DNA of 64,000 nucleotides from Prorocentrum cordatum (lineage: Eukaryota), in NCBI GenBank assembly GCA_963575745.1, contig CAUYUJ010000209.1, positions 1-64,000 of the forward strand. The letters are read 5' to 3'. The notes below the pieces were generated by a model, which worked only from the letters and a program-made list of their open reading frames with translations, did no database searches and had not been told where the DNA came from. A program made the translations under genes and the position numbers. Of this stretch, positions 1 to 64,000 are shown piece after piece (positions within the stretch are counted from its first letter, which is position 1; each line of letters starts with the position of its first letter).

Positions 1-359
1 CGACTCCAGCGTCGGATCGGTCGAATCGAGGTGGCCCCGATACCCAGACATCCGACGCCGATGTTTTACACAGCACTGTTCTCCTGATGTCTAGACCTGT
101 TCTCAAGGACCAGCTTCTCATCCCGGCTCGCTTGTCGACTGTCCTGGGGGCCGGATGAAGGCGCCTGGGGGCCGAATACTGCCACAAACCTCCCGTAGCG
201 ACATCTTCGCCACGAGGAGATCTCGGGAGAGGGGAACGGAGTATCTTGGGATACGAGTTGTGGCTCGCGCACGCAAGTCGTAGTGAGGAACTTGTTTTCG
301 TCTGTCGACGTCTTCGAATGCTGCGAGCACCGTCGCTCAGAGTCTGGCAAACAAAAGAT

Positions 360-560
360 CTTCGGCGAGCGAGGAGGGGAAGTGAGAAGGGGTGGGCCTT
401 CTCAGAAGGCTCGGAAGTCCCCCCGCCTCATGAAAAAGTTGCCTTGGCCTTCCCCGAAGACGCAGGCAACTTCTCAGAAGGCGCGAGGGCTTCTGAGAAG
501 TCCCGACGCTTTCTGAGAAGGCCTTGTCCTCCTCACTTCCCCCCCTCGCTCGCCGCCGAG
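360..560. mobile_element. CTTCT(C/G)AGAAG-family MITE
   Basis: CGGCGAGCGAGGAGGGGAAGTGAG ... CTCACTTCCCCCCCTCGCTCGCCG inverted ends; same internal units. Confidence 0.75.
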
Positions 561-662
561 GAAAGACGTCCTGGGCGCCCTGCCGCACGCATGCAGCGTC
601 GGGACGGACGGACGGCCGGGCGCTCCCTGCGCGGCGCGGTCCCGCCAGGATCGGAGCAGTGG

Positions 663-1402
663 GGAGGAGGAGGAGAAGGAGGAGGAGGAGGAGGAGGAAG
701 AGGAGGCGGAAGGAGGAGGAGGAGGAGGAGGAGGAGGAGGAGGAGGACAGGAGGATGAGGGGGAGGAGGAGGAGGAGGAGGGAGGAGGAGGAGGAGGAGG
801 AGGAGGAGGAGGAGGAGGAGGAGGAGGAGAAGGAGGAGAAGGAGGAGGGAGTGAGGGGAGAAAGAGGCCGCAGCTCATCGGAGGGAGAAGGACGAAGTCC
901 TGACACGATGGCGCGCGCGAAAGTGTCAACGCAGAGCAGAATGAAGGAAGCCGCGTGCCCGTAGGCAGAATGAACAGGCACGAGCGTGCGACTAGGCGGA
1001 TACCTGGCGCACCTGCTGTCTCACCTCCTTCATCCTCCCCCTCTTCCCCCCTCTCCTTCTCCTCCTCCTCCTGCCTACTCCTCCTCCTCCTCCTCCCCTC
1101 CTCCTGCGCCTCCTCCTCCTCCTCCTCCTCCCTCTTCCCCTCCCCCTCCTCTCATCCCTCCTCCCTCCTCCTTCCTCCTCCTCCCCCTCCTACCCTACAT
1201 CCTCCTCCATCCTCCTCATCCTTCCCCTCTCCTCCTCTCACTCCTACTCCTCCTCCGCCTCCTCCTCCTCCCTCACCTCCCCCTCCTCCTCCTCATCCCT
1301 CTCCTCCTCCTCCTCCTCCTCATCCTCCTCATCCTCCTCCATTCTCCTCCTCCTAATCCCTCCTCCTCCTCCTCCTCCTCCTCCTCCTCCTCCTCCTCCT
1401 CC
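663..1402. repeat. (GGA)n then (CCT)n microsatellite tracts
   Basis: Direct reading; further GGA/CCT tracts at 2408-2570, 16404-16472, 27261-27325, 32450-33115, 37348-37412, 46683-47095, 48698-48783, 62304-62400. Confidence 0.95.
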
Positions 1403-2155
1403 TGCCCAAGTGTGAAGAGTTCCGCTCAGAATTGCGGCGAACTTGCACCGCACGCTGAGACAAGTCTGTTGCCCACGTCTGCTGGGGCCTGCCCCTCTTG
1501 CGGCGGCCGAGCGCCTGCGCCAGCTCGGAAGGTGAAGGCTGGAGAGGCCCGAAGAGCAGACACAAAGGCATAAACATTGTTTGTATCGGAAGTCCGCGCG
1601 GGCTTCTTGGATCGGCGCTGCTCCACCCTAGCGGCGCCTCCGGCGCCGCCCCCAGCGCGCTACGCGCGCCGAGGAAGGGGCTGCAACGCCCATCCCAGAA
1701 ATCCGCGTGCGGGCCTCCGTGGAAACATGTTCAGCAGCCGGACCTGGGCCAGAAGAGCACCCTCCGAGAGCACGAGACCCTCCGCCAGCCAAAGCGTCCC
1801 ACGCCCTGAAGATGATTCGAGGGTGCCCTCCCCCAGGAGGCACAAGAACAAGCCACAAGCACGGAGAACACTGGGGCACCCTCTCCGAACCAACCTCGAT
1901 CTCACACCTTGGTCCGACTGCATGCTGTGTTCGCTGCTCCTCAAGCTTGCCTTCGCGCGGTGCGCACGTCGGCCCGCGGATGCCGCAAGGGGGTGCAGGC
2001 CGCGGGATGGGACCCGCCGCGGCAAGCCTCTGCCGACGCCGGAGCTACGTGTCGATGCCGCATGGGGAAGAAGCCATCATCACGCCCACCTCATCCGCTC
2101 CTCCGCCTCCGCCTCCGCCTCCGCCTCCTCCTCCTCCTCCTCCTCCTCCTCCTCC

Positions 2156-2345
<190 letters not shown>

Positions 2346-2629
2346 CCACTACTCTTCGTCACCACCATCAGCATCACCGTCACCATCATCGCCATCGCTT
2401 GTATTTTCCTCCTCCTCCACCTTCTCCTCCTCCTCATGATCCTCCTCATCCTCCTCATCCTCTCATCCTCCTCCTCTTCATCCTCCTCCGCATCTTTCTC
2501 CTCCTCCTGCTCCTCCTGCTCCACGGTATCTTCCTCGTCGTCGTCTTCTCCCTCCTCATCTCCCCCCTCTCGACCATCCTTCTTTCGCCTGCACACTGAA
2601 CCCCAGCCAGGGGGAGCGTGATCATCGGC

Positions 2630-2680
2630 CTTGCCGCAACTCCGTGGCTTGCCCTCGGCGTCGGTGAAGATCTTGATGAA
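2630..2680 (-). CDS. Host-gene exon: FIKIFTDAEGKPRSCGK (RRM beta2 to RNP1)
   Basis: AAG|TTC acceptor, AAG|GC donor; ..D..GKPRxCG continues the RRM from the previous exon. Confidence 0.8.
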
Positions 2681-4241
2681 CTTGGCAAGATTGGTTCATT
2701 TCCAACGTCTGCAAGAGTTCGCAGAACCAAGAAAGGGATGCATGAGACGACGCGTGGATGAAGTACCAGCTGGACGAAGAGTGGATCGCAGGAGGAGGTC
2801 CAACGGACGGAAAATAGCATTTGCCCCGATATCTCTATCCTCCCTCGCCCCCCTCCTCGCTCCCCCCCCCGCTCTCCTTCTCATCATCCCTCCTCCTCAT
2901 CCTCATCTCCCCTCCCTCATTCCCTCATTCCTTCCCTTTCTCCCCCCCTCCTCCTCCGCCATCTCTTCTCATTAGCATTGGTATAATGATTATGACTCCT
3001 CGTCCTCCTCCTCCTCATCATCATCCTCCTCCTCCTCTTCCTCCTCCTCCTCCTCCCCCATATCATCAGCAGCATCATCATCATTAGCATCCTCCCCTCA
3101 GGTCTCTGAAGATCTCCGAAGTCCGTGGAAGTCTCTGGAGGCCTCGAGAGGCCCGAAGAGAATCCAAGCGTCAGAAAACCAAGATCCTCAATCCTCAATC
3201 CCCCCTTCCCGCTGCCCCCCCTTCCGTTCTGTACGGGACACCTCCCAGACCATCAACAACAACAGCACAAGGTTCGAAGACATGCGACAATATACGGGCA
3301 AAAAAAAATAGGGGGTCCCAAAACGGTGCGGTGACAGACCGTGCGGTGACCTCGAAATTCCCCAACTCGCCATCGCTCGGACGTCCATTTCCCGTGCATG
3401 TTTCGGCTCCGTGCGTGTTTGCTTTGCTCGATGGTCCAGGATGGTCCTCGATGGTCCTCGCCGAGGAAACAATGCACACGTCCGAGCGATGCCAAGCCAA
3501 AGGCCGAAGGCCTCACCGCACGGTCGCCGTCACCGCGCGAAGCTGGGACCCCATGGGGGCCCCATGCCCCCAGAGGGCGGCGCCCGAGTCCCAGAAAACC
3601 GTGCTGGCGCTCCAGGTCCCCGCTGCCTCCCCGGAACTCTGGCGCCGCGATGGTCGGCGGTGGACAAACCTCCCTTTATTGAGCAGGGACCGACCGTCCC
3701 GGCATTCCTATAGTCATACCACGACATGTTCTTAGAACCCCAAAAATGTTCTACAAACAAAAACAATGTGCTTAGAACATAAGCCCGATGTGTTCAATCA
3801 AGACAGTCCCAGCCAGAAATGTTCTGAGAACATTCCGTGGCAACCGCAAAAGGTTCTTAGAACATTGTTTGGTAGGGCTGCAGGCGAGCCAGGACGCTTC
3901 GCCACTGCTTGACTTTAGTAAACCTCCCTTTCGTGAAACCGACCTGGGACCGAAACCGACGGACCTGGGCCCGCAACAAAAAAACGGCCGCGGCGCCCTC
4001 TCGAAGACCGAAGACGGACAATTCACCAATCGACGTGTCAGGGTAGGCGGTCTGTCCACCCCCGAGATTGCGTCACAAACGTGGACCCCCAGAGACCTAT
4101 CCGGACCCCCTGCGTGCGGCGTCGCCCGTGCCGCCGGGCCCCGCGAGGGCCCCCGGGAGGCAGGGAATGGCCACCCGCCTCCCGATGCGAGTTTCCTTCG
4201 CACTGCAAGGATGAAGGGGCCCTGGAACACACAAATACATT

Positions 4242-4273
<32 letters not shown>

Positions 4274-5455
4274 TATATATATATATATATAAGAAAAATA
4301 CACACAAATCACAGGACTCCCCATACTTTCAAATATTTCCTGGGTTTCCGCCTTCCCCCAAAAAAATCATACCTTTTCCCATATCTTCTGGGGGATCGAC
4401 GATTACTTGTGTCTGTGTGTTTTCCCCCCTCCTGAAAGGAGGCGGGAGTCACCACGTGCAGTGCGGCCACAGCACCGCTGCAGCATCCCCACGCAGTGCG
4501 GCAGGCCGGCCCCGGCGAGGCCGCGCCCGAAATCTCCGGGGGGGGCGCCGATTAACGCCCCGGCGCAGCGCGGCTGCCTCGACGGCGGGGCAGGGCGCGC
4601 GGAGACGTGGCGCGCGCGTGCCCCCGTGCGCGCTACCCCGTAAGTCGGGCGTGTCCCCCTGCAGGGGGATCATCGACGGAAAAAAAAAGAACTCCAAAAA
4701 TACACCAAAAAGATCAAAAGTACGCAAAAAATAATACCCAGACTATTTTGGGACTATGTTTGCACTATTTTGGGGGTATTTTTTATTTGTCGTCGAAAAC
4801 CCCCCAGTAGGGGGACAGGCCCGACTTGACCCTACCCTCGAGGGTCAATGGGGCAGCCAGGCGTTTTTGACCCTTGCCTCCAGAGGCCTCTGGGGACCTC
4901 CGGGGTCTCCCAGCGTCGGGGCCCGAGATGGCACCAGACCTTACCAGCGTCACCCTGGTCCACACCCCCACGCCTTAGCATCCCGATCCGACTCGGCCGC
5001 CTCCTCCTCCTCCACTTCCTCCTCCTCCTCAACCTCCTCCTCCTCCTTGTCCCTCTCCTGCCCTCGTCCTCGTCCTCGTCATCCTCCGCTTCCTCCTCGT
5101 TATCATACTCGCTTCAAAGTCCCCAACTTCTCCTCATGGCTCTAAACTGATCCCTCTTCTGCATACACATATACCTTCTCCTCGTCCAACTCCTCCGCAG
5201 TATTCCTCTCCTCCTCCTCGTCGTACCCATCCTCCGCCTCATAACTCTCTCTCTCTCTCTCTCTCGATATTATCTCTCTGACTCTTGCTGTGTGAACAAT
5301 TACAGAAGGAGAGAGAGAGAGAGGAAGATGAGGAGAGATCGCTCTCTCTCTCTCTCTCTATCGATCGCGCTCTCTCTCTCTCTCTCTCTCTTTATCTCTC
5401 GTTATGTGTTGTTTATTATCTCTCCCTTTCTCTCTCCTTCTCTTTTGTTTGGTTA

Positions 5456-5496
<41 letters not shown>

Positions 5497-8400
5497 TCAA
5501 CTCTCTCTCTCTCTCTCCTCTCTCTCTCCTCTCTCTGTCTCTCTCTCTCTCTCTCTCCCTCTCTCCTTCTATATATATACAAATATGTGTCCAAGATTGG
5601 CTCAGGAATACTTGTACCCTGGGCGAGCCGTGACAAGTACGCCCCCGCAACCGCTGCCGCCTGGGAAGGCCAGGGCCGCGCCGCACAGCGCGGCACCGAC
5701 AGAGTGTCCCAGTTCGCCCCCCTTCAGTGTACGCGCGCGCGCCATGGCTCCGAAAGGCCCTCGATGCGGGCCTCCTGCACCAAGGCAGCCCTGGCCAACA
5801 GGCCAGGGCCGTCAAAAGACTCCCTTCCCCGATAGCAGCCTGGCTGGAAAGGAAGTCTGCGTCGCTGCACTCCAGGTGCAGGGGCGGCGGCGACGGAGCA
5901 GTCGCTGCATACAACGATCTCGCTCACAAGCACCAGACTGACCTCGATACCGTCTAGCATTTACCAGCAACACCTGTCCGACCAGCGAAAGCTCAGGGGC
6001 GAGTTAATAAGACTGCGCGGGAAGAACACAACCAGCTGCACCATGCTGCATCACCCCCTCAAATAAAACAAAACCACGGACTATGACACCGCACCAGCCG
6101 GTGCCACGGTCGAAGCCGAAGCTTACCAAGGAAAGACGACAAGGCCCCTCCCAGCAGCCGTGATGCGCAAGACTGGGACGTCCCAGTTCCCGCAGCACCT
6201 GAGAGGGACGGTGAGGGAATGTCGAGCTTACGGAGCTGAGGTCTATCGGGAGAGAAAACAAAAAAACAAGTTGTTCCTTCTTACCCAGCTTCCTGGGAGA
6301 AAGAGAACCCCCAGTATGATCCTCCCCGCCGGTGAAGGAACGGCGAGGTCTAAATTACACCTGTATCATCTCACTGCACACGCCAGAGGAAGGCGACCGC
6401 CGTCCCAACACATCCGCACTCGGGGAAAACCTCTAGCCCCCCGCAGCTCTGGTGCCCATCTTCACGGACTGCCCCAGCAGAGAAATACGGATCACAGTGC
6501 TGCAGCGCACGGTGGAGGCTGCCAAGCCCACGCTCGGAAAACCCAAAGCACCATATACCAACTCGGACGTGCGGAGGTCAAGTGCCTCCAGGCCAATGAA
6601 AGTCTCCCCGGTCGGTAACGTCGTCTGGATCCGCGCGGCCATTTGTGAAGCGGATGCCATCGCTGCCACAGCTGCACTCGAGGAAATATTCACAACCCTA
6701 TTCTCCGGCTCCGCACCAGTCAACGACAACCACCATCGAAGCGGACGAGGCACGACACAGCAAACGGCAGCAGAGCGCCACACAGCAGCCAAGAATCCAG
6801 ACGGGCGATGACCTCACCGATGCCTTCACGGCCGCGTCTGCGTCCCACTTCCGCACCGCACACATCCAGGAAGGAAACGGAGCTCCTAGGACGTCGTGGC
6901 AAGGCCGTCGGGAAAAGCAGGCTAAAGGCTACCTTCGGCATCAAGCCAGCCGACGTCACATTGACTCTAGCTTGTGGATGCCACGACGCTGGACACCCTA
7001 AAAGTCCTATCATTGAATTAAACATGTGTTTATCATGTCGGAAATGTGTAACACATGGTTGAAACATGTTTTTACATATTTAAAACCTGTTCAACACATG
7101 TTTAGACGTCTGGAAATCATTTGGCAACATGCTTCCTCTCCATTGATCGTCCTCCACAACTCGAGCTGCCTCGGGCCTAGGAGGCTTCCAATTCGACAGC
7201 TGTTACCACAGCTCCGAAGGGCCAGTGATAATACCATCGTATTGTCACCAGACCATGCTCCGAGAAGCCCACCAGACCTCCGCTAAGCACAACCCCTTCG
7301 GAGCGGCAAGGATGGACAATGGAATTGGCATCAGGGCTTAAGTCGGACACCCAGACGGCAACACAAGTGTCCCTCGAACTACGCGGCATCGACCCAACAC
7401 TGGCCAACACCGAGTACCACATCACAGGGATTGAACCTCAGAGTGCTGAGAGAGGTTGTGAATGACGTGACCTGACTCTGGGTTGAACGCCACGAAGATC
7501 CGCTCAGTGGTGAACACGCTGAGGATCAGGTTCAACATTCTCCTGAACAAGAAGTAGACCAAGGCGAATAGCCGCCACTTGCATGCCGGCCCTCATCTTC
7601 AACGAAGGCGCCGCTGCTCGAGTAATCCACCCGCTCTTTGACGTAACACGCGGTTGGGCTTGCCAAGAATCATTTGGGAGTCGAAACTCTGCTCGGAGTC
7701 GATCACGAGCTTCTGAAAACTGCGGGCACTCCTGCCACAAATGTCGCACGGAAAGCAGCGGGTGGTCGCGGAAGCGGCAGCGGCGGCTACACTCGGACCG
7801 ACTCGAAGTCCTGGTCCTCGACTGGGTCGCCCCGCTCATGAAGACACTCAGGTACTGGAGGTCGTCCTGCGACAGCACGGCCACGAACTCGCGCCACGTC
7901 AGAATACTGAGCACCTCCACGTCCACAACCTCAACTCCTTCCCTATCGTTTCGCGAGTGCGGGACGCCTTGGAGGCACCGCACTCTCGCAACGACCCCGA
8001 CGGCATGCTGCGCCTTGCTGCTAGCCGTCCAGAGCGTAGAACCGCGACCTCGGCAGGCTGCCGTCGCGCGCACGATCCTCGGGTCGTCGTCGAAGTCGAC
8101 CCCCAGCTTGATCCCCCACTCGGGGTAGTGGCCCAGGAACTCCAGGCCCAGCTCCTCGAAGTAGCTGGCCAAGGCGCGCTCAAAGTGCTTGCTGGGCAGC
8201 AGCTTCACCAAGCGGATCGCCTTCATCGCCTGAAGTGCGGGCCCAAACCGTGGATGCAGTTGGACTCTGCGGCACCACCAGCGGCTCGAACACCACCAGG
8301 TACAGCGCGTGCGAATGACCGCACGGAAAACAAGCCCCACGACTATCTTGGGCGGCAAATCTAAAAACGGCACCGCCCACATCCACAACGGGCGGAGGCA

Positions 8401-11400
8401 AGCTGCACACAGGCGCTCTCGGACACTAGCCGCGCCAGGAAAACTCTGAAGTACACCAATGCGGCTAGTAGCTTCTCCCAGCCTCCACGCGGCCGGATCG
8501 GGACACGACTCACTAAGGTGCTCACATCCGTCAAGTGGCCTGTGTGCTGCTCCTGGTGCAGCACACAGGGGCTGGGACAAAGCCACCAAGGATGACTTCG
8601 TCATAATCAAAGAGGCAACCCCTCCAGCAAACTCTACGATCCCCCTCCATGGGTAGACCATCCCATGGACCATCGTCTGGCTGGAGACGGAATCCCCAGC
8701 CAAGGCGGACCAATCGAAAGGACCCGTTGCCACGAGCGTCTCACCAGAGACCATCGTGACGGAGAAACCTGTGGTGGGATCACCCTCACCCACGGGAGGG
8801 ACAGGGACCAACCCCTCCCCGTCCCCGCAAGACAGGGCGGTCGCCAAACCTTACCTGCAAGCGCTGCTCAAACCGCAAGCAAGCCCAAAAGCGCCGCCGC
8901 CCCGAGCACCCCGCCACCAAGACGTAAGCAGAAGCAGCGCAGCACGAGCGTGCCGGGTCCTTGCAAACGATACAGCAGCATCAAGAAGGAAACCACTACA
9001 TACACCGACGACAGCCACCTTGCCATAAAGGAAGCAGCCGGCTGCGACATGGAAGGCGGACCCAACGGAATTGAAGGCACCGGCACCCCGCCCATGTCCT
9101 CCAACGAGCAGCGCGCGGCAACGGGTCAAGATGACATGTCCGACGAGGAGTGGCTCTTTCAACCAGGCGCACGAAACATCTCCGATCAAGTTGGCGCGAG
9201 GATCAGAGGGCTCGAAGCTGATCAGCAACAACTCGTCGCGACGGTTAAGCGCCTCGAAACGATCGTCACCAGTGTGACCACCAGCCGAGCCACCATCTGG
9301 AACAAGGGACCCACGCGGTTCAAACCGACCAGACCAGCCTGAACACAGACCTGAAGGCCTTCATGCGCCGCCAAATGGCGCCCCTCGTCACGATGGCACA
9401 AGCCCACGCGGCAGAAACAGCCCAAATCCCGAACTTGGCGCCACACCCCACGGGCTCATCCAGCGAGACCAGGTCCCAGGGACCCACCAGGCAACCGGGA
9501 CTCAGGAGGGAACGCGCACGCACCCGATCAGGGAGGCACTGGGCGGCCCATGCTATCACCCCCGCCGGCACCATATTGAAGGGGCCTCGATGGGCCCCCC
9601 TCATCCCACCGAGGTAAAACGCACAGTGGGATTTCCAATCTGCAAAGGCACCTGAAGGTGCGGGGGCACAGGGTCTGCTATAGCTTGGGCTTTGCTGTAG
9701 GCATCTTGTCTCTAGTTGCCATCGCCGTCCAGAGGTTGACTGCGATTCTAGCTTTCAGCTTCCCTTACCTGTCTCACGGCCTCCGTCCGCAGAATTGGGC
9801 TCAACGACGCTTGCCTAGGCCGCCGCGCACCAGCGCCCGCCAGCTTGGGCTTGGCCTCCTCATGTGTTTAGCGCCCATGGGAGCTTTCGCGCACGTCCTC
9901 CGTATGCTCGTCGGCGCCCCGTAAACGACTCAGAGCTAGGGACACCAGACCTGGCGCGCTGGCTCGAGGATTATGCACTTCCGGCATGGCTGCTAACTCC
10001 TAGGCCCCTCATCCCACGCGCACCCGCTCGAGGATCGTGGGCTTCCCACATTCCCAGGCACTGCTCTCAAGCGCTCTAGGGCCTCCCAAGCCACGATCCC
10101 TCTGTAAAAACGATGGGTATGCCGAGCTTCCAAGGCGGCCCGTGAAGGTTTCCAAGGACAGCAAGATAGCCCAAGATTCCTTGAAAATGGCACAAGATGG
10201 CCACAAGGCGGCCGAATAGGGGTTCAAGACGGCCCAACATGCCTGCAAGATGGCACACATGGGCTACAAGAGGACCTCCAACAGTGTCCGAAGAAGCCCA
10301 AATCATTGATTTTTCTTGGGTGTTTGAATGGTTCTCGCATTCTAACCTTCGGGCTGCCGTCAGCTCAAGATGGCCCAAGAGAACTCTACGATTGCCCGAG
10401 AGGCATCCACGACGGCCTCAAGACTGCCAAAGAGGGCCTCCAGTGGGACCCAAGACGGCCTTAGAAGGCCCTTCGACGGTCGAAGACGGCGCCAAGGTGG
10501 CCCCACGACGGCCCTAAGACACCCACCATACGGCCAAGAGGGCCCCAAGACGACCCAAGAGAGCTCCACGTCGGCGTAAGAGGGCCCAAGGACGGCCCAA
10601 GAAAGCCGCAAGGGACACCCAAGGCTGCCTCACATGAGACCAAGAGAGCCATACGACGGCCCAACGGAGTTTCATCATCACCACCAGCAGCAGCATCATC
10701 ATCAGCAGCAGCAACATCATCGTCGTCATGATCATTGCATCACCAGCAGAAGCATCATCATCAGCAGCATGATGATCATCATCAGCATCATCATCAGCAT
10801 CATCAACATCATCATAAGCAGCATCACCTTCATAATCATCAACATCATCAGCATCAGCAGCATCACCGTCGTCATGATCCTCATCATTGACATCACCACC
10901 ATTCCCATCCTGATCATCATCCTGATCATCATCATCATCATCAGCATCATCATCATGTTTACCATCATCATCATCAGCATCAACATCCCCATCGTCGTCA
11001 TCATCATCAACACCCACATCAACCGCATTCGCAGCATCATCAATAGGATCATCATCAGCGTCGTCGTCATCATCTCCATCATCATCATCAGTCATGGGCA
11101 TCAGTAGCATCGTCGTCATGAGCATCGCCATCGCCATCGTCAGCATCGCCATCATCAGCATCGGCAGCATCAGCATCGTCATCATCAGCAGCATCATCAG
11201 ATTCATCATCACCGTCGTCGTCGTCGTCCAGATCATCGTCCTCATCCCCTCATCAGAATCCTGATCATCATCACCATCAGCAGCAACAGCAGCACCATCG
11301 CAAGAAGCAATGTCATAATCATCATCCTGATCAGCGGCATCGTCAACGCCATCGTCGTCGTCATCATCGTCACGATCATCATCATAATCCGCTGGCCTCC

Positions 11401-14400
11401 CTGTGGGGGCACAAGGCTCCGCGGGCTAGGCTTGCTGCCCCCTGCTCCAGTTCTAGTCTCAAGTCTCCCATGTTATCGTCCTACGTTCCGTGTCCGACTG
11501 TAAATTATTAAAGACCGCGCGAGGGGGGGAGCCGAAAAGGGCCCTGGTTACCACCACCTGGGTGGGTTCTCAGAATTTCTGGGGGGGTCCTGGGACACGT
11601 AGAAGTACATGATATTCGCGCCCCCGAAGCCATGATCCCTTGTAAATTTCACCAGTCGCACTCCCGAGGCCATACTCCATTGTAAATTACACGGTACTCG
11701 CGTCCCAGGAGCCATACAACCTCGCTCATTGCGCTGTGCTCGCGCTCCCGAGATCATAAAACCGAGTAGATAAAACAAGATTTGCGTCTCCGAGGCAATC
11801 TTCTCTCTCTATCTCTCTCACTTTCTTTTTTGTGTCTCTCCCTCTCTCTCTCTCTCTCTCTCCCTCTCTCTTTCTCTCTCATAAATTACATAATATCTGC
11901 GTCCCCGAAGCCACGATCCATAGTAAGTCCCCCGCTGAGTATATAGTATTCGCGCATTCGAGACCACAATCCTTCATAAAAGGCCCCGAGGCCTCTGAGA
12001 CGGCCCAAGGGTTCTCCAAAGCGCCCAAGATGGTCCCAAGACGGCCCAAGAGGCTCCCAAGAGGCCACTAAGAGCGCTCCAAGAGTACCTCGAAGAAGGA
12101 GTCCAAGAGGCCAACATCTGCGTTGACCCTTAGGTGTTTGATGGATTCCGGCACGCTCATATCTCCAGTGGCCCCCGTTCGGAGCTCAGACGCTGCTTCA
12201 CGACGCCGCCCGGGCCTCACAACATAGCTTTTGCATACTCCATTATCCGAGGGGACCGGAGGCAGGGGGCGAAGCCCTTACGACACAAAAAGAAAATAGC
12301 ATAATCATCATAATCATCATCAGCAGCAGCATCAATATCATCATCAGCATCATCATCATCACCAAAATCATCACCACCATCATCAGCAGCAGCAGTATCA
12401 TCATCAGCATCATCAGCATCAGAATCAGCATCAACATCAGCATCAGTATCATCATCAGCGTCATCATCAGCATCATCATCAAAGTCAACATCATCATCAT
12501 CATCATGTTCATCCTCATCCTCATCCGAATCCTCCTCATCATCCGCATCATCAGAATCATCAGCAGCATCAGCATCGTCAGCATCATCATCAGACTTATC
12601 AGCATCACAAATATTAGCATCATCGTCCTCCTCAGCATCATCACTATCATCATCATCATCAGTAGCAGCAACAGCAGCAACATCATCAATGTCAGCAGCA
12701 TCATCATCACCATCACCATCACCATCACCATTACCATCAGCGTCATCATCAACACTTGCATGATGATGATCATCATCATCATGATTACCACCATCAACGT
12801 CATCATCATCACCCTCATAATCCTCATCATCCTCATCACGGCTCTCCCAAGCATGGAGACACGAGGCGTCACACGTGAAGGCCTCCCGTGCCCCCCCGAA
12901 CAGTCGCCACCCAGAATGCTGGGTTGGCACGGTGGCGGGACTTGCCGCCGCCAGCTGGATCCGCCGCCCCCTGCTTGCAGGGGTGCACGGCGTGCTGGAC
13001 GAGCTGTTAGGTTTTGGTTTGGGTTCTTTTTCCAAAAGAACTCCCCAGTGGGCTCCGGCAGAACCCGCCACCGTGCGCAAAAACGGCCGTTTCGCTCGGG
13101 ACATCCTCAAAAAATCGCGAAGATGGCCCAAGATGGCCTCCAAGTCCGCCCGAGATGGTCCAAGACGGCCTCCAAAACGGCCCAAGAGAGTCCAAGACGG
13201 CCCAAGACGGCCCAAGAGGCCCCCCAGAGGCCTCCCAGACGGCCCAAGAGGCCTCCAAGAGGTCCTCCAGGAGAGTCCGAAGAGGCCAAAATCATTGATT
13301 TTCCCTTGGTTTTTGAAGGATTTTGGCATTTGCGCCTTTTCGGCTCTCCGACGGCTCAAGACGGCCCAAGAAGCCCCCAAGATCGCCCAAGAGGCCCCCA
13401 AGAGAGCCCCCTGATGGCCCAAGTGGCCTCCAAGATGGCCCCTAGAGGGCCCCAAGACGGCCCAAGAGGCCTCCAACACGCCCAAGATGGCCTCCAAGAC
13501 GCCCAAGATGGCCTCCAAGACGGCCCTGGAGCGCCCCAAGAGGGTCCCCCGTTGGCCCAGACAGGCCCCCAAAACGGCTCCCGACGGCGTCAGACGTGCC
13601 AGGAACCCACCAAGATGGCCGAAGTTGGCTCGAAGCTGGCCCAAAAGGGCCCAAGAGGCCCCCAAGAGGGCCTCCAGGAAGGCCAAAAGATGCCAAAATC
13701 ACTGATTTTCCCAAGGTTTTTGATGGATTTGGGCATTTCCCTTCTTTCGGCCTTCCGACGGCCCGAGACGGCCCAAGAGCCCCCAAAGATCGCCGAAAGA
13801 TCGCCCAAGAGGCCTCCAAGACGGCGACGATGACCATCAAGACGCCCACGTGTTCCCCGAAGGCTTTCCAAACCGATTCGGGGAACACATGGTCCGATGG
13901 CTTGGCAGGTCTGGCCTCAACGTTCGGCCACATAGGCGCTTCCACAAAGGCAGGGGGCGGCGGTGATTCGCCGTAGGCGTCTTCGATACATATATCTGTA
14001 TACATACAGACATGCATGCATGCATGCATGCATGCATGCAAACATCTATTCATGCATACATACATACATACACATACACATGTGTAGACATTAATACACA
14101 TAGACACATACACAAACATACGCACATACATACAGAAGAGCAGAGAGTCCGATATATACCAGCGTCCTCCATTGCATCCCTCCCTCCAGCCTCGTCCAAC
14201 ACCCCGTTCTCTAGCATCCACCCGCGTCCAGCCTCTCCTGTTAACCATCACCCCTATCCGAACAACCGAGACCCCTGCGGGTTAAAATGAGGGGACGACT
14301 CCGTGCAAGAAACTCCCCAAGAAGAAGGAAAATCAGTATCGACAGAAGCTCTCGGAGGTCCGCGAGCAGTTCTTGGATCGGCGCTGGACCCCACGCGCCA

Positions 14401-17400
14401 GGGGGCGGCGCCGGATGCGCCGCCAGGCGGTTCCAGCGCCGATCGGAAAAACCCACGCGGACCTCCGAAAGCTTATGATTATGAAGCTTTGACTACACTT
14501 CGAGCCCCCCCCTCATGGTGAGCCTCCTGCTCTCGGCGGCGCGCTCCGGAGGAGAGGCAGAGCGGGCGAGCCTGCTCAGAAGGCTCAGAAGGCCTCTGGC
14601 CTTCTGAGAAGCTGTCTGGGCCTTATGCGATGACGGAGACAGCTTCTCAGAAGGCCCGCCGCCTTCTGAGAAAGCCTGCTCTCGGCGCGCCGCCGATTTC
14701 CACATCCCCGCCATCTGCCAGGGACGACCGACCCCTGTGGTTAGAGCGTCAGCGTGCGAGGCACCAGTCGCACCCGGCAGAGCGCTGCCACATGGGACGC
14801 ACAAGGACATGCTAGTAACATGCGTCCCTGGCAGAGACGCACGTCCGACCCGAACATAGAATTCAAGTCGTACATCGTTTCCCGAGCGGTATGGCCAGAA
14901 AGCGCCCGCCACGCAGCTGGTACTATCGGACTTCCGAGTTTGCGCGTCGCCCTTGCATGGCCGATGCACATCTCGAGGTAAGTATGCTGGGTGGTGCTGA
15001 CCACAGGCTGGCCGACTCCGACCCTGGCCTCCTGTGGCGGCGGCCAGAAGCGTGCCCGTAAACCTCCATACGGGACAAACAACGGCATACACATAACATC
15101 TTGGCGGCAGACGACAAAAGACAGCGTTGCACAGTTACGATGGGGGTCACGACGACGGGGGGCCACAGTTGGGGGGGCCACAGTGGGGGGCCACAGTTGG
15201 GGGGGCCACGATGGCAGGGCGGTCGGGGCATGGATAGCGATAAGGATGGGGGTTGGGGGGTTGGGGCGGGGATGCAGATATGGGGCTGAGGATACAGGGA
15301 TAGGAGCAAGGGGGGGGTAGGAGTCGAGATGGGGGTATGGCTACCAGGCCCCTTTGGGGGCCTGGCGGACGCGGCATGCAGCCGTGGCTCGCCGAAGGAC
15401 GCGCGGTGGGATACCATGAGCCTGGGGAATAATACTGGGGCCCGGCGGCCTGGGGGCGGGAGCGGGGTGTGCGCGAAGCGCGGGTCGGGAGCGCTTTTCG
15501 CCAGACCTGGCAATAACACGAAGCCAGGGCGAGGCTGAATCGAGAATCGAGAGGATAAGCCATGACGAGGCGAATTCGGCGAGAATCAAGTCGAGAATCA
15601 CTGCGATCCGGCGGCTCTGGAGGGTCTCGGGCGCCGCAGCTTTCTCAGAGCGTCCCGGAACGCTCTGGAACGCTTGTATCCTTGTCCTAACCCCACCCGA
15701 GACAACCCCAACCTGCCGGGTGGAGCATCGGAGCTCGGACCTCCGCGAGTGCATGTTCATGCTGGACTGTCCTCTTCGGCTCGCTCTGCCCGGTCTACCC
15801 GACCCACTCGCAGAGTCGGTGCGGACACTTCTCCCAGGGCTGAACCTAAACGGTGTTTTTCGTTTTCGTTTTGTTTTCGTTTTCCCTCGCTTTTGTCTTG
15901 AATCCGCCTTTACGTCAAAACGAAGTCGAAACGAAAACGGCCCACAAAATCGCCAAAAACACCGTTTAGGTCCAGCCCTGACTTCTCCCGTGGCGCGTTC
16001 AGACGGCGCCACGCCGATGTAAAGCCGCTCGCCTTCACGGGGCCGACGGTCTCCGCGAAGGCCATCAGCGCGTCCTCCGTGACGTCCTTGAGGAGGCCGC
16101 CGAAGAAGACGCCCGTGCCGTCCTAGCCACTGTGAGGAGCACCGGGGGGGGCCCTCGGAGTCGACGAGCGGTCGGCATCGAGTCAAAAAATGATGTCAGT
16201 GAAGGGGCCCTGGGACACACACACACACATACACAAATAAATAGATTCCCCATATGTTCTCATATTTTCTGGATTCTCGTCCTCCCCCCACTTGCCATAA
16301 TTCCCTATACTTTCCTGTGAGTCGACGATTAATTGTGTCTGTGTGTTTTACCAACCCTACTTGGTTGGGAAATCCTTTTGAATAGAGCACTGCGGTCTCC
16401 AGTCCTCCTCCTCCTCCTCCTCCTCCTCCTCCTCCTCCTCCTCCTCCTCCTCCTCCTCCTCCTCCTCCTCCTCCCGCCTCCCGCCTCCTCCCGCCTCCCG
16501 CTTCCGTCTTGTCTCCTATTGCCTTGCGCGAACCTGGCCATCCCTGGGGGGCTGCGATCTGTGACACTGTCGCCACTTTCGAGGGCTGCTGGTGGGTCCT
16601 GCGGAGTGAGGCACCGCGGGGATCTGAGCGGAACCTCGCCGTCCCTGGGGGGCTGCGATCTGCCACACTGTCGTCACGTTCGAGGGCATGCTGGTGGGTC
16701 CTGCGGAGTGAGGCACCACGAGGATCTGAGCGGGACCTCGCCGTTCCTGGGGGGCTGCCATCTGCGACACTGTCGCCACTTTCGAAGGCTGCTGGTGGGT
16801 CCTGCGGAATGAAGCACCGCGGGGATCTGAGCGGGACCTCGCCGTCCCTGGGGGGCTGCCATCTGCGACACTGTCGTCACTTTCGAGGGATGCTGGAAGG
16901 TCCTGCGGAGTGAGGCACCGCGGGGATCTGAGCGGGACCTCGCCGTCCCTGGGGGGCTGCGATCTGCCACACTGTCCTCACGTTCGAGGGCTGCTGGTGT
17001 GTCCTGCGGAGTGATGCACCGCGGGGATCTGAGCGGGACCTCGCCGTCCCTGACGGGTTGCGATCTGCGACACTGTCGCCACGTTCGAGGGCTGCTGGTG
17101 GGTCCTGCGGAGTGAGGCACCGCGGGGATCTGAGCGGGACCCCGCCGTCCCTGGGGGGGCTGCGATCTGCCACACTGTCGCCACTTTCGAGGGCTGCTGG
17201 TGGGTCCTGCGGAGTGAGGCACCGCGGGGATCTGAGCGGGACCTCGCCGTTCCTGGGGGGCTGCGATCTGCGACACTGTCGCCACGTTCGAGGGCTGCTG
17301 GTGGGTCCTGCGGAGTGAGGCACCGCGGGGATCTGAGCGGGACCTCGCCGTCCCTGGGGGGCTGCCATCTGCGACACTGTCGCCAAGATCGAGGGCTGCT

Positions 17401-20400
17401 GGTGGGTCCTGCGGAGTGATGCACCGCGGGGATATGAGCGAGACCTCGCCGTCCGTGGGGGGGGGGCTGCCATCTGCGACATTGTCGCCACTTTCGAGGG
17501 CTGCTGGTGGGTCCTGCGGAATGAGGCACCGCGGGGATCTGAGCGGGACCTCGCCGTCCCTGGGGGGCTGCGATCTGCCACACTGTCGCCACTTTCGAGG
17601 GCTGCTGGTGGGCCCTGCGGAGTGAGGCACCGCGGGGATCTGAGCGGGACCTCGCCGTCCCTGGGGGGTTGCGATCTGCGACACTGTCGTCACTTTCGAG
17701 GGCTGCTGGTGGGTCCTGCGGAGTGAGGCACCACGGGGATCTGAGCGAGACCTCGCCGTCCCTGGGGGGCTGCCATCTGCCACACTGTCGTCACTTTCGA
17801 GGGTTGCTGGTGGGTGGTCCTGCGGAATGAGGCACCGCGGGGATCTGAGCGAGACCTCGCCGTCCCTGGGGGGCTGCGATCTGCGAACTGTCGCCACTTT
17901 CGAGGGCTGCTGGCGGGTCCTGCGGAGTGAGGCACCGCGGGGATCTGAGCGAGTCCCCGCCGTCCCTGGGGGGCTGCCATCTGCGACGCTGTCGCCACCT
18001 TCGAAGGCTGCTGGTGGGTCCTGCAGAATGAGGCACCGCGGGGATCTGAGCGGGACCCCGCCGTCCCTGGGGGGCTGCGATCTGCCACACTGTCGCCACT
18101 TTCGAGGGCTGCTGGTGGGTCCTGCGGAGTGAGGCGCCGCGGGGATCTGAGCGAGACCTCGCCGTCCCTGGGGGGGCTCTGGAGAGCTGCTGCGGGATGC
18201 GTCAGGCGCAACGGGCGCATGGCGCAGCCAAAGGGGGTGATTTGTGAAACAGCCCATCTGCGGGGCGATGGCCACAACGTTGCGCCTACACGTATCCCGC
18301 GGGGGTTCTCAAGAGCTGCTGTGGATACGTTGGGTGCAACGGGCGCATGACACAGCCAACGGGGGTGATTTGTTATCACGTAGCCCTTAGATCCTGATCG
18401 GGGGCCTGCGAGCCTTCCGATTGTTGCTCGCAAAATCAATTGCGTCCATGTTACGCCATCGCCCCCGTTGTAGCAATCCTGATGTACTTATTCCCCGCAT
18501 TGCGCAAGGGTTGGGTACGTCGCCAGGTATAATTGTCCCTCCTGAATCAGGTCGGAACGCTCATCGAATCGAGCCGCGTCGGCACGGCGTCGGAGACGAA
18601 GCAACTGGGTCTAGCCAGAATGCACAACCGCGCCATGCACGCATCGGGCCGCACGGGATGATCCGAATGCCAGGATCGAGTCGGAACGGGCTGGCAGACT
18701 CGGACGTCGGATCGGATCGACATGGGCCTTGGATTCTGGCGTGGAAGACGCCACAGAGAAAGATTCGGTCGAAGGCCCAGGTCGCAATTGGGAAGGAGCT
18801 CGATGTACACTGCACGTCGCTTGGTCGTCCAAGGAGGCCGGTGTGTGTGTGTGTAGAGGCCCTAGCTTCACAACCTCTAGGACGCTGGAGCGTCTATCCA
18901 CCGAAATCCTTCGCCGAGTGGCTCCTTGACCGACCAAACGACGTGGTGTATACGGCGAGCCCCCCAGAGTACAGCCAACGATTATATGATAAGGACGCGC
19001 GATGCGGATGCACGGGCCTCGGAAGGCCATGTCGACGCCTTCCGAGCGGGGCGCGGCCAGCGAAAACGGCCAAGGGAGGGCCGAATGAGGAAGGATGCAG
19101 GGGGTGACTTTGGAGAGTCGCTCCGTCTCGCTGCCGCCGGACCTAGGACGGGAGAGCATCCCCCGAGAACAGAGGACCCTCCGCTGGCCGAGCTGGAGAA
19201 CGCTCGAGGGCGCCCTCCCCCCCAGGGATGCACAAGAGCATCCCACAAGCACGAACACGAAGAACACCATGACTACCAACCGGGCCACCACAACCCAACC
19301 CGAAGCCCCGAATTTCGGGGGGGGGGGGGGGGGGGGCCTCATGCGTGTTTTCCCCATGTTCCCCGACACCCCCCCCCACCCCAACTGGAAATGGATGGAG
19401 GGCACCTCGAGGCCGGCGGGCTGGGCTGGGGTGGTTCGGCAGGCGGTGACAGCAGGGCGCCCTCCCCGAGCCGACCCCGCCCTCGCACCTCGCTCCCGAC
19501 CGCAATGCGCGTCGCCCGTGGATGTCCGAGGCGTCGCGCGTGGCCACGGCGGGAGAGAGACATCTTCGGCGAGGGCGGAGTGCGCGGGCGGAGGGCGAGC
19601 CGGGGGGGAGGAGGGGGGGGGCAGCGCAGGTGCGGAAGCGGCTGCGCCGATCAGCGGAGTAGGCACGGGCAGGGGACGAGAGAGAGAGGGAGGGAGAGAA
19701 GAGAGAGGGAGGAAAGAGAGAGAGAGAGAGAGAAAAAAAAAAAAAAAAAAAAAAAAAAAAACGCGAGAGACATTAGAGATAGAGAGAGGAGGGGAGAGAG
19801 AGAGAGAGAGAGAGCCGCACACGCACACACACAGAACCGAGAACACGTAACGACAAGCTTGAGGGATTCACGAAAATGGCAGGGAACTTCAGACAATCCT
19901 TATGGTGACATGACTTCCACACGCGTGCCGTGCCTGTGCTGGGGTACGAGTCTGCGCGTTACGCAATTCCCTGGGTGATGTTCCACTGACTTATGCTGCG
20001 CCATGCTATGTCATGCTATGCTGCTATTCCGCCTACGCTTCAAGGAGGCTATGGTGTACGTTTCCTCCACTCCTCCCTCCCCACCCCCACCGCCTGTCGC
20101 CATGCACGTACTTGCACATGCCTGGCCGCGTGCTCGACACCCCAACTTGGCGCCTACGCGCGTGACAACACGTGCCAAAGGCACACGTTCCTTCGCATCT
20201 TCGACACCACCCCGTCCGCGCATGTAGCTTGCACGCGTGAGGAATCCACTGGCCTCATGTTCGACCCCTCGAGCGCCTACACAAATGAGAGCTCGTGCCA
20301 AAGGCACATGTGCCAGAGGCATACTCAACACCACCCCCTCCGCGAACGCACTTTTGCATGCGACGCCCTTGGAAACATCAAAACGGTCGTCAACATTAGC

Positions 20401-23400
20401 TGCTCGTGGTCATGGTGATCACAATTATTTCCGTTCAACGTCAGCTCCCTCATTAGAACGTAGGGCCATGGCTTCAGAAATCATCGCACACTTACCCTTA
20501 CAGGCGCCCCACTTCCGCCTCCACAGTCAGCACAGGTATCTGCCACGATTAACCACGCCAAGTTGTAACACTGCTGGCAGTACAACATCGGCGACGAACC
20601 AGGATGGAAATAAGAAGGGGCGACCCTTCTCAGAAGGTTCGGAAGTCCCCCGGCCTTCTGAGAAGTGTTCTAAGCCTTCCCCGAAGACACAGAAAACTTC
20701 GCACAAGGCCTGAGGGTTTCTGAAAAGCCCCTCTGCCTTCTGAGAAAGCCTGCTCCGTCTCACTCTCGCTCGCCGCCGACAAAGGACATGGTTACAGCGA
20801 CCTTAACCAGTGTCATCAGAACTGCAGACTCAGGCACCATTTTTCGCGTCTCGCACTGCGAAAGACTATCTCCTCGCTCCCGCGCCGCCCCCGTGGAGAA
20901 GAGTACCTCTCCGGCTCGGGCCGCGAGACGCGAGGTGCGATCATCCTCGCGCCCTCGCGGTTGACCTGGTCCACTGCCTCCATGGCACGCCCCAGCCCAC
21001 CCCCCCAAGACTCGCCACCTCTACCGTGTGGTCTCCCAGTCGACCTTGACTGCCTGCCCCTCGGCCGCGCGGCAGCGGGCGGTCCTCGTTGCCCCACGTG
21101 TTGTCGCGGTTCCCACGGGGACCTTGCTGACATCGAGACCGCGCTGGCCAAAGCCCAGCGCAGGTCCACGTGCAGACACCGTTACGTACAGTCGGGAAAG
21201 AAGGAACGCGAAGCAAGGAACGAAGCCCCTCCTTGGCCCTGAGAGCGCCTCCGGGACCCAGGAGGGCAAGATGAACAGCACTGGAGGAGTCTAAGGAACA
21301 TCGAGCCCCTTCCGAACCCAAACTGTTCCCTATTTCAGCGTCTTGACTGTACTCGACCGCGGACCCCTTGGCAACCCATGGGCCGTCGGTGTCCCTCGTC
21401 CGCCCTTGGCGGTCTATGGCGGTGCTCGGCGCTTCTTCGGCGAGCCTCGGCGGTCGGTCTCGGCCGTCGTCACGCAGGTTGGGTGGCTGCGTTGAGCAGG
21501 GGGCGCAGGATCAAGAAGCAGATAATCACTGCAAGATGCATGACAGCATCTAGACCAGAAGCTTGACGACCAAACGATGCACGGCCGTAAGCGGTGAGTT
21601 GCTGTGCAAAAACAGTCATGGCCTCTCGATATCTGCGTGAATGATTTGGATGACGGCCGACTCCGCAAGAGATCACGCTTAGACCTCATGCCAAAATTCG
21701 ATCACACAACTCTGGCACCCGATCGCATGCTGACGGCCGCATTGCAACGATGCCCCGCCGCGGACACCTCACTCGAAAACGAGACACATACAAACACCCA
21801 ACCCGTGAACACCCAGGATCAGCTGCTACGTTGACACACATCGGTACTGATGTGAGCGCCACAGGCGGGCAAGGCTGTTCGTGCCGCTTGCCCTAGCCAG
21901 ACAAGACCTCGTCGGACGGCGCCGTGCGCCACACATCCGCGAGACTCCCGGCGCAAAGCCGCGCAAGGTGTGCAACTATGACACCATCATGGGAGCCTCC
22001 CATACCATCGTGTCGGCTCTTCTGAATCGACGCTGGTCGACGCTAAATCGACGCTGGTCGACGCTAAATCGACGCTAGTCGACGCTAAATCGACGCCAAA
22101 TCGGCGCTACCTCATTGACTCCCAGACGCGATTCGATGTCGAGGCCTCCTTAATGGGGCCGAGTAGATGTGGTCGGAGGATCGCGCCGCATCGCCAACGC
22201 ATCGGCGATGCATCAGCAATGCATCGGCGATGCATCAGCAATGCATCGGCGACGTCGGCGACGCATCGGCGATGTCGGCGTGAAGAAAATCGGGCCCCAC
22301 ATAGAGCGGCATCGCCGATGCATCGGCGATGCGGCGCCATCCGCCGACCCCATCTACTCAGACCCCATCTGGGAGGCCTAGACGATGCTAAAGACTGAAG
22401 TAAGAGGGTATAGCAGGCTCCCATGACTTGCCACCGAAATCTGCGATGCCGCGAGGCGCCGTGCCACACACATCCGCGGGATCCCCGAAGCTGTGGCGAC
22501 CGCGCTTGCCAGGGGGGGCCCAGCTGCCGTCGGGCGCCTCCTCATACCTCGGCAGGCGAGCGAGGCAGCGAGATATAGAACGAAAGAACAAGCGAGATGG
22601 AGTTGCTTCGGTGAGGGCGGACGGCAAAGACAGTACTATAAGAACAAGAAAAAACACCATAGACATGATCTGTTCGCGATCCGCGTGGATTTCTTGGATC
22701 CGCGCTGGGCCCCCCTGGCAGCGCCTCTGGCGCCGCCCCTGGCGCGGAGCGCCGAAAGTGTATGTTTATGGCGTTTGTTCCTTCTTCTAACGATGAGCAA
22801 GACTGAAGGCATCGTTACAGAGGTACTTCCTGCTTGCCAGGTAGGAGGCACAACTGCAAAATGGCGAGCAAAACAATATGGCCTTGAAAGCTGGCACATA
22901 CGCATATGGTTGGCAACGTTTGCCCAGCATGACAAGGAGCACAACGAAAATTAGAGAGAGAGATAGTGTGTATATGTATACGCATACACACATGGCCGAT
23001 TAACAAAAACGTGATCCAAATTTGCTGACGTCTGACTTACACTCCGCCGGCTTCTGCCGGCGGATCCGCCGTCGCTTTACTTCCGCAGGCTTCCGCCGAC
23101 CTTCCGCCGCCTGCCGACGAGGGCTCGAGCCAAGGAGGGCCTCAAGAAAGACGGGGTGAAAAACGACTTCAAGAGGGCTGCCGTAATCCCAAAAGCTGCC
23201 TGAGTAAGAGGGCCCCATGAGTGCCACAAAGTGGCTCCAGGAGGGCCCCGGACCTCCAGAAGTTCTGAACCCGAAAATGCAAACGCCTCTTGGGAGGCAA
23301 CCTTTACTTCCACCGGCTTCTGCCGGCCGAGCCGCCCTCGTTTCGCTTGCCTTCTTAATCGTAGGCTCCGATCCCTTCTAAGAAGCCGTCTGAAGCCACC

Positions 23401-25848
23401 CCCCTCCCCCCACCGCCTCGTTCGCGCCGCCGAATGGAGTTCGAGGACGGCCACAAGGGAGGTCTGCGCGCCTGAGGGGCAACGACAGGGGGTGGGACTG
23501 GGTTCAGGCGGGGGTCATCGACCTGGAACCGGCGACACATCGCCAATAAATCGGCGACAGCGATAGCGGAACCGCACGATCCTGGGCGGGGTGGGCTGAC
23601 GGGCCCCTATCCGCGATCGATGGGCGATTGGGGGTCGATTCACCCCCTCCCCCCTGACCTGAGCCCGTCCCCTTGACTTTCGGGTCATCATTCGGCTCTC
23701 CGGCGGTCCTTCGGGGCGATCCAGGAACCCTCGGAACGTCTTCGGCGAGGCGCAGCTGCCGGAACGCGCCCCGAGACCAGAGAACCACCGAGAACCGACC
23801 AGACGCCCCAAAACCTCGAACCTCGAACCTCGAACCCGGACATGAGCCCACGGTCGGGAACTGTTGCTTAGCGTGTCGCGGCGGCGGCCCCAGCGACACG
23901 CTCCGCCGTGCAAGCTGACAGCGTGTCGCTCCACTCCGCGGGGCGGGAGGCCCGGAAAAAAACTCGAGACGTTGACTCGCGGGGGCTGGGCCGTGGAAGG
24001 CCTGTCGCGCCGAAGCGTGGTGGGCAAGGACCGGCAGCGCGACACGATGCTGCCCGCCCAGACCTCCGACGTCGTGTTTGTTTTTTCGGCAGCGCCGACC
24101 CCCAGTGGGCTGGATTCCTTCCCAGGGACGGGTTTTCCATTCTGAATCGCTTTTCGACGGCCCCGAGGCTCGGCAGGGCCCCCTGGAGGCTGAAAGCAGC
24201 GCAAAACCTCCCCCGTCGTGTTTTCTTCTCCACAGCGCGAAGGGGCTCTAGGCTCATTGCCCCCCCCCCCCGAGGCCGTGGCCCCGCAAGGCGCCCTCCC
24301 GGCCCAGGAGGGGCGCCCGGCCGAGGGGCCTGCGCGCACACACCCACACCCATACCCACAGGGGGGTCGGAGAGGGCTATGGGTGAGTGTTGTCGAATGG
24401 GGGTCCCCGCTCGAACGGGAGCGTTCCCCAGGGTCCGACAACCCGCACCCATACCCATAGCCAGTCCTCCTCTCAACGACCCCCCCGATGGGTATGGGTG
24501 TGTGTTGCTCGTTCGTCACTCTCTATGCGCAGCCCCCCTGTGCGGAGCGACCGCCCAGCGCACCCCTTTGGACGCCCGAGAGGGGTGCGGGGAGAAGGGG
24601 CACACATTGCGCAGCAACGAATGTTGTCCCAAACCAGCAGCGGCCGCTGTCGGGCAAGCGACCCTCTGTCTCGAGTGGACACGGGCCGCGGCGGCGTGGG
24701 CAGCGAGTCCTGTTCAAAATCAACAGGATCCGCTGTTGGACATTGTATGGGGGGCCACATGCGAACCCGACCCCTACCCCCCACGATTTCTGAGAGGGGG
24801 AGGGTGGGGTTCACCTCGCTCGGGAGCTCCCGAACAAAGTGAACCCCACCCTCCCCCTCAGAAATCGTGGGGGGTAGGGGTAGGGTTCGCTTGTGGCCCC
24901 CTGGCATCGGGGACCGACGAGGAATCGAGGATCAGCTCGAGGGTCGGAGGACAAATCCTTGAATCGTCGGCGGCGGGGCAGGGGCAGTCCGCACCAGCGT
25001 GGGGCGAATCGGGGCAGCCGATCGGCAAATTGTCCAGAGCGCCAAAGAGGAAGGCCGCAGGGAACAAATGATGGCCCTCTGGCGGCGCCTCTGGCGCCGC
25101 CCCTGGCGCGCTCCGTGCGCCAAGCCAGGGGGTCAAGCGCCGACGCGAGAAATCCGCGAGAAATCCGAGTTGTTACGTTTATGTAATTAGTTGTTGCCCG
25201 AAGAGGGCAAGCCCAGACTGCACGTCAAGAGAAAGCTGCAGGTAAGCCAAAAAGGCACGCTGGAAGAAATATTGATGCCAAGCTGAGATCAGTGTAGAAA
25301 CAGTGCGGTGGCAAGGCCAAGGCAGGCCGCGAGCAGGGCAGAGGCAAGGTGAAGGCAAGGTAATGATAGGCGAACAAACAGCTCGAAGGCAACCAATTCT
25401 AAGCCGAAAGCAAGACTGAAGGCTGGCTTAAAGGACGCTGAAGCAGAGCTGCATGCAAGCATACCCGATGGCATGCAAGCACATCTGCTACATTACGCGT
25501 CGGTACCTGCCCGAGCACTTGACCGTACGCGCTACGGCCCCCGTCACAGGCGCACACACTTTCGTGCAAGTTGGACTATGCCTAAGCAGCCGAAAGCATG
25601 GAGCGCACATGCACGTATGCACAGACGAGTGCACTCCGCACGCATGTGCGCGCGGGCATAACTTCTCGCCGTCGGCCTCGCCCGCAGAGGCGACAGGCGG
25701 GGAACACGAGAGCCTGGGCCCTAACCCCCAGGGGGCCTCAGATCTGGTCAAAAACATCGGCGCGCTCCCGCCAGAAGCGCTGACCGCCGTCGGCCGAGAT
25801 GTCGGTCAGGGCCCACTTGACGATGACGATGACGATGACGGCGACGAA

Positions 25849-25910
<62 letters not shown>

Positions 25911-28900
25911 TTGCGCCAGAACGCGCGGCCCGATCTGTCTCCGGGGCCCCGGCTCATCTGCCTTGCCCTCGAGCAGCTCCCCAGCGTCCCAGCCCTTGAA
26001 GAAGCGGTCGAGGAACTCCTGCCCCCGAGGAGAGGCCAGGCAGGAATCTTTGAAGGGGCCCAAGGACACACAAATAAATACACACAAATAAAAGGATTCC
26101 CAATATTTTTCCATAGTTTCTGGGTGTTTGTCTTCCCCCCCACTTCCCATCTTTTCCCATATTTTCTGGGGAATCGACGATTAATTGTGTCTGTGTGTTT
26201 TTCCCCCTCCCGATGAGCTCATTCCCGCGATGAAAACTCCTTCCTTCGATGAACTCCTGCCCTCGATAAGCAATTTCCCTGAAAGGGGAGGGACTCTACG
26301 AAAGCTGACTGCTCCAATCCAAGCCCCTGGCCTCGGAGGCGGTAGTCATGAAGGTGACGCCCAGCTCTTCCTCATGTTTCGCAGCCATGTGTAAAATGGC
26401 GGGCAGAACGATTCGCAAATTAAGCCACAGAGCTTAAGGGTGAAAGCCGGATGTGGAGCCCGAAATTGTCAAGCTCAACCTGGTGATAATAGATCCTGCC
26501 ATCTCGCTGGCACGCTCTCGCCTGCATGCCTCCAGGGGCCCTCGGAAGCAACCCGAGCTCCCCGCCTAGAACCTCGACACAGCGAAGGCCTGCGGCTCCC
26601 GGTCGGAAGCTCAGGAGGGAAGGACGAGGAGAGAGGAAGGAAAAGGATATCATTTAAGCCCGACCCGAGCGCCGAGCCATACTCGTACCTCACGCGTTCT
26701 CGAAGGAAGCAGGCTAGACAAAGCGGGCAAGGCAAATGGCACGACACGCAGCCAAAGCACGGCCAAGACGGAAGTTCCGTGATTGTTGAAGAACGTTTAG
26801 GGGAACCTGGAACTGCGCAAGGCCCAACCTCCCTTACCACCCGGGGGGCAGTAAGGGAGCACCCGTTCACTGGAATGCGTCAACACCCACCCCGAGATAG
26901 CGTCGCCTGAAATGGCAAGCAAGGAAGGATGTCGTTTGAGGCGACCAGGGGGTCTGCGCTGGGTGGGCCTGAAGAGAATCTGTCAACAGGGGTGGGGGAG
27001 ACAAATCCGTTCAAAATCAATCCCTGGACCCCTCCTGGGTCGAAACTAACAAGTGCTTAGAGTCGCGCGCGTCCAACGGTGGCGACGAGGGGGCACCTTT
27101 TGCCCCCCTTTGCGGCGGCTGGAACCTGTGCTGGGCCACCTCAGCTCCTCAGCCGGCTCAAACGATGTCGACACCCACCCATCGAGCAAGAACGTCTCAG
27201 CACGTCTGGCCATCCACCGGGCTCGCTCCCTTTCCCGATCCCTTGATCCGCGCACCCGGTCCTCCTCCTCCTCCTCCTCCTCCTCCTCCTCCTCCTCCTC
27301 CTCCTCCTCCTCCTCCTCCTCCTCCTTCTCTTCCCTTCTGCGTTACCCCGACGTTGATCAATGATCGCCGCGCCTGAAGACAGGCCAGGCAATTTAGAGA
27401 TACCGACCTAGGCGATGAGCAGTGGCCTGTGAACAAAACAGGTAGCCGAGCTAAGGGGATAAAAGCAAGCAGGAGTGAGAGGACAGGCAGTGAGAATGCG
27501 ACAAGAAAAAATAGCCCGTTCGGGTGCAGAGCATGCGTGCAGAAAGTCTTGAATGAGGTGAGGAGCGAAAGGCCACAAGCAACGCCCCAAGAGGACCCCG
27601 AGACCGCCAGCATGCGCCCAGGAAACTCCCAAGAGGCCCGAGGAGGCCCCCAAGATGGCCCAAGAGAGGCCCAAGAGAGGCCCCTGGAGGGTCCCCAAGA
27701 GGCCCCGGAAGGTCTCACCCGTTGACGTCATCCCTCTCCTGGGAGGCCGGCGGAACGGCGCAGGCCTCTCGAAGAACTGCCCGTTCGGGCGCAGAGCATG
27801 CGAGCTGAAAGCCCTCGAGGAGGTGAGGAATGAACAGTCCACATTATAACAGATTCCATTCCTCCTCCTCCTCCTCCTCCTCCGCCTCATCCTCCTCCTC
27901 CTCCTCCTCCTACTCCTCCTTCTGCGTCCTTCTGCGAAAAGAACAAGTTACCGCCTGTACACACAATAAGCGCAGCAGCATGCCCGTTAAAGAAAAGAAC
28001 ACAGAGAAACGAGAAAAGGGTTGGTCCTCGTGCTGCACGCGGCGGCTGTTCAGGGAGTTGGCAGCGGCGGCGGAGAAGCGAGGATGTGTGAAACTGGATA
28101 AATCCTGCCAAAAACTGAGCCATTGGAAGGGTCGACACCCGACTTCAAAAGCCTCAGAGAGTTGGCAGCGTCTCGGTTGCCAGGCCCCCCGTTACAAGGT
28201 TCCCGAACAAATCTGGAGCGTTCCGAACCAAAAGCCCCGCACCGAGAACAGTACGCCATCCGACCTCCCCCGAGCCACATTCCCATCTCCTCCTCCTCAT
28301 CCTCCTCCTTCTCCTCCTCCTCCACCTCCTCCTCCTCCTCGTTCTCCTCCTCCTCCTCCGCCTCCTCGCCCACCTCATCCTCTTGAAGGTGCCACGCGCC
28401 ACTTCCAAGTTATCCTGGCGAAGGACCCAACCAGATGCAGGTGCTAGCACCGTGGTTGTAGGTATCGTCTTCGATGGAAATCCCTATGGGGTCACGAAAC
28501 GTGTGATGGATGAGTGTGCCGAAATGGGCGCGGCGGTGCCATGCTGGCGCTGCCACTGTGGTCTTCGGCGGAGCTCCCTTTGGAGCCCCGAAACGTGTGA
28601 GGGGTTCGCCGGAATTGGCGCGTCTGCGCCACGCTGGCGCAGCCTCTGGGGCGTTCGATGGACCCCCTATGCCGCTACGAAGCGCTTGAGAGGTATGCCG
28701 AAATGGATGCGGCGGTGCCATGCGGGCGCTCCCACTGAGGCCTTCGGTGGAGCTCCCCATAGGGGCAACGAAGCGTGTGAGGGGTGTGCCGACATGAATG
28801 CGGTGGCGCCATGCAAACGCAGCCACTGGGACTTCGGTGGAGCTCCTTGTGGGCCCACTAAACGTGTGAGGGGTACCTCGAAATCGGTGCGGTGCCGACG

Positions 28901-31174
28901 TGGGGACTGTGCGAATGTAGCCGTCGGTGGAGCTCACTACGGGGCCACGTAACGTGTGAAGGGTGTGCCAATATGTGTGCGGTGGGGGGTATGCGAACGC
29001 AGCCTATGGAGCCGTCGGTTACGCTCCGTATGTGGCAACGAAACGTGTGAGTGCGTGCCGGCATGAAAACGGTGGTGTCATGCGAACGCAGCCACTGGGG
29101 CCTTCGGTTGCACTCCGCATGTGGCAACGAAACGTGTGCGGGGTTTGCCAAAATAGACGTGGTGGTGCCATGCGATCGCAACCACAAAGGCCTCGGTGGA
29201 GGTCCCTAAGGGGCCACGGAACGTGTGAGGTGTGTGTGCCGCAATGCGTGCCGTGGGGACATGCGAACGCAGCCACTGGGACCTTCGGTTGCGCTTTCTA
29301 TGTGGCATCGAAACGTGTGAAGACATTGCCGAAATGAGCTCGGTGGTGCCATTGCGAGCGCAGCCACGGGAAGCTTCGGTGGAGCGCCTTCTAGGGGCGC
29401 AAAGCGCGTGAGGGGTGGGCCGAAATGGTTGACATGCGGAGGGCACAGGCAGGAATGAGAGGAGGGAGGAGGGAGGAGGGGGAGGAAAGAGAAGTGAGTG
29501 AAGAACACAGGGCGCTGTCTCTTCAAAACGGGGACTCAACACCACAGGAGGGTTAGGAAACAAGACTCTACCTCCACCCCTCGCCCCCATCTCCCCCCGT
29601 TCAAGATAAAGTCCCTCTGCTCCTTCGTCGCCCCCCTCTGGTCGCCTAGACTGCCCCTGGGGGGCTGAAGGGAGGGAGTAACAGAGGAGACAGGAGGAGG
29701 GACAGAGGGACAGACGCCCCCCGCCAGGAGGGAGGGGGAAGGAGGCAGGAGGGGGAAGGGGGAGGGACATGAGCAGGGGAAGGGGGAGGTGTAGAAAGGG
29801 AAGGATGGACAGGGCCAGGACCTGCTGGCCCCATCCTGGAGGAGGAAACGCAACGCATCAGACTCCGCAACGAGAGGAGGAAGGGAAAGGGAGCGAAGGA
29901 GAGCACTCTGCACCACACGCTGCCGAAGCAGAGGGCGGGAGATCTTCTGCGGAGGATCTCCTGCCCCGGGTGCTGCTGCCTGGCCGACGTGGCCGCAGGC
30001 AGTGCCCTCCTCGATAAGCCTCCGCCTCCGCCGCCACCTGGGTTCGGAGACCCCTCGTAATCCACAGCGCCAGCGCCCCGCCTTTGCCGTGCGGGGGCGC
30101 CCTCCCCCCCCGTCCCCTCCACGTCGTAGAACTTGGGGTCCCGCTTGCCGCCCTGCCCGAAGCGCTCGGTGAACAGGATCCACTGCTCCTGTCCCAGGGG
30201 GGGGAGGCGCGAATGCAGGGGCCCTGGGACACACAAATACATACAAACAGATAACAGGATTCCCCATATGTGTCCCATATGTTCTGGGCTGTTGCCTTCC
30301 CCCCCACTTCCCATGGTTTCCCATATTTTCTGGGGAATCGACGATGAATTGTGTCTGTGTGTCTGTTTTCCTCCTGAGCGAAAAGAAACTGTGCTCTGGA
30401 GCGGTTGTCCTACAGCAGGGGCCCTTCCACAAGGAACCCTCCACGAAAAAGCCAATCCTGAGACCCCAGGACGTCCATGGATTTCTGGTGTGGGAGCGCC
30501 ACGCTTTCCGCAGCAAAACCATCGAAACCAAAGAGACCCAGGGCACCTTGGAGCCAAGCAGGGTGTTTCTTGGCATGGGTTGCCACTGTAGAAGATGAAG
30601 ATGGTGAGGATCATGGTGCGGTTGCTGCTGCGAATGCAAATGGTGGTGATGATGCAGGCGATGCTGATGTTGATGATGATGGTGATGGTGACGGTGATGG
30701 AGATGGAGATGGTGATGGTAGTGGTGATGACGATGATGGTGATGATGCTGATGGTGTTGATGCTGATGGTGATAATGAGTACGCAGGTGATGGTGATGAT
30801 GCTGGCGATGATGCGGGCGATGATAATAGCGATGGTGATGATGATGGTGATGCTGATGATGCTGATGATGCTGATGTTGCTGATGATTCTGATGGTAATA
30901 GTGATTAGGAGAAGGATACTGACGGCGATGATGCTGGTCCTGATGATGATGGTGATGATGCCGATGGCAATGATGTTGGTGATGATATTATTGATGACAA
31001 CGCCGGTGCGGATGATGGTGGTGATGATGAGGATACTGGTGATGGTGGTGATGATATGGATGACGATGATGGATGATGATGATGATGAGAATGACGATGC
31101 TGATGAAAACGATGATGATGATGAAACAATGATGATGATGAACACGATGATGATGATGATGATGATGATGATGC

Positions 31175-31205
<31 letters not shown>

Positions 31206-31257
31206 GGTGGTGATGAGAATGACGATGCTGATGAAAACGATGATGATGATGAAAACA

Positions 31258-31292
<35 letters not shown>

Positions 31293-31325
31293 AATGCTGA
31301 TGGAAACGATGATGATGAGGAACGC

Positions 31326-31389
<64 letters not shown>

Positions 31390-32692
31390 ATGATGATGAT
31401 GATGGTGGTGATAATGATGATGACGAAAAAAGAAGAATACGCAGAAGAAGCACAATAATAATGAATACAGGGCAGCGTTCAATACATAGGATGTTTCAAA
31501 ATATATGATGCATTAATGTATGAACACATGTATGCATGAACTCATCCCTGCATCTTCAATACGTGATCCGCACGCGGAGCATGTACTAAAACGGCACTGT
31601 ACTAAGCACGCAGACAGAAACGCCCGAAGCTCCGCGCGGAGTTCTTGGACCGGCGATGGGCCCGCCGCCCCCCGGCGCGCTCCGGGGCGCGCGGGGGGGG
31701 GCGGCGCCTCGTGCGGCGCAGGCCCCCAGACCTCCGCGCGGACCTCTGACATCGAAGGGGCCCAGGGACACACAAATTCGCCGGCCCAACGGGCCAGAGG
31801 CGTGCTAAGATCTCCGGCAACTGGTTACCAATATTTCTAGTTCGCGCGCGCGGGGCGGCCCCTGGGGGTCCCCCGGCGAAAAGTATCCCGACCGCAGCCC
31901 GACCAGGTCTACTCAGAGATCGTTTTGAGGGCCTTTTTTCGACACCCCTCACGAGGATCGTGGCCTCCGAAGGGGGTGCACTCGACTGCCCCGCCCCAAG
32001 AGGCCCCCAAGAGCCCCCAAAGAGGCCCAAGGGGGCCCCAAGACGCCGCCAAGGAGCCCAAAGAGACCCCCAAGAGGCCCCCAAGAGGCCCCTAGGAGGC
32101 CCCAAAGAAGCCCGCAAGAGGCTTCAAAGAGGCCCCATAGAGCGCTCGAGGGCCGGCGGAATGAGCGAAGCGATTAAATGAATACACATAAATAACAGGA
32201 TTCCCCATACGTTTTTTTTTCTCTCTCTCTTTTTTTTTGAGTTTTCTTCTTCCCTCCCCCCCACTTCCCATATGTTCCCATCTTTTCCTGAGAATCGACG
32301 ATTCTTTGTGTTTTTTTCCCTTTCCGAGACATTTCGTTTCACCGCAAACACTCCACGTGCAGCTAGCATCCGCGCGCTACTCTCGGAAGTGCCGTGGTCA
32401 GCGTCCGCCGCCGCGCCACTGCCCGCGAGCAGCGCTCGGTGACGGGCACAGGAGGAGGAGGAGGAGGAGGAGGAGGAGGAGGTGGAGGAGGAGGGCACAG
32501 GAGGAGGAGAAGGAGGAGGGCACAGGGAGAGGAGGAGGAGGAGGATGAGGAGGAGGAGAGGAGGAGGAGGAGGAGGAGGGCACAAGAGGAGAAGGAGGAG
32601 GAGGAGAAGTATGGGTACCCAGAAGAAAGTGACACAGGAGCCCAGAACAAGGAGCGGAGGAGGATGGAGGAGGAGGAGGAGAGGAGGAGGAG

Positions 32693-32723
<31 letters not shown>

Positions 32724-35700
32724 GGAGGAGGAGCGAGGAGCGAGGAGGAGCGAGGGCACAGGAGGCGGAGGAGGAGGAGGAGGAGGAGGAGGAGGGCAAG
32801 CGAGGGCACTGAGGAGCGAGGGCAATGGAGGAGGAGCGAGGCGTCGCCCACGGCGAGCCTCGACCACGACGGGGCTCCCCGACGCAGATCCGAGGCACGG
32901 CCCGAAGACCTCCGCCCGGGGCCCACTCAGAGGGGGAGGCGGAGGAGGAAGGAGGAGGACGGGACGGAGAGAGGAGGATAGGGCGAGGATCAGTACGAGG
33001 AGGAGGAAGAGGAGGAGGAGGAGGAGGAGGAGGAGGAGGGAGAGGAGGAGGAGGAGGAGGAGGAGGAGGAGGAGGAGGAGGAGGAAGGCGCAGGAGCAGG
33101 AGGAGGAGGAGGATGTGACTTCGAGGAGGTGGGGGAGGGAGTGACTTCTGCCCCTCCTGAGCCCCAGATGCCAACTATGCTGGCGTCTCGGCTGAAGCAC
33201 CTCTCGGGGTTCTCGGGGGCTCGAGGAATGGAGCCGGTCAATCATGTTGTCTCCCGTGGAGGACCCGAAAGCACTACGGGACGGAAGGAGCCGCCGCGAC
33301 TGCTGGGGCCGCCGCGGCTGCTGGCGCCGCCCGCGGGAGCGCCGCCGACGACCGCCCGCACGGCGGCGGGAAGCGGAGGCGGACGGAACGGCAGGGGGAT
33401 TGCTTTTCGCGGCGCGCGAGGCGGAGTCACCGAGGCGCCCTCTGCGGCTCCTGCGCCTCTTCCCGCCCGTCGGCGCTGCGGGCGCTGCCGGCACCACCGC
33501 CCTCGCCCAGTCTGCGCGCGTGTCTGGCTCGGGTGTTGCTAGAAGTGCTCCTGGCCCCAGGTGCCTCCAGCTTTTCGCTCCGCTTTGGAGGCCCTGGAGC
33601 CCTCTGGGCCTCGTGAGGGGTGCCCTGGAGGCCGTCTGGGGCACCCCCGAGAACCCTGGGGGTACCTTGGGCCAGATGTACTTCTGGCAACACCCGGCTG
33701 GTGGGCAGGCAGTCTGCCAGCACGGCCCGCCAGTCGCTCGCGGGCTGCGCCATCCGCGCGAGGATGCGCACCACGCAGTCGACGTTGAGCACCGGGTGTG
33801 CGCCTCGTGGGCCGTACCTCCGGAGCGGCAGCCGCCGCAGCCTGGTCGCCCCGTGCTCTTCGGCCTGGCGCCGGACCGTGCCCTTGAGGACGAAGCGGTC
33901 GACGAGCCCGCCGATCACGTAGATGTCCTCCCGAGACAGCTCCTCGAGGTCCTCTTGGCGGCGCGCCCAGGGGGGAAATGGAGGGGCGGGCCTTCTCAGA
34001 AGGCTCGGAAGTTGCCCCTGGCCTTCTGAGAGGCTTTCGGAGCCTTCCCCCGAGGAGACACAGGGAGCTTCTCAGAAGGCATTAGAGCTTCTGAGAAGTC
34101 CCACCGCCTTCTGAGAAGCCCTTCTCCTTCTCGTTTCCCCCCCTCGCGCGCCGCCGATCCTCGTCCGCGTCGGGCGAAAGCACCACGATCCTGGACCTGT
34201 CGAAGAGCTCCCAGTAGGGGGCCTGCTGGCAGTGCACCAGCCACTTGCGGAATCCCAGGTCCTCCAGGAAGGGCAGCACGGGGTTCGCGGGACCGACGGA
34301 CGTCAGGTGCAGCTGCAGCTCGGAGCGCTGGTCGCGGAGGAACATGTAGGCCATCTGTGCCTGCTTGGCCAGCGAGAACTGCTCCTCGTGGGCGAAGCAC
34401 ATCTCCGCATCCGCTGCCTCGCGGACCAGGCCCCCTGGCCGCGACCCCGCAGATACGGGGCGCTTTGAGGGCGGATGCCCCGCTCGGAACGTGCCCGTGC
34501 GACCGCGTCATCGGCGGGACCGCGCCACGGAATCCAGACTGCGGGGACGTGGATACGGATACGTTCGCCACTCGTGAGCTCCCTCGGCCCCATGGCCTCC
34601 GCGAAGCTGCAGCTGATCAGGACCTTTGGCGACCCGTGCTCGTGTGCCCACCGCAGGCTCTCCCTCAGCTCCGCCTCACGCGCCGCGTCCCGCTCGCGCG
34701 AGGCGGCGGCGCGCTCCAGGATCGAGGCGCGCTCCTCGTCGCTCATCTCGGCCCACGCCGCGTCGGCCGCCTCCATCCTCTTCTTCTCGGGTCGGACGGG
34801 GGGGGGCGGTAGCAACGGGCGGGGGGGAGGTTGCGCATCGGTGAGGTTTCGCCACGTTGCGCCCGCGTGCGCGGGGATGGGCGGCCGATCTTCCCAGCGC
34901 CTCCCCGCGGAGGAGGCGCCAGTGCATCGAGGCAGGCGCCCGGCGGCGGCACCGAAGAGCAGCTGCACGCCGCGGGTTCCGTGCCGCGGGGCGCAGACGG
35001 ACGCGCGAGCACGGGGCGTCCCCCCCTTGGAGGCGCACGTCCGACCGGAGCGTGCAGTGGAAGCACGTTGCGGCATGCTGTTGATTAGCCAAGCGGCATG
35101 GACAGACAGCGCTCGCCACGGCACGTGGACTATCAAGGGTGCTTCGGCGTGCGCGCTGCCCGCGGGGAAGCGGCGCACGCACAATGCACACTACACAGCG
35201 CACTCGTGTCGGAGTCCGACCGATACTCCTTTCTATCTGGAGGCCTCCCGGATGGGGTCCCAGTAGATGGGATCGGCGGATCGCGCCGCATTGCCAATGT
35301 ACCGCCGATGAATCGCCGATGCGTCGGCGACGTCGACAATGCATCGGCGCCACTGGCGTGGAGACAATCGGGCTCCGCATCGAGCCACATCGCCGATGCA
35401 TCGCCGATGCGCCGCGACCCTCTGACCCCATCTGCGTCAACCCCATTGGGGCGGTCTGGACTTTCCTGGGCCCCCCCTCACCCCTTGCGGCCTGGCCTGC
35501 CAGGCGCTTCTTCTCAAGTGCCGCAGGGGGCCTGGCCCGCCGCGGACGGTCTGCAGACCGCTTTCCATCTGTCCATCTGTCCCTCTAGCGTTGCACCCTG
35601 GCTGTCGGGTCATAACCCTATGACGGTGAGAATCGCACCCTGGGCTGAAGCTCGGGGTCCTGGAAGGATAACTTTTTCCCAGAGATATCGGTATTGGGAT

Positions 35701-38700
35701 ATCGGGATGGGTCTTGAATGACCTCCAGGCTCTCCGGCGGCCATTCGAGACGATCTGGGCACCCCCAGCACGCCCTCGGTGAGGCGCAGCTGCCGGAAGG
35801 CACCCCGAGGCTGGGAGACTGTCGAGAACTGACGAGCACGCCCGAAAATCTCGAACCTCCAACCCCCGTCGGCGACTCCGAAGGGTGTGGCTTGCAAAGG
35901 GTGCGGCTTGCAGCCCGCACCCTGGGGAGAGGGCGAGGTTCTCGACAGAGCTCTCCGCCGCGCCCCGAGGAGGCCCGACGAATGCAACGTGGTGCCTCCA
36001 CGTCGCAGCGACGCAGATCGCAAATCACACCCCAGCGTAACCTCGGAGGCCAGGAGGTGGACACCAACACCGACATCGGCGGTGTACCTCCACCGAGGGA
36101 CAATGATCCCGGTCTCGGTGGTGGTGGTAAGATTCGGGCTTCCCAGGTGGCCAACAAAAATTACCACCGACACCGACATCGAGGATCCTCTTCTCCCTGT
36201 GGAGGCAGACCCCCTGTGTTGGTGCTGCTGCCCATACAGTCGGAGCGTTGACCCAAGGAACCCGAAATAAGCAACGAGGCCCCTCTCATCCACAAGTTGA
36301 ACTTCGATTTCCCATCGAAAACCAAAGGAAAACCCAAGGCAAACTGTAAAACAATCAAGGAGCACCGAACCCCTGCCCAACGAAAAGGGTTCCTTCTCCA
36401 GCGCCCCGACTGTACCCGGGCCTCCACTAATAACCCCACCCCTCCGGGCCGCCCCCACGCCGCCCCCCCTCGCCGGACCCCCGTCTGCCGCTCCAGCCTC
36501 TGCTCCCGGCGCCGCTCCCGCTGCCGCTCCCGCTTCTGCGCGCGCCTTATGTCGGGCGTGTCCCCCTACAGGGGGATTTTCGACGAAAAGGTATAAATAA
36601 TCCAAAAGTGCTCCAAAAATTACAAAAAAAAAAAAATACTCAAAAAATAGTCCCACGACTATTTTTAAAATATTTTATTTTTTTCTGCGAAAATCCCCCT
36701 GTAGGGGGACAGGCCCGACTTCACGCGCGCCTCCACGCCCTGCGCTCCTCGGGCCGCAGGCGCTGCGCGGGCAGCGCCAACGGGCGGGGGGGGGCCACCG
36801 CTGGCATGCAGGAGCAGCCAGTGCACATCGCACCGTCGAGCTCGGCTCGGCTCACGGCGTGCGTCCGATCGGGCTGCATCGGCACGGGGTCGGGATCGGA
36901 TCGACTCTGTCCGCGATGCTGGCCGTGGCCGGCCCTGGCCGACCGCCCCCCTCCCCCCAGGTAGCGTCACGATTCGGGCTGACCTCCGAGCTGTCTACGG
37001 GTTGTGCTGTAGGCATTCCCAGACGGCGCTGGCGCGAAGCGTGGCGTTTTACCCCCCCCACATCCTCCCCCCGGTAACGCCAGCTGTCGCCCGGGAGTAA
37101 AAGAGCACCCTCCAGGATGCACGCCATCGCCATGGCGTCATCGCCAATGCAAGCTTCGGGCCGCATCGGATCGCAAGAGCATCGAACTCGAGTCCAATCG
37201 AACTGGCCAAAATCGATGCCGGAGGATCGGATCGATCGGATCGAAATGGACCCTGCTGAGGGGGTCGCCACCTCCTCCAGGGAACGGCGCACTCCCTTCG
37301 ACTCCCCCAAAGCCCCCAGCACTCCCAGAGGCTCTAACAACGTCCAACCTCCTCCTCCTCCTCCTCCTCCTCCTCCTCCTCCTCCTCCTCCTCCTCCTCC
37401 TCCTCCTCCTCCTTCTCCTCGATCCTTCCCTTGAAGTGGTGACCCCCCCGGCAGGCGAGCGCCCCCACCCTCGGCGCTGCCCGAGATTCCTCTCGCATGG
37501 ACGGAGGCCCTCGTCCTGCCCAGGGGGGCCCTCGGCAGCGCCGCAGGGGCCCCCCTCGCCCCCGCCCGCCGCGCCCAGCTCGCCCTCCCCGCCGCGCCCG
37601 CCCGCCGCCGCGGCCCCGCGGGGCCCCCGAGGCGCCTCAATGGCCGCCGCGGGCCGCCGCGGGCCCCCGGCGGCCCCCGCGGGCGCCCGCGGCCCGCCGA
37701 AGGCCGCCGCCGCCGGCGCCGCGCGCGCGCGCGCGGCCGCGAGGAGCGCGGCGCACGCGGGCAGCGCCGAGGGCCCCCGCAGCCTTGCCGCCCGCTGCGC
37801 GCGGCCGCGCAGCGCGCGCGCCGCCGCCGCGCCCAGCATGCCGCCAGCGTCCGCCAGCGCATGCGAAGGAGGTGCGGCCGCCGGCGCGAGCGCCAGACCC
37901 GCGGGGGCCCCGAGCAGCCTCGCGGGGGCGCGCCAGGCCTGCGCGCCGCAGCCATTGGCCATCGGCTCGGGCGGGAGGGCGTTGGCCAGGATGGCTCGAG
38001 CCCAAACGGCTGAGCAGGATGAGCCCCGACATCCTCGCGTCATAAAGCAATCGCGACAGAAAGTTATTCGCCAGTTTCGGCTTCCAGCACGGCACGCGGG
38101 CACGTCATCACGGCACGACACTCGGGCACGGCCAGGTACGCGGGCGGCACAGTGCCGCTGTTTCGAACGTAGGCGCAGCACGTCACACGGGCACGGCTCA
38201 TCACGGCTTGGCGCGGCCCAGCACGGAACGCGGGCGGCACATCTGTCGCAGTTTCAAACGCAGGACCACGTTCTCAAAGCAGCTCGGATCCCTCATCTCC
38301 ATTGCTGCGTCGGGAATGAGGCAGCTCAGACTCCATAAAACATGCGTTATGTAGGGAGTCATACTTCCTTAGTCCGAATCAACTCAATTCAACTAGCGTT
38401 TGCCAGCGTGGACCCCTAACAGAGAGATACTGCACTTTCGAAGCGCAAGCGGCAACCAGTGGCAACGGGCGGCAACGCGGCGAATCCGCGGCACACCCCC
38501 ACGGGCGGCCACGGGCTGCAGAGGGCGACCACGTGGCGAATCCTCGGCATCCCCACACGGGCGCCCACGGGCGGCCACGGGCGGCAGCGAGGCGAACCTT
38601 CGGCACACAGCCACGGGCGGCCTCGCGCGGCAACAGGCGGGAACGTGGCGAATCCTCGGGACACACCCGCAGACAACAGCGATCACCGACGGGCGGCCAC

Positions 38701-39288
38701 GGGCCAGAACGCGGCGAATCACCAGGACACCCCCACAGGCGGCAACGGGCGGCAACAAGCTGGAACGTGGCGAATCCTCTGGACACTCATACAGCTCCTT
38801 GGAACACACACACACACACACACACGTAAGAACCCTTACGTGTCAGCACTGTGTGTGGGGGGGAAAGATACAGCTGACAATTCATCCTACTTCATCCCGC
38901 ACGAACAAAACATCTACTACAAAAAACAGTCAACAGCAATCTGCACATAGCTACCGTGCAGCTAGGACACTGGCGGTGCAAAACTTGGCCGCGGAAACGT
39001 GCGACGGCGACACCACAACACCCCGTGACGCTCAACCGCCACCATACACCAAGACACCACGACACCACCACACCATCACATCACGAAACCACATGACACC
39101 ACGACACCACCAGAAACTACGACACACCACGACACCATGAGGCCACGACACCACGTCACCTCACGATTGCAAGCGCAATGACGTCTCTGGCCAGCTCCGC
39201 CGGCGAGACTCGGGCTTCTCAGACGCTGTGGGGGCGGCAGACGCGCCACCAAGCAGCCCGACGGAGACGACGCCGACGATGTCGATGT

Positions 39289-39344
<56 letters not shown>

Positions 39345-40840
39345 CAACCACCGCCACCACCACGATGGTCACGATCAGTGGTGATAACTAGGGGGCCACA
39401 TGCGAACCCTACCCCTACCCCCCACGATTTCTGAAGGGGGAGCGTGGGGGTTACTTTGCTCGGGAGCCCCCGAACGAAGTGAACCCCACCCCTCCCTCAG
39501 AAATCGTGGGGGGCAGGGGCATAGGGCTTGCATGTGTGGCCCCCTATAGAGGACGGCCCTGGCGCCGCCGCCGAGCGGCACGGACCGCGCGGCGTCCTTG
39601 CCGACCATGTCGGTCTTCTGCAGCTGCTTGACGCGGTCGCGCACCTTCTCCTGCCGCGCGGACGGGCGAGGCGCGAGCTCGGCTCCGCGGGCCGAGGCTC
39701 GGCGCGGGCGCCGGCGGCCGTGCGGCGAGTGCGGGGCCCGCCGCCCGGCTTCTCTGCTCCTCCCCGCCCCCTTCCGGGGGCGGCCGAGAGGGGGGCGGCT
39801 AAGAGGGGGGCGGCCAAGAGGGGGGGAGGGCGCAAATCCTGGCCGGCGGCACGTGCGCGGCCCAGGGGGGTGGGGGGGGCCAGGGACGTAGTGGAGCAAG
39901 AAGAGGCGCCGTGGAGTCTGGAAGGACATCCCGGCCCACGCCCTGATGTCCATCCCCCCCTATAGTCATCACCCCCCTTTTTGCCGCCCCCGACCCTTCC
40001 GGGGCACGTCAATGTTGGGGACTGCGCGCAGACCTCCAACACCCAGGCCTGAGTCCTCCCCCCTCCCTTCTCCCCCCTCGATCAACATTTCTTCTCGGCC
40101 ATCCGGCGCCACCGCCAGGCTCTCGCAGGGCCGTACTCCCCGGGACGACTGACTGGCGCCTCGCCTCGCCTCGCCATCCCCTTCTGAGTGGTTGTGGCCG
40201 AAGGTTGAGGGTGGGGCCGAAGGTTGAAGGAACAACCTCTGCGAGCTTCACGCTGTCTGCGACCGGCACGGTCGCTGCACCCGTGGCTCCACAAGCCCAC
40301 TCGCTCCCACCTCACCCCCTCTCCCCCGTTCCCGTTCCCCTCCGCTCCCCATCACATCCCGCCCACTCCTCCCCTCCCGCCCCCGCGCCACCCCCAAACC
40401 CCATCCCTCCACTCTCACCCCTCCTCTCCTCCTGCCCTGCCGCCCCTATTCCGATGTATGACGCGCGTACGCGGAGAAAGTGAAAACCGTCTTCTTGAAT
40501 ATCGCTGCCATCATGAATCGCGATTTGGAAGCAGGCGCTTCAAGCATTTCGAAAAACTGCGAACCAGGAGAACTGGGAGGAAAAAAAGGTCAGAGAGGAA
40601 GGAGGGGAGAGAAGAGCACAGGAGAGAGAGGATGTTTGAAGATAGAGACGGGGGGGCTGCTTCGAAGAAGATACGGAAGGATAAAGCCTGCGAGGGAGGG
40701 ATGCAGCACACGCCCGCACTTTTTACCCTCCAACGCACCACTGGTTTGCAGCCAGCAATAAAAGGGGCGCTGCAAAGACGATGACAATAACGCGCACACG
40801 CACGCGCACCCTAACTCTCTCTCTCTCTCTCTCTTTGTTG

Positions 40841-40871
<31 letters not shown>

Positions 40872-43800
40872 CCTCTATCGCTCTCTGTCTCTCTCTCTCT
40901 CTCTTGTTTTGTTGATCGCGCTCTTTATGTACAATTATCTCTCTCCCTCTCTCACGATATTTTACATAGATTTCACATATCCCTCTCTCCCTCTCTGCCC
41001 CTATCTCTCTCTCTCTCTCTCAATTATCATGTGTTGTATATGTATTATTGTCCATTTGCGTACATGTACGGTATCGTTTTTTTTTCTCTCTCTCTCTCTC
41101 TCTCACGGTCTCTCTCTCTCTCTCTCTCGCTCTCTTTCTCTATCTCTCCCTCACTCCTTCCCTCCCTCATCTATCTCGATATCTAAACATGCTCATGGAA
41201 GCATACATACATGCATGCATATCTGCGTGAATGTTTGTGCTTGAACCGAGCCGTCGCGCGCTTCCCGCGCGTTCAAGATCCAGGTGCACACCACACGCTC
41301 GGGAATTGGAGCGCGCTGCATACCTCGAGACCTGAGGCATCGACCTGCGGCACTGGCCTTCTCCCCCGCTGCTCCCCTGACCAGGGGGAGGATCGCCCAG
41401 GAGACCTCGGGCAGAGAAAACTGCTCGCCACGAGCAGCGCGCGCAGGCGGCCTCTGGGCACCGAAGCCCGATGCCACGGCCACGGACACACGCACGGCCA
41501 GCTCGGTACCAGACCGCCTGGCCTACGCGGCTGCCCAGGCTCGGCCGACGCCCCAAAAGGACGGGGGCAGGGGCCCCAGGGCACCGCCCGGCAGCGCTCC
41601 GAACCGACCAGCAAGGTCCACCCACGAGGGAGGAGGCAGGGGGGCAGGAGCCACGGGGAGCAGCAGGAGAGAGAGGAGAGGCAGGAGAGGGAGAGGGAGG
41701 CGGGAGCGAGCGTGAGAGAGAGAGGGAGAGAGAGGAGAGGAGGCGGGAGATGGAGGAGGGCAGGGCCGGGAGGCAGGGGAGAGGAGAGCGCTGGAAGGAC
41801 GAGCGGAGTGGAGAGAGGCGGATAGAGCAGGAGAGAAGGACGAGGGAGGCACATGGAGGAGGGAGGACGCATCTGGGCCAAAGGTGGCCGCGCGTGCCCC
41901 CGCAACGTCGACCCAACCATGAACAATTTGTTGATCCGCGGGTCGAGAGCGCACCTCTTCCAGTCGAAGCTAAGCGGGCCGCGCGAAGCTTAGCTGGTCA
42001 ACCCCAGGAGGAACTGATCAAAACGTTTCCCGCGTGGTGAGGATCGGGGGGGTCCTGGGCCATCTGGGAAGTTTGCTCGGGCCAATGTGGATTGTATTGG
42101 GGGCCCCTTGGGTGGTTTGGGGGCTCTCTTGGGCCGTCTTGGGCTCCTTTGGGCCGTCTCGGGGGCCTCCTGGAGCCGCCACAGGGCCATCCGAAGCCCC
42201 ACGTGGCCGTTTCGGGGCTCTCTTGGGCCTTTTCGAGCTCTCCAGGGCCCTCTGAAGCCGTCTTGGGCGCCTTTTAGGGTCATCCTGTCGTTTTGGGTCA
42301 TGATGGGCGCCCTGAGCAGAGGAAAACAAGAACCCTAAAATTATTAACATGTCTAAAGAAAGTCGATGGCTTGTTCCTGTGAGGGCCCCCCTGGACCCGT
42401 CTAGGGAGTCTGTTGGAAGCCATTCTGAGTTTTCCTGAGCCGCCTTGGAGGCGTCGAAGCTGCCTTTAGGGTCCCTCCTCGCATACTCGCGCGCGTCTTA
42501 TGCTGGATCCCGAGCCTCGCTGGGACCCCCCCGCGGCTGTCTTCAGAGCCTGGCGAAAATCCCGGGAGGCCCTGGACCCAAGCTGGAGTTTCGAGGTCCC
42601 GGCTACAAGCATATGACGTCGGATATGAAGATTTCTCGATACGGGCCGTGGTAACGAAGCTTGGGACGCACATGATTTTTAAAGACCCAGAAGGGGTCTC
42701 CAGAGGCTTCGGAGTCCAAGGGCCGCGCGCCCATGATGACCGCCGCACCACCACCCCAGCGGCACAGCGGCCAATGCCGAAGGCCAGCGTTCAGGAGCAC
42801 ACTCGGCCACCAGGCATCCACACGTCTCGGTGGGCCGCTCCCGTATTAAGTGAAGAAACGCGTCTGGAGGCGACCCCAAACCTTGCGCGGCGGCGACTAG
42901 CGATGATCACCACCTACGTCGTTGCGATACGGCGAGCACCCGAGCGCAGGCGCTACGAACGAATAGCCATCGACGCCAGCCGCCTACCCAGGCACAAGCC
43001 GCCCAGGGCCGTGCAGGACAGGCCCCCACACAGCCGCAACAACGGGGGTAGCGCCAAGTAATCACTCAGAGCCGCGCTTCAAAAACATTCAGGACATCAG
43101 AGGAGATCTGAAGACGGACAGCGTGATGCGCGTGTAAAAAAAGGCATCGCACATGCAGGCACACAGCAACGAAACCTCAGACGGAAGAGGATAGAGGAGG
43201 ATAGCGGTTGAAATCCAAGGCATCATCACAGGAGCAATGGAGAACAATGCACCCACCCATCTGACACAAATCTCGCGGAAGCGACGACAGAACTTATAGC
43301 GACGACGATCATCATAGTCTGTGGACATACCACCAAACCCATACTCGACGCAAGAGCACCCAAATATACAACCACGAGGAGGAGAATGGAAGCGAGCACG
43401 AATGCAAGCCCCACGAGTACACATACGGAGAACGTTCATAGCAAGATGTGGAGACGCAGAGGTAGAGTTGCGACGATTGTTGAGGACGAGATGAGAGAGG
43501 CCAACCCCAATAATCTCAGGCAGCCAGTTCCGTAGACGAATAAAGAGCTCCTCAAAAACGGACGGCACAGTGAGAGGGGGAGCATGAAGACGTGAGTAAA
43601 GTTTACGCTGGAATACGTCAGGCTTAATACTGGGAACGTCCACGATGCCATGGGCAGCTGCGCTGACTTAAATAGATCAGACAGGAACGACTGTTGATAC
43701 CACCTTTGCGGACCCACCACACGAGCATAGCACGCATCCACTCCACCAACGATACGCTTAAGCTCACCCCAGCAATCTCCAACGCCGGGGCATTGCGTGG

Positions 43801-46251
43801 CAAAACGTACACGGCAAGCAGTAGAAAGGGCATCGGCATCAGGATTCTCACTCGGGAACCCGAGCTGCATCTACGAAATAAGCATATTGTACGAGAAATT
43901 CGACGGACCACATGTAAGTCTCTGGGGCATATGTTCATATGTCTTCGTAACAAACGGGGAGAGAGGCTTGATCTGCATCACAAACTGCAATACACTGAGG
44001 CACACAATCTGAATATTGAACGTGGCAATCGCGGTGGAATAACCAGGCGACAGCAAACGAAGCTGGGAGCAGCGCGCAACAAATTTCTCAAGGGGCAATT
44101 GCCAGGCCTCCCCAGCAGCACATGGCCAGGTATAAAAGTCGAGGTACTTCATAAGTCCTGCGCCTCCTGACCAGAGTCTGCTTGACCCTCTCCTCCATCC
44201 CCTTCCCACATAGCAAACGGCTGCACTTGCCAACATTGAGCGCCAGCCCAATGGCTCCATCGAGCAACAGGGGCGCACGCCACACTGCTGGCAGGGAGCC
44301 GATCACATTCACCACGCCAAAGCAGTCGTCGGCATGCGCAAGGCACGGAGAGAGCTGACGAGGAAGGGTAGATTGCTTCCAACGAATAACTGGGTCGAGA
44401 CAAAGAACATACAGCGCCATTGAACTTGGGTCACCCTGCCTGACCCCGCGACTCAACGCGAAGCCCTCAAACCGCCTGCCCCCCCCCCCCCACCACCCAC
44501 CCACACACGATTTCTCTCGTACAACATGCGATAGAAGTTCAAGATCAACAATGGAATACCCGTAGCAGCAAGCACAGCGTGGAGCCAAGAATGGAGGATA
44601 TAAGGACACGCAGCCGCAAAATCAGCAGCAAAGACCGCAGCACCATCATGTCCGAGCAAGTTCCGCTGAAGGCCCCACCCCTCCGCCTGAACAACACTGG
44701 TAAGCAGCTGCCGATCCTTGACACACATCTGCAACGGAACAACGGTGTCGCGTGAAAGCTGATTGAGCGGCACGCAACGCAGGCTAGAGAGAAGCTTGGC
44801 GTCTGTGTTGGCCATAGACAAAAGGCGAGTGCAAGCACAATCCCGAACAACGTTCCCTGCACCGTCCCCCACCCGTTCTCCTTTCGGCAAGAAGACCGTC
44901 GGCAGCTCCCCCACATCATCGGGCAATGCAGAGAAGGTGCCACGCACCACTGCAAGATAAACGCTGTAATGGTATCGCGGAGCGTCTCCGGCGCGCCAGC
45001 ACCAGTGCGGAATCCCATCAGGCCCCGGCCTCGAGTTACGACGCGAGCGAATAAGCTGGTAAAACCCAGGATAAGCGACCTCCCAAACAATCGTTTCTCC
45101 ATCATCAGTGTGTCGGTCCCCAGGGACAGCGCGAACATGAGTCAGGATCTCCTCCCAATAAATACGATCCGCGGGAACGTCCGAGAATACCCCCCCCCAG
45201 TAGTTCGCAAGGCAGGCGGCAGACGCCTCCAGCGATGGACACGGGCGGGCTTGCTCGTCCTGCACGGCAAAAAGAAACGCGCGTCGCTTAAACCTCCTCC
45301 AGAGCTCCTGCCTCCTTCGTGACCTCCTCATAACATTCATGTTGGCATCAACCTTGGTCTGCTGGTCATTCGTCAACTCCTTCTCCTCCGTCGACAGGCT
45401 GATATAAAGCTCTTGGATATGGCGGAAGAAACACTGAAGGTCAGTGCACACCATCGCCTCAAGCTCAAAGAACTGTTGCAGCGATGGGTGAGCAGCAAGG
45501 GCGCGGCACACGAGATGGTCTTGCTGCGCTCGAAGTCCACGCAGCGCGACCATGCATACACTCCGGGCAGGCGGCCAAGCTCATCCGCACGATCAGTAAG
45601 GATGCGCTCTAGCGTCTCGTGGTACACATCAGACTTACTCAACCAACTCGGGACCGTGGGAGCGTCGTTTGACGTCGGGCGATACGTAGTAATCTGCACA
45701 AGCACGGGTACGTGATCAGACGAGAAGGAATCGCAGAGCTTCCCAACGACAGGAGTTTGAATGGTAAGGTCAGCAATGATGGCAGCAAGGAAAGAAGAGT
45801 GAAGTCTGTCTAGCCGTGACGAATGAACTATATTACCACCACGGAACTCGCGACGTGTATCGTCAGCCTGGAAGAACTCAATCCAGTGCCCACAGCGCCT
45901 ATCAAAGACCTCACGAAACCGAGCATCACCATGAGTCCACCCACTCCCGTCCGCAGCCATCCTACCTTCACCCTCCAGAGTAAAATGTCCAATCCCCCAG
46001 GACAATCTAAAAACAACTGCTCGACAGGCGGCGGGGCTCCTAGAATGCCAACGACAATTGCTCGTATGTGCTGAGGGCTTCGCATGTATTCGGCATGTGT
46101 ACATCATGATCGCTAAATTCCCTTGAGCATCTTGAGCCAAAACGTCAACGGATGATGATGACAATGATGATGATGCTGATGATGATGATGGTGATGATGA
46201 TGGTGGTGGTGATGGTGATGGTGATGATGGTGATGATGGTGATGATGATGC

Positions 46252-46286
<35 letters not shown>

Positions 46287-49200
46287 ATTATTATTATTAT
46301 TGTGGTGGTGGTGGTGGTAATGATGGGGAGGCAAAGGTAGAGGAGAAAGAGGAGGTGGAAGAAAAGGGAACAGTTCAAGGAGCCGCGGGAGGAGGGGCAC
46401 ATAGAGGAGGAGGAGGAGGAGGAGGAGGAGGAAGAGGAGGAGGAGGCGACGAAGGAAGAAAAGGAGGATGAGGAGAAGCGGGAACATCTGCTGGCCTTCC
46501 CAGGAGGAGCAGGAAGAGTAGCAGAAGGAGCGGAATGGATTCACTAATTGTTCGAGAGGACCGTTCATGTTAGTTACTGGTTATTGGGGTGCAGGGCGGA
46601 GGAGGAGCCAGAGGAGGGCAAGAGGAGATTAGAACACACCGAGCCCCCCGTAAAGCCCTCCTCCCGTTTCCCGCTCGTCTCCCCTCCTCCTCCTCCTCCT
46701 CCTCCTCCTCCTCCTCCTCCTCCTCCTCCTCCTCCTCCTCCTCCTCCTCCTCCTCCTCCTCCTCTCCTCCTCCTCCTCCTCTCCTCCTCCCTCCTCCTCC
46801 TCCTCCTCCTCCTCCTCCTCCTCCTCCTCCTCCTCCTCCTCCTCCTCCTCCCCTCCTCCTCCTCCTCCTCCTCCTCCCTCCTCCTCCCTCCTCCTCCTCC
46901 CCCTGCTCGCCTCTCCTCCTTCCTCTCCTCCTCCTGCCTCCTTCTTCCCCCCCTCTCTCCCCTCCCACTCCTCCTCCCCCTTGTCCTCCTTCTCTTCCTC
47001 CTCTTTCCTCCTCCTCCTCCTCCTCCCCGTCCTCCTCCTCGTCCTCACTCCTCTTCCTCCTATCCCTCCCCCTCCCTCTCCCCCCCCCCCCCCCCTGGAG
47101 CAGGGCGGCGGGCTCCTCGTGGGTCCTGTTGTCTGGCCACGTCTGGCCGCCCCACTGGTTGCCGCCCCACTGGTTGCCGCCCCACTGGTTGCCGCCCCAC
47201 TGGTTGCCGCCCCACTGGTTGCCGCCCTGCATGCCTGTCTCGGGCGTTGGTAGAACTGGGTTTAGTGGAGCCTGGTTTGGTGATCTGTACCGGGGGCGCC
47301 CCCCCGTCCCATTTCCGCTAACCGGAACTACCGTCACCCGAAAAAACGCCGGCTATGGCAGACCTGGTTCAGTGATGATCTGGCCAATTCGAAGGCTCCG
47401 GGGCCCTAGCACTAACCGGGTCCCCTTACCCGGGGTCCTGGCCATACCCGACTGTCGGGGGGCGCTCGGCGGCGCCGGCCGCACGCAGGAGGCTGCCCCG
47501 GGCAGGAGCGACCCACGGCGTGCTGCTCTCGGGGGCCAACGGGGCGGGGTAGGCAGGGCACGCGGGCACACTCGCCCGTGCTGGGGTGGGGCGGGCCCTG
47601 GTGGGCCCGCACTGAGGGTGTCTCCCGGCGGACTTAGCTGCCCCGATACGCGACACGCAACACGTAGCGTATTGATACGGAGCTCAACACGAAGACTGAA
47701 CACGTAGGTCTGACGCGATGCGTTCGCCAAGGCGTGGGCCAATACGTTGAGCCAACACGCAACGTATTGACACGGACGTTTTGAACACGGCACGTGTTGC
47801 GTACCAAAACGGGCGTATCGAGGCAGCTAAGCCGGCGGATGGTCACTCTTGCGCGCAGCAGAAGTGGGAGGGGGCCAGGAAGGGCGGAGCTGAAGGCCAG
47901 CCTGCGGGAGGGGTGCTCCCGCAGCCAACCAAGCGCGACTGGGTGGCGACAGCGGCACGGAGTTGTCCGCAGAGCTTCCCGCGGCAACGGGGCATTCGAC
48001 GCAACAGGAGGGCCCGATGCTGCTTCGCACCCTCCACAACAGTTGCATCTATTCTTCACGGATACATGTATCGATCCTGCTCGACAATTCCTTCTCCCCT
48101 TGGAACTGTCATACGCTCTGCCGCCTGACCTTTGCCCGGAGGAGAGGAGGTCGGGGATCTGCTGACCAAGATCACTCCAAACAGGGGTCAGTCAGGCCTT
48201 GCAGGATCTTGCAAGACCCTGCGGATCCTGCAGGATCCTGCGCCCAAGCCCGGGTCAGTGCAGCCCTGGCTCTGCAGGATCATGCAAGACCGGGCGCTCT
48301 GACTGCCTCCCGTTTGCTGTGTTCCCCGTCTCTCGAGCCCCGAGGAGGGGGGGGCTGCTCCAAAAGACCGGAGCCGACGGCCCCAAGCCGGTCCCGCCCT
48401 GTGTGCGATGCCCACACATGAAAGGAAATTGAGACACACAAATAAATACACACAACTAACCAGATTCCCCATATTTATTTTCCCATATGTTCTGGGTTTC
48501 TGTCTTCCCCCCCACTTCCCATATTTTCCCATATTTTCTGGGGAATCGATGGTTGATTGTGTCTGTGTGTTGTTTCCCCTCCTGACCACAGGCCTTGCAT
48601 GGCCCATTGGTCGCCGCCCCAGCCGCCCTGGCCCTGCATGCCCCACTGGGGGCAGCCGCCGCAGCCGCCGCAGCCACCTCGGGACGGGTAGGGGGCAGGA
48701 GGAGGAGGAGGAGGAGGAGGAGGAGGAGGAGGAGGAGGGAGGAGGAGGAGGAGGAGAAAGAAGGAGGAGGAGGAGGAGGAGGAGTAGAGGCGGCCCGCGG
48801 CTCTGGCCTGCCAGGGCTGCTCGGCTCTCTTGCCCACCGAGCCGGGGGGGGGGGGGGGACAGAGGGAGAGAGCTGTGCGCCGCCACCCCCGGGGGGCGCA
48901 GGCGCGCTCGCGAGATGTGCGAAAAATCGCGATCCTGACGGCGGCACGTCGGGCCACCTGGCCGCCTCTGCAGGGCGTGGGCCCACAAAAGACTGACGTC
49001 TCGCTTCTTTACTTCCGCCGGGAGTTGTGGTTGATTGGCCCCTCGCGCGGCCCGCCTGGACTTTGACTCGCCGCTGTTGCGCTCTCGCCTGCGGCTGCCG
49101 ACAAACAAAAAAAAAAAACTTCCGCCGCCTTCCGCCGACCTTCCGCCCACCCTCCGCCAGCCTCCAGTCGAACTCCGCCGAGGGCGCGACGCGCCGAAGG

Positions 49201-52200
49201 CGAGGCCCCTTCTGAAACGCGCACAGTGGTTCGCGGTGCGATTGGATACGCGTAGTGCCAAAGGCATGCCGCATCGACAACCCTTCGAGTGGTAAGGAGA
49301 TTGGCTTTGTGAGAGCAGCTTTCGGTGGGCGATGGTTCCGCGTCGGATGGTCCAACCTATCAGTCTGACAACCTGGCCATCTAACAAACGGTCTGCCAAA
49401 ATAGATGGTGCGCCTTCCAACCGCCTTCTCACAATGTAACGAGGCATCTGCTTACGACATCGCCACGGGACGACCCACGGGACAACCAGCAGAACAATCC
49501 GCGGGACAACCACGGGACAACACACGGGACAACCTCGCGACAACCACGAGAGAACCACGGTCCAACCCCGTGTGGCACCGCGAGACGGGCGGGATGGAAA
49601 CATCCTGTCCCACTTGGCACTAGCTACAGCCGGCGCATCATCGCCCTCGCACAGCCTCACCTCGCCCGCACGCAAGGCACGACACGAAAGGGAACCGACG
49701 CTGGCATCCCGGTTTGGGTCACTCCATACGCTGCTGGACGAAAACACGGTTACAACATGTTCGTCACAATCCTGGCTTCAGCAACGCTGGCATCGTAGAA
49801 TGCAACTTGGACACGTTGCGTCTAACACCATTCTAGCAGTACAGACAAAACCCTCGTGTAATGGCGCACGGCGGCGCAAAACACGATCCGGACGCAATGA
49901 GGGACGGTCAAACACCAAGAAAACATACGCAACCACACTTGGCTTCTAGAACTCTGAAGGACACCCTCACGCGATGTATCCTCAAATCACTGCTCTTACC
50001 CGCACTTGGACTCGTACATCACAACCTGGCCGATCAGGCCGCGACACCAAGGAAGTAATAGAAAGCATTATCGTATAAGATGTGTCTCGACACAGGAATA
50101 TGTAGGACCTTCGCCTCCCCCCCAAAAAAAGTTCAGAACCACTTCCCCCGTCATCGAATGCCTTTCGAACAGCGCCTCCCCAGAGCCATGTGCGGGAGTG
50201 TCGCGTCTTGGATTGTATGCCTGGTCTGATGCTGGCCCCGTGAGCGATGAATGTTTCAGCAAAAGATTTCGGGGAACGCTTCCAGGACCATCGTCGGCCC
50301 ACTATTCTGAAGCAGTCTCCTGTGGAACTCCTCTTCGAGGACTCATCCTGAAGGCTCCGGCGGGGGAGGTCGATTTTGAACGATCCTCGGGATCGCCCTC
50401 TGGCCCCCGACCGTTCCGCAGCTCTCTTCTCGCTGCGGATCTGCCTACATTAAAGAATCCAACATCTGGCGGCCTCTGCAGAAACTCGAACACGGCCTGC
50501 AAAAGCAACGACAACAACACCACCACCACCAACACCAACAACCGCAACTACAATCAGTTTAAGACGGGTTGCTCTTATCTGCTCGCGGGCCATTCAACAC
50601 GTATACCCCGAACCCTCGGTACCCGTCCCCTTCGTCTTCGATCGTGCCCCTTGGGGGTATATCCCTCTTACCTGCAACGTGTATTTCGCGCAGCCCTTAA
50701 GGCAGGGGAAGAGAGGACGGATGGAAGGAAAGGACAAGGGGGAGGAAGGAGGATGGGGTACGAGAGAGAGAGAGAGGAGAGAGGAAAAACACAACAACAA
50801 AAAACAGGAGCGGGGCTGAAAGCAGAAAACACGTGGCAGAACCAGACGGGCAGATCGGGCGGGTGGACACTAACAAGCGGATCGGAAGGAAGGCCCAGGC
50901 GGCCAGGTCAAGCAGGCGGGCCGCTGAAGCGTGCGTCCTGCATGATTCGCAAGGAAATCTCGAGTGACAGCGCGATTCCCGAATACATCGCGAGGAAATC
51001 CACAGCAAGGCCGTGATTCCTGAATGTCGAGGGCGCGGCGTTTGAATAAATTGCGAAGGGGTCCCACGCGAGAGCGCGATTTCTGCATAAATTGTGAGGA
51101 AGTCCCTCGCGAGAGCGAAACTGTTGAAATACATTGCGAGGCTGCATCAAGCGGGAACCGCTGTTGTTGTAAACCTGGGGCCAGGGGCGCATGTTGGTGA
51201 CACATCGTTTCCCCTTGTAAAAAAAAAAACTGGGTGCTAGCCCCAGGAGAAGCAACAGCAACAACAATCATTCAAAACTGAGAGCTTTAACATCATCAAC
51301 AACAACAAGCAGGTTAAGACTGTTCGCTCTGACCTGCTCGCGTGCCACTCAGCACTTATATCCCAAACCATCGATATCTGCCCTTTTCGTTTCCGAACGA
51401 AACCCACTGGGGGCATATCTTCCTTACCTACCGCGCGTAATGTGCGTAGCCCCCGAAGGCAGGAGAAAAGAGAACGGATGGAAGGTGTAAGACAAGGATG
51501 GGGCACGAGAGTAGCAGGAGGAAGGCTAGAAGCAGAAAGGAAAAGGAAGAACCAAACGGGCCGGTCGGGCGGGTAGACCCCAACGCCCGGGTCGGAAAGG
51601 CGGGTCCAAACGACCAGGTCGAGCAGGTGGGTTGCTGAAGTGTGAATACTGCGTGAATCGCGAGGACGTATCGAGCGATAGCGCGGCTCCCAAATATATG
51701 TTGTAGAGAAAATTAAATCGCGAGTTTGATTCTTCAGAATCGAGGGCGCGGCGTTTCAATGAATTGCAGGGATGTCCCACGCGAAAGCGCGATTCCTGCA
51801 TGAATGTTGGCAAAATCCCGCGCGAGAGCGCGATTCTCAAATCAATACTGAGGAAATATCAAGCGGGAACCGCTGCTGATGTTGAGCTCTCACTACTCGT
51901 GAATAATTATTGTTGGTCCCCCTCTCCGGAGGCCATCGAAGTGCTTCCCCTGGGGCTCGCACCCTGGTCTTTATCAGGGAAAGTCACTACACTCAAACTA
52001 AGTGTGTTGGCCCCCGGATTACGACAACAACAATCACTTTAAGACTGTTCGCTCTTATCTGCTCGAGTGTCCAATAACGCATATTTCCGAAACCCTCGAT
52101 ACCCGCCCTCTCCGTCTTCGATCGAACCCCTTTTGGGGGGTATACCTTTCTTCCCTGCAGGCCGGGCCCCGGCAAGCGGCGGGGCGGCCGCGGACCGTCG

Positions 52201-55200
52201 GCCTGGCCAGCGGCAGCGCTGATCGGCGGGGCGGCCGCGGACCGTCGACCCGACCCCCAGAGGGACGAACAGGGGACCGACCACGACGAGGACGACGACG
52301 ACGACGTCGACGACGACGGCGACGACGACGACGACGGCGACAACGATGACGAGCGAAAGCGAGAGCGAGAGAGAACGACAGCAGGGCCACGAAGGACACG
52401 AAGTAGGCCACGAAGGGCGACAGCGGGGACACGAAGAGAATGCGTATGGGGTCACGAAGAGCGCGAACGAGCGGGGGCCACGAAAGGCAGATAATGCGGG
52501 ACCACAGAAGGCAACGATGGGGCCACTGAAGGGAGCAACTGGGCCTCGTAGGACAGTGAGGGGGCCACACACGGCGACAGCGGGGCCACGAAGGGCATGC
52601 ACATGGGGCCAAAACCGGCGCGAACGAGCGGGGGCCACGAAGGGCATACGTACATTGGGCCGCGGAGGGCAAGAACAGGGCCACTGAGGGCAGCAACGGG
52701 GCCACGAAGGGCAGCGAAGGGCCACGAAGGGCGACAGCGGGGCCACGAAGGGCATGCATATGGGGCAACCACGGGCGCGAACGAGCGGGGGCCACGAAGG
52801 GCATACATATATGGGGCCACGAAGGGCAGCGAGGGGGCCACGAAGGGCTGCAACGGGGCCACGTAGGGCAGCGAGGGGGCCACGAAGGGCTGCATCGGGG
52901 CCACGAAGGGCAGCAAGGGGGCCACGAAGGGCTGCAACGGGGCCACGAAACAAAGCGAGGGGGCCACGAAGGGCTGCAAAGGGGCTTCAATGTCCCGGCC
53001 GACCCGCCAGTAAGGCCCGCTTGCCCGACACACCCGTTCGAGCAGGCCCGCCCGTCAAGACACGCTTGCAATAAGAATGATGTCTTTCTCCTCGCCCTCC
53101 AGCAAAATCTTCTTCGCCCTCAGTCATCCTCCTCTCTTCTTGCCCCTCTTTTGGGCGGCCCCACTTCTCCGACTCTGTGCGGTTTTCGACTGGACCGACA
53201 ATTTGGGACCCAACTCGGGGGGTGTGGGGGGAGGGGCGGGGGCGTCCATCCTCAATAATTCGGGGTGCGTCCGCCAAAACCTTGGGAAGGAATCCCCCGA
53301 GTTCTCCCCGTCTTTTGGAAAACGGCCTTTGACCTTTCGGGGGGGATCCCGGAATCGGAAGCAAAAGATCGCATGCGATTCGTCTTAGCTGCCCCGATAC
53401 GCAACACGCAACACGTAGCGTATGGATACGGAGCTCAACATGTAGACTGAAACGTGTGTCTGAAGCGAGACGTTCGCCAAAACGTGGGCCAATACGTGGA
53501 GCCAACACGCAACGTATCGACACGGACGTCCTGAACACGGGACGTGTTGCGTATCAAAACGGGCGTATCGAGGCAGCTTAGCAAGCATGTGATAGTTTTC
53601 ACCGTGGCCACCCTGCACCATCTGGCCGGCAGGATTCCAGGCCACAACGGCGCCGTCTCCAGCGCCACCGGAGCCAGGCTGCTGCCAGCCCTTGCCCTCG
53701 CGGGAGGGGGGCTCGCCGCTCGATGCGATCAACTCATACAAATATGACCTCCCCGACCGCGTGGTGGTCGACCGCACATCTTCAATCGACCTTCCAATAC
53801 CTTCCCGTCCTCCTCCTAATCCCACTCCTCCTCCTCCTCCACCCCTTTCCCTCCTCCTTATTGTCATGATTATTTGTATTACTATTAGTAGTAGTATTAG
53901 TATTGCTATTACTCTTATTGTTATTCTTCTTAGTATAATTATTCTTGTTACTATTATTAGTAGTAGTATTGTTGGTATTAGTACTCTTAATATGATGATG
54001 ATTATTGTTATTATGTTTAACAATTACCTCCTCCTCCTCCTCCTCCTCCTCCTCCTCCTCCTCCTCCTCCTCTTCCTCGCCTTCCGAACTGTCATCGTCG
54101 TCACCACGGTGTTCCCTTTTGGTTTGCCGCGTCCACGCCGAAAGAACTAGATTGTGAGCGCGCGTGGGTATCGAGAGGAGACAAAAGGAGAGCGAGAGGG
54201 GGGTGGAGAGGGCAATGTGCTCCCTCTCTCCTCATGGTATTTGCAGACTTGAGCCAGCATGCGACACCAGAAATGAGCGCGTCTGTCCTGCGGGCGACCC
54301 CCGCGGAGCACGGATATTCACACTCAGGAGGCTTTCTGCACACTGTGTGGTACAAGATCCACTCTCTGTGGCACAAGGAACAACCGACTTAGCGGTTCAC
54401 TCCTTCTGCGCGGGGGGTCCCCCTCACCCCCGTCTTCCTTTCCCCGAAAAAAGCCCGGGACTGGGGCACCCGGCGGACATGGGCCCCGGCGGCCACGTCG
54501 GAGATCTCGAATCCTGCTGGCCGGCGCTCCTCCTCCCCCCTCCTTCGGGCCTCTCGCCCGTGCCAGGCGCATCGGATGCAAGATTAAGCCCGAGCGGTCT
54601 GACGGGGAGGCCGGGCGAATCCGCTTCCCTCCTTGGGATCCTCAGTTTCTCGCCCTTCTCCTTAGCCGCGGGCGACTCCTGACCTTCGTCCTGCAGGACT
54701 AGGACCATGTGGGGCGCTGCGCGGCTTCGGGAGCTCAGGGCCAGATTGGCAAATATTTTGTCGAGGGAGCCTGACTCGTCGATGGGCGCCAGAATCCCAT
54801 CCCTCATAAAGTTTGCTGAAGCGCGGCCCCCTCGAAGAGGGTCGACCTCCGCGAGGCTGTCCGCGGGCGTACTATGGCGAGGCACCCACCAGATATGACC
54901 GCCCCCTCGGCCCCTATGCTATCGCGCAGGATTGCCACATCCATGCAGCGGCGGGCCCTGGACTCTCGACGCCTCCAGGACGGCCTAGCGTGACTCGCGC
55001 ACTGCTCGCATCGGAACTAACACTTCACACGTTCGAGTACGTCGTCTCGGGCATGGGCTAGCCTGGGCAGCCTCAGACACTCGAGCTTTGCGTGATGTCC
55101 TATAAATTCACGTAAGTCTCGAGAACTTCGGCCTGAAGGGAATGAATTGCTCAATGTGGTCCGGGGCCGCCTGGACACGCCCCCCCCTCTGGTTCTTCTC

Positions 55201-58200
55201 CGGATTTGGACCCCTTACCCCCTGGATTGGCATTGACGCAGTTGCCCCGCGCAGGAATTTCTCCGACGACGCCTCCAGGGGCCCCCATCGCAACCCCCGC
55301 GGCGGCCCAGGGCCGCCATCCGAGCTAATTCGAGGATCCGGGGGGATGCACCTGGACAGGATGAGCCATGGCCCGTGCCGCTCAGCATCCGGCGACGACG
55401 CCGGCCGTCGCGCACCTGCGCAGCAGAGGTCGAAGCAACGAAGTGCGACTCGCGAGAGATCGGGCGGGTTTCTCGCTGGGCCCCCCCTCCCTCCCCCCCC
55501 CGCACCGGCAGAGGTGGGCGACCCCAGAGATGGCCCCCGAGTGCCCAGTCACTTCCCCGACGCAGGCCAGCCCCCAGGACCTGGCCCCACCTGGGTGCCC
55601 TCGGAGAAACCATCGCTCCTTCGACACTTGGAACTCGGCGACCCTCGCGCAGACCGCCGCGCTGCGGAGGCCTGCCTCCTTGGAGCCCTTTGGATTCGAA
55701 CAGCGCCTCCGTTGCCAGCCTGGCCGCCAGGCAACCGAGAGAGGAAGACGCAGGGGGGGTGCAACCGCTATCTCATGCCGACGCGCTCGCCGATCGACTA
55801 GATCGCATTCTTGCCCGGATCAGTCGACAGATCGCACCCCGTGCTCAGATCGATGCACATAGACACGGGGCATTCCCGACCCTCGGGCACGCGGCCGCCC
55901 GGGGGGGGGAGGGGCGGCGCCCCGCGGCTCGCTGCCAGCCGGCCCCCGAGAGCCAGTCCTGGATCAGTCGCCCCCTGGATCGCCGAACCGTTCTCAAGGC
56001 ACCGCCCGCCCCCTGTCTCGACGACGGAACCCCGAACCTCCCGTGGGACATGGCTGGACAGCCTCTCAGGGAGCGGAGCATCCCGTCTTTGTTCTGTATC
56101 CACGGCAAACAAGCCGCTGACTGGAGTCGAGGGCGCCTCTCTGGAGGCATCGGGTGGAGGGGCGCGGGCCGAACTCCCAGTCGATCCTGGCGGAGACGCC
56201 CGCGACTCCACAGCCACGTAGGTGCGGGAGTCGTTCAGGATGGCCCGGCGCACCTGCCGAGCGTTGAAGACAATGGCTGGAGCATCTCACGGGGCCCCCG
56301 AAGCCCCTCGACATCGAATGCGAAAGACTTCCCGTGACCCATCTCCCAGGCCCGAGACCGACCGAGCGACGGGTTAGCACGCAGGCGCTCCTTCTCCGCG
56401 GGGGGAAGGGCCAGGCGCAACCACCCCCTGCCCCTCGCCACTTCACCTGGCGAGACGCGAGGGCGAACAAGGCTGCCCCGCCATGCGGGCTCAGCGAGAA
56501 GCGCGCCGTCACGGTGAGCTTCGACGACGCTGACGATGGGCATGGGCCACTGCGGCCGACCTCCAGACTCGGTTCGCCCCCCCCTCCCCCCCGCGGCGAT
56601 TGGAGCGCGCGTGCTTTCGGAGCCCTGGGGCCCCTCGAGCCCCTCCCCCTCGCCTTTTAAGGCGAGGGCCTCTCCGGCCCTGGCTCGGACGTCCTGGGTC
56701 GCCAGCTGCTCGATGGCCCCGGCCACCTGGGCGACCGCCTCGCCGCTGCCCTGCAGCACTTCGGTCCGGCGGCCCAGGTCGGTCGCTGTCGCGCCCCCCG
56801 AACTGGGCGACGCCGCGGATCCCCGGGCGCTCGCGGGACCGGTCCTTCTCGCTGGGGCCCCGCTCGTCGCGGGCCGAACGGCTCTTAATTCTGCCATCGC
56901 CGCAGCGCCCCCCCTCGATCCGCCCTCCTTGCCTTTGCTGCCCCTGGCCGCCGCTGAGCCCTCAGATCCTGGCGCCGCAATTTGCACGGCCGGCGCTTTC
57001 GCCCCTCCTCGGGCCCGATCCTCGCACGAGGCCCAGGGCTCTAGTCGCGATGTTCTGCAGCGATGCGCCCTTTCGCAAAGTCGGGTCTCGGGGGCGAGGG
57101 GGGGCCCGCTCCGTCGCTGCATGGAGACGCGCCCAGACGGGCGCCCCGCCTCGCGTGCTGGTTCTCCCGCTCCACGCAGGCGCGAGGCGGACGGGCGCGC
57201 CCCAGCCCAATCTGCCGCGCGGTCACGTCCTGACGGACCTCGTCGAGCATCGCCGCTGACTCCCGCGCAACGGACGAAAGCTCGATGGCCATGCGCCCCC
57301 AGCCCTGCGCCGAAATATTCGTCGCCCACCGGCTCACTGGCCTGGCCTCTCCCTCGCTCGACGAGATTCCCCCCCAAAATGCGCCCATCCGATCCGCCGG
57401 GGCGTTCCTGGAGCACGCTGGCTGGGGGGCTGTCCTTCACGAGACCAGCAAGCCGAGCCCCGCGGCGCATTCGAGGAGGCCCGGGCTCAATCAACAAGAT
57501 CTGGAGATGCGGAGAGGGGGCTTCGGGATCTGGTTCGAGCCCAGAGACCCCGCTGATATCGAGCTCGCCTGAACCAGTCTGGGCGTCGCCTCTTGCTTCT
57601 GCTCGGGGGGGTAATTTTCCTGGCCTGTCATCGCCCTCCTTCCCCTGCTCTTCCCGCTGCCCATTTCTTCCCCCCCGGGCCCCCCCTCCTCGTCGCATTG
57701 CGTTTCTCGCCTCGTCTCCTCCAACTCCTCCCGCCCAGGCCCCCGCGACGCTCTGGCTTTTCGGCTCAGGCCCCTGAAAACGCACGGAAGGTGACAATTT
57801 AACGTGCGGAGCCTCGTGAATAAGCGGCATTGACTTCTCAATTGGGATGTACACATCTGCAGGGGAGAAACAAGGACACGACGATCAACAAGAACAAGAT
57901 TCCAACCCAGCATCGCGCTGGAAAAGGACCAGTCAATGCAGGCCGAAACAATTGGAAGGGCACCTCTTGCTCGGTGACGCCGCACAGCAGCCAGAGCCCG
58001 ACCCCGCCTGGCAGTCTCTCCGGGGCTGCCTAAGGTTTGCCCAGAAGCCCAATCAACGAACCAATGAGGCGTTCGTCTCATCCTGGGTGCGTGAATGTGC
58101 AGATCACCCCTTGCCATCTTTCCATTCCTGCCGCGCTGCAGCACGGACCTTTTTGTGTATTGCCACACGCCGTTGCGCTGCATCAAGCGGGGTAGCTTCC

Positions 58201-61200
58201 AGATACTGTAGACGCACCAGCCAATAAGGACTGATGCAAAATATCGTGTGGCAAATCCTTCGTCGATCGTTGGGGACCCGAGGGTGTCCCAGAGATAATG
58301 TGGGCCCAGGGCCATCGGGAGATAAGAAACTTCCGATGAGCACCTGCTGGCAGGCCAACTTCTGATTTGACGCGCCTACTGTCCAATGAATGACACACTG
58401 GCAATTCACCCTCGCATGACGCGGAAAGCCCAGAGCTCTAGAGACGCGCCTGGCGCAGCTGCCGCAAGCTTACCCTAAGGCAGCGCAGACGAGCAAGCAC
58501 ACACTTTGTCCTCCGACGCGCTGACGGAATACTTACAGTTAGCGTCAATGAGATCAAACCGGGCCGCGGACAAGACATGTTCTTCTATACCATGCCTCAG
58601 CCTGCACAGTACAACAACTCGCACTCTCACTAGAACGTGCTTCCCCCACGCGACGACGCGAAACAGGCCTGATGCCGCTGTGGAGCAACGAACTTAGAAG
58701 ATTGTGTCTGGCCGTGGCGAGAGAAGTATCCCAGGAGCCCAAAAAGCACCCAACATGCGTTCAAATCCTCGATCTTCGACACTCCCCTTGACGTGCTCGA
58801 AATGGACACGGACAAACATGATCATTAACGATTCCCAACAGCACACATGTTACGTACCGATAGCGGCCGCCGTTGTGCAGGCGATGCTTGGTCTCAAATG
58901 AACAACGCCCGCGGCGACACGGACAGCGAGTCCTGTTCAAAATGTGCACTTCTTCTCCGATGCCCCAGGCGGCGGCTGTGGATGAGTCTCGGAGCAGAGC
59001 GGGCTGAGACCACGGCGCCCCGAGATCGGTCCCAAAACTCCTCCCGTGACTTGAAGCGCACCTGTCTCCGAGCTGCGCCCGGTCGTGGCGGCGAGGCCCC
59101 CCGAAAAGGCCACCTGCCCTGGTCTCTCAAACTGCCCCCCCTGCAGCCCCGCACGCCGACTCTATTGCACCACCCCCTCTCGCTGGCCCCCTCTCGGGTC
59201 CACCAGAACGGCTGCCGCTGCGCGCCTCCACGCTTCCAGAAGGAGGAGGAGGAGGAGGAAGAGGAGGGGGAGGGGGAGGAGGGGGGAGGGGGGGGAAGAG
59301 GAGGAGGAGGAGGAGGAGGACGGTCTTGTTGTTCGAGCGCCGAGCCGCCGCCGCCGCCGCCGCCGTCCGGTCCGGGCGCCGCCCGGCCTTGCCCTTGTCC
59401 TGCCGCGCCTCCCGCTGCGCGCCTCTGCCCCCGGCGTCTGCCGAGCTGGCGCTGGGCTCCGGCTCGGGCTCGGGCCTCTTGGTCCAGGGGCCGTCCTGGC
59501 CTCGGCGGCGGGGGCGGGGGGGACGCGCCTCCTCGCCATCGCTCGGACGTCCATTCCCTGTGCTTTTTCGGTTTCGTGCGTGTTTTTTTTTCGCCAAATG
59601 ATCAAGGATGCTCCTCGATGGTCCTCGCCGGAGGAAAAATGCACACATCCGAGCGATGCCAAGGCCTCTCTTCGGAGGCAACTCCTGGGAGGTGCTCGTC
59701 GGAACAAGTGCCGGCGAGTGGGCCTGATCGAAGGACCATGAAAGTGCCAGACTGGGCCAGACTCGGCTCGGGACTGAGCCCGAGGGAGCGAGGCGAAGCC
59801 AGATCGAGTGGAAATCCGAGGGGTTAGGCTGTATTAGGCCAGATTGGCCAGTAGCCACTACGGATATACCAACGCCGATGCTGAATTCAACCTCCCATGC
59901 GTTGCATCCGAACCTCCACTGGCGAGGACCCAGACATCCACCGTCTTGGAAACATCAGGGTTGAATTTTGTTCCGCTGTTTGTAAGTCTCCAGGGGGGCA
60001 TTCGCCATGCCCCGGGACCGTCAAGAAACAATTCAGCCTGAAAAACCCGCATATGATCTGGGGCACCGAATTCGAAAACATCCAGACTTCTAGGAGCCCC
60101 ACCACAAGAAACGACGGCCAGTTCTTCACAGTTGTCGGCCCCTGGAGACCGTTGCCCGCTCCAAAGGTCGTCAATCAGTCATTCGACGCGGAGATTCCCA
60201 TATGTGTGTAAAATTCCGAATTTCTGAAGGAGAGAATCTTGGCCTGTGACGACTGAGCGTTCCCTGGCAGCTCTCTCCCTGGAGCGCTCAAAGGCGACGT
60301 CTGCTACATACGATTGGGCTTGGGATTCCGAAGGAAAAGGAGTCGGTGGTGCCAGAACCAGCGCTTCGCTGGAGGCTTGGCTGGGGTGCCTCAATGCCAC
60401 GCTTGCTACATCGCGCTGACCACGAAGATCTCGATGACAGGAGTGAGGGGTGCGAAACGAGCGCCTCGCTCGAGATCCCCGCAATCTGGGCGCCAACGGG
60501 GAAGTGTACCTCCTTGGGGTGCGCGAGCGGGCAACTGCTCCCCTCCTTGGCGACTCCGCCTCGGAGCGCCCAAGCGCCACGCCCTGCTACATCCCGGTGA
60601 GCATGGACGAGCCCGAGCAGAAGTGGCGAGTATGGGTGGGCCTGCGTGCGAGTGACAGGAGTGCGGGCAGGATATACCTGAACTGGACGTGAGTGCCCAA
60701 GATTGGTGTCTACGCCCTCCCGGTGTCGCTGGGAGGGCATGCTCACCGATCCTGGGCCCAGAATCGGCCTGGGCATGGCCGGCGTCGGTGCAGAGCTGGC
60801 GCCGCCCGAACGGGGAAGAGGGGAAGTGGGGGCCGAGAGGGGGCAGGAGGGAGGGAGGGAGAAGTCAGAGGGGCAAGAGGGATGAGAGGAGGGCAGGAGG
60901 AGGAGATGGAGGAGAAACAGGAGGAGGAGGAAATGGAGGAGGGAGAATAAGAGGAGGACAAGGAGGAGGAAGAACAGGAGGAGGAGGAGGAGGAGGAGGA
61001 GAAGGGAGGAGGGGGTAGCAAGATTTCAGGTTGGAGGGGGGGCAGAAAAATGTTGGACGTTTCAGGCTGTACTCGGGGTATCGCTGGAAAGACGCACGTC
61101 CGGACCCACATGCGGAACATGCGGAGGCCACGAGCTGGATGCACATTACGATGGCCGTCATGCCTGGCCACAAGAGGGCTGAACACTTCCAAAAGAAAAC

Positions 61201-63687
61201 GGTAGGGTGTGTCTCCAGCACTCGCTCGGGCAGCACCGTATGGGCAGCTCTGGAAGCCATGAACCCAAAAATGCTGGCACCTCCAGGCGCATCTTTTTTG
61301 AACGCCCGAATTCTCTGGGGGAACTGCAGTCGGGGCTAACTTCACTGTGGGCCCCCGAGGCGAGAACCCGTAGCTACCCATGACTGCCCCCAACCCCGAT
61401 GATTCGGGAGGGTTGGACGACCAAGTCATCAAGGATAACTGCAGTCTGGGTTAACTCTGGTTTGGGCCCCCGAAGCACGAATCTGCAGCTACCCCTAACC
61501 ACCCCCAACCCTGATGACTCGGGGCTCTGACATGTACCTCCGCCCACGGATCTGCCCCCCAGACCCCCGACGTCGTGATTTTTTCACCACGTCGACTCCC
61601 CTGGAGGTCTGGACCCCTTCCCGGGCACCGGCTTCTCATCCTTCCGTCGTTATTTTTAACGGTCCAGGGGCCCGGCGAGGGCCCCCGGAGGCTGCAGATA
61701 TCGACCAACCTCCCGTCGTGGTTTTTGTCGCAACGCGAGGGGGGTCTGGGCCCTGTTGGCTTCTGCCGACATCCTTTTTTCAACGCGACTCCCATAGCCT
61801 AGGAAGTTTAGCGGGGGCTCCAGCAACTACCGAGTAAACGACGCGGCGCGATCAAGGTCGATCGAAGCCCTGATAGCGAACGGCGGGCCCGGGGCGACAA
61901 GGCGGCAAGCCCCTCTGCCGACATCCGCCGCCTTCCGCCGATGAAGGGGTGTCAACCCCTGCGGCGCTCGAAGGCGAGGCTCTGTCTCTGGTGCGCCCCA
62001 TCGTGTCTCCGGCCCTCGCCCAGGCCACGCCGTGTGCATCCAGCTTCCGCAGCAGGGCGTGGCCTGCCAGCGTGGCCAGACCCCCTCGCGCTGTGAAAAA
62101 ACACACGACGATAATAGTTGCTTCGCTATTTTCGGTCTCCAGGGGCTCTTGCTGGGCCTCGGGACCGTCCAAAAACGATTCAGGATAAGAAAACGGTCCC
62201 AGGGAAGGGGTCCAAACCTCTGGGGGTCAACGTTGCGAAAAAACACACGACATCTTGGGTCTGCGTGGGTCATACCGCCGAGCCTGGCTCTCCTCTGCAC
62301 ACTCCTCCGCCTCCTCCTCCTCCTCCTCCTCCTCCTCGTCCTCCTCCTCCTCCTCCTCCTCCTCCTCCTCCTCCTCCTCCTCCTCCTCCTCCTCCTCCTC
62401 CTGCGTGGACCCGAGATCTGTTGACGAGCATCTCTGCTGATTGACTTGCAGCTCCACATCTGCGCGTTGGGCGAGGGCGACCCCGTGCCAAAGGCCACGC
62501 TCGAGGGCGGGTCAGAGCGACGGTAAGCTGCACCAGTCTCGAGTCAGCAACGCAGCAAGTCGTCATGGCTGGGCACTTTCTCCGGACGGCACGACGGGAT
62601 GCAGTCAGTTAGTAGGAGGCAACTACTGGGAGGTGTTCGTCGGAAAGATGAAGGAGGATTAAGCCCCGTTTGGGAGCTGTTACGCCGGAGTGGGCCTCGG
62701 GTCAAGCGGTACTAAGCCGGATTAAGCGGGATCAAGCGGGATTAAGCGGGATCAAGCCGAATTAAGCCGGATTAAGCCGGATTCAGCCGGATTTGGGACC
62801 AGGGGAAAGTCAGAATTTGACCTCCCAGGAGGTTGCATCCGAACACGATGGGATGGAATCTGCTCTGTGGCCTAAAGCATGTCGCCAAAAACTTCAATAT
62901 GCCTTCTGGCGGGACAAGGGGGTGAGGGAGAAGTGGGGGGGAAGCGGAAGTGGGAGGGGGGGACGGCTGTAGAGGGGGGAGGGGATGGAAGGGGAAGGGA
63001 GAGTGGGACGAGTAGGGGAAGGCAGAATCAGCCAGAATCGAATCAGCGAAAATCGAATCGCACCGGGACGTGCACTGGACTCGGCTGCGTCGGCACGGCG
63101 TCGGAGTCGAATCGGATCGGCTGCGCAGGGATATACAACAGCGCCGTGCGGGCAACGGGCCTCACCAGACCGCCAAAACATCGGAATCGAATCGGACATG
63201 GCCGGCCAGAACCGACATCGAAAGGACTCGATCGGATCGAGGTGCCCCCTGGCGAGGTGGAAGGGGCGGGAGGGAAAGAGGGAGCGAGGACGGGGAGAGA
63301 AATGTGAGCGGCGAGGGTGAAGCAAGAAACACTTGCATGAGCATACACACTGTTGGAGGTCCGCGCAAATGTCTTGGATCGGCGATGCGCCAGGCGCGCC
63401 GCCAGGGGGGTGTCCGGCGCAGTTCCACGACATCCGCGCGGACCACCGAGAGTTCATGACCATGCCGCTCCTCGCCATCGCTCGGACGTCCATTCCTCGT
63501 GTTTTTTGTCGACTTCGTGCGTGTGTTTTTTCGCCACATGATCAAGGCTGCTCCTCGATGGCCGTCGCCGAGAAAAAAATGCACACGTCCGAGCGATGCC
63601 GAGGCTCTTGCCTTCGGGAAGGTCGGAGGACGGGAAGGCAACCCCGCGCGGCAGCAGGCCCGCGCCTGGCACCGGCGCCAGGTGCTC
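2630..63687 (-). CDS. Partial multi-exon gene: RRM RNA-binding protein with Gly/Gln/Trp-rich low-complexity region (11 exons in window; 5' and 3' ends outside)
   Basis: Exons 63687-63612, 62459-62401, 59495-59388, 53696-53612, 48677-48594, 47234-47116, 39650-39597, 30188-30120, 26018-25962, 16122-16033 and 2680-2630 all have AG acceptors and GC/GA/GT donors. They join in phase into 284 stop-free codons ending ...DGTGVFFGGLLKDVTEDALMAFAETVGPVK|FIKIFTDAEGKPRSCGK (RRM RNP2, helix, start of RNP1). GC3 is high in this frame. Confidence 0.8.
4641..4829. mobile_element. Second copy of the same MITE family
   Basis: TAAGTCGGGCGTGTCCCCCTGCAGGGGGAT ... CCCCCAGTAGGGGGACAGGCCCGACTTGA with similar AT-rich core. 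Confidence 0.85.
5244..5580. repeat. (CT)n/(AT)n microsatellite region
   Basis: Direct reading; similar tract at 40815-41160. Confidence 0.9.
7504..8520 (-). mobile_element. 5'-truncated LINE fragment (post-RT and C-terminal zinc-knuckle-like region)
   Basis: ORF 7504-8847 contains ..GATQSRTR..RRCRFRDHPLLSVRHLWQECPQF..R.., the CxxC..H...C type motif ending LINE ORF2; no YADD core seen. Confidence 0.7.
12959..13987. mobile_element. Non-autonomous element with sub-terminal inverted repeats and terminal hairpins, GGCCCAAGA-rich interior (Helentron/Helitron2-like; related 31776-32179, fragments 10080-10670, 27585-27720, 42040-42330)
   Basis: Left ATCCGCCGCCCC + hairpin CCCCTGCTTGCAGGGG + GGCGTGCT; right GGGGCGGCGG + hairpin CGCCGTAGGCG + AT. 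Confidence 0.55.
14353..14467. mobile_element. MITE family C (also 1587-1719, 31625-31747, 63355-63448; partials 22678-22750, 25075-25165, 63963-64000)
   Basis: TIR CGGAGGTCCGCG ... CGCGGACCTCCG with core TTCTTGGATCGGCGCTG. Confidence 0.75.
16033..16122 (-). CDS. Host-gene exon: DGTGVFFGGLLKDVTEDALMAFAETVGPVK (RRM RNP2 + helix 1)
   Basis: TAG|GAC acceptor, AAG|GC donor; VFFGGL..DVTE..L...F...G.V is the canonical start of an RRM. Confidence 0.85.
16535..18178. repeat. Tandem array, 101-bp unit, about 16 copies
   Basis: Unit CGCCGTCCCTGGGGGGCTGCGATCTGCCACACTGTCGCCACTTTCGAGGGCTGCTGGTGGGTCCTGCGGAGTGAGGCACCGCGGGGATCTGAGCGGGACCT; starts at 16739, 16840, 16941, 17042, 17143... Confidence 0.95.
22141..22379. 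mobile_element. MITE family F (also ~35240-35457)
   Basis: AGGCCTCC..ATGGGG..AGTAGATG ... CATCTACT..CCCCAT..GGAGGCCT ends; internal CATCGGCGATG palindromes. Confidence 0.75.
23570..23870 (+). repeat. Dispersed repeat shared with ~35620-35890
   Basis: GGCTCTCCGGCGG, CGG.GAGGCGCAGCTGCCGGAA, CCCCGAG, CTCGAACCTC blocks in both copies. Confidence 0.6.
23870..24300. repeat. Dispersed repeat with an inverted relative at ~61900-62280
   Basis: Shared blocks GTCGTGT..TTTT, TTCCC.GGGAC.G.TTT..T.CTGAATCG.TTT..GACGG.CCCGAGGC, CCCCTGGAG, CACAGCGCGA.GGGG. Confidence 0.6.
25962..26018 (-). CDS. Host-gene exon: EFLDRFFKGWDAGELLEGK
   Basis: CAG|GAG acceptor, AAG|GC donor, phase 0 to 0. Confidence 0.8.
26052..26211 (+). 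mobile_element. Dispersed ~160-bp element, family A (also 4214-4433, 16201-16352, 30217-30376, 31753-31778 + 32180-32326, 48421-48584)
   Basis: GGGGCCC.GGGACACACAAATAAATACAC..GGATTCCCCATAT..CCCCCCACTTCCCATATTTT..GGGAATCGACGATTAATTGTGTCTGTGTGTTTTCCCC; six copies, all in the same orientation. Confidence 0.85.
27920..28285 (-). mobile_element. LINE 3'-terminal fragment between (CCT)n tracts
   Basis: AYCSRCGAFGSERSRFVREPCNGGP..SLRLLKSGVDPSNG then stop; Cys-rich tail resembling LINE C-termini; flanked both sides by CCT repeats. Confidence 0.55.
28480..29430. repeat. Degenerate tandem array, ~90-bp unit, about 11 copies
   Basis: Recurring GGGGCCACGAAACGTGTGAGGGGTGTGCCGAAAT..GGTGCCATGCGAACGCAGCCACTGGG.CCTTCGGTGGAGCTCC at ~90-bp spacing. 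Confidence 0.9.
30120..30188 (-). CDS. Host-gene exon: EQWILFTERFGQGGKRDPKFYDV
   Basis: CAG|GAG acceptor, GTG|GA donor, phase 0 to 0, near-total GC3. Confidence 0.8.
33427..33951 (-). CDS. TRM10: Trm10 terminal exon(s): DLEELSREDIYVIGGLVDR...DWRAVLADCLPT, then tail to TGA
   Basis: GAG|GAC acceptor; SPOUT motif YVIGGLVDR; frame open to TGA at 33427-33429. Confidence 0.8.
   Translation of the reverse strand, partial: DLEELSREDIYVIGGLVDRFVLKGTVRRQAEEHGATRLRRLPLRRYGPRGAHPVLNVDCVVRILARMAQPASDWRAVLADCLPTSRVLPEVHLAQGTPRVLGGAPDGLQGTPHEAQRAPGPPKRSEKLEAPGARSTSSNTRARHARRLGEGGGAGSARSADGREEAQEPQRAPR
33427..37839 (-). CDS. TRM10: tRNA (guanine(9)-N1)-methyltransferase, Trm10/SPOUT family; multi-exon, nested in host-gene intron 30189-39596
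   Basis: Exons approx. 37839-37516, 36762-36731, 36545-36498, 34777-34582, 34384-34160, 33951-33427 (the last contains a TIR element, 33530-33696). Spliced product has Trm10 motifs: VLISCSFAEAMGPREQFSLAKQ..AY, LHLTS, IVVLSPDA.E.LEEL...DIYVIGGLVDR...KG....A...G..RRLPL..Y....PVLNV..VV.IL, DW..VL...LP, plus a basic RERRR N-terminal stretch. Start codon (37839 or in-frame 37962), the exon1/2 junction and the last intron are uncertain. Confidence 0.9.
33530..33696. mobile_element. TIR element (~40-bp TIR) in TRM10 3' end
   Basis: CGGGTGTTGCTAGAAGTGCTCCTGGCCCCAGGTGCC vs reverse complement of right end CGGGTGTTGCCAGAAGTACATCTGGCCCAAGGTACC; GCT duplicated at flanks. Confidence 0.8.
33955..34157. mobile_element. 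CTTCT(C/G)AGAAG-family MITE forming a TRM10 intron (other copies ~360-560, 14531-14696, 20588-20779)
   Basis: TIR GGCGGCGCGC..GGGGGGAAA, internal palindromic CTTCTCAGAAG/CTTCTGAGAAG units, GAGGA direct repeat at both junctions. Confidence 0.8.
34160..34384 (-). CDS. TRM10: Trm10 exon: EQFSLAKQAQMAY...IVVLSPDADE
   Basis: GAG|GAG acceptor, GAG|GA donor, 225 nt, phase 0 to 0. Confidence 0.85.
34582..34777 (-). CDS. TRM10: Trm10 exon: (R)MEAADAAWAEMSDEER...KVLISCSFAEAMGPR
   Basis: AG|G acceptor, AGG|GA donor; joins in frame to EQFSLAKQ. Confidence 0.8.
36548..36723. mobile_element. MITE with ~35-bp TIRs and 9-bp TSD, forming a TRM10 intron
   Basis: TATGTCGGGCGTGTCCCCCTACAGGGGGATTTTCG ... CGAAAATCCCCCTGTAGGGGGACAGGCCCGACTTCA; TSD CGCGCGCCT at 36539-36547 and 36724-36732; AT-rich core. 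Confidence 0.92.
37981..38023 (-). other. Tandem relict dinoflagellate spliced-leader sequences upstream of TRM10
   Basis: Minus strand CTCATCCTGCTC-AGCCGTTTGGGCTCGAG-CCATCCTGGCCAAC; central part is 14/17 to DinoSL AGCCATTTTGGCTCAAG, flanked by more degenerate CCATTTTGGCTCAAG-like units. Confidence 0.65.
38440..38790. repeat. Degenerate ~58-bp tandem repeat
   Basis: Recurring G(T/C)GGCGAATCCTCGG..CAC..CCACGGGCGG, about six units. Confidence 0.75.
39391..39544. mobile_element. Fold-back hairpin MITE family D (also 24749-24901)
   Basis: Nearly fully palindromic GGGGGCCACATGCGAACCC..CCCACGATTTCTGA..TCAGAAATCGTGGG..GGCCCCC; TA on both sides of this copy. Confidence 0.85.
39597..39650 (-). CDS. 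Host-gene exon: EKVRDRVKQLQKTDMVGK
   Basis: CAG|GAG acceptor, AAG|GA donor, phase 0 to 0, near-total GC3. Confidence 0.8.
43089..46121 (-). mobile_element. Degenerate non-LTR retrotransposon (LINE; APE endonuclease + RT + C-terminal Cys motif), frameshifted
   Basis: Motifs in order across frames: VLGDW(T)F, SRLDRL, SDHVPV (EN); SRPGPDGIP, TRLLSMANTDAKLL, DFAAA, GVRQGDPSSMALYVLCLDP, AHADD, GLALNVGKC, KYL (RT); CIFGC..D...YKFC near the C-terminus. Confidence 0.92.
46131..46152 (-). other. Full-length DinoSL-like 22-mer at LINE 5' end
   Basis: TCCGTTGACGTTTTGGCTCAAG vs DCCGTAGCCATTTTGGCTCAAG, 19/22; followed by ATGCTCAAG. Confidence 0.8.
47116..47234 (-). CDS. Host-gene exon: (G)MQ(GGNQW)5GGQTWPDNRTHE
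   Basis: CAG|GC acceptor, GAG|GA donor, phase 1 to 0; contains five perfect 15-nt coding repeats. Confidence 0.8.
47634..47830. mobile_element. MITE family E, PIF/Harbinger-like ends (also 53385-53580)
   Basis: TIR GCTGCCCCGATACGC ... GCGTATCGAGGCAGC flanked by TTA/TAA; two highly similar copies. Confidence 0.85.
48594..48677 (-). CDS. Host-gene exon: (G)GCGGCGGCPQWGMQGQGGWGGDQWAMQ
   Basis: GAG|GT acceptor, CAAG|GC donor, phase 1 to 1. Confidence 0.8.
50558..52160. repeat. Old tandem duplication, ~740-bp period (2 full + 1 partial units)
   Basis: TTAAGAC..TTCGCTCT.A.CTGCTCG..CC..TCG.TA.C.G.CC.T.CGT..GGGG..TA recurs at ~50558, 51312, 52038. Confidence 0.75.
52385..52985. repeat. Minisatellite with GGGGCCACGAAGGGC core, ~21-bp period
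   Basis: Direct reading of repeated GGGGCCACGAAGGGC(A/T)GC. Confidence 0.9.
53612..53696 (-). CDS. Host-gene exon: GKGWQQPGSGGAGDGAVVAWNPAGQMVQ
   Basis: GAG|GGC acceptor, CAGG|GT donor, phase 0 to 1; gives KGKGKGW across the junction. Confidence 0.75.
57850..58420 (-). pseudogene. Possible LINE C-terminal fragment
   Basis: LDAAQRRV and Trp-rich GDLHIHAPRM..HWFVDW in alternating frames; weak. Confidence 0.3.
59388..59495 (-). CDS. Host-gene exon: DGPWTKRPEPEPEPSASSADAGGRGAQREARQDKGK
   Basis: CAG|GAC acceptor, AAG|GC donor, phase 0 to 0, very high GC3. Confidence 0.7.
61031..61339 (+). pseudogene. Possible LINE RT N-terminal fragment
   Basis: SWMHITMAVMPGHKRAEHFQKKTVGCVSS..VWAAL resembles W....LIPK......FR.I.L.S of LINE RT domains 1-2; degenerate. 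Confidence 0.35.
62401..62459 (-). CDS. Host-gene exon: (D)VELQVNQQRCSSTDLGSTQ
   Basis: CAG|AT acceptor, CAG|GA donor abutting (GAG)n, phase 1 to 0; bridges the phases of flanking exons. Confidence 0.5.
62712..62792. repeat. 10-bp tandem repeat (T(T/C)AAGC(C/G)GGA)
   Basis: TAAGCCGGATTAAGCGGGATCAAGCGGGA... Confidence 0.8.
63470..63605. mobile_element. MITE family B (also 3367-3497, 59532-59666)
   Basis: TIR CATCGCTCGGACGT ... ACGTCCGAGCGATG; shared core CTCGATGGTCCTCGCCG..AAATGCACAC. Confidence 0.85.
63612..63687 (-). CDS. Host-gene exon: EHLAPVPGAGLLPRGVAFPSSDLPE
   Basis: CAG|GAG acceptor, GAAG|GC donor, phase 0 to 1; matches phase of next exon. Confidence 0.6.
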
Positions 63688-63837
63688 CTGGGGGCGCCGC
63701 GCCCAAGGAGCGCCGCCGGGCACCGCCCGGGGGGGGCCACCCGCCCCGCCCCACCCTCGGATGGAGGAGGCGGGGCGGGCGGGCCCGGGCGGCACCCAGC
63801 CTGCACTATAGGGGAACAAGCAGTGGCATAAACATAG

Positions 63838-63964
63838 AAACGAAGGATTGCAAAAAAACGAAGGATTGCAAAAAAAACAAGGATTGCAAAAAAACGAAGG
63901 ATTGCAAAAAAAACCTTCGTAGGATTGCAAAAAAAACCTTCGTTCAAGGGTTTTTTTGCAATCC
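63838..63964. repeat. ~18-bp tandem repeat AAGGATTGCAAAAAAAC with an inverted terminal copy
   Basis: Five direct units then TTTTTTTGCAATCC. Confidence 0.8.
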
Positions 63965-64000
63965 GGAGGTCCGCGCGGATCTCTCGGATCGGCGCTGGGG

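What the first reader, a model, noticed from the sequence alone, without database searches (positions are those of the whole stretch)
33427..38023. Trm10 gene nested on the same strand inside a 9.4-kb intron of an RRM gene, with tandem SL relicts
Seen: host exons at 39597-39650 (..KTDMVGK) and 30120-30188 (EQWILF..) join in phase into a coherent module, yet an apparently complete multi-exon Trm10 gene lies between them on the same strand, 5'-tagged by SL-like units at 37981-38023. Known: genomic SL relicts in dinoflagellates mark recycled (retroposed) mRNAs, and trans-splicing can release an mRNA from a longer precursor. Inference: a retrogene landed in a host intron and may be expressed from the host pre-mRNA or its excised intron by SL trans-splicing at the relict AG. 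The spliceosome would have to skip all Trm10 splice sites to make the host mRNA.
Basis: partly seen in the sequence, partly recalled or inferred. Interest (0 to 1): 0.82.

Follow-up and report, generated by a model that had tools for sequence, protein, structure and literature searches.

The report
Trm10 gene nested in host intron
A tRNA-methyltransferase (Trm10) gene really does sit, in the same direction, inside a 9.4-kb intron of another expressed gene, but such nested genes are already known to be common in dinoflagellate genomes, so the case is well documented rather than new.

Summary
They also show a separate spliced mRNA on the same strand from 36763 down to about 33135. Its open 289-codon reading aligns with dinoflagellate-type Trm10 proteins (48% identity over 258 aa, E 2e-82).

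- The "SL relicts" are degenerate: 22 of 30 bases match, and 4 of 300 shuffles do as well. The longest exact run is 6 nt, below the published 9-mer criterion.
- No RNA read shows where the Trm10 mRNA begins.
- Trm10 has at least five introns. Four of the five are introner-type, with terminal inverted repeats, and two are whole copies of dispersed repeats. An old retrocopy that later gained introns is therefore possible but unproven.
- Whether Trm10 is processed out of the host precursor or transcribed on its own is untested.
- The host's "RRM" label is unverified.

Nested genes are 25.2% of genes in Amphidinium carterae and 6.5–8.4% in Polarella glacialis. This is an ordinary, RNA-validated member of a known kind. 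Interest is low to moderate.

The parts
39597..39652 (-). Host exon upstream of the long intron. It is preceded by an AG at 39653-39654.
   Evidence: piece 39595-39652 in X1 record 1 and joint 30186|39595. GA..AG offset. The X1 contig has 58 further nt upstream that were not placed.
30189..39596 (-). Host intron of 9,408 nt (GA..AG) that contains the whole Trm10 gene.
   Evidence: 8 of 8 junction reads in X21 have the first mate on +, and 1 contig in each of X1, X3 and X6 shows the joint; splice offsets; no terminal inverted repeat.
30120..30188 (-). Host exon of 69 nt downstream of the long intron.
   Evidence: piece 30117-30186; in frame with both neighbouring exons.
25953..26018 (-). Next host exon, joined across a 4,101-nt GA..AG intron (26019-30119).
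   Evidence: joint 26015|30117, 15 raw reads and 3 contigs..
37980..38023 (-). Tract of two to three degenerate DinoSL-relict-like 15-nt units. It ends 18 nt upstream of the ATG at 37962.
   Evidence: 37980-38009 has 8 mismatches in 30, and 4 of 300 shuffles reach that; gapped alignment of three units; longest exact run is 6 nt.
37768..37980 (-). Transcribed stretch and candidate first Trm10 exon (ATG at 37962). Its link to the downstream exons is not shown, and its strand is not shown.
   Evidence: X1 record 3, 213 nt, 0 mismatches, depth 3.4. Neighbouring intron bins have depth 0 in X1; weak codon periodicity in the ATG-37962 frame from about 38010 to 37440.
36724..36763 (-). Trm10 exon (start of the basic N-terminal region). 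An AG acceptor lies at 36763-36764, and the reading frame starts at 36762 in phase 0.
   Evidence: joint 36538|36724 in X1, X3 and X6, side 40-41; frame.
36539..36723 (-). Introner-type intron of 185 nt. It has 68-nt terminal inverted repeats, a 9-nt repeat at both borders, and a family copy at 4638-4827.
   Evidence: both = 9. (I1). (72% over 195 nt). (15-nt exact terminal IR, 0 of 1000 shuffles).
36484..36538 (-). Trm10 exon of 55 nt.
   Evidence: joints 34781|36484 (X1, X6) and 36538|36724.
34782..36483 (-). Trm10 intron of 1,702 nt. Its borders are AC..AG or GA..AA, and it has a 10-nt terminal IR.
   Evidence: 11 of 1000 shuffles; internal repeats shared with 22132-22383 and 23694-23829.
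34578..34781 (-). Trm10 exon.
   Evidence: pieces in X1, X3 and X6; tblastn hits from 7 of 7 homologues.
34381..34577 (-). Trm10 intron of 197 nt (GA..AG at offset 4), with no terminal IR.
   Evidence: 6-nt IR, 293 of 1000 shuffles.
34158..34380 (-). Trm10 exon (N-terminal half of the SPOUT domain).
   Evidence: E down to 1e-24.
33950..34157 (-). Introner-type intron of 208 nt (GA..AG at offset 2). It has 22-nt terminal IRs and family copies at 363-559, 20599-20779 and 14530-14655.
   Evidence: 10 of 1000 shuffles.
33698..33949 (-). Trm10 exon with the VIGGLVD motif (C-terminal half of the SPOUT domain).
   Evidence: alignment to 4fmw..
33524..33697 (-). In-frame intron of 174 nt with 41-nt terminal IRs. 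No GT/GC/GA..AG pair occurs at any allowed offset.
   Evidence: I1; 0 of 1000 shuffles; the alignment with P0001 runs unbroken across this joint; the printed homologue sequences likewise show no matching segment.
33135..33523 (-). Last Trm10 exon: the end of the CDS (stop at 33427-33429) and at least 290 nt of 3' UTR. Contigs stop where a (CCT)n tract begins.
   Evidence: X1 record 2 reaches 33141, X3 reaches 33166, and X6 record 7 covers 33135-33298. ORF end.

Best explanation
This is an ordinary same-strand nested gene of a GC-rich, dinoflagellate-type nuclear genome.

Shown:
- A working gene of the Trm10 family (tRNA position-9 N1-methyltransferase, SPOUT class) lies wholly inside a 9,408-nt GA..AG intron of another expressed gene.
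- The host mRNA is made by splicing straight from 39597 to 30188 and uses none of the Trm10 splice sites.
- Trm10 is matured as a separate mRNA with at least five introns of its own.
- Four of those five introns are introner-type, meaning palindromic transposon-like inserts bordered by short direct repeats.

Inferred:
- As for dinoflagellate mRNAs in general, the Trm10 5' end is made by spliced-leader trans-splicing at an AG inside the host intron, somewhere between about 38011 and 36763. The 3' end is made by polyadenylation at or below 33135.
- Whether the precursor is the host's primary transcript or an independent one is open.
- The gene may descend from an old SL-bearing retrocopy that later gained introner introns. 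I put that at about one in three.
For: -: the host joints have 8 and 15 raw stranded RNA reads, all in one orientation, and 1 contig in each of 3 runs. The Trm10 joints appear in 2-3 runs each, on separate contigs with 0 mismatches. None of the 15 listed joints links a host exon to a Trm10 exon.
- GA..AG or GC..AG offsets exist for both host introns and for 3 of the 5 Trm10 introns.
- the reading frame is open for 289 codons and aligns at 48% identity over 258 aa (E 2e-82) with P0001.
- P0001-P0003 pass Pfam tRNA_m1G_MT (45-51 bits against a cut-off of 27.3).
- a relative is named tRNA (guanine(9)-N(1))-methyltransferase in Durusdinium trenchii.
- the last exon aligns to human TRMT10A, including VIGGLVD.
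- introner features.
- Literature passages read: nested genes are 25.2% of genes in A. carterae (PMC12584245) and 6.5-8.4% in P. glacialis, confirmed there by full-length transcripts (PMC7245778). G-C and G-A donors and introner elements are reported in a 59.7%-GC dinoflagellate genome (PMC10666404).
Against: - The 5' end of the Trm10 mRNA was not seen. X1's contig has 50 unplaced nt upstream of 36763 and X6's has 16.
- Five joints and 375 loose ends were not displayed, so a hybrid host-Trm10 joint cannot be excluded.
- Single Trm10 exons do not reach Pfam's cut-off (13.2 bits), and the joined protein could not be submitted to Pfam.
- The contiguity of the assembly across the intron is unverified, because no DNA run holds the stretch.
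- No SL letters were seen on any listed read.
Confidence: 0.85

Rival explanations
1. An SL-capped Trm10 mRNA was reverse-transcribed into the host intron. The copy has no promoter of its own and is released from the host pre-mRNA, or from its excised intron, by SL trans-splicing at the AG of a relict unit (37995-37996). Each precursor therefore yields either host mRNA or Trm10 mRNA.
For: -: the tandem SL-like units are on the coding strand, and 4 of 300 shuffles match as well.
- They end 18 nt before an ATG.
- Weak codon periodicity in that ATG's frame begins there.
- An RNA contig ends at 37980, the 3' border of the tract.
- Four of the five introns look recently gained, which would reconcile introns with a retrocopy.
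- PMC5585692 (passages and table 2) reports that relict-SL genes carry as many introns as other genes.
Against: - The longest exact run shared with DinoSL is 6 nt, against the 9-mer criterion of PMC5585692.
- A single unit is at chance level.
- The base pair before 37980 is AC, and the contig does not reach 37994.
- No SL-bearing read was listed.
- No poly(A) relict or parental copy was examined.
- A review states that polycistronic expression appears rare in dinoflagellates (PMC11453091, passage).
- At least two other in-frame start models exist.
Confidence: 0.25
2. Trm10 is not a separate gene but an alternative 3' part of the host transcription unit. Host exon 39597-39652 would be spliced to the acceptor at 36763/36762 instead of to 30188, giving a fusion reading frame.
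For: - Host exon 39597-39652 ends in phase 0 and the Trm10 exon at 36762 starts in phase 0, so the join would be in frame.
- The 41-nt piece seen in X6 fits an upstream exon that ends in AG, as the host exon does.
- The upstream 50 nt (X1) and 16 nt (X6) of the Trm10 contigs are unplaced.
- Five joints were not displayed.
Against: - No such joint is among the 15 listed.
- The host contigs run through 39595|30186 without a break in all three runs.
- A separate 213-nt contig shows transcription at 37768-37980.
- Relatives carry 22-90 residues of their own before the basic region.
Confidence: 0.08
3. Assembly artefact: the Trm10 segment was wrongly placed between the two host exons.
For: No DNA run holding the stretch was found, the best share being 0.13 of the words. 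The region is rich in microsatellites and dispersed repeats.
Against: The window has no N. Long introns that hold nested genes on the same strand are the documented norm in this group. Nothing in the RNA data conflicts with the layout.
Confidence: 0.04

Closest known systems
Nested genes within introns of dinoflagellate genes (Amphidinium carterae, Polarella glacialis)
   Same: A shorter multi-exon gene lies inside a long intron of a host gene that has short exons. Both are expressed, and the structure is confirmed by transcripts (PMC12584245 and PMC7245778, passages read).
   Different: Nothing essential differs. Here the nested gene is a single-copy housekeeping enzyme, and its introns are mostly introner-type. 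The papers' passages do not discuss strand or how nested genes are released.
DinoSL-relict retrogenes (model of Slamovits and Keeling 2008 as cited in, and extended by, PMC5585692)
   Same: SL-like units lie in tandem just upstream of a start codon on the coding strand, and the gene carries introns, as relict-bearing genes often do (table 2 of PMC5585692).
   Different: The units are far more decayed: 22/30 matches and a longest exact run of 6 nt. That paper required an exact 9-mer. No parental copy was identified.
Introner elements of free-living dinoflagellates
   Same: Four of the five confirmed Trm10 introns have inverted repeats of at least 10 nt at both ends and 3-9-nt direct repeats at the borders. 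Two are whole copies of dispersed families. This matches the operational definition quoted in PMC10666404.
   Different: The family identity with published introner families was not tested. One such intron (33524-33697) has no standard splice dinucleotides at any allowed offset.
Trm10 / TRMT10A tRNA (guanine-9-N1)-methyltransferases
   Same: There is a colinear match over the SPOUT domain and a basic N-terminal region. The VIGGLVD motif aligns with that of human TRMT10A.
   Different: The N-terminus is unresolved, with three in-frame models of about 50 to 173 extra residues. The substrate (G9 or A9) and the cell compartment are unknown.
SL trans-splicing that resolves multi-gene precursors (nematode operons, trypanosomatids; recalled, not looked up here)
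   Different: Here the downstream gene sits inside an intron, so release would compete with cis-splicing of the host. No evidence for a common precursor was obtained.

Membership tests
Trm10 family (Pfam PF01746 tRNA_m1G_MT, SPOUT) | Significant sequence match to the family over the methyltransferase domain | tested here: met
   The evidence is indirect. The RNA-defined joined protein aligns at 48% identity over 258 aa (E 2e-82) with P0001, and P0001-P0003 pass Pfam's cut-off. The last exon alone matches TRMT10A at E 2.5e-5. Single exons alone are below Pfam's cut-off (13.2 bits). The joined protein itself was not sent to Pfam.
Trm10 family (Pfam PF01746 tRNA_m1G_MT, SPOUT) | Conserved GG(L/I)VD motif with the catalytic aspartate (the role of the Asp is recalled, not looked up) | tested here: met
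   VIGGLVD of the window aligns with VIGGLVD of 4fmw. The motif is also present in P0001-P0003.
Trm10 family (Pfam PF01746 tRNA_m1G_MT, SPOUT) | Trefoil-knot SPOUT fold and SAM binding; m1G9 or m1A9 activity | not tested
   No structure prediction or assay was run.
Nested (intronic) gene | Host exons on both sides are joined in mature RNA | tested here: met
   joint 30186|39595 in 8 raw reads and in 3 contigs from 3 runs.
Nested (intronic) gene | The inner gene gives its own transcript, not joined to host exons | tested here: inconclusive
   the contigs are separate and none of the 15 listed joints is a hybrid. However, 5 joints were not displayed, and the 5' 50 nt (X1) and 16 nt (X6) of the Trm10 contigs are unplaced.
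Nested (intronic) gene | Genomic contiguity of host exons and inner gene | not testable with these tools
   One search found no DNA run that holds the stretch, and one search shows that no genome is held.
DinoSL-relict retrogene | Exact DinoSL run of at least 9 nt within 500 nt upstream of the ORF (criterion of PMC5585692) | tested here: not met
   the longest exact run is 6 nt upstream of either candidate ATG, and 8 nt (37206-37213) upstream of exon 36762.
DinoSL-relict retrogene | Tandem truncated SL units on the coding strand beyond chance | tested here: inconclusive
   8 mismatches in 30, and 4 of 300 shuffles reach that; a single unit is at chance level.
DinoSL-relict retrogene | A parental, intron-bearing copy elsewhere, with few shared introns | not testable with these tools
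   no genome is held; there is no second copy in the window.
Introner elements | Inverted repeats (8-20 nt) and direct repeats (3-5 nt) within 30 nt of both intron ends (definition quoted in PMC10666404) | tested here: met
   four of the five Trm10 introns have exact terminal IRs of 10-15 nt (0-11 of 1000 shuffles). Neither of the 2 host introns does; border repeats ('both') of 3-9 nt.
RRM protein (host gene) | RRM domain encoded in the host transcript | tested here: inconclusive
   RRM_7 at E 0.08 on the ORF 15910-16122 only; no RNP-1 motif on the minus strand. The exon lies outside the stretch laid.

The most novel reading that the evidence does not exclude
Trm10 has no promoter of its own. 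Its mRNA is cut out of the host gene's primary transcript by spliced-leader trans-splicing and polyadenylation inside the intron. Each precursor molecule then becomes either host mRNA (cis-splicing across 9.4 kb) or Trm10 mRNA, and the ratio is set by competition between the two reactions. The locus would then be a natural reporter for polycistron-like transcription and for post-transcriptional dosage control in dinoflagellates.
Probability: 0.25. Interest if true: 0.55.

Novelty: new member of a known kind. Interest (0 to 1): 0.25.

Why it matters
As a structure it adds one clean, RNA-validated example to a class that already covers a tenth to a quarter of the genes in sequenced dinoflagellates.

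Its use is as a test locus. Host and nested mRNAs share a strand, both are detectably expressed, and their junctions are unique. Long-read cDNA and nascent-RNA data at this one place could therefore tell whether same-strand nested genes are released from the host precursor or are transcribed separately. That is an open point in dinoflagellate gene expression.

It also shows a conserved housekeeping gene whose introns are mostly transposon-derived. This bears on how quickly introns are gained in this lineage.

Tried and rejected
ORF references were used instead.
- A regular expression for further copies of the host's W..F..DP module found only the one at 30135-30182.
- Whole-genome search for a parental Trm10 copy: no genome is held.
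- Earlier notes of this scan: none.
- Protein database searches with the last Trm10 ORF found only relatives at 50-57% identity. No protein of this organism was found, so the N-terminus could not be read from a database entry.
- Two exact-pattern scans of metagenome contigs with exon stretches found nothing.
- Rfam at gathering thresholds found nothing in the window.
- Codon-position GC favours the ATG-37962 frame only weakly. Intron controls reach similar values, so it does not settle the first exon.
- The depth ratio of host to Trm10 (35.2/9.4, 50.5/16.4 and 57.6/10.4 in X1, X3 and X6) was not used as evidence of co-expression. There are only three points, and the tool warns that depth is a poor measure.
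- The high depth at 25075-25122 is a GC-rich motif shared by many transcripts. It is not a feature of this locus.
- The run shares of 0.07-0.13 were not read as telling habitat or strain.

Full report
**What the window is.** The window has about 60% G+C. Its coding exons are short, with 93-95% G+C at third codon positions, and are separated by long introns full of microsatellites and palindromic repeats. Introns use GA and GC donors. These are the hallmarks described for free-living dinoflagellate genomes (PMC10666404, passages; PMC11453091, passages). No whole genome is held for the window, and no earlier notes exist.

**Check of the observation: the host.** Twenty-four runs were offered, all holding only 0.01-0.13 of the sampled words. 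One run of raw stranded RNA reads (X21) and the contigs of three others (X1, X3, X6) were laid on 23001-43000.
- A joint from 30186 to 39595 that skips 9,408 nt is seen in 8 raw reads and in one contig in each of the three contig runs.
- A second joint from 26015 to 30117 is seen in 15 raw reads and in the same three contigs.
- All 23 junction reads have the first mate on the plus strand. In the usual stranded library this means minus-strand RNA.
- Within the 4-nt ambiguity, only one offset gives a standard acceptor. That is GA..AG, with introns 30189-39596 and 26019-30119.
- The exons are then 39597-39652, 30120-30188 and 25953-26018, and they read in one frame.

**Check of the observation: Trm10.** Separate contigs with no mismatch (X1 1,207 nt, X3 1,046 nt, X6 675 nt and smaller ones) define the pieces 36724-36763, 36484-36538, 34578-34781, 34158-34380, 33698-33949 and 33135/33141-33523.
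- Three raw junction reads, again all with the first mate on +, support two of the joints.
- Joined by coordinates in a script, the frame is open for 289 codons and ends at the stop at 33427-33429.
- It aligns at 48% identity over 258 residues (E 2e-82) with P0001, and similarly with P0002 and P0003. These three pass Pfam's tRNA_m1G_MT cut-off.
- A further relative is named tRNA (guanine(9)-N(1))-methyltransferase in Durusdinium trenchii.
- The last exon alone matches human TRMT10A (4fmw, E 2.5e-5), with VIGGLVD aligned.
- All seven fetched relatives hit only these exons, in order, on the minus strand. There is no second copy in the window.

A spliced, apparently intact Trm10 mRNA is therefore made from inside the host intron on the host's strand.

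**What is not shown: the 5' end.**
- X1's Trm10 contig has 50 nt, and X6's has 16 nt, upstream of 36763 that were not placed.
- A 213-nt contig (X1, depth 3.4, no mismatch) covers 37768-37980, while neighbouring intron bins have zero depth in X1. That stretch is therefore transcribed, but neither its strand nor its link to the gene is shown.
- Three first-exon models join in frame to 36762 (and reading):
  - ATG 37962 with a GC donor after 37768.
  - ATG 37962 with a GT donor after 37444.
  - ATG 37498 with a GT donor after 37349, at the end of a (GAG)n tract that the lay tool would have skipped as a repeat.
- Relatives have 22-90 residues before the basic region. That fits the first and third models better than the second.
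- Codon-position G+C weakly favours the ATG-37962 frame from about 38010 to 37440, but intron controls reach similar values.

I leave this open.

**The SL-like units.** The consensus used is DCCGUAGCCAUUUUGGCUCAAG, as printed in PMC5585692.
- The tract 37980-38009 matches two tandem 15-nt relict units at 22 of 30 positions. Four of 300 dinucleotide-type shuffles of the window reach that.
- A third, gapped unit extends the tract to 38023.
- A single unit is at chance level: 3 matches with up to 3 mismatches against 1.88 expected.
- The longest exact run shared with the leader is 6 nt. That is below the exact 9-mer that PMC5585692 required to call a relict.
- The contig ends at 37980, at the 3' border of the tract. 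However, the two bases before it are AC, and the contig does not reach the AG at 37995-37996.

The tract is suggestive, not established, and nothing shows trans-splicing there.

**Introns and origin.**
- Trm10 has at least five introns, so it is not a fresh retrocopy.
- Four of the five have exact terminal inverted repeats of 10-15 nt within about 35 nt of both ends (0, 0, 10 and 11 of 1,000 shuffles). Neither of the two host introns does.
- The borders carry direct repeats of 3-9 nt ('both' column).
- Introns 36539-36723 and 33950-34157 are, over their whole length, copies of dispersed repeats found at 4638-4827 and at 363-559, 20599-20779 and 14530-14655.
- This meets the operational definition of introner elements quoted in PMC10666404.

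Such introns are thought to be recent gains. An old retrocopy that later acquired them is therefore coherent, and PMC5585692 reports that relict-bearing genes have as many introns as others (table 2). But introner introns are common in this kind of genome anyway, and no parental copy or orthologous gene structure could be examined. I give retro-origin about one chance in three.

**Mechanism.**
- Shown: two mature mRNAs come from one strand, and the host mRNA skips every Trm10 splice site.
- Inferred from general knowledge of the group: the Trm10 5' end is made by SL trans-splicing and the 3' end by polyadenylation.
- Untested: whether the precursor is shared with the host.
- A fusion isoform is still possible. 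Host exon 39597-39652 and Trm10 exon 36762 are both at phase 0. I rate this about 8%, because no such joint was listed and the host contigs run through unbranched.

**The host's identity.** The 'RRM' label rests on one ORF at 15910-16122 that holds an RNP-2-like stretch (RRM_7, E 0.08). No RNP-1 motif was found on the minus strand, and the exon lay outside the stretch that was laid. The same ~160-nt repeat precedes this exon and two confirmed host exons, which is a hint of common architecture and no more.

**Comparison and novelty.** Genes nested in introns make up 25.2% of genes in Amphidinium carterae (PMC12584245) and 6.5-8.4% in Polarella glacialis, where they were confirmed by full-length transcripts (PMC7245778). 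Relict-SL retrogenes and introner introns are likewise described. A search for 'dinoflagellate', 'nested gene' and 'intron' listed 8 papers. I read passages of two of them and did not look for any paper on how nested genes are released. This locus is a new member of a known kind. Its value is as a convenient test case for the open question of shared versus separate precursors.

**Verdict.** Interest is 0.25.

Noticed in passing
window 46131-46151 (-): A near full-length DinoSL-like 21-mer (18 of 21 positions; 2 of 200 shuffles reach that) is followed directly by ATG and then a stop five codons on. It could be the relict of another retroposed mRNA, possibly a dead one.
   Followed up: partly
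window 30215-30420, 26054-26208, 16203-16346 (also 48430-48585, 4298-4420, 32176-32311): A dispersed repeat of about 160 nt (76-86% identity, same orientation) lies directly upstream of two RNA-confirmed host exons (30188, 26018) and of the RRM-like exon at 16121. It seems to supply the 3' ends of these long introns.
   Followed up: partly
window 39390-39560 and 24746-24902: A 171-nt palindromic element sits 36 nt inside the host intron, just after its donor. A copy at 88% identity lies at 24746-24902.
   Followed up: no
window 36417-36863: One X3 contig (262 nt, depth 3.1) lacks the 185-nt introner 36539-36723 but keeps unspliced intron sequence on both outer sides. Either this introner is spliced first, or an allele without the insert exists.
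   Followed up: no
window 33524-33697: An in-frame 174-nt intron is removed in three runs, yet no GT, GC or GA donor pairs with an AG at any allowed offset (CC..AG or GC..CA). It has 41-nt terminal inverted repeats. The alignment with P0001 runs unbroken across the joint, and the other homologues printed likewise show no matching segment.
   Followed up: partly
window 37206-37213 (-): An exact 8-mer of the leader (ATTTTGGC) lies inside the intron, about 450 nt upstream of exon 36762. By the formula of PMC5585692 this is expected by chance about once in ten such regions.
   Followed up: no
window 25075-25122: A GC-rich stretch of about 40 nt is shared by many unrelated transcripts (depth up to thousands, many different loose ends). 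It is a common low-complexity motif rather than a gene feature.
   Followed up: partly

What the first reader, a model, noticed from the sequence alone, without database searches (positions are those of the whole stretch)
36539..36732. Intron made by a TIR element whose 9-bp target duplication supplies both splice sites
Seen: a 176-bp element with ~35-bp TIRs is flanked by a perfect 9-bp duplication (AGGCGCGCG on the coding strand). The first copy gives the AG|GC donor and the second the AG|G acceptor. Splicing 36546-36730 (185 nt = element + one TSD) restores ..RRAW-R-RAQKRERQRERRR.., while the unspliced frame hits TGA immediately. A sister copy at 4641-4829 does not define an intron. Known: introner DNA transposons create introns, and 9-bp TSDs typify Mutator-like elements. 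Inference: tolerance of GC donors lets an ordinary MITE become a scar-free intron with no splice signal of its own.
Basis: partly seen in the sequence, partly recalled or inferred. Interest (0 to 1): 0.8.

Follow-up and report, generated by a model that had tools for sequence, protein, structure and literature searches.

The report
Transposon-made intron in dinoflagellate TRM10 gene
A small hairpin-ended transposon sits inside the coding part of a tRNA methyltransferase gene of a Prorocentrum-like dinoflagellate and is cut out of the messenger RNA exactly, which is a real but already described way of making introns.

Summary
A 176-bp element (36548-36723) has about 40-nt terminal inverted repeats and a perfect 9-bp target duplication. 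It lies in the N-terminal coding region of a minus-strand TRM10 gene. Assembled contigs from 3 of the 4 public runs laid (three studies) skip exactly 185 nt here, which is the element plus one duplication copy. They carry five further junctions, and the frame stays open through all six.

The mechanism is not new. Introner elements with inverted and direct repeats are described in Amoebophrya and Prorocentrum cordatum, and duplications that supply both splice sites (AGGH) are described in Polarella.

The "GC-donor tolerance" explanation is not shown. All six introns of this gene have strongly pairing ends, and three of them have no G[T/C/A]..AG register at all. The hairpin may therefore matter more than the dinucleotides.

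Still open: an empty allele or paralogue as the RNA source (unlikely), the exact cut sites, and the transposon superfamily.

Verdict: a real, RNA-supported new member of a known kind, of moderate interest.

The parts
36548..36723 (.). 176-bp non-autonomous TIR element (MITE, family A), AT-rich interior
36548..36589 (.). left terminal inverted repeat (3-nt terminus plus 39-nt core starting GTCGGGC)
   Evidence: 36 of 39 core positions match the right arm
36681..36723 (.). right terminal inverted repeat
36539..36547 (.). 9-bp target-site duplication, downstream (acceptor-side) copy on the coding strand
36724..36732 (.). 9-bp target-site duplication, upstream (donor-side) copy on the coding strand
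36546..36730 (-). 185-nt intron in the only GC-AG register; the RNA junction fits any of 10 registers, from 36539-36723 to 36548-36732
   Evidence: joint 36538>36724, skips 185, 9 shared letters, in X2, X9, X14
36731..36763 (-). 33-nt coding exon upstream of the MITE intron
36485..36545 (-). coding exon downstream of the MITE intron (lower end ambiguous by 3 nt)
37487..37561 (-). part of the upstream coding exon covered by the spliced contigs; the open frame continues upstream, with in-frame ATGs at 37839, 37962, 38043
36764..37486 (-). 723-nt intron with 22-nt inverted repeats 3-4 nt from each end; no canonical register (TC..CA or AT..GC)
34783..36484 (-). 1702-nt intron with 21-nt inverted repeats near both ends; best register AC..AG; contains other repeats
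34385..34581 (-). 197-nt GA-AG intron with 5-nt boundary repeat; weaker end pairing
33952..34159 (-). 208-nt GA-AG intron made by a second MITE family (B) with a 5-bp duplication GAGGA that holds both splice sites
33524..33697 (-). 174-nt intron: 170-nt element with 41-nt inverted repeats plus a 4-nt direct repeat CCAG; only CC..AG registers end in AG
33427..34782 (-). TRM10 (tRNA m1G9 methyltransferase) catalytic-domain exons 34582-34782, 34160-34384, 33698-33951 and the last exon with stop TGA at 33429-33427
4641..4829 (.). sister copy of MITE family A, same orientation, 9-bp flanks matching 7 of 9

Best explanation
A non-autonomous TIR DNA transposon (a 176-bp MITE) inserted, with a 9-bp target duplication, into the basic N-terminal coding region of a TRM10 tRNA methyltransferase gene on the minus strand of a Prorocentrum-like dinoflagellate.

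Shown: transcripts lack exactly the element plus one duplication copy (185 nt). This restores the reading frame, which otherwise stops at once.

Inferred: the spliceosome cuts at AG|GC in the upstream copy and AG|G in the downstream copy. The roughly -100 kcal/mol hairpin formed by the inverted repeats, extended by the palindromic GCGCGC of the duplication, brings the two copies together. By this reading it is an introner element of the kind already described in dinoflagellates.
For: Anatomy.

RNA: contigs from X2, X9 and X14 (3 of the 4 runs laid, three studies) join 36538 to 36724 with 9 shared letters. The X1 contig ends about 13 nt short of the site. The same contigs carry five more junctions and match the exons with 0-1 other letters per piece.

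The runs behave as RNA. Depth of the spliced contigs is 6-24 in runs of about 100 million letters. Bins 35010-35180 and 38259-38400 have zero depth in all four runs.

Registers: only k=7 gives GC..AG.

Coding status: the joined frame is open through all six junctions and aligns along its length to seven TRM10 homologues. It shares 210 of 374 aligned positions with the P. cordatum protein. The N-terminal 58 residues score 113, reached by 0 of 2000 shuffles.

Hairpin: MFE -103.5 kcal/mol, z = -13.6. The end duplex is -74.2 kcal/mol, reached by 0 of 1000 control pseudo-introns.

A second intron of the same gene (33952-34159) is another MITE, whose 5-bp duplication GAGGA likewise holds AG|GA at both ends.

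Canonical registers occur in 3 of 6 introns. The chance of 3 or more, given the repeat lengths, is 0.014.
Against: The cut register cannot be read from the RNA: 10 registers give the same product. An AGGH register in a 9-bp repeat has a chance expectation of about 0.18.

Three of the six introns of the same gene have no G[T/C/A]..AG register. Their options are CC..AG, AC..AG, and TC..CA or AT..GC. They are still removed, so canonical dinucleotides are not required here.

The tool marks the three upstream joints, this one included, as 'between: not known'. That no extra letters lie at the joint rests on frame continuity and collinearity with homologues.

The kind of the runs is not on record. 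Their RNA nature is inferred.

No DNA run of the same strain was laid, so an empty allele is not excluded directly.
Confidence: 0.6

Rival explanations
1. Structure-guided removal. The element is cut out because its hairpin juxtaposes the two duplication copies. The splicing machinery of this organism tolerates any boundary dinucleotides, as proposed for Amoebophrya introner elements and euglenid nonconventional introns. The GC-AG in the duplication would then be incidental.
For: All six introns of the gene have pairing ends. First/last 40-nt duplex energies are -37.5 to -74.2 kcal/mol, against a control mean of about -20 (sd about 9). Of 1000 controls each, 4, 2, 37, 2, 0 and 0 reach the observed value. 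Three of the six have no G[T/C/A]..AG register. Intron 33524-33697 is also exactly an element plus one 4-nt repeat, with a CC start. The GTGAAGT donor 6 nt downstream, which with the AG acceptor would give an in-frame 179-nt intron, is not the form seen among the 15 joints listed; 12 more were not shown. Precedent: PMC7789003 and PMC11282704 (passages read).
Against: Canonical registers are enriched: 3 of 6, with P(3 or more) = 0.014 by chance. Both clear MITE introns with longer duplications (5 and 9 bp) carry AGGH. One gene is a small sample. Three control values of the duplex test were undefined and inflate two control means.
Confidence: 0.3
2. No splicing of the MITE at all. The RNA contigs come from an allele or recent paralogue that lacks the insertion (an empty site), which gives the same sequence as removal of the element plus one duplication copy.
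For: Precise loss of the element plus one duplication copy is exactly what an empty site looks like. A diverged paralogue transcript is present in all four runs, with 19 other letters in 140 nt.
Against: The exons match the window with 0 other letters per piece in X1, X2 and X9 over several hundred bases. The same contigs lack five other segments, which have old, diverged inverted repeats (83-86% complementary) and family copies only 75-78% identical. An 'empty' copy of that age should differ in its exons. Low-depth contigs identical to intron sequence (35965-36145) show that this intron-bearing locus is transcribed in X1. X14, which differs by single letters, shows the same junction.
Confidence: 0.07
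3. An ordinary old intron whose repeats are chance features of GC-rich, low-complexity DNA.
For: The region is GC-rich and repetitive. Open frames and short repeats abound.
Against: There is a second copy with the same termini at 4641-4829. The TIR pattern has 4 matches against 0 in 100 shuffles. The 9-bp repeat is perfect and sits exactly at the TIR ends. The AT-rich interior is unlike the host DNA. Other RNA contigs carry the element in other flanks, seen as loose ends at 36690 and 36721 in X14.
Confidence: 0.02

Closest known systems
Introner elements (IEs) of Amoebophrya A25/A120 and Prorocentrum cordatum (Farhat et al. 2021, PMC7789003; Dougan et al. 2023, PMC10666404; passages read)
   Same: Introns bounded by inverted repeats close to both ends, with short direct repeats overlapping the exon/intron boundaries. 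They are multi-copy, MITE-like and predicted to form a hairpin. Non-canonical boundaries occur in neighbouring introns. The host is high-GC and Prorocentrum-like: the closest named homologue is P. cordatum, the window is about 60% GC, and the paper gives 59.7% for P. cordatum.
   Different: The direct repeat is 9 bp rather than 3-5, and the inverted repeats are about 40 nt rather than 8-20. It would therefore fall outside the pattern those papers searched for. Sequence relatedness to their families was not tested, because no genome was on hand.
Polarella glacialis introner-like elements, class 14 and part of class 13 (Roy et al., preprint 10.1101/2020.10.14.339549; passages read)
   Same: [quoted passage not shown] Removal is scar-free, and GC, GA and GT donors are all tolerated.
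   Different: Those classes have 4-nt duplications. Here it is 9 nt with AGGC at its start, which implies a different transposase. No sequence comparison was made.
Micromonas / Aureococcus introners (Huff et al. 2016, recalled; summarised in PMC11282704, passages read)
   Same: Short TIR DNA transposons whose insertion creates an intron with the help of the target duplication.
   Different: There one splice site is carried by the element and only the other comes from the duplication, which is 3 nt in Micromonas per the review. Here the element's own GT-like donor is not used.
Euglenid nonconventional introns (review PMC11282704, passages read)
   Same: It works alike on one reading: ends paired by inverted repeats, duplication-like repeats at junctions, non-canonical boundaries, and a suspected MITE origin. 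This fits the three non-canonical neighbours in this gene.
   Different: A different lineage. The euglenid +4..+6 CAG/CTG pairing motif and circular excision products were not tested. The MITE intron itself does have a GC-AG register.

Membership tests
Introner element (intron made by a transposon) | The sequence is removed from mature RNA | tested here: met
   Contigs of 3 of the 4 runs laid skip 185 nt at 36538>36724. That the runs are RNA is inferred.
Introner element (intron made by a transposon) | Inverted repeats at both intron ends that can pair | tested here: met
Introner element (intron made by a transposon) | Direct repeat overlapping the exon/intron boundaries | tested here: met
   The repeat is 9 bp and perfect. 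This is longer than the 3-5 nt used in PMC7789003.
Introner element (intron made by a transposon) | Similar copies elsewhere, some of them introns | tested here: inconclusive
   There is one more copy in the window, and RNA contigs carry the element in other flanks. Whether those copies are introns is unknown.
MITE / non-autonomous TIR DNA transposon | TIRs, a target-site duplication, small size, no coding capacity | tested here: met
   176 bp with TIRs matching at 36 of 39 positions and a 9/9 duplication. The sister copy's flanks match 7/9.
MITE / non-autonomous TIR DNA transposon | Mobility: presence/absence polymorphism or an empty site | not tested
   No DNA run was laid and no genome is held.
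Mutator-like element (MULE) | 9-11 bp target duplication (feature recalled) | tested here: met
   9 bp. I recall that Merlin also makes 8-9 bp duplications, so this feature does not discriminate.
Mutator-like element (MULE) | Cognate MULE transposase, or TIR homology to known MULEs | not testable with these tools
   No transposase family appeared among 206 window ORFs scanned with Pfam. No repeat library or genome was on hand.
Polarella class 14-type introner | AGGH inside the duplication supplies both splice sites | tested here: met
   AGGC starts the duplication, and the only canonical register is k=7. That these sites are actually used is inferred.
Polarella class 14-type introner | 4-nt target duplication | tested here: not met
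   The duplication is 9 nt.
TRM10 tRNA (guanine9-N1) methyltransferase (host gene) | Sequence homology across the SPOUT domain to named TRM10 proteins | tested here: met
   E = 3e-21 to 2.4e-28 to proteins that sources name TRM10. Full-length alignment. The Pfam scan of single ORFs found nothing.

The most novel reading that the evidence does not exclude
In this free-living, Prorocentrum-like dinoflagellate, hairpin-ended transposon insertions are removed exactly (element plus one duplication copy) whatever their boundary dinucleotides. An Amoebophrya- or euglenid-like structure-guided splicing mode would then operate in core dinoflagellates. Any such MITE would be a scar-free intron by default, and the GC-AG seen here would be incidental. 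Gene-prediction pipelines that allow only GT/GC/GA donors would then systematically mis-model genes like this one.
Probability: 0.3. Interest if true: 0.65.

Novelty: new member of a known kind. Interest (0 to 1): 0.4.

Why it matters
This is a clean, transcript-supported example of a transposon insertion into coding sequence that costs the host nothing because it is spliced out exactly. It also has an unusually long (9-bp) duplication that carries both candidate splice sites.

The wider point lies in the gene around it. All six introns are hairpin-ended, at least three look like element plus duplication, and half lack any recognised dinoflagellate splice dinucleotides. If that is general in this lineage, it bears on how dinoflagellate genes became so intron-rich. 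It also bears on how reliable annotations are that admit only GT/GC/GA-AG introns.

Tried and rejected
- No whole genome is held for the window, so no genome-wide copy count or duplication logo was possible.
- The metagenome scan with the 25-nt TIR pattern found 0 matches.
- The looser 17-nt pattern gave 118 or more metagenome loci and 4 viral loci. BLAST of both copies against all 122 stored loci found only 17-25-nt matches and no second arm, so these are chance hits.
- Pfam on 86 ORFs around the site (E <= 0.01) gave only sub-threshold hits. Pfam on 120 further ORFs (E <= 1e-4) gave none. The 224 remaining ORFs of 90 aa or more (of 430) were not scanned.
- The look-up of sequencing runs listed no RNA holder, and no run held more than 0.10 of the words. 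Four of the 14 listed runs were laid. X8 and X11, which may be DNA, were not.
- Parts of the stretch without cover, and the absence of a listed 179-nt joint, are not evidence.
- Earlier-findings look-ups returned nothing.
- Rfam and tRNA scans of the window returned nothing.
- Huff et al. 2016 is not held, so it is cited from recall and through the review.
- An Amoebophrya origin was considered because of the non-canonical hairpin introns. I dropped it because the closest named homologue is P. cordatum, including similarity in the poorly conserved N-terminus.
- The idea that the MITE lies in a 5' UTR, with translation starting at the ATG at 34776, was rejected on the N-terminal homology.
- The start codon was not settled. 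The contig-covered part of the first exon has no in-frame ATG.

Full report
**1. What is in the sequence**

On the + strand, the 9-mer CGCGCGCCT stands at 36539-36547 and again at 36724-36732. Neither copy can be extended. The 176 bp between them (36548-36723) end in inverted repeats. From the GTCGGGC core inward, 36 of 39 positions agree between the two arms (alignment A2).

Because GCGCGC is a palindrome, the repeat finder extends the arms into the duplication: 36540-36607 and 36663-36730, 68 nt, 79% complementary.

The TIR pattern occurs 4 times in the window, at both ends of this copy and of a second copy at 4641-4829. It occurs 0 times in 100 shuffles. The two copies are 72% identical over about 190 nt and lie in the same orientation. 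The sister's 9-bp flanks match at 7 of 9 positions.

The interior is AT-rich: GC is 0.40, against 0.64-0.71 in the neighbouring introns.

**2. The host gene**

Pfam found nothing in 206 ORFs. A minus-strand ORF at 33430-34071 did hit proteins that sources name tRNA (guanine9-N1)-methyltransferase (TRM10):
- Durusdinium trenchii, E = 4e-13, with better unnamed hits down to 3e-21.
- A second ORF hit the Prorocentrum cordatum TRM10, 393 aa, E = 2.4e-28, 70% identity over the exon.

tblastn placed three catalytic-domain exons at about 34794-34570, 34390-34157 and 33957-33691. The window is about 60% GC, like the 59.7% reported for P. cordatum (PMC10666404, passages read). I take the source to be a Prorocentrum-like dinoflagellate. 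This is an inference from homology.

**3. Transcript evidence**

No run held more than 0.10 of the sampled words, and none is on record as RNA. Laying four of the 14 listed runs (X1, X2, X9, X14; four studies) on 33300-38400 nevertheless gave contigs of about 0.3-1 kb. These match the exons with 0-1 other letters per piece and skip six segments:

| Joint | Letters skipped | Shared boundary letters |
|---|---|---|
| 33523>33698 | 174 | 4 |
| 33949>34158 | 208 | 5 |
| 34380>34578 | 197 | 5 |
| 34781>36484 | 1702 | 3 |
| 36538>36724 | 185 | 9 |
| 36763>37487 | 723 | 1 |

The 185-nt joint is seen in X2, X9 and X14, that is 3 of the 4 runs. The X1 contig stops about 13 nt short of it.

The runs behave as RNA. 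Contig depth is 6-24 from only about 100 million letters, and two bins are uncovered in all four runs.

The tool marks the three upstream joints 'between: not known'. That no extra letters lie there rests on two things. The frame stays open through all six junctions. The product is collinear with seven homologues.

**4. The MITE is inside coding sequence**

The joined frame gives a full TRM10. It shares 210 of 374 aligned positions with the P. cordatum protein.

The 58 residues encoded upstream of exon A come from the end of the first exon, the 33-nt exon 36731-36763, and the exon below the MITE. They align to the P. cordatum N-terminus with score 113, which 0 of 2000 shuffles reach. The first-exon part alone is matched by 1 of 2000 shuffles.

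Unspliced, the frame stops at TGA four codons into the duplication.

The start codon is not settled. In-frame ATGs lie at 37839, 37962 and 38043, and low-depth contigs identical to 37762-38011 exist in all four runs.

**5. Which sites are used**

Ten registers give the same RNA. Only one, intron 36730->36546, has a dinoflagellate-type pair. It reads GC..AG, with AG|GC in the upstream duplication copy and AG|G in the downstream copy.

An AGG[A/C/T] register in a 9-bp repeat is expected by chance with probability of about 0.18. The single case therefore proves little.

A GT donor (GTGAAGT) is formed by the last G of the duplication and the element terminus. With the AG acceptor it would give an in-frame 179-nt intron. 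The junction seen is the 185-nt one (12 further joints were not shown).

**6. The neighbours change the picture**

All six introns have ends that pair. The first/last 40-nt duplex energies are -54.1, -51.5, -37.5, -55.6, -74.2 (the MITE) and -61.3 kcal/mol. Pseudo-introns average about -20 (sd about 9). Of 1000 controls each, 4, 2, 37, 2, 0 and 0 reach the observed value. Two control means were distorted by undefined values.

Taking the other five introns in turn:
- **33524-33697** is a 170-nt element with 41-nt inverted repeats plus a 4-nt repeat. It has only CC..AG registers.
- **33952-34159** is a second MITE family, with three more copies in the window (363-559, 14530-14655, 20599-20779). 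Its 5-bp duplication GAGGA again holds both sites, AG|GA.
- **34385-34581** is GA-AG, with a 5-nt boundary repeat and the weakest end pairing of the six.
- **34783-36484** has a 21-nt inverted repeat within a few bases of each end, but offers only AC..AG.
- **36764-37486** has a 22-nt inverted repeat near each end, but offers only TC..CA or AT..GC.

So 3 of 6 introns have G[C/A]..AG. This is more than chance given the repeat lengths, where P(3 or more) = 0.014. The other 3 have no such register and are removed all the same.

**7. Mechanism**

Shown:
- the insertion with its duplication;
- exact removal of the element plus one copy from RNA;
- restoration of a conserved frame;
- a very stable predicted hairpin, -103.5 kcal/mol with z = -13.6.

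Inferred:
- that the cuts are at the duplication-borne GC and AG;
- that the hairpin helps by bringing them together.

The main rival is that the hairpin, not the dinucleotides, defines the intron. This has been proposed for Amoebophrya introner elements, where more than 60% of introns are non-canonical (PMC7789003). It has also been proposed for euglenid nonconventional introns (PMC11282704).

The empty-allele rival is unlikely for two reasons. The exons are identical to the window. The same contigs also lack five older, diverged segments. It was not excluded with DNA reads.

**8. Comparison with what is known**

Introners made by TIR transposons are well described. In Micromonas and Aureococcus the duplication supplies one splice site (review PMC11282704; Huff et al. 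2016 recalled, not held). In Polarella class 14, an AGGH duplication supplies both (preprint 10.1101/2020.10.14.339549, passages read).

P. cordatum introns are reported to be enriched in introner elements. These were defined as 8-20-nt inverted repeats and 3-5-nt direct repeats within 30 nt of the ends. The gene models there allowed only GT, GC and GA donors (PMC10666404, passages read).

The present element differs from these in three ways:
- its 9-bp duplication;
- its about 40-nt inverted repeats;
- its family.

It is a new member of a known kind. The Mutator assignment rests on duplication length alone.

**9. Verdict**

The intron is real and RNA-supported. The claimed conceptual novelty is not there.

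The most interesting residue is the set of hairpin-ended, non-canonical introns in a core (non-parasitic) dinoflagellate gene. That deserves a genome-wide look.

Noticed in passing
33524-33697, 34783-36484, 36764-37486 (minus strand): Three RNA-supported introns of the TRM10 gene have no G[T/C/A]..AG register. Their options are CC..AG, AC..AG, and TC..CA or AT..GC. All three have 21-41-nt inverted repeats within a few bases of both ends. This resembles the Amoebophrya-type non-canonical introns, here in a Prorocentrum-like genome whose published annotation pipeline allowed only GT/GC/GA donors.
   Followed up: partly
33952-34159; copies at 363-559, 14530-14655, 20599-20779: A second MITE family (termini TCGGCGGCG...CGCCGCCGA, 5-bp duplications, 75-78% identical copies) makes intron 2 of the same gene. 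Its duplication GAGGA holds AG|GA at both ends. The duplications of two other copies (one read as AAAGA) lack AGG.
   Followed up: partly
33704-33843 and 34156 onward: All four runs also hold a contig of a diverged paralogue or relative of the gene, with 19 other letters in 140 nt and depth 14-50. It may correspond to the P. cordatum protein P0005.
   Followed up: no
36255-36415, 35352-35522, 35865-36035 (inside the 1702-nt intron); window 22132-22383 and 23694-23829: The long intron contains further repeated elements. They are transcribed elsewhere (high summed contig depth, mismatched contigs with loose ends) and have copies at 22.1-23.8 kb of the window.
   Followed up: no
37340-37425 and many other places (e.g. 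32400-33150, 46100-47350): There are long GGA/GAG and other triplet or dinucleotide runs. These give open frames in all six frames, so ORF length alone is no evidence of coding in this window. No Pfam family passed in 206 ORFs, and there were no Rfam or tRNA hits.
   Followed up: partly
4641-4829: In the sister MITE copy, the left terminus together with the preceding base reads GTAAGT on the + strand, a textbook donor. Whether it lies in a transcript or is spliced is unknown.
   Followed up: no

What the first reader, a model, noticed from the sequence alone, without database searches (positions are those of the whole stretch)
43089..46152. LINE copy capped by a full-length dinoflagellate spliced leader inside its endonuclease region
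Seen: a (CAT)n tract is followed directly by TCCGTTGACGTTTTGGCTCAAG (19/22 to DinoSL), a second GCTCAAG, then LINE ORF2 sequence starting only ~130 nt before the GDW.F endonuclease motif. No ORF1 or N-terminal EN motifs are visible. Known: ordinary 5' truncation leaves no leader, and a complete SL in DNA marks full reverse transcription of a trans-spliced RNA. Inference: a LINE transcript was SL-trans-spliced at an internal AG and then retroposed, directly linking LINE machinery with SL-mRNA recycling. An alternative is an SL-RNA-gene-targeting or template-switch product.
Basis: partly seen in the sequence, partly recalled or inferred. Interest (0 to 1): 0.8.

Follow-up and report, generated by a model that had tools for sequence, protein, structure and literature searches.

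The report
Dead LINE copy headed by spliced leader
A decayed jumping gene (a LINE) that lacks the first part of its cutting enzyme begins with a worn DNA copy of the short leader that dinoflagellates splice onto their messenger RNAs, so it was probably copied back into DNA from a leader-capped, shortened message.

Summary
On the minus strand, a (CAT)n tract runs straight into TCCGTTGACGTTTTGGCTCAAG at 46152-46131. This matches DinoSL at 19 of 22 bases. It is the only match with 3 or fewer mismatches in the window, and 0 of 100 shuffles gave one. After it come AT, a second GCTCAAG, and then LINE ORF2 sequence.

The ORF2 homology starts about 107 positions into the roughly 245-residue APE endonuclease of 25-30% identical full-length relatives. 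No N-terminal endonuclease sequence is found anywhere in the window. The copy is dead: it has at least five frame changes and an in-frame stop.

My best reading (about 0.55) is a retrocopy of a leader-capped LINE-derived RNA whose 5' end lay inside the endonuclease region. That makes it one more dinoflagellate 'recycled cDNA' whose parent happens to be a LINE.

Three things could not be tested, because no genome is held and no close family copy could be fetched:
- whether the second GCTCAAG records an earlier round;
- the 3' end and target-site duplication.

Template switching, insertion next to an older leader relic, and chance remain as rivals.

Notes from this scan report leader-headed LINEs on other pieces of the same genome. 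I did not check those notes.

The parts
46153..46285 (-). (CAT)n-rich microsatellite that directly abuts position 1 of the leader. It is the 5' flank and the presumed target DNA. Further upstream it continues into (AAT)n, (ACC)n and (TCC)n tracts.
   Evidence: TRF 46151-46285; sequence; repeat families D3 and D4
46131..46152 (-). DinoSL-like 22-mer TCCGTTGACGTTTTGGCTCAAG. It matches the leader at 19 of 22 bases, and the 3' 12 bases are exact.
   Evidence: Only match at 3 or fewer mismatches in the window, 0 of 100 shuffles. The exact 12-mer is also unique in the window.
46122..46130 (-). AT followed by a second GCTCAAG. It may be a shortened relic of an earlier leader, a small duplication, or native sequence. 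This is unresolved.
   Evidence: Sequence. The canonical 15-nt relic CCATTTTGGCTCAAG is not present as a separate copy.
45592..46121 (-). Remnant of the APE-type endonuclease, roughly its C-terminal 60%. Features: GNLAI...RIHAKP from 46122, an in-frame TAG at 46009-46007, GDWTF at 45997-45983, then SRLDR and SDHVPV in another frame.
   Evidence: tblastn aligns P0143 residues 111-273 to 46122-45637 and P0014 residues 150-162 to 46021-45983. Profile positions 154-285 match 45984-45592, E 1.3e-26. The relatives carry Exo_endo_phos at about residues 3-250.
44103..45580 (-). Reverse transcriptase region, split over three reading frames. It includes PGPDGIP, FLPKG, NTDAKL, ADFAAA, RQGDP, HADD and LNVGKC. 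One frame change lies at a G-run near 44480.
   Evidence: HMMER search with the 375-aa ORF: 687 proteins at E<=1e-3 and 183 at E<=1e-10. Pfam RVT_1 E 4e-4, 20.6 bits, below the 29.6-bit cut-off. tblastn frames.
43089..44149 (-). C-terminal part of ORF2, Cys/His-rich near its end. The stop codon is at 43091-43089.
   Evidence: tblastn aligns P0004 residues 771-886, P0010 residues 984-1088 and P0026 residues 1062-1200 to 44149-43134; ORF list.
42676..43088 (-). 3' untranslated part. Its end is not defined. There is no poly(A) trace apart from an A5 run at 42680-42676.
   Evidence: Contigs of run X1 that resemble the stretch still cover bin 42654-42780 (depth 12.9) and almost none cover 42527-42653 (depth 0.72); sequence.

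Best explanation
This is a dead retrocopy of a LINE-derived messenger RNA. An RNA holding LINE ORF2 sequence received the 22-nt dinoflagellate spliced leader at a point inside the endonuclease coding region, about 107 positions into the domain. The RNA came either from a longer element or from an already shortened copy lying in a transcribed region. The leader-capped RNA was reverse transcribed to its very 5' end and inserted at a (CAT)n microsatellite. The leader therefore now lies in DNA between the microsatellite and the truncated ORF2. The extra GCTCAAG between the leader and the LINE body may be what is left of a leader from an earlier round. Since insertion the copy has decayed.

Shown here: the leader-like 22-mer, its exact position at the 5' boundary of LINE homology, the missing N-terminal endonuclease part, and the decay.

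Inferred: trans-splicing as the source of the leader, the acceptor site, the number of rounds, and which reverse transcriptase did the copying.
For: 1. The leader is unlikely to be chance. It matches at 19 of 22 bases with an exact 12-base 3' end, it is the only such site in 128 kb of both strands, and 0 of 100 shuffles gave one.
2. It sits at the boundary. LINE homology starts at 46122, nine bases after the leader (P0143 residue 111), and nothing upstream resembles the missing part.
3. The 5' end is truly internal. In the 6 of 12 relatives scanned with Pfam where the endonuclease starts at residues 3-22, it ends at 219-253. In the other 6 it starts at residues 52-338.
4. It does not look like an SL RNA gene. 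No GT donor follows CAAG, a microsatellite directly precedes leader position 1, and there is no other SL-like site in the window.
5. It is not an LTR element. No flanking long direct repeats were found.
6. The class is established in print. DNA copies of DinoSL upstream of genes mark retroposed mRNAs (passages of PMC5585692; PMC12014239). Song et al. report the GO term 'RNA-dependent DNA replication' enriched among such retrogenes.
7. Leads only, not checked by me: notes of this scan report leader-headed LINEs on other pieces of the same genome.
Against: - There is only one copy. No family member with the same or an intact 5' end could be fetched, so the acceptor AG and recurrence are untested.
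- The relic is not the canonical 15-nt CCATTTTGGCTCAAG. It is only 7 nt and is preceded by an unexplained AT.
- No poly(A) tail and no convincing TSD were found.
- The three mismatches cluster in the 5' half of the leader.
- In the contigs of run X1, the bins at the junction (46083-46200) have no cover, so there is no sign of a subfamily sharing this 5' end. Cover is thin, so this is weak.
- The link to the window organism's own leader rests on the canonical DinoSL from the literature, not on RNA of this organism.
Confidence: 0.55

Rival explanations
1. Template-switch chimera. During target-primed reverse transcription of a LINE RNA, the enzyme left its template inside the endonuclease region. 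It then finished on the 5' end of another leader-bearing RNA, as in U6/L1 chimeras of mammals. This would fuse a leader to a truncated LINE without any trans-splicing of LINE RNA.
For: The nine bases between the leader and the LINE body (AT plus GCTCAAG) could be the start of a second RNA that itself carried a relic. LINE-1 chimeras with other RNAs are documented (PMC13174262; search listing and abstract only).
Against: A switch onto free SL RNA should also copy its intron, and none is present: CAAG is followed by AT, not GT. A switch onto another mRNA would have to land within 9 nt of its leader.
Confidence: 0.13
2. Coincidental neighbours. An ordinary 5'-truncated LINE, produced by abortive reverse transcription, inserted immediately downstream of an older leader relic left by a decayed retrogene.
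For: 5' truncation is the common fate of LINEs (general knowledge). Among the 36 long relatives, several predicted proteins also start inside the endonuclease, for example P0013 at the GDFN motif and P0121. The leader is worn (3 of 22 mismatches) and could be older than the LINE.
Against: The insertion would have to land within about 0-9 bp of the relic. No recognisable host gene follows the LINE on the same strand: across ORFs from the window were scanned with Pfam, and the only matches were 3 far below their cut-offs.
Confidence: 0.1
3. The leader-like stretch is native to the element. It could be a family-specific sequence or a built-in leader mimic at the start of a short subfamily, or it could be a plain chance resemblance.
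For: The frame through the 22-mer is open and continuous with the LINE frame. One relative (P0062) has VLA...GSLA where the window reads VLAQDAQGNLA (compared by eye).
Against: The chance expectation is about 1e-3 per window (and my arithmetic). The GR that 11 of 12 relatives keep upstream of this stretch is not there, and nothing further upstream is homologous.
Confidence: 0.1
4. A LINE that targets SL RNA genes, in the manner of SLACS/CZAR/CRE of trypanosomatids.
For: A leader sequence lies next to a non-LTR element.
Against: The 22-nt leader is uninterrupted. The endonuclease is the APE type. There is no SL gene array, no intron, and no other SL-like site in 64 kb. A microsatellite lies where an SL gene promoter would be.
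Confidence: 0.02

Closest known systems
DinoSL-relic retrocopies of dinoflagellates ('recycled processed cDNAs'). Slamovits and Keeling 2008 is recalled and appears as cited in PMC6050394 and PMC12014239. I read passages of Song et al. 2017 (PMC5585692).
   Same: A DNA copy of the trans-spliced leader sits at the 5' end of a sequence that was copied through RNA. A possible second, partial leader follows it.
   Different: The parent is a retrotransposon, not a host gene. The leader sits inside a coding domain, so the copy is truncated. The relic is 7 nt, not the canonical 15 nt. No poly(A) tail or TSD was seen.
APE-type non-LTR retrotransposons (LINEs) with a single ORF that carries Exo_endo_phos and RVT_1
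   Same: It has the endonuclease C-terminal motifs, the RT motifs and a Cys/His-rich C-terminus. The closest full-length proteins share this layout.
   Different: It lacks about 107 N-terminal endonuclease positions. It is broken by frame changes and stops. It is only 25-34% identical to any long relative found.
U6/L1 and other LINE-1 chimeras made by template switching (PMC13174262, abstract only)
   Same: A small-RNA-derived 5' piece is fused to a 5'-truncated LINE.
   Different: Only the 22-nt exon part of the SL RNA is present, not the whole small RNA with its 3' end.
SL-gene-specific non-LTR elements of trypanosomatids (SLACS, CZAR, CRE1; recalled)
   Same: A non-LTR element lies next to spliced-leader sequence.
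   Different: Those elements interrupt the leader exon of real SL genes and use a restriction-like endonuclease. Here the leader is whole, solitary and followed by an APE-type element.

Membership tests
APE-type non-LTR retrotransposon (LINE) | Reverse transcriptase domain of the non-LTR type | tested here: met
   HMMER search with the 375-aa ORF found 183 proteins at E<=1e-10. All 12 relatives scanned carry RVT_1. The window ORF itself gives RVT_1 at E 4e-4, below the gathering score because of the breaks.
APE-type non-LTR retrotransposon (LINE) | Complete apurinic-type endonuclease N-terminal to the RT | tested here: not met
   Only profile positions from about 108/134 to 285 are present. 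Positions 1-133 have no match, so this is a truncated member, not an autonomous one.
APE-type non-LTR retrotransposon (LINE) | No long terminal repeats | tested here: met
   Only microsatellite families appear among the direct repeats of 40500-48500.
APE-type non-LTR retrotransposon (LINE) | Target-site duplication and a defined 3' tail | tested here: inconclusive
   GTCATCAT at 42740-42733 matches the 5' flank, but loose ends of related contigs appear to stay homologous beyond it (compared by eye). The A5 run at 42680-42676 is too short to count.
DinoSL-relic retrocopy | DinoSL sequence encoded in DNA at the 5' end of the copied sequence | tested here: met
   19 of 22 bases match at 46152-46131, nine bases before LINE homology starts.
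DinoSL-relic retrocopy | Canonical relic CCATTTTGGCTCAAG after a full leader, which marks repeated rounds | tested here: not met
   Only AT plus GCTCAAG follows. The 15-mer search finds just the leader itself.
DinoSL-relic retrocopy | A parent copy without the leader exists in the same genome | not testable with these tools
   No genome is held. Related copies at 80-95% likeness exist in run X1, but none covers the junction.
DinoSL-relic retrocopy | The host organism trans-splices this leader | not testable with these tools
   No RNA holder is listed. This rests on the canonical leader from the literature and on unchecked scan notes.
SL-gene-targeting non-LTR elements (SLACS/CZAR type) | Insertion inside the leader exon of an SL RNA gene array, with a restriction-like endonuclease | tested here: not met
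   The leader is uninterrupted, it is the only SL-like site in 64 kb, and the endonuclease is the APE type.
Small-RNA/LINE template-switch chimera (U6/L1 type) | The 5' piece is the whole small RNA up to its 3' end | tested here: not met
   Only the 22-nt exon is present. CAAG is followed by AT, not by a GT-initiated intron. Rfam finds nothing at the site, although I did not check whether Rfam holds a DinoSL RNA family.

The most novel reading that the evidence does not exclude
In this dinoflagellate-type genome, trans-splicing at cryptic acceptors inside LINE coding sequence yields shortened, leader-capped LINE messages that are copied back into DNA, possibly more than once. If so, some '5'-truncated' LINEs here would be products of RNA processing and not of abortive reverse transcription. 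LINE reverse transcriptase would be shown to copy leader-capped RNA to its last base. That would make it the long-sought engine of dinoflagellate retrogene formation.
Probability: 0.3. Interest if true: 0.6.

Novelty: new member of a known kind. Interest (0 to 1): 0.4.

Why it matters
Dinoflagellates hold very many retrogenes that carry leader relics. The papers I read say the reverse transcriptase responsible is unknown, with either LINEs or copia elements proposed (passages of PMC5585692 and PMC6050394).

A LINE sequence that itself carries the leader shows two things. LINE-derived RNA enters the same path as host mRNAs. And a reverse transcriptase reached the capped 5' end of that RNA.

A leader placed inside the endonuclease region adds the idea that trans-splicing can set the 5' end of LINE copies. 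One dead copy cannot prove either point. A genome-wide census of leader-to-LINE junctions would make both testable.

My three literature searches listed no paper whose title or abstract describes leader-headed LINEs in dinoflagellates. I read passages of only six of the listed papers. Subscription journals and supplements were not seen.

Tried and rejected
- Whole genome: none is held.
- Other copies in the window: none. blastn of 42401-46700 against the window gave only itself and a microsatellite match. tblastn with 36 relatives also found no other copy.
- Close family copies elsewhere:
  - Metagenome contigs gave one 1.1-kb fragment, 50% identity over 23 residues.
  - Viral contigs gave none with the single protein and none with alignment A1.
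  - Genome contigs gave 5 distant loci (19-46% identity) with no SL-like site at 4 or fewer mismatches.
- Protein search with the junction/endonuclease ORF: no hit among near-length proteins or shorter proteins.
- Exact DinoSL 21-mer in viral contigs: 119 stretches. None of the 137 distinct sites I extracted is followed within 5 kb by a relative of this LINE. No locus holds one.
- Sequencing runs: no RNA holder is listed.
- Laid contigs of 4 runs: run X1 has exact pieces and related copies at 80-95% likeness over the body. Bins 46083-46200 have no cover, so the junction could not be compared.
- TSD: GTCATCAT (42740-42733) was considered and dropped (see the membership test). The A5 run at 42680-42676 is too weak.
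- Rfam over 40000-49000: only sub-threshold microRNA and snoRNA noise on the simple repeats.
- Pfam on 67 ORFs of the window: nothing above cut-off, so no host gene context is known.
- Scan notes by sequence or by relatives: nothing. Nearby notes: nothing.
- The truncated CTCAAG pattern in PMC12014239 concerns transcripts whose leading DinoSL is cut short. I therefore do not use it as a precedent for the 7-nt relic here.
Full report
**What is there**

Read on the minus strand, a compound microsatellite ends in (CAT)n (TRF 46151-46285). It runs without a gap into TCCGTTGACGTTTTGGCTCAAG at 46152-46131. Then come AT (46130-46129), GCTCAAG (46128-46122) and GGAATTTAGCG...

The 22-mer differs from the dinoflagellate spliced leader DCCGTAGCCATTTTGGCTCAAG at positions 6, 8 and 10. 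The leader is taken as printed in PMC5585692 and PMC8045281 (passages). The last 12 bases of the 22-mer are exact.

It is the only match to the 21-base core at 3 or fewer mismatches on either strand of the window, and none of 100 dinucleotide-preserving shuffles gave a match. The exact 12-mer is also unique in the window. My own arithmetic with equal base frequencies gives about 1e-3 such matches per 64-kb window by chance.

**The LINE**

The 375-aa open frame at 44453-45580 finds 687 proteins at E<=1e-3 and 183 at E<=1e-10 among 1.84 billion representatives. Long relatives are 24-35% identical in that search.

All 12 long relatives that I scanned carry Exo_endo_phos and RVT_1. In 6 of them the endonuclease starts at residues 3-22 of the protein and ends at 219-253. 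In the other 6 it starts at residues 52-338.

tblastn with 36 relatives of 900 residues or more hits the window only between 46122 and 43134, in changing frames:
- endonuclease C-terminal part: 45993-45580;
- reverse transcriptase: 45553-44498, then 44459-44103;
- C-terminal region: down to 43134.

ORF2 ends at the stop codon 43091-43089. The reading switches frame at least five times: near 45985, 45580, 44480 (a G-run), 44130 and 43700. There is also an in-frame TAG at 46009-46007 inside SSCF*IVLGDWTF. The copy is therefore dead. Pfam on the window's own pieces sees only a sub-threshold RVT_1 match (E 4e-4).

**Where the copy starts**

I built a profile of the endonuclease from 12 relatives (291 positions). 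It matches the window at positions 154-285 (45984-45592, E 1.3e-26) and weakly at 134-154 (the GDWTF motif, 45997-45983). It matches nothing for positions 1-133 in the three minus-strand frames from 47400 to 45300.

The best pairwise alignment joins residue 111 of P0143 to 46122. It pairs GNLAIMMYTCRIHAKP with GNICLV----NIHVEP. The LINE body therefore begins about 107 positions into a domain of roughly 245 residues, nine bases after the leader.

No N-terminal endonuclease sequence lies elsewhere in the window. There are no flanking long direct repeats.

**What it is not**

It does not look like an SL RNA gene. CAAG is followed by AT, not by a GT donor. A microsatellite stands where a promoter would be. 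The window has no other SL-like site. Rfam finds nothing at the site, although I did not check whether Rfam holds a family for this RNA.

This also argues against an SL-gene-targeting element of the trypanosomatid kind (recalled). Those elements interrupt the leader exon and carry a restriction-like endonuclease.

A native origin of the 22-mer is unlikely on the statistics. It is also unlikely because the glycine-arginine pair that 11 of 12 relatives keep upstream of this stretch is missing, and nothing further upstream is homologous. One relative does show a faint VLA...GSLA resemblance (by eye). Only intact copies of the same family can settle this.

**Most likely mechanism**

DNA-encoded leaders are the accepted mark of mRNAs that were trans-spliced, reverse transcribed and reinserted (passages of PMC5585692, PMC6050394 and PMC12014239). 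The simplest reading is the same path for a LINE-derived RNA whose 5' end, set by leader addition, lay inside the endonuclease region.

The source RNA may have been a full-length element spliced at a cryptic acceptor. It may equally have been an already shortened copy lying in a transcribed region. I cannot tell which.

The second GCTCAAG may be a shortened relic of an earlier leader, which would mean two rounds. It is not the canonical 15-nt relic, and the AT before it is unexplained. A 9-bp duplication or native sequence remains possible.

Because the copy lacks the N-terminal endonuclease part, it need not have been made by its own protein.

**Rivals**

- A template switch onto another capped RNA: 0.13.
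- An ordinary truncated insertion next to an older relic: 0.10.
- Native sequence, a leader mimic, or chance: 0.10.
- An SL-gene-targeting element: 0.02.

**What could not be done**

No genome is held. No close family copy was found in metagenome, viral or prokaryote-genome contigs. None was found among proteins when I searched with the junction ORF.

Four public runs were laid:
- Run X1 holds 23% of the sampled words. It gives exact pieces (for example 43973-44376 and 45377-45585 with 0 differences) and related copies. Of its 70 laid contigs, 5 are at 99% likeness or more, 3 at 95-99%, 22 at 90-95% and 40 below 90%.
- The bins 46083-46200 have no cover, so the junction could not be compared.
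- Runs X3 and X4 lie only on the G-run near 44480.

No RNA holder is listed. The internal-AG claim, recurrence of the junction, expression, the 3' end and the TSD therefore stay open.

The candidate TSD GTCATCAT (42740-42733) was dropped. Loose ends of related contigs at 42733 still resemble the window beyond that point (compared by eye). Related cover falls off between bins 42654-42780 and 42527-42653. Only an A5 run (42680-42676) lies there.

**Context and prior notes**

None of 67 ORFs from across the window reaches a Pfam cut-off. No host gene can therefore be placed next to the copy.

Notes of this scan report leader-headed LINEs, some said to be intact and enclosed by TSDs, on other pieces of the same genome. 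They also report leader relics in other mobile elements. I did not check those notes. Look-ups by sequence found no look-alike of this element.

In print, my three searches listed no paper whose title or abstract describes leader-headed LINEs in dinoflagellates, and I read passages of only six of the listed papers. The nearest statement is that 'RNA-dependent DNA replication' genes are enriched among leader-tagged retrogenes, and that the responsible reverse transcriptase is unknown (PMC5585692 and PMC6050394, passages). Supplements and subscription journals were not seen.

**Verdict**

This is one more dinoflagellate leader-tagged retrocopy. Its parent is a LINE, and its leader lies inside the endonuclease region. 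It is interesting as a pointer to a genome-wide test, but on its own it is an old, single, dead copy.

Noticed in passing
L002-L120 (IMG/VR contigs), e.g. L025 5001/5051/5101, L061, L062: The exact DinoSL 21-mer occurs in 119 stretches of viral contigs. Most are in bins labelled as giant-virus MAGs. The 29 of these loci that I printed have GC 0.16-0.27 (mean 0.23 over all 120 loci then held), against 0.61 for the window. Some carry several leaders 50 bp apart. It is open whether these are mis-binned AT-rich dinoflagellate or syndinean DNA, or viral genomes that carry the leader.
   Followed up: partly
P0024 and P0009: The closest short fragments to the window's reverse transcriptase are 77% identical over 64 aa and 60% identical over 94 aa. 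Their source labels them as a Pyramimonas sp. culture transcriptome. That is an odd label for relatives of a LINE from a genome that carries the dinoflagellate leader.
   Followed up: no
window 46151-47100: About 1 kb of compound microsatellite lies upstream of the copy. On the minus strand it reads (CAT)n, (AAT)n, (ACC)n and (TCC)n, then a roughly 380-bp (GAG)n tract (TRF 46679-47061). Scan notes say other LINEs of this genome sit inside (TCC)n. Pyrimidine-rich tracts also lie downstream at 41650-41865.
   Followed up: partly
window 47146-47227: A perfect 15-bp tandem repeat GCCGCCCCACTGGTT, 5.5 copies at 100% identity.
   Followed up: no
window 44464-44509: A run of 13 G inside the RT region coincides with a frame change. 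It collects many short contigs from runs X3 and X4 (summed depth 342 and 768), which looks like a low-complexity artefact and not homology.
   Followed up: partly
window 42733-42794 and 43145-43196: Two short stretches are the best-kept parts of related copies in runs X1 and X2. Contigs match only there and run on as looser homologs on both sides.
   Followed up: partly
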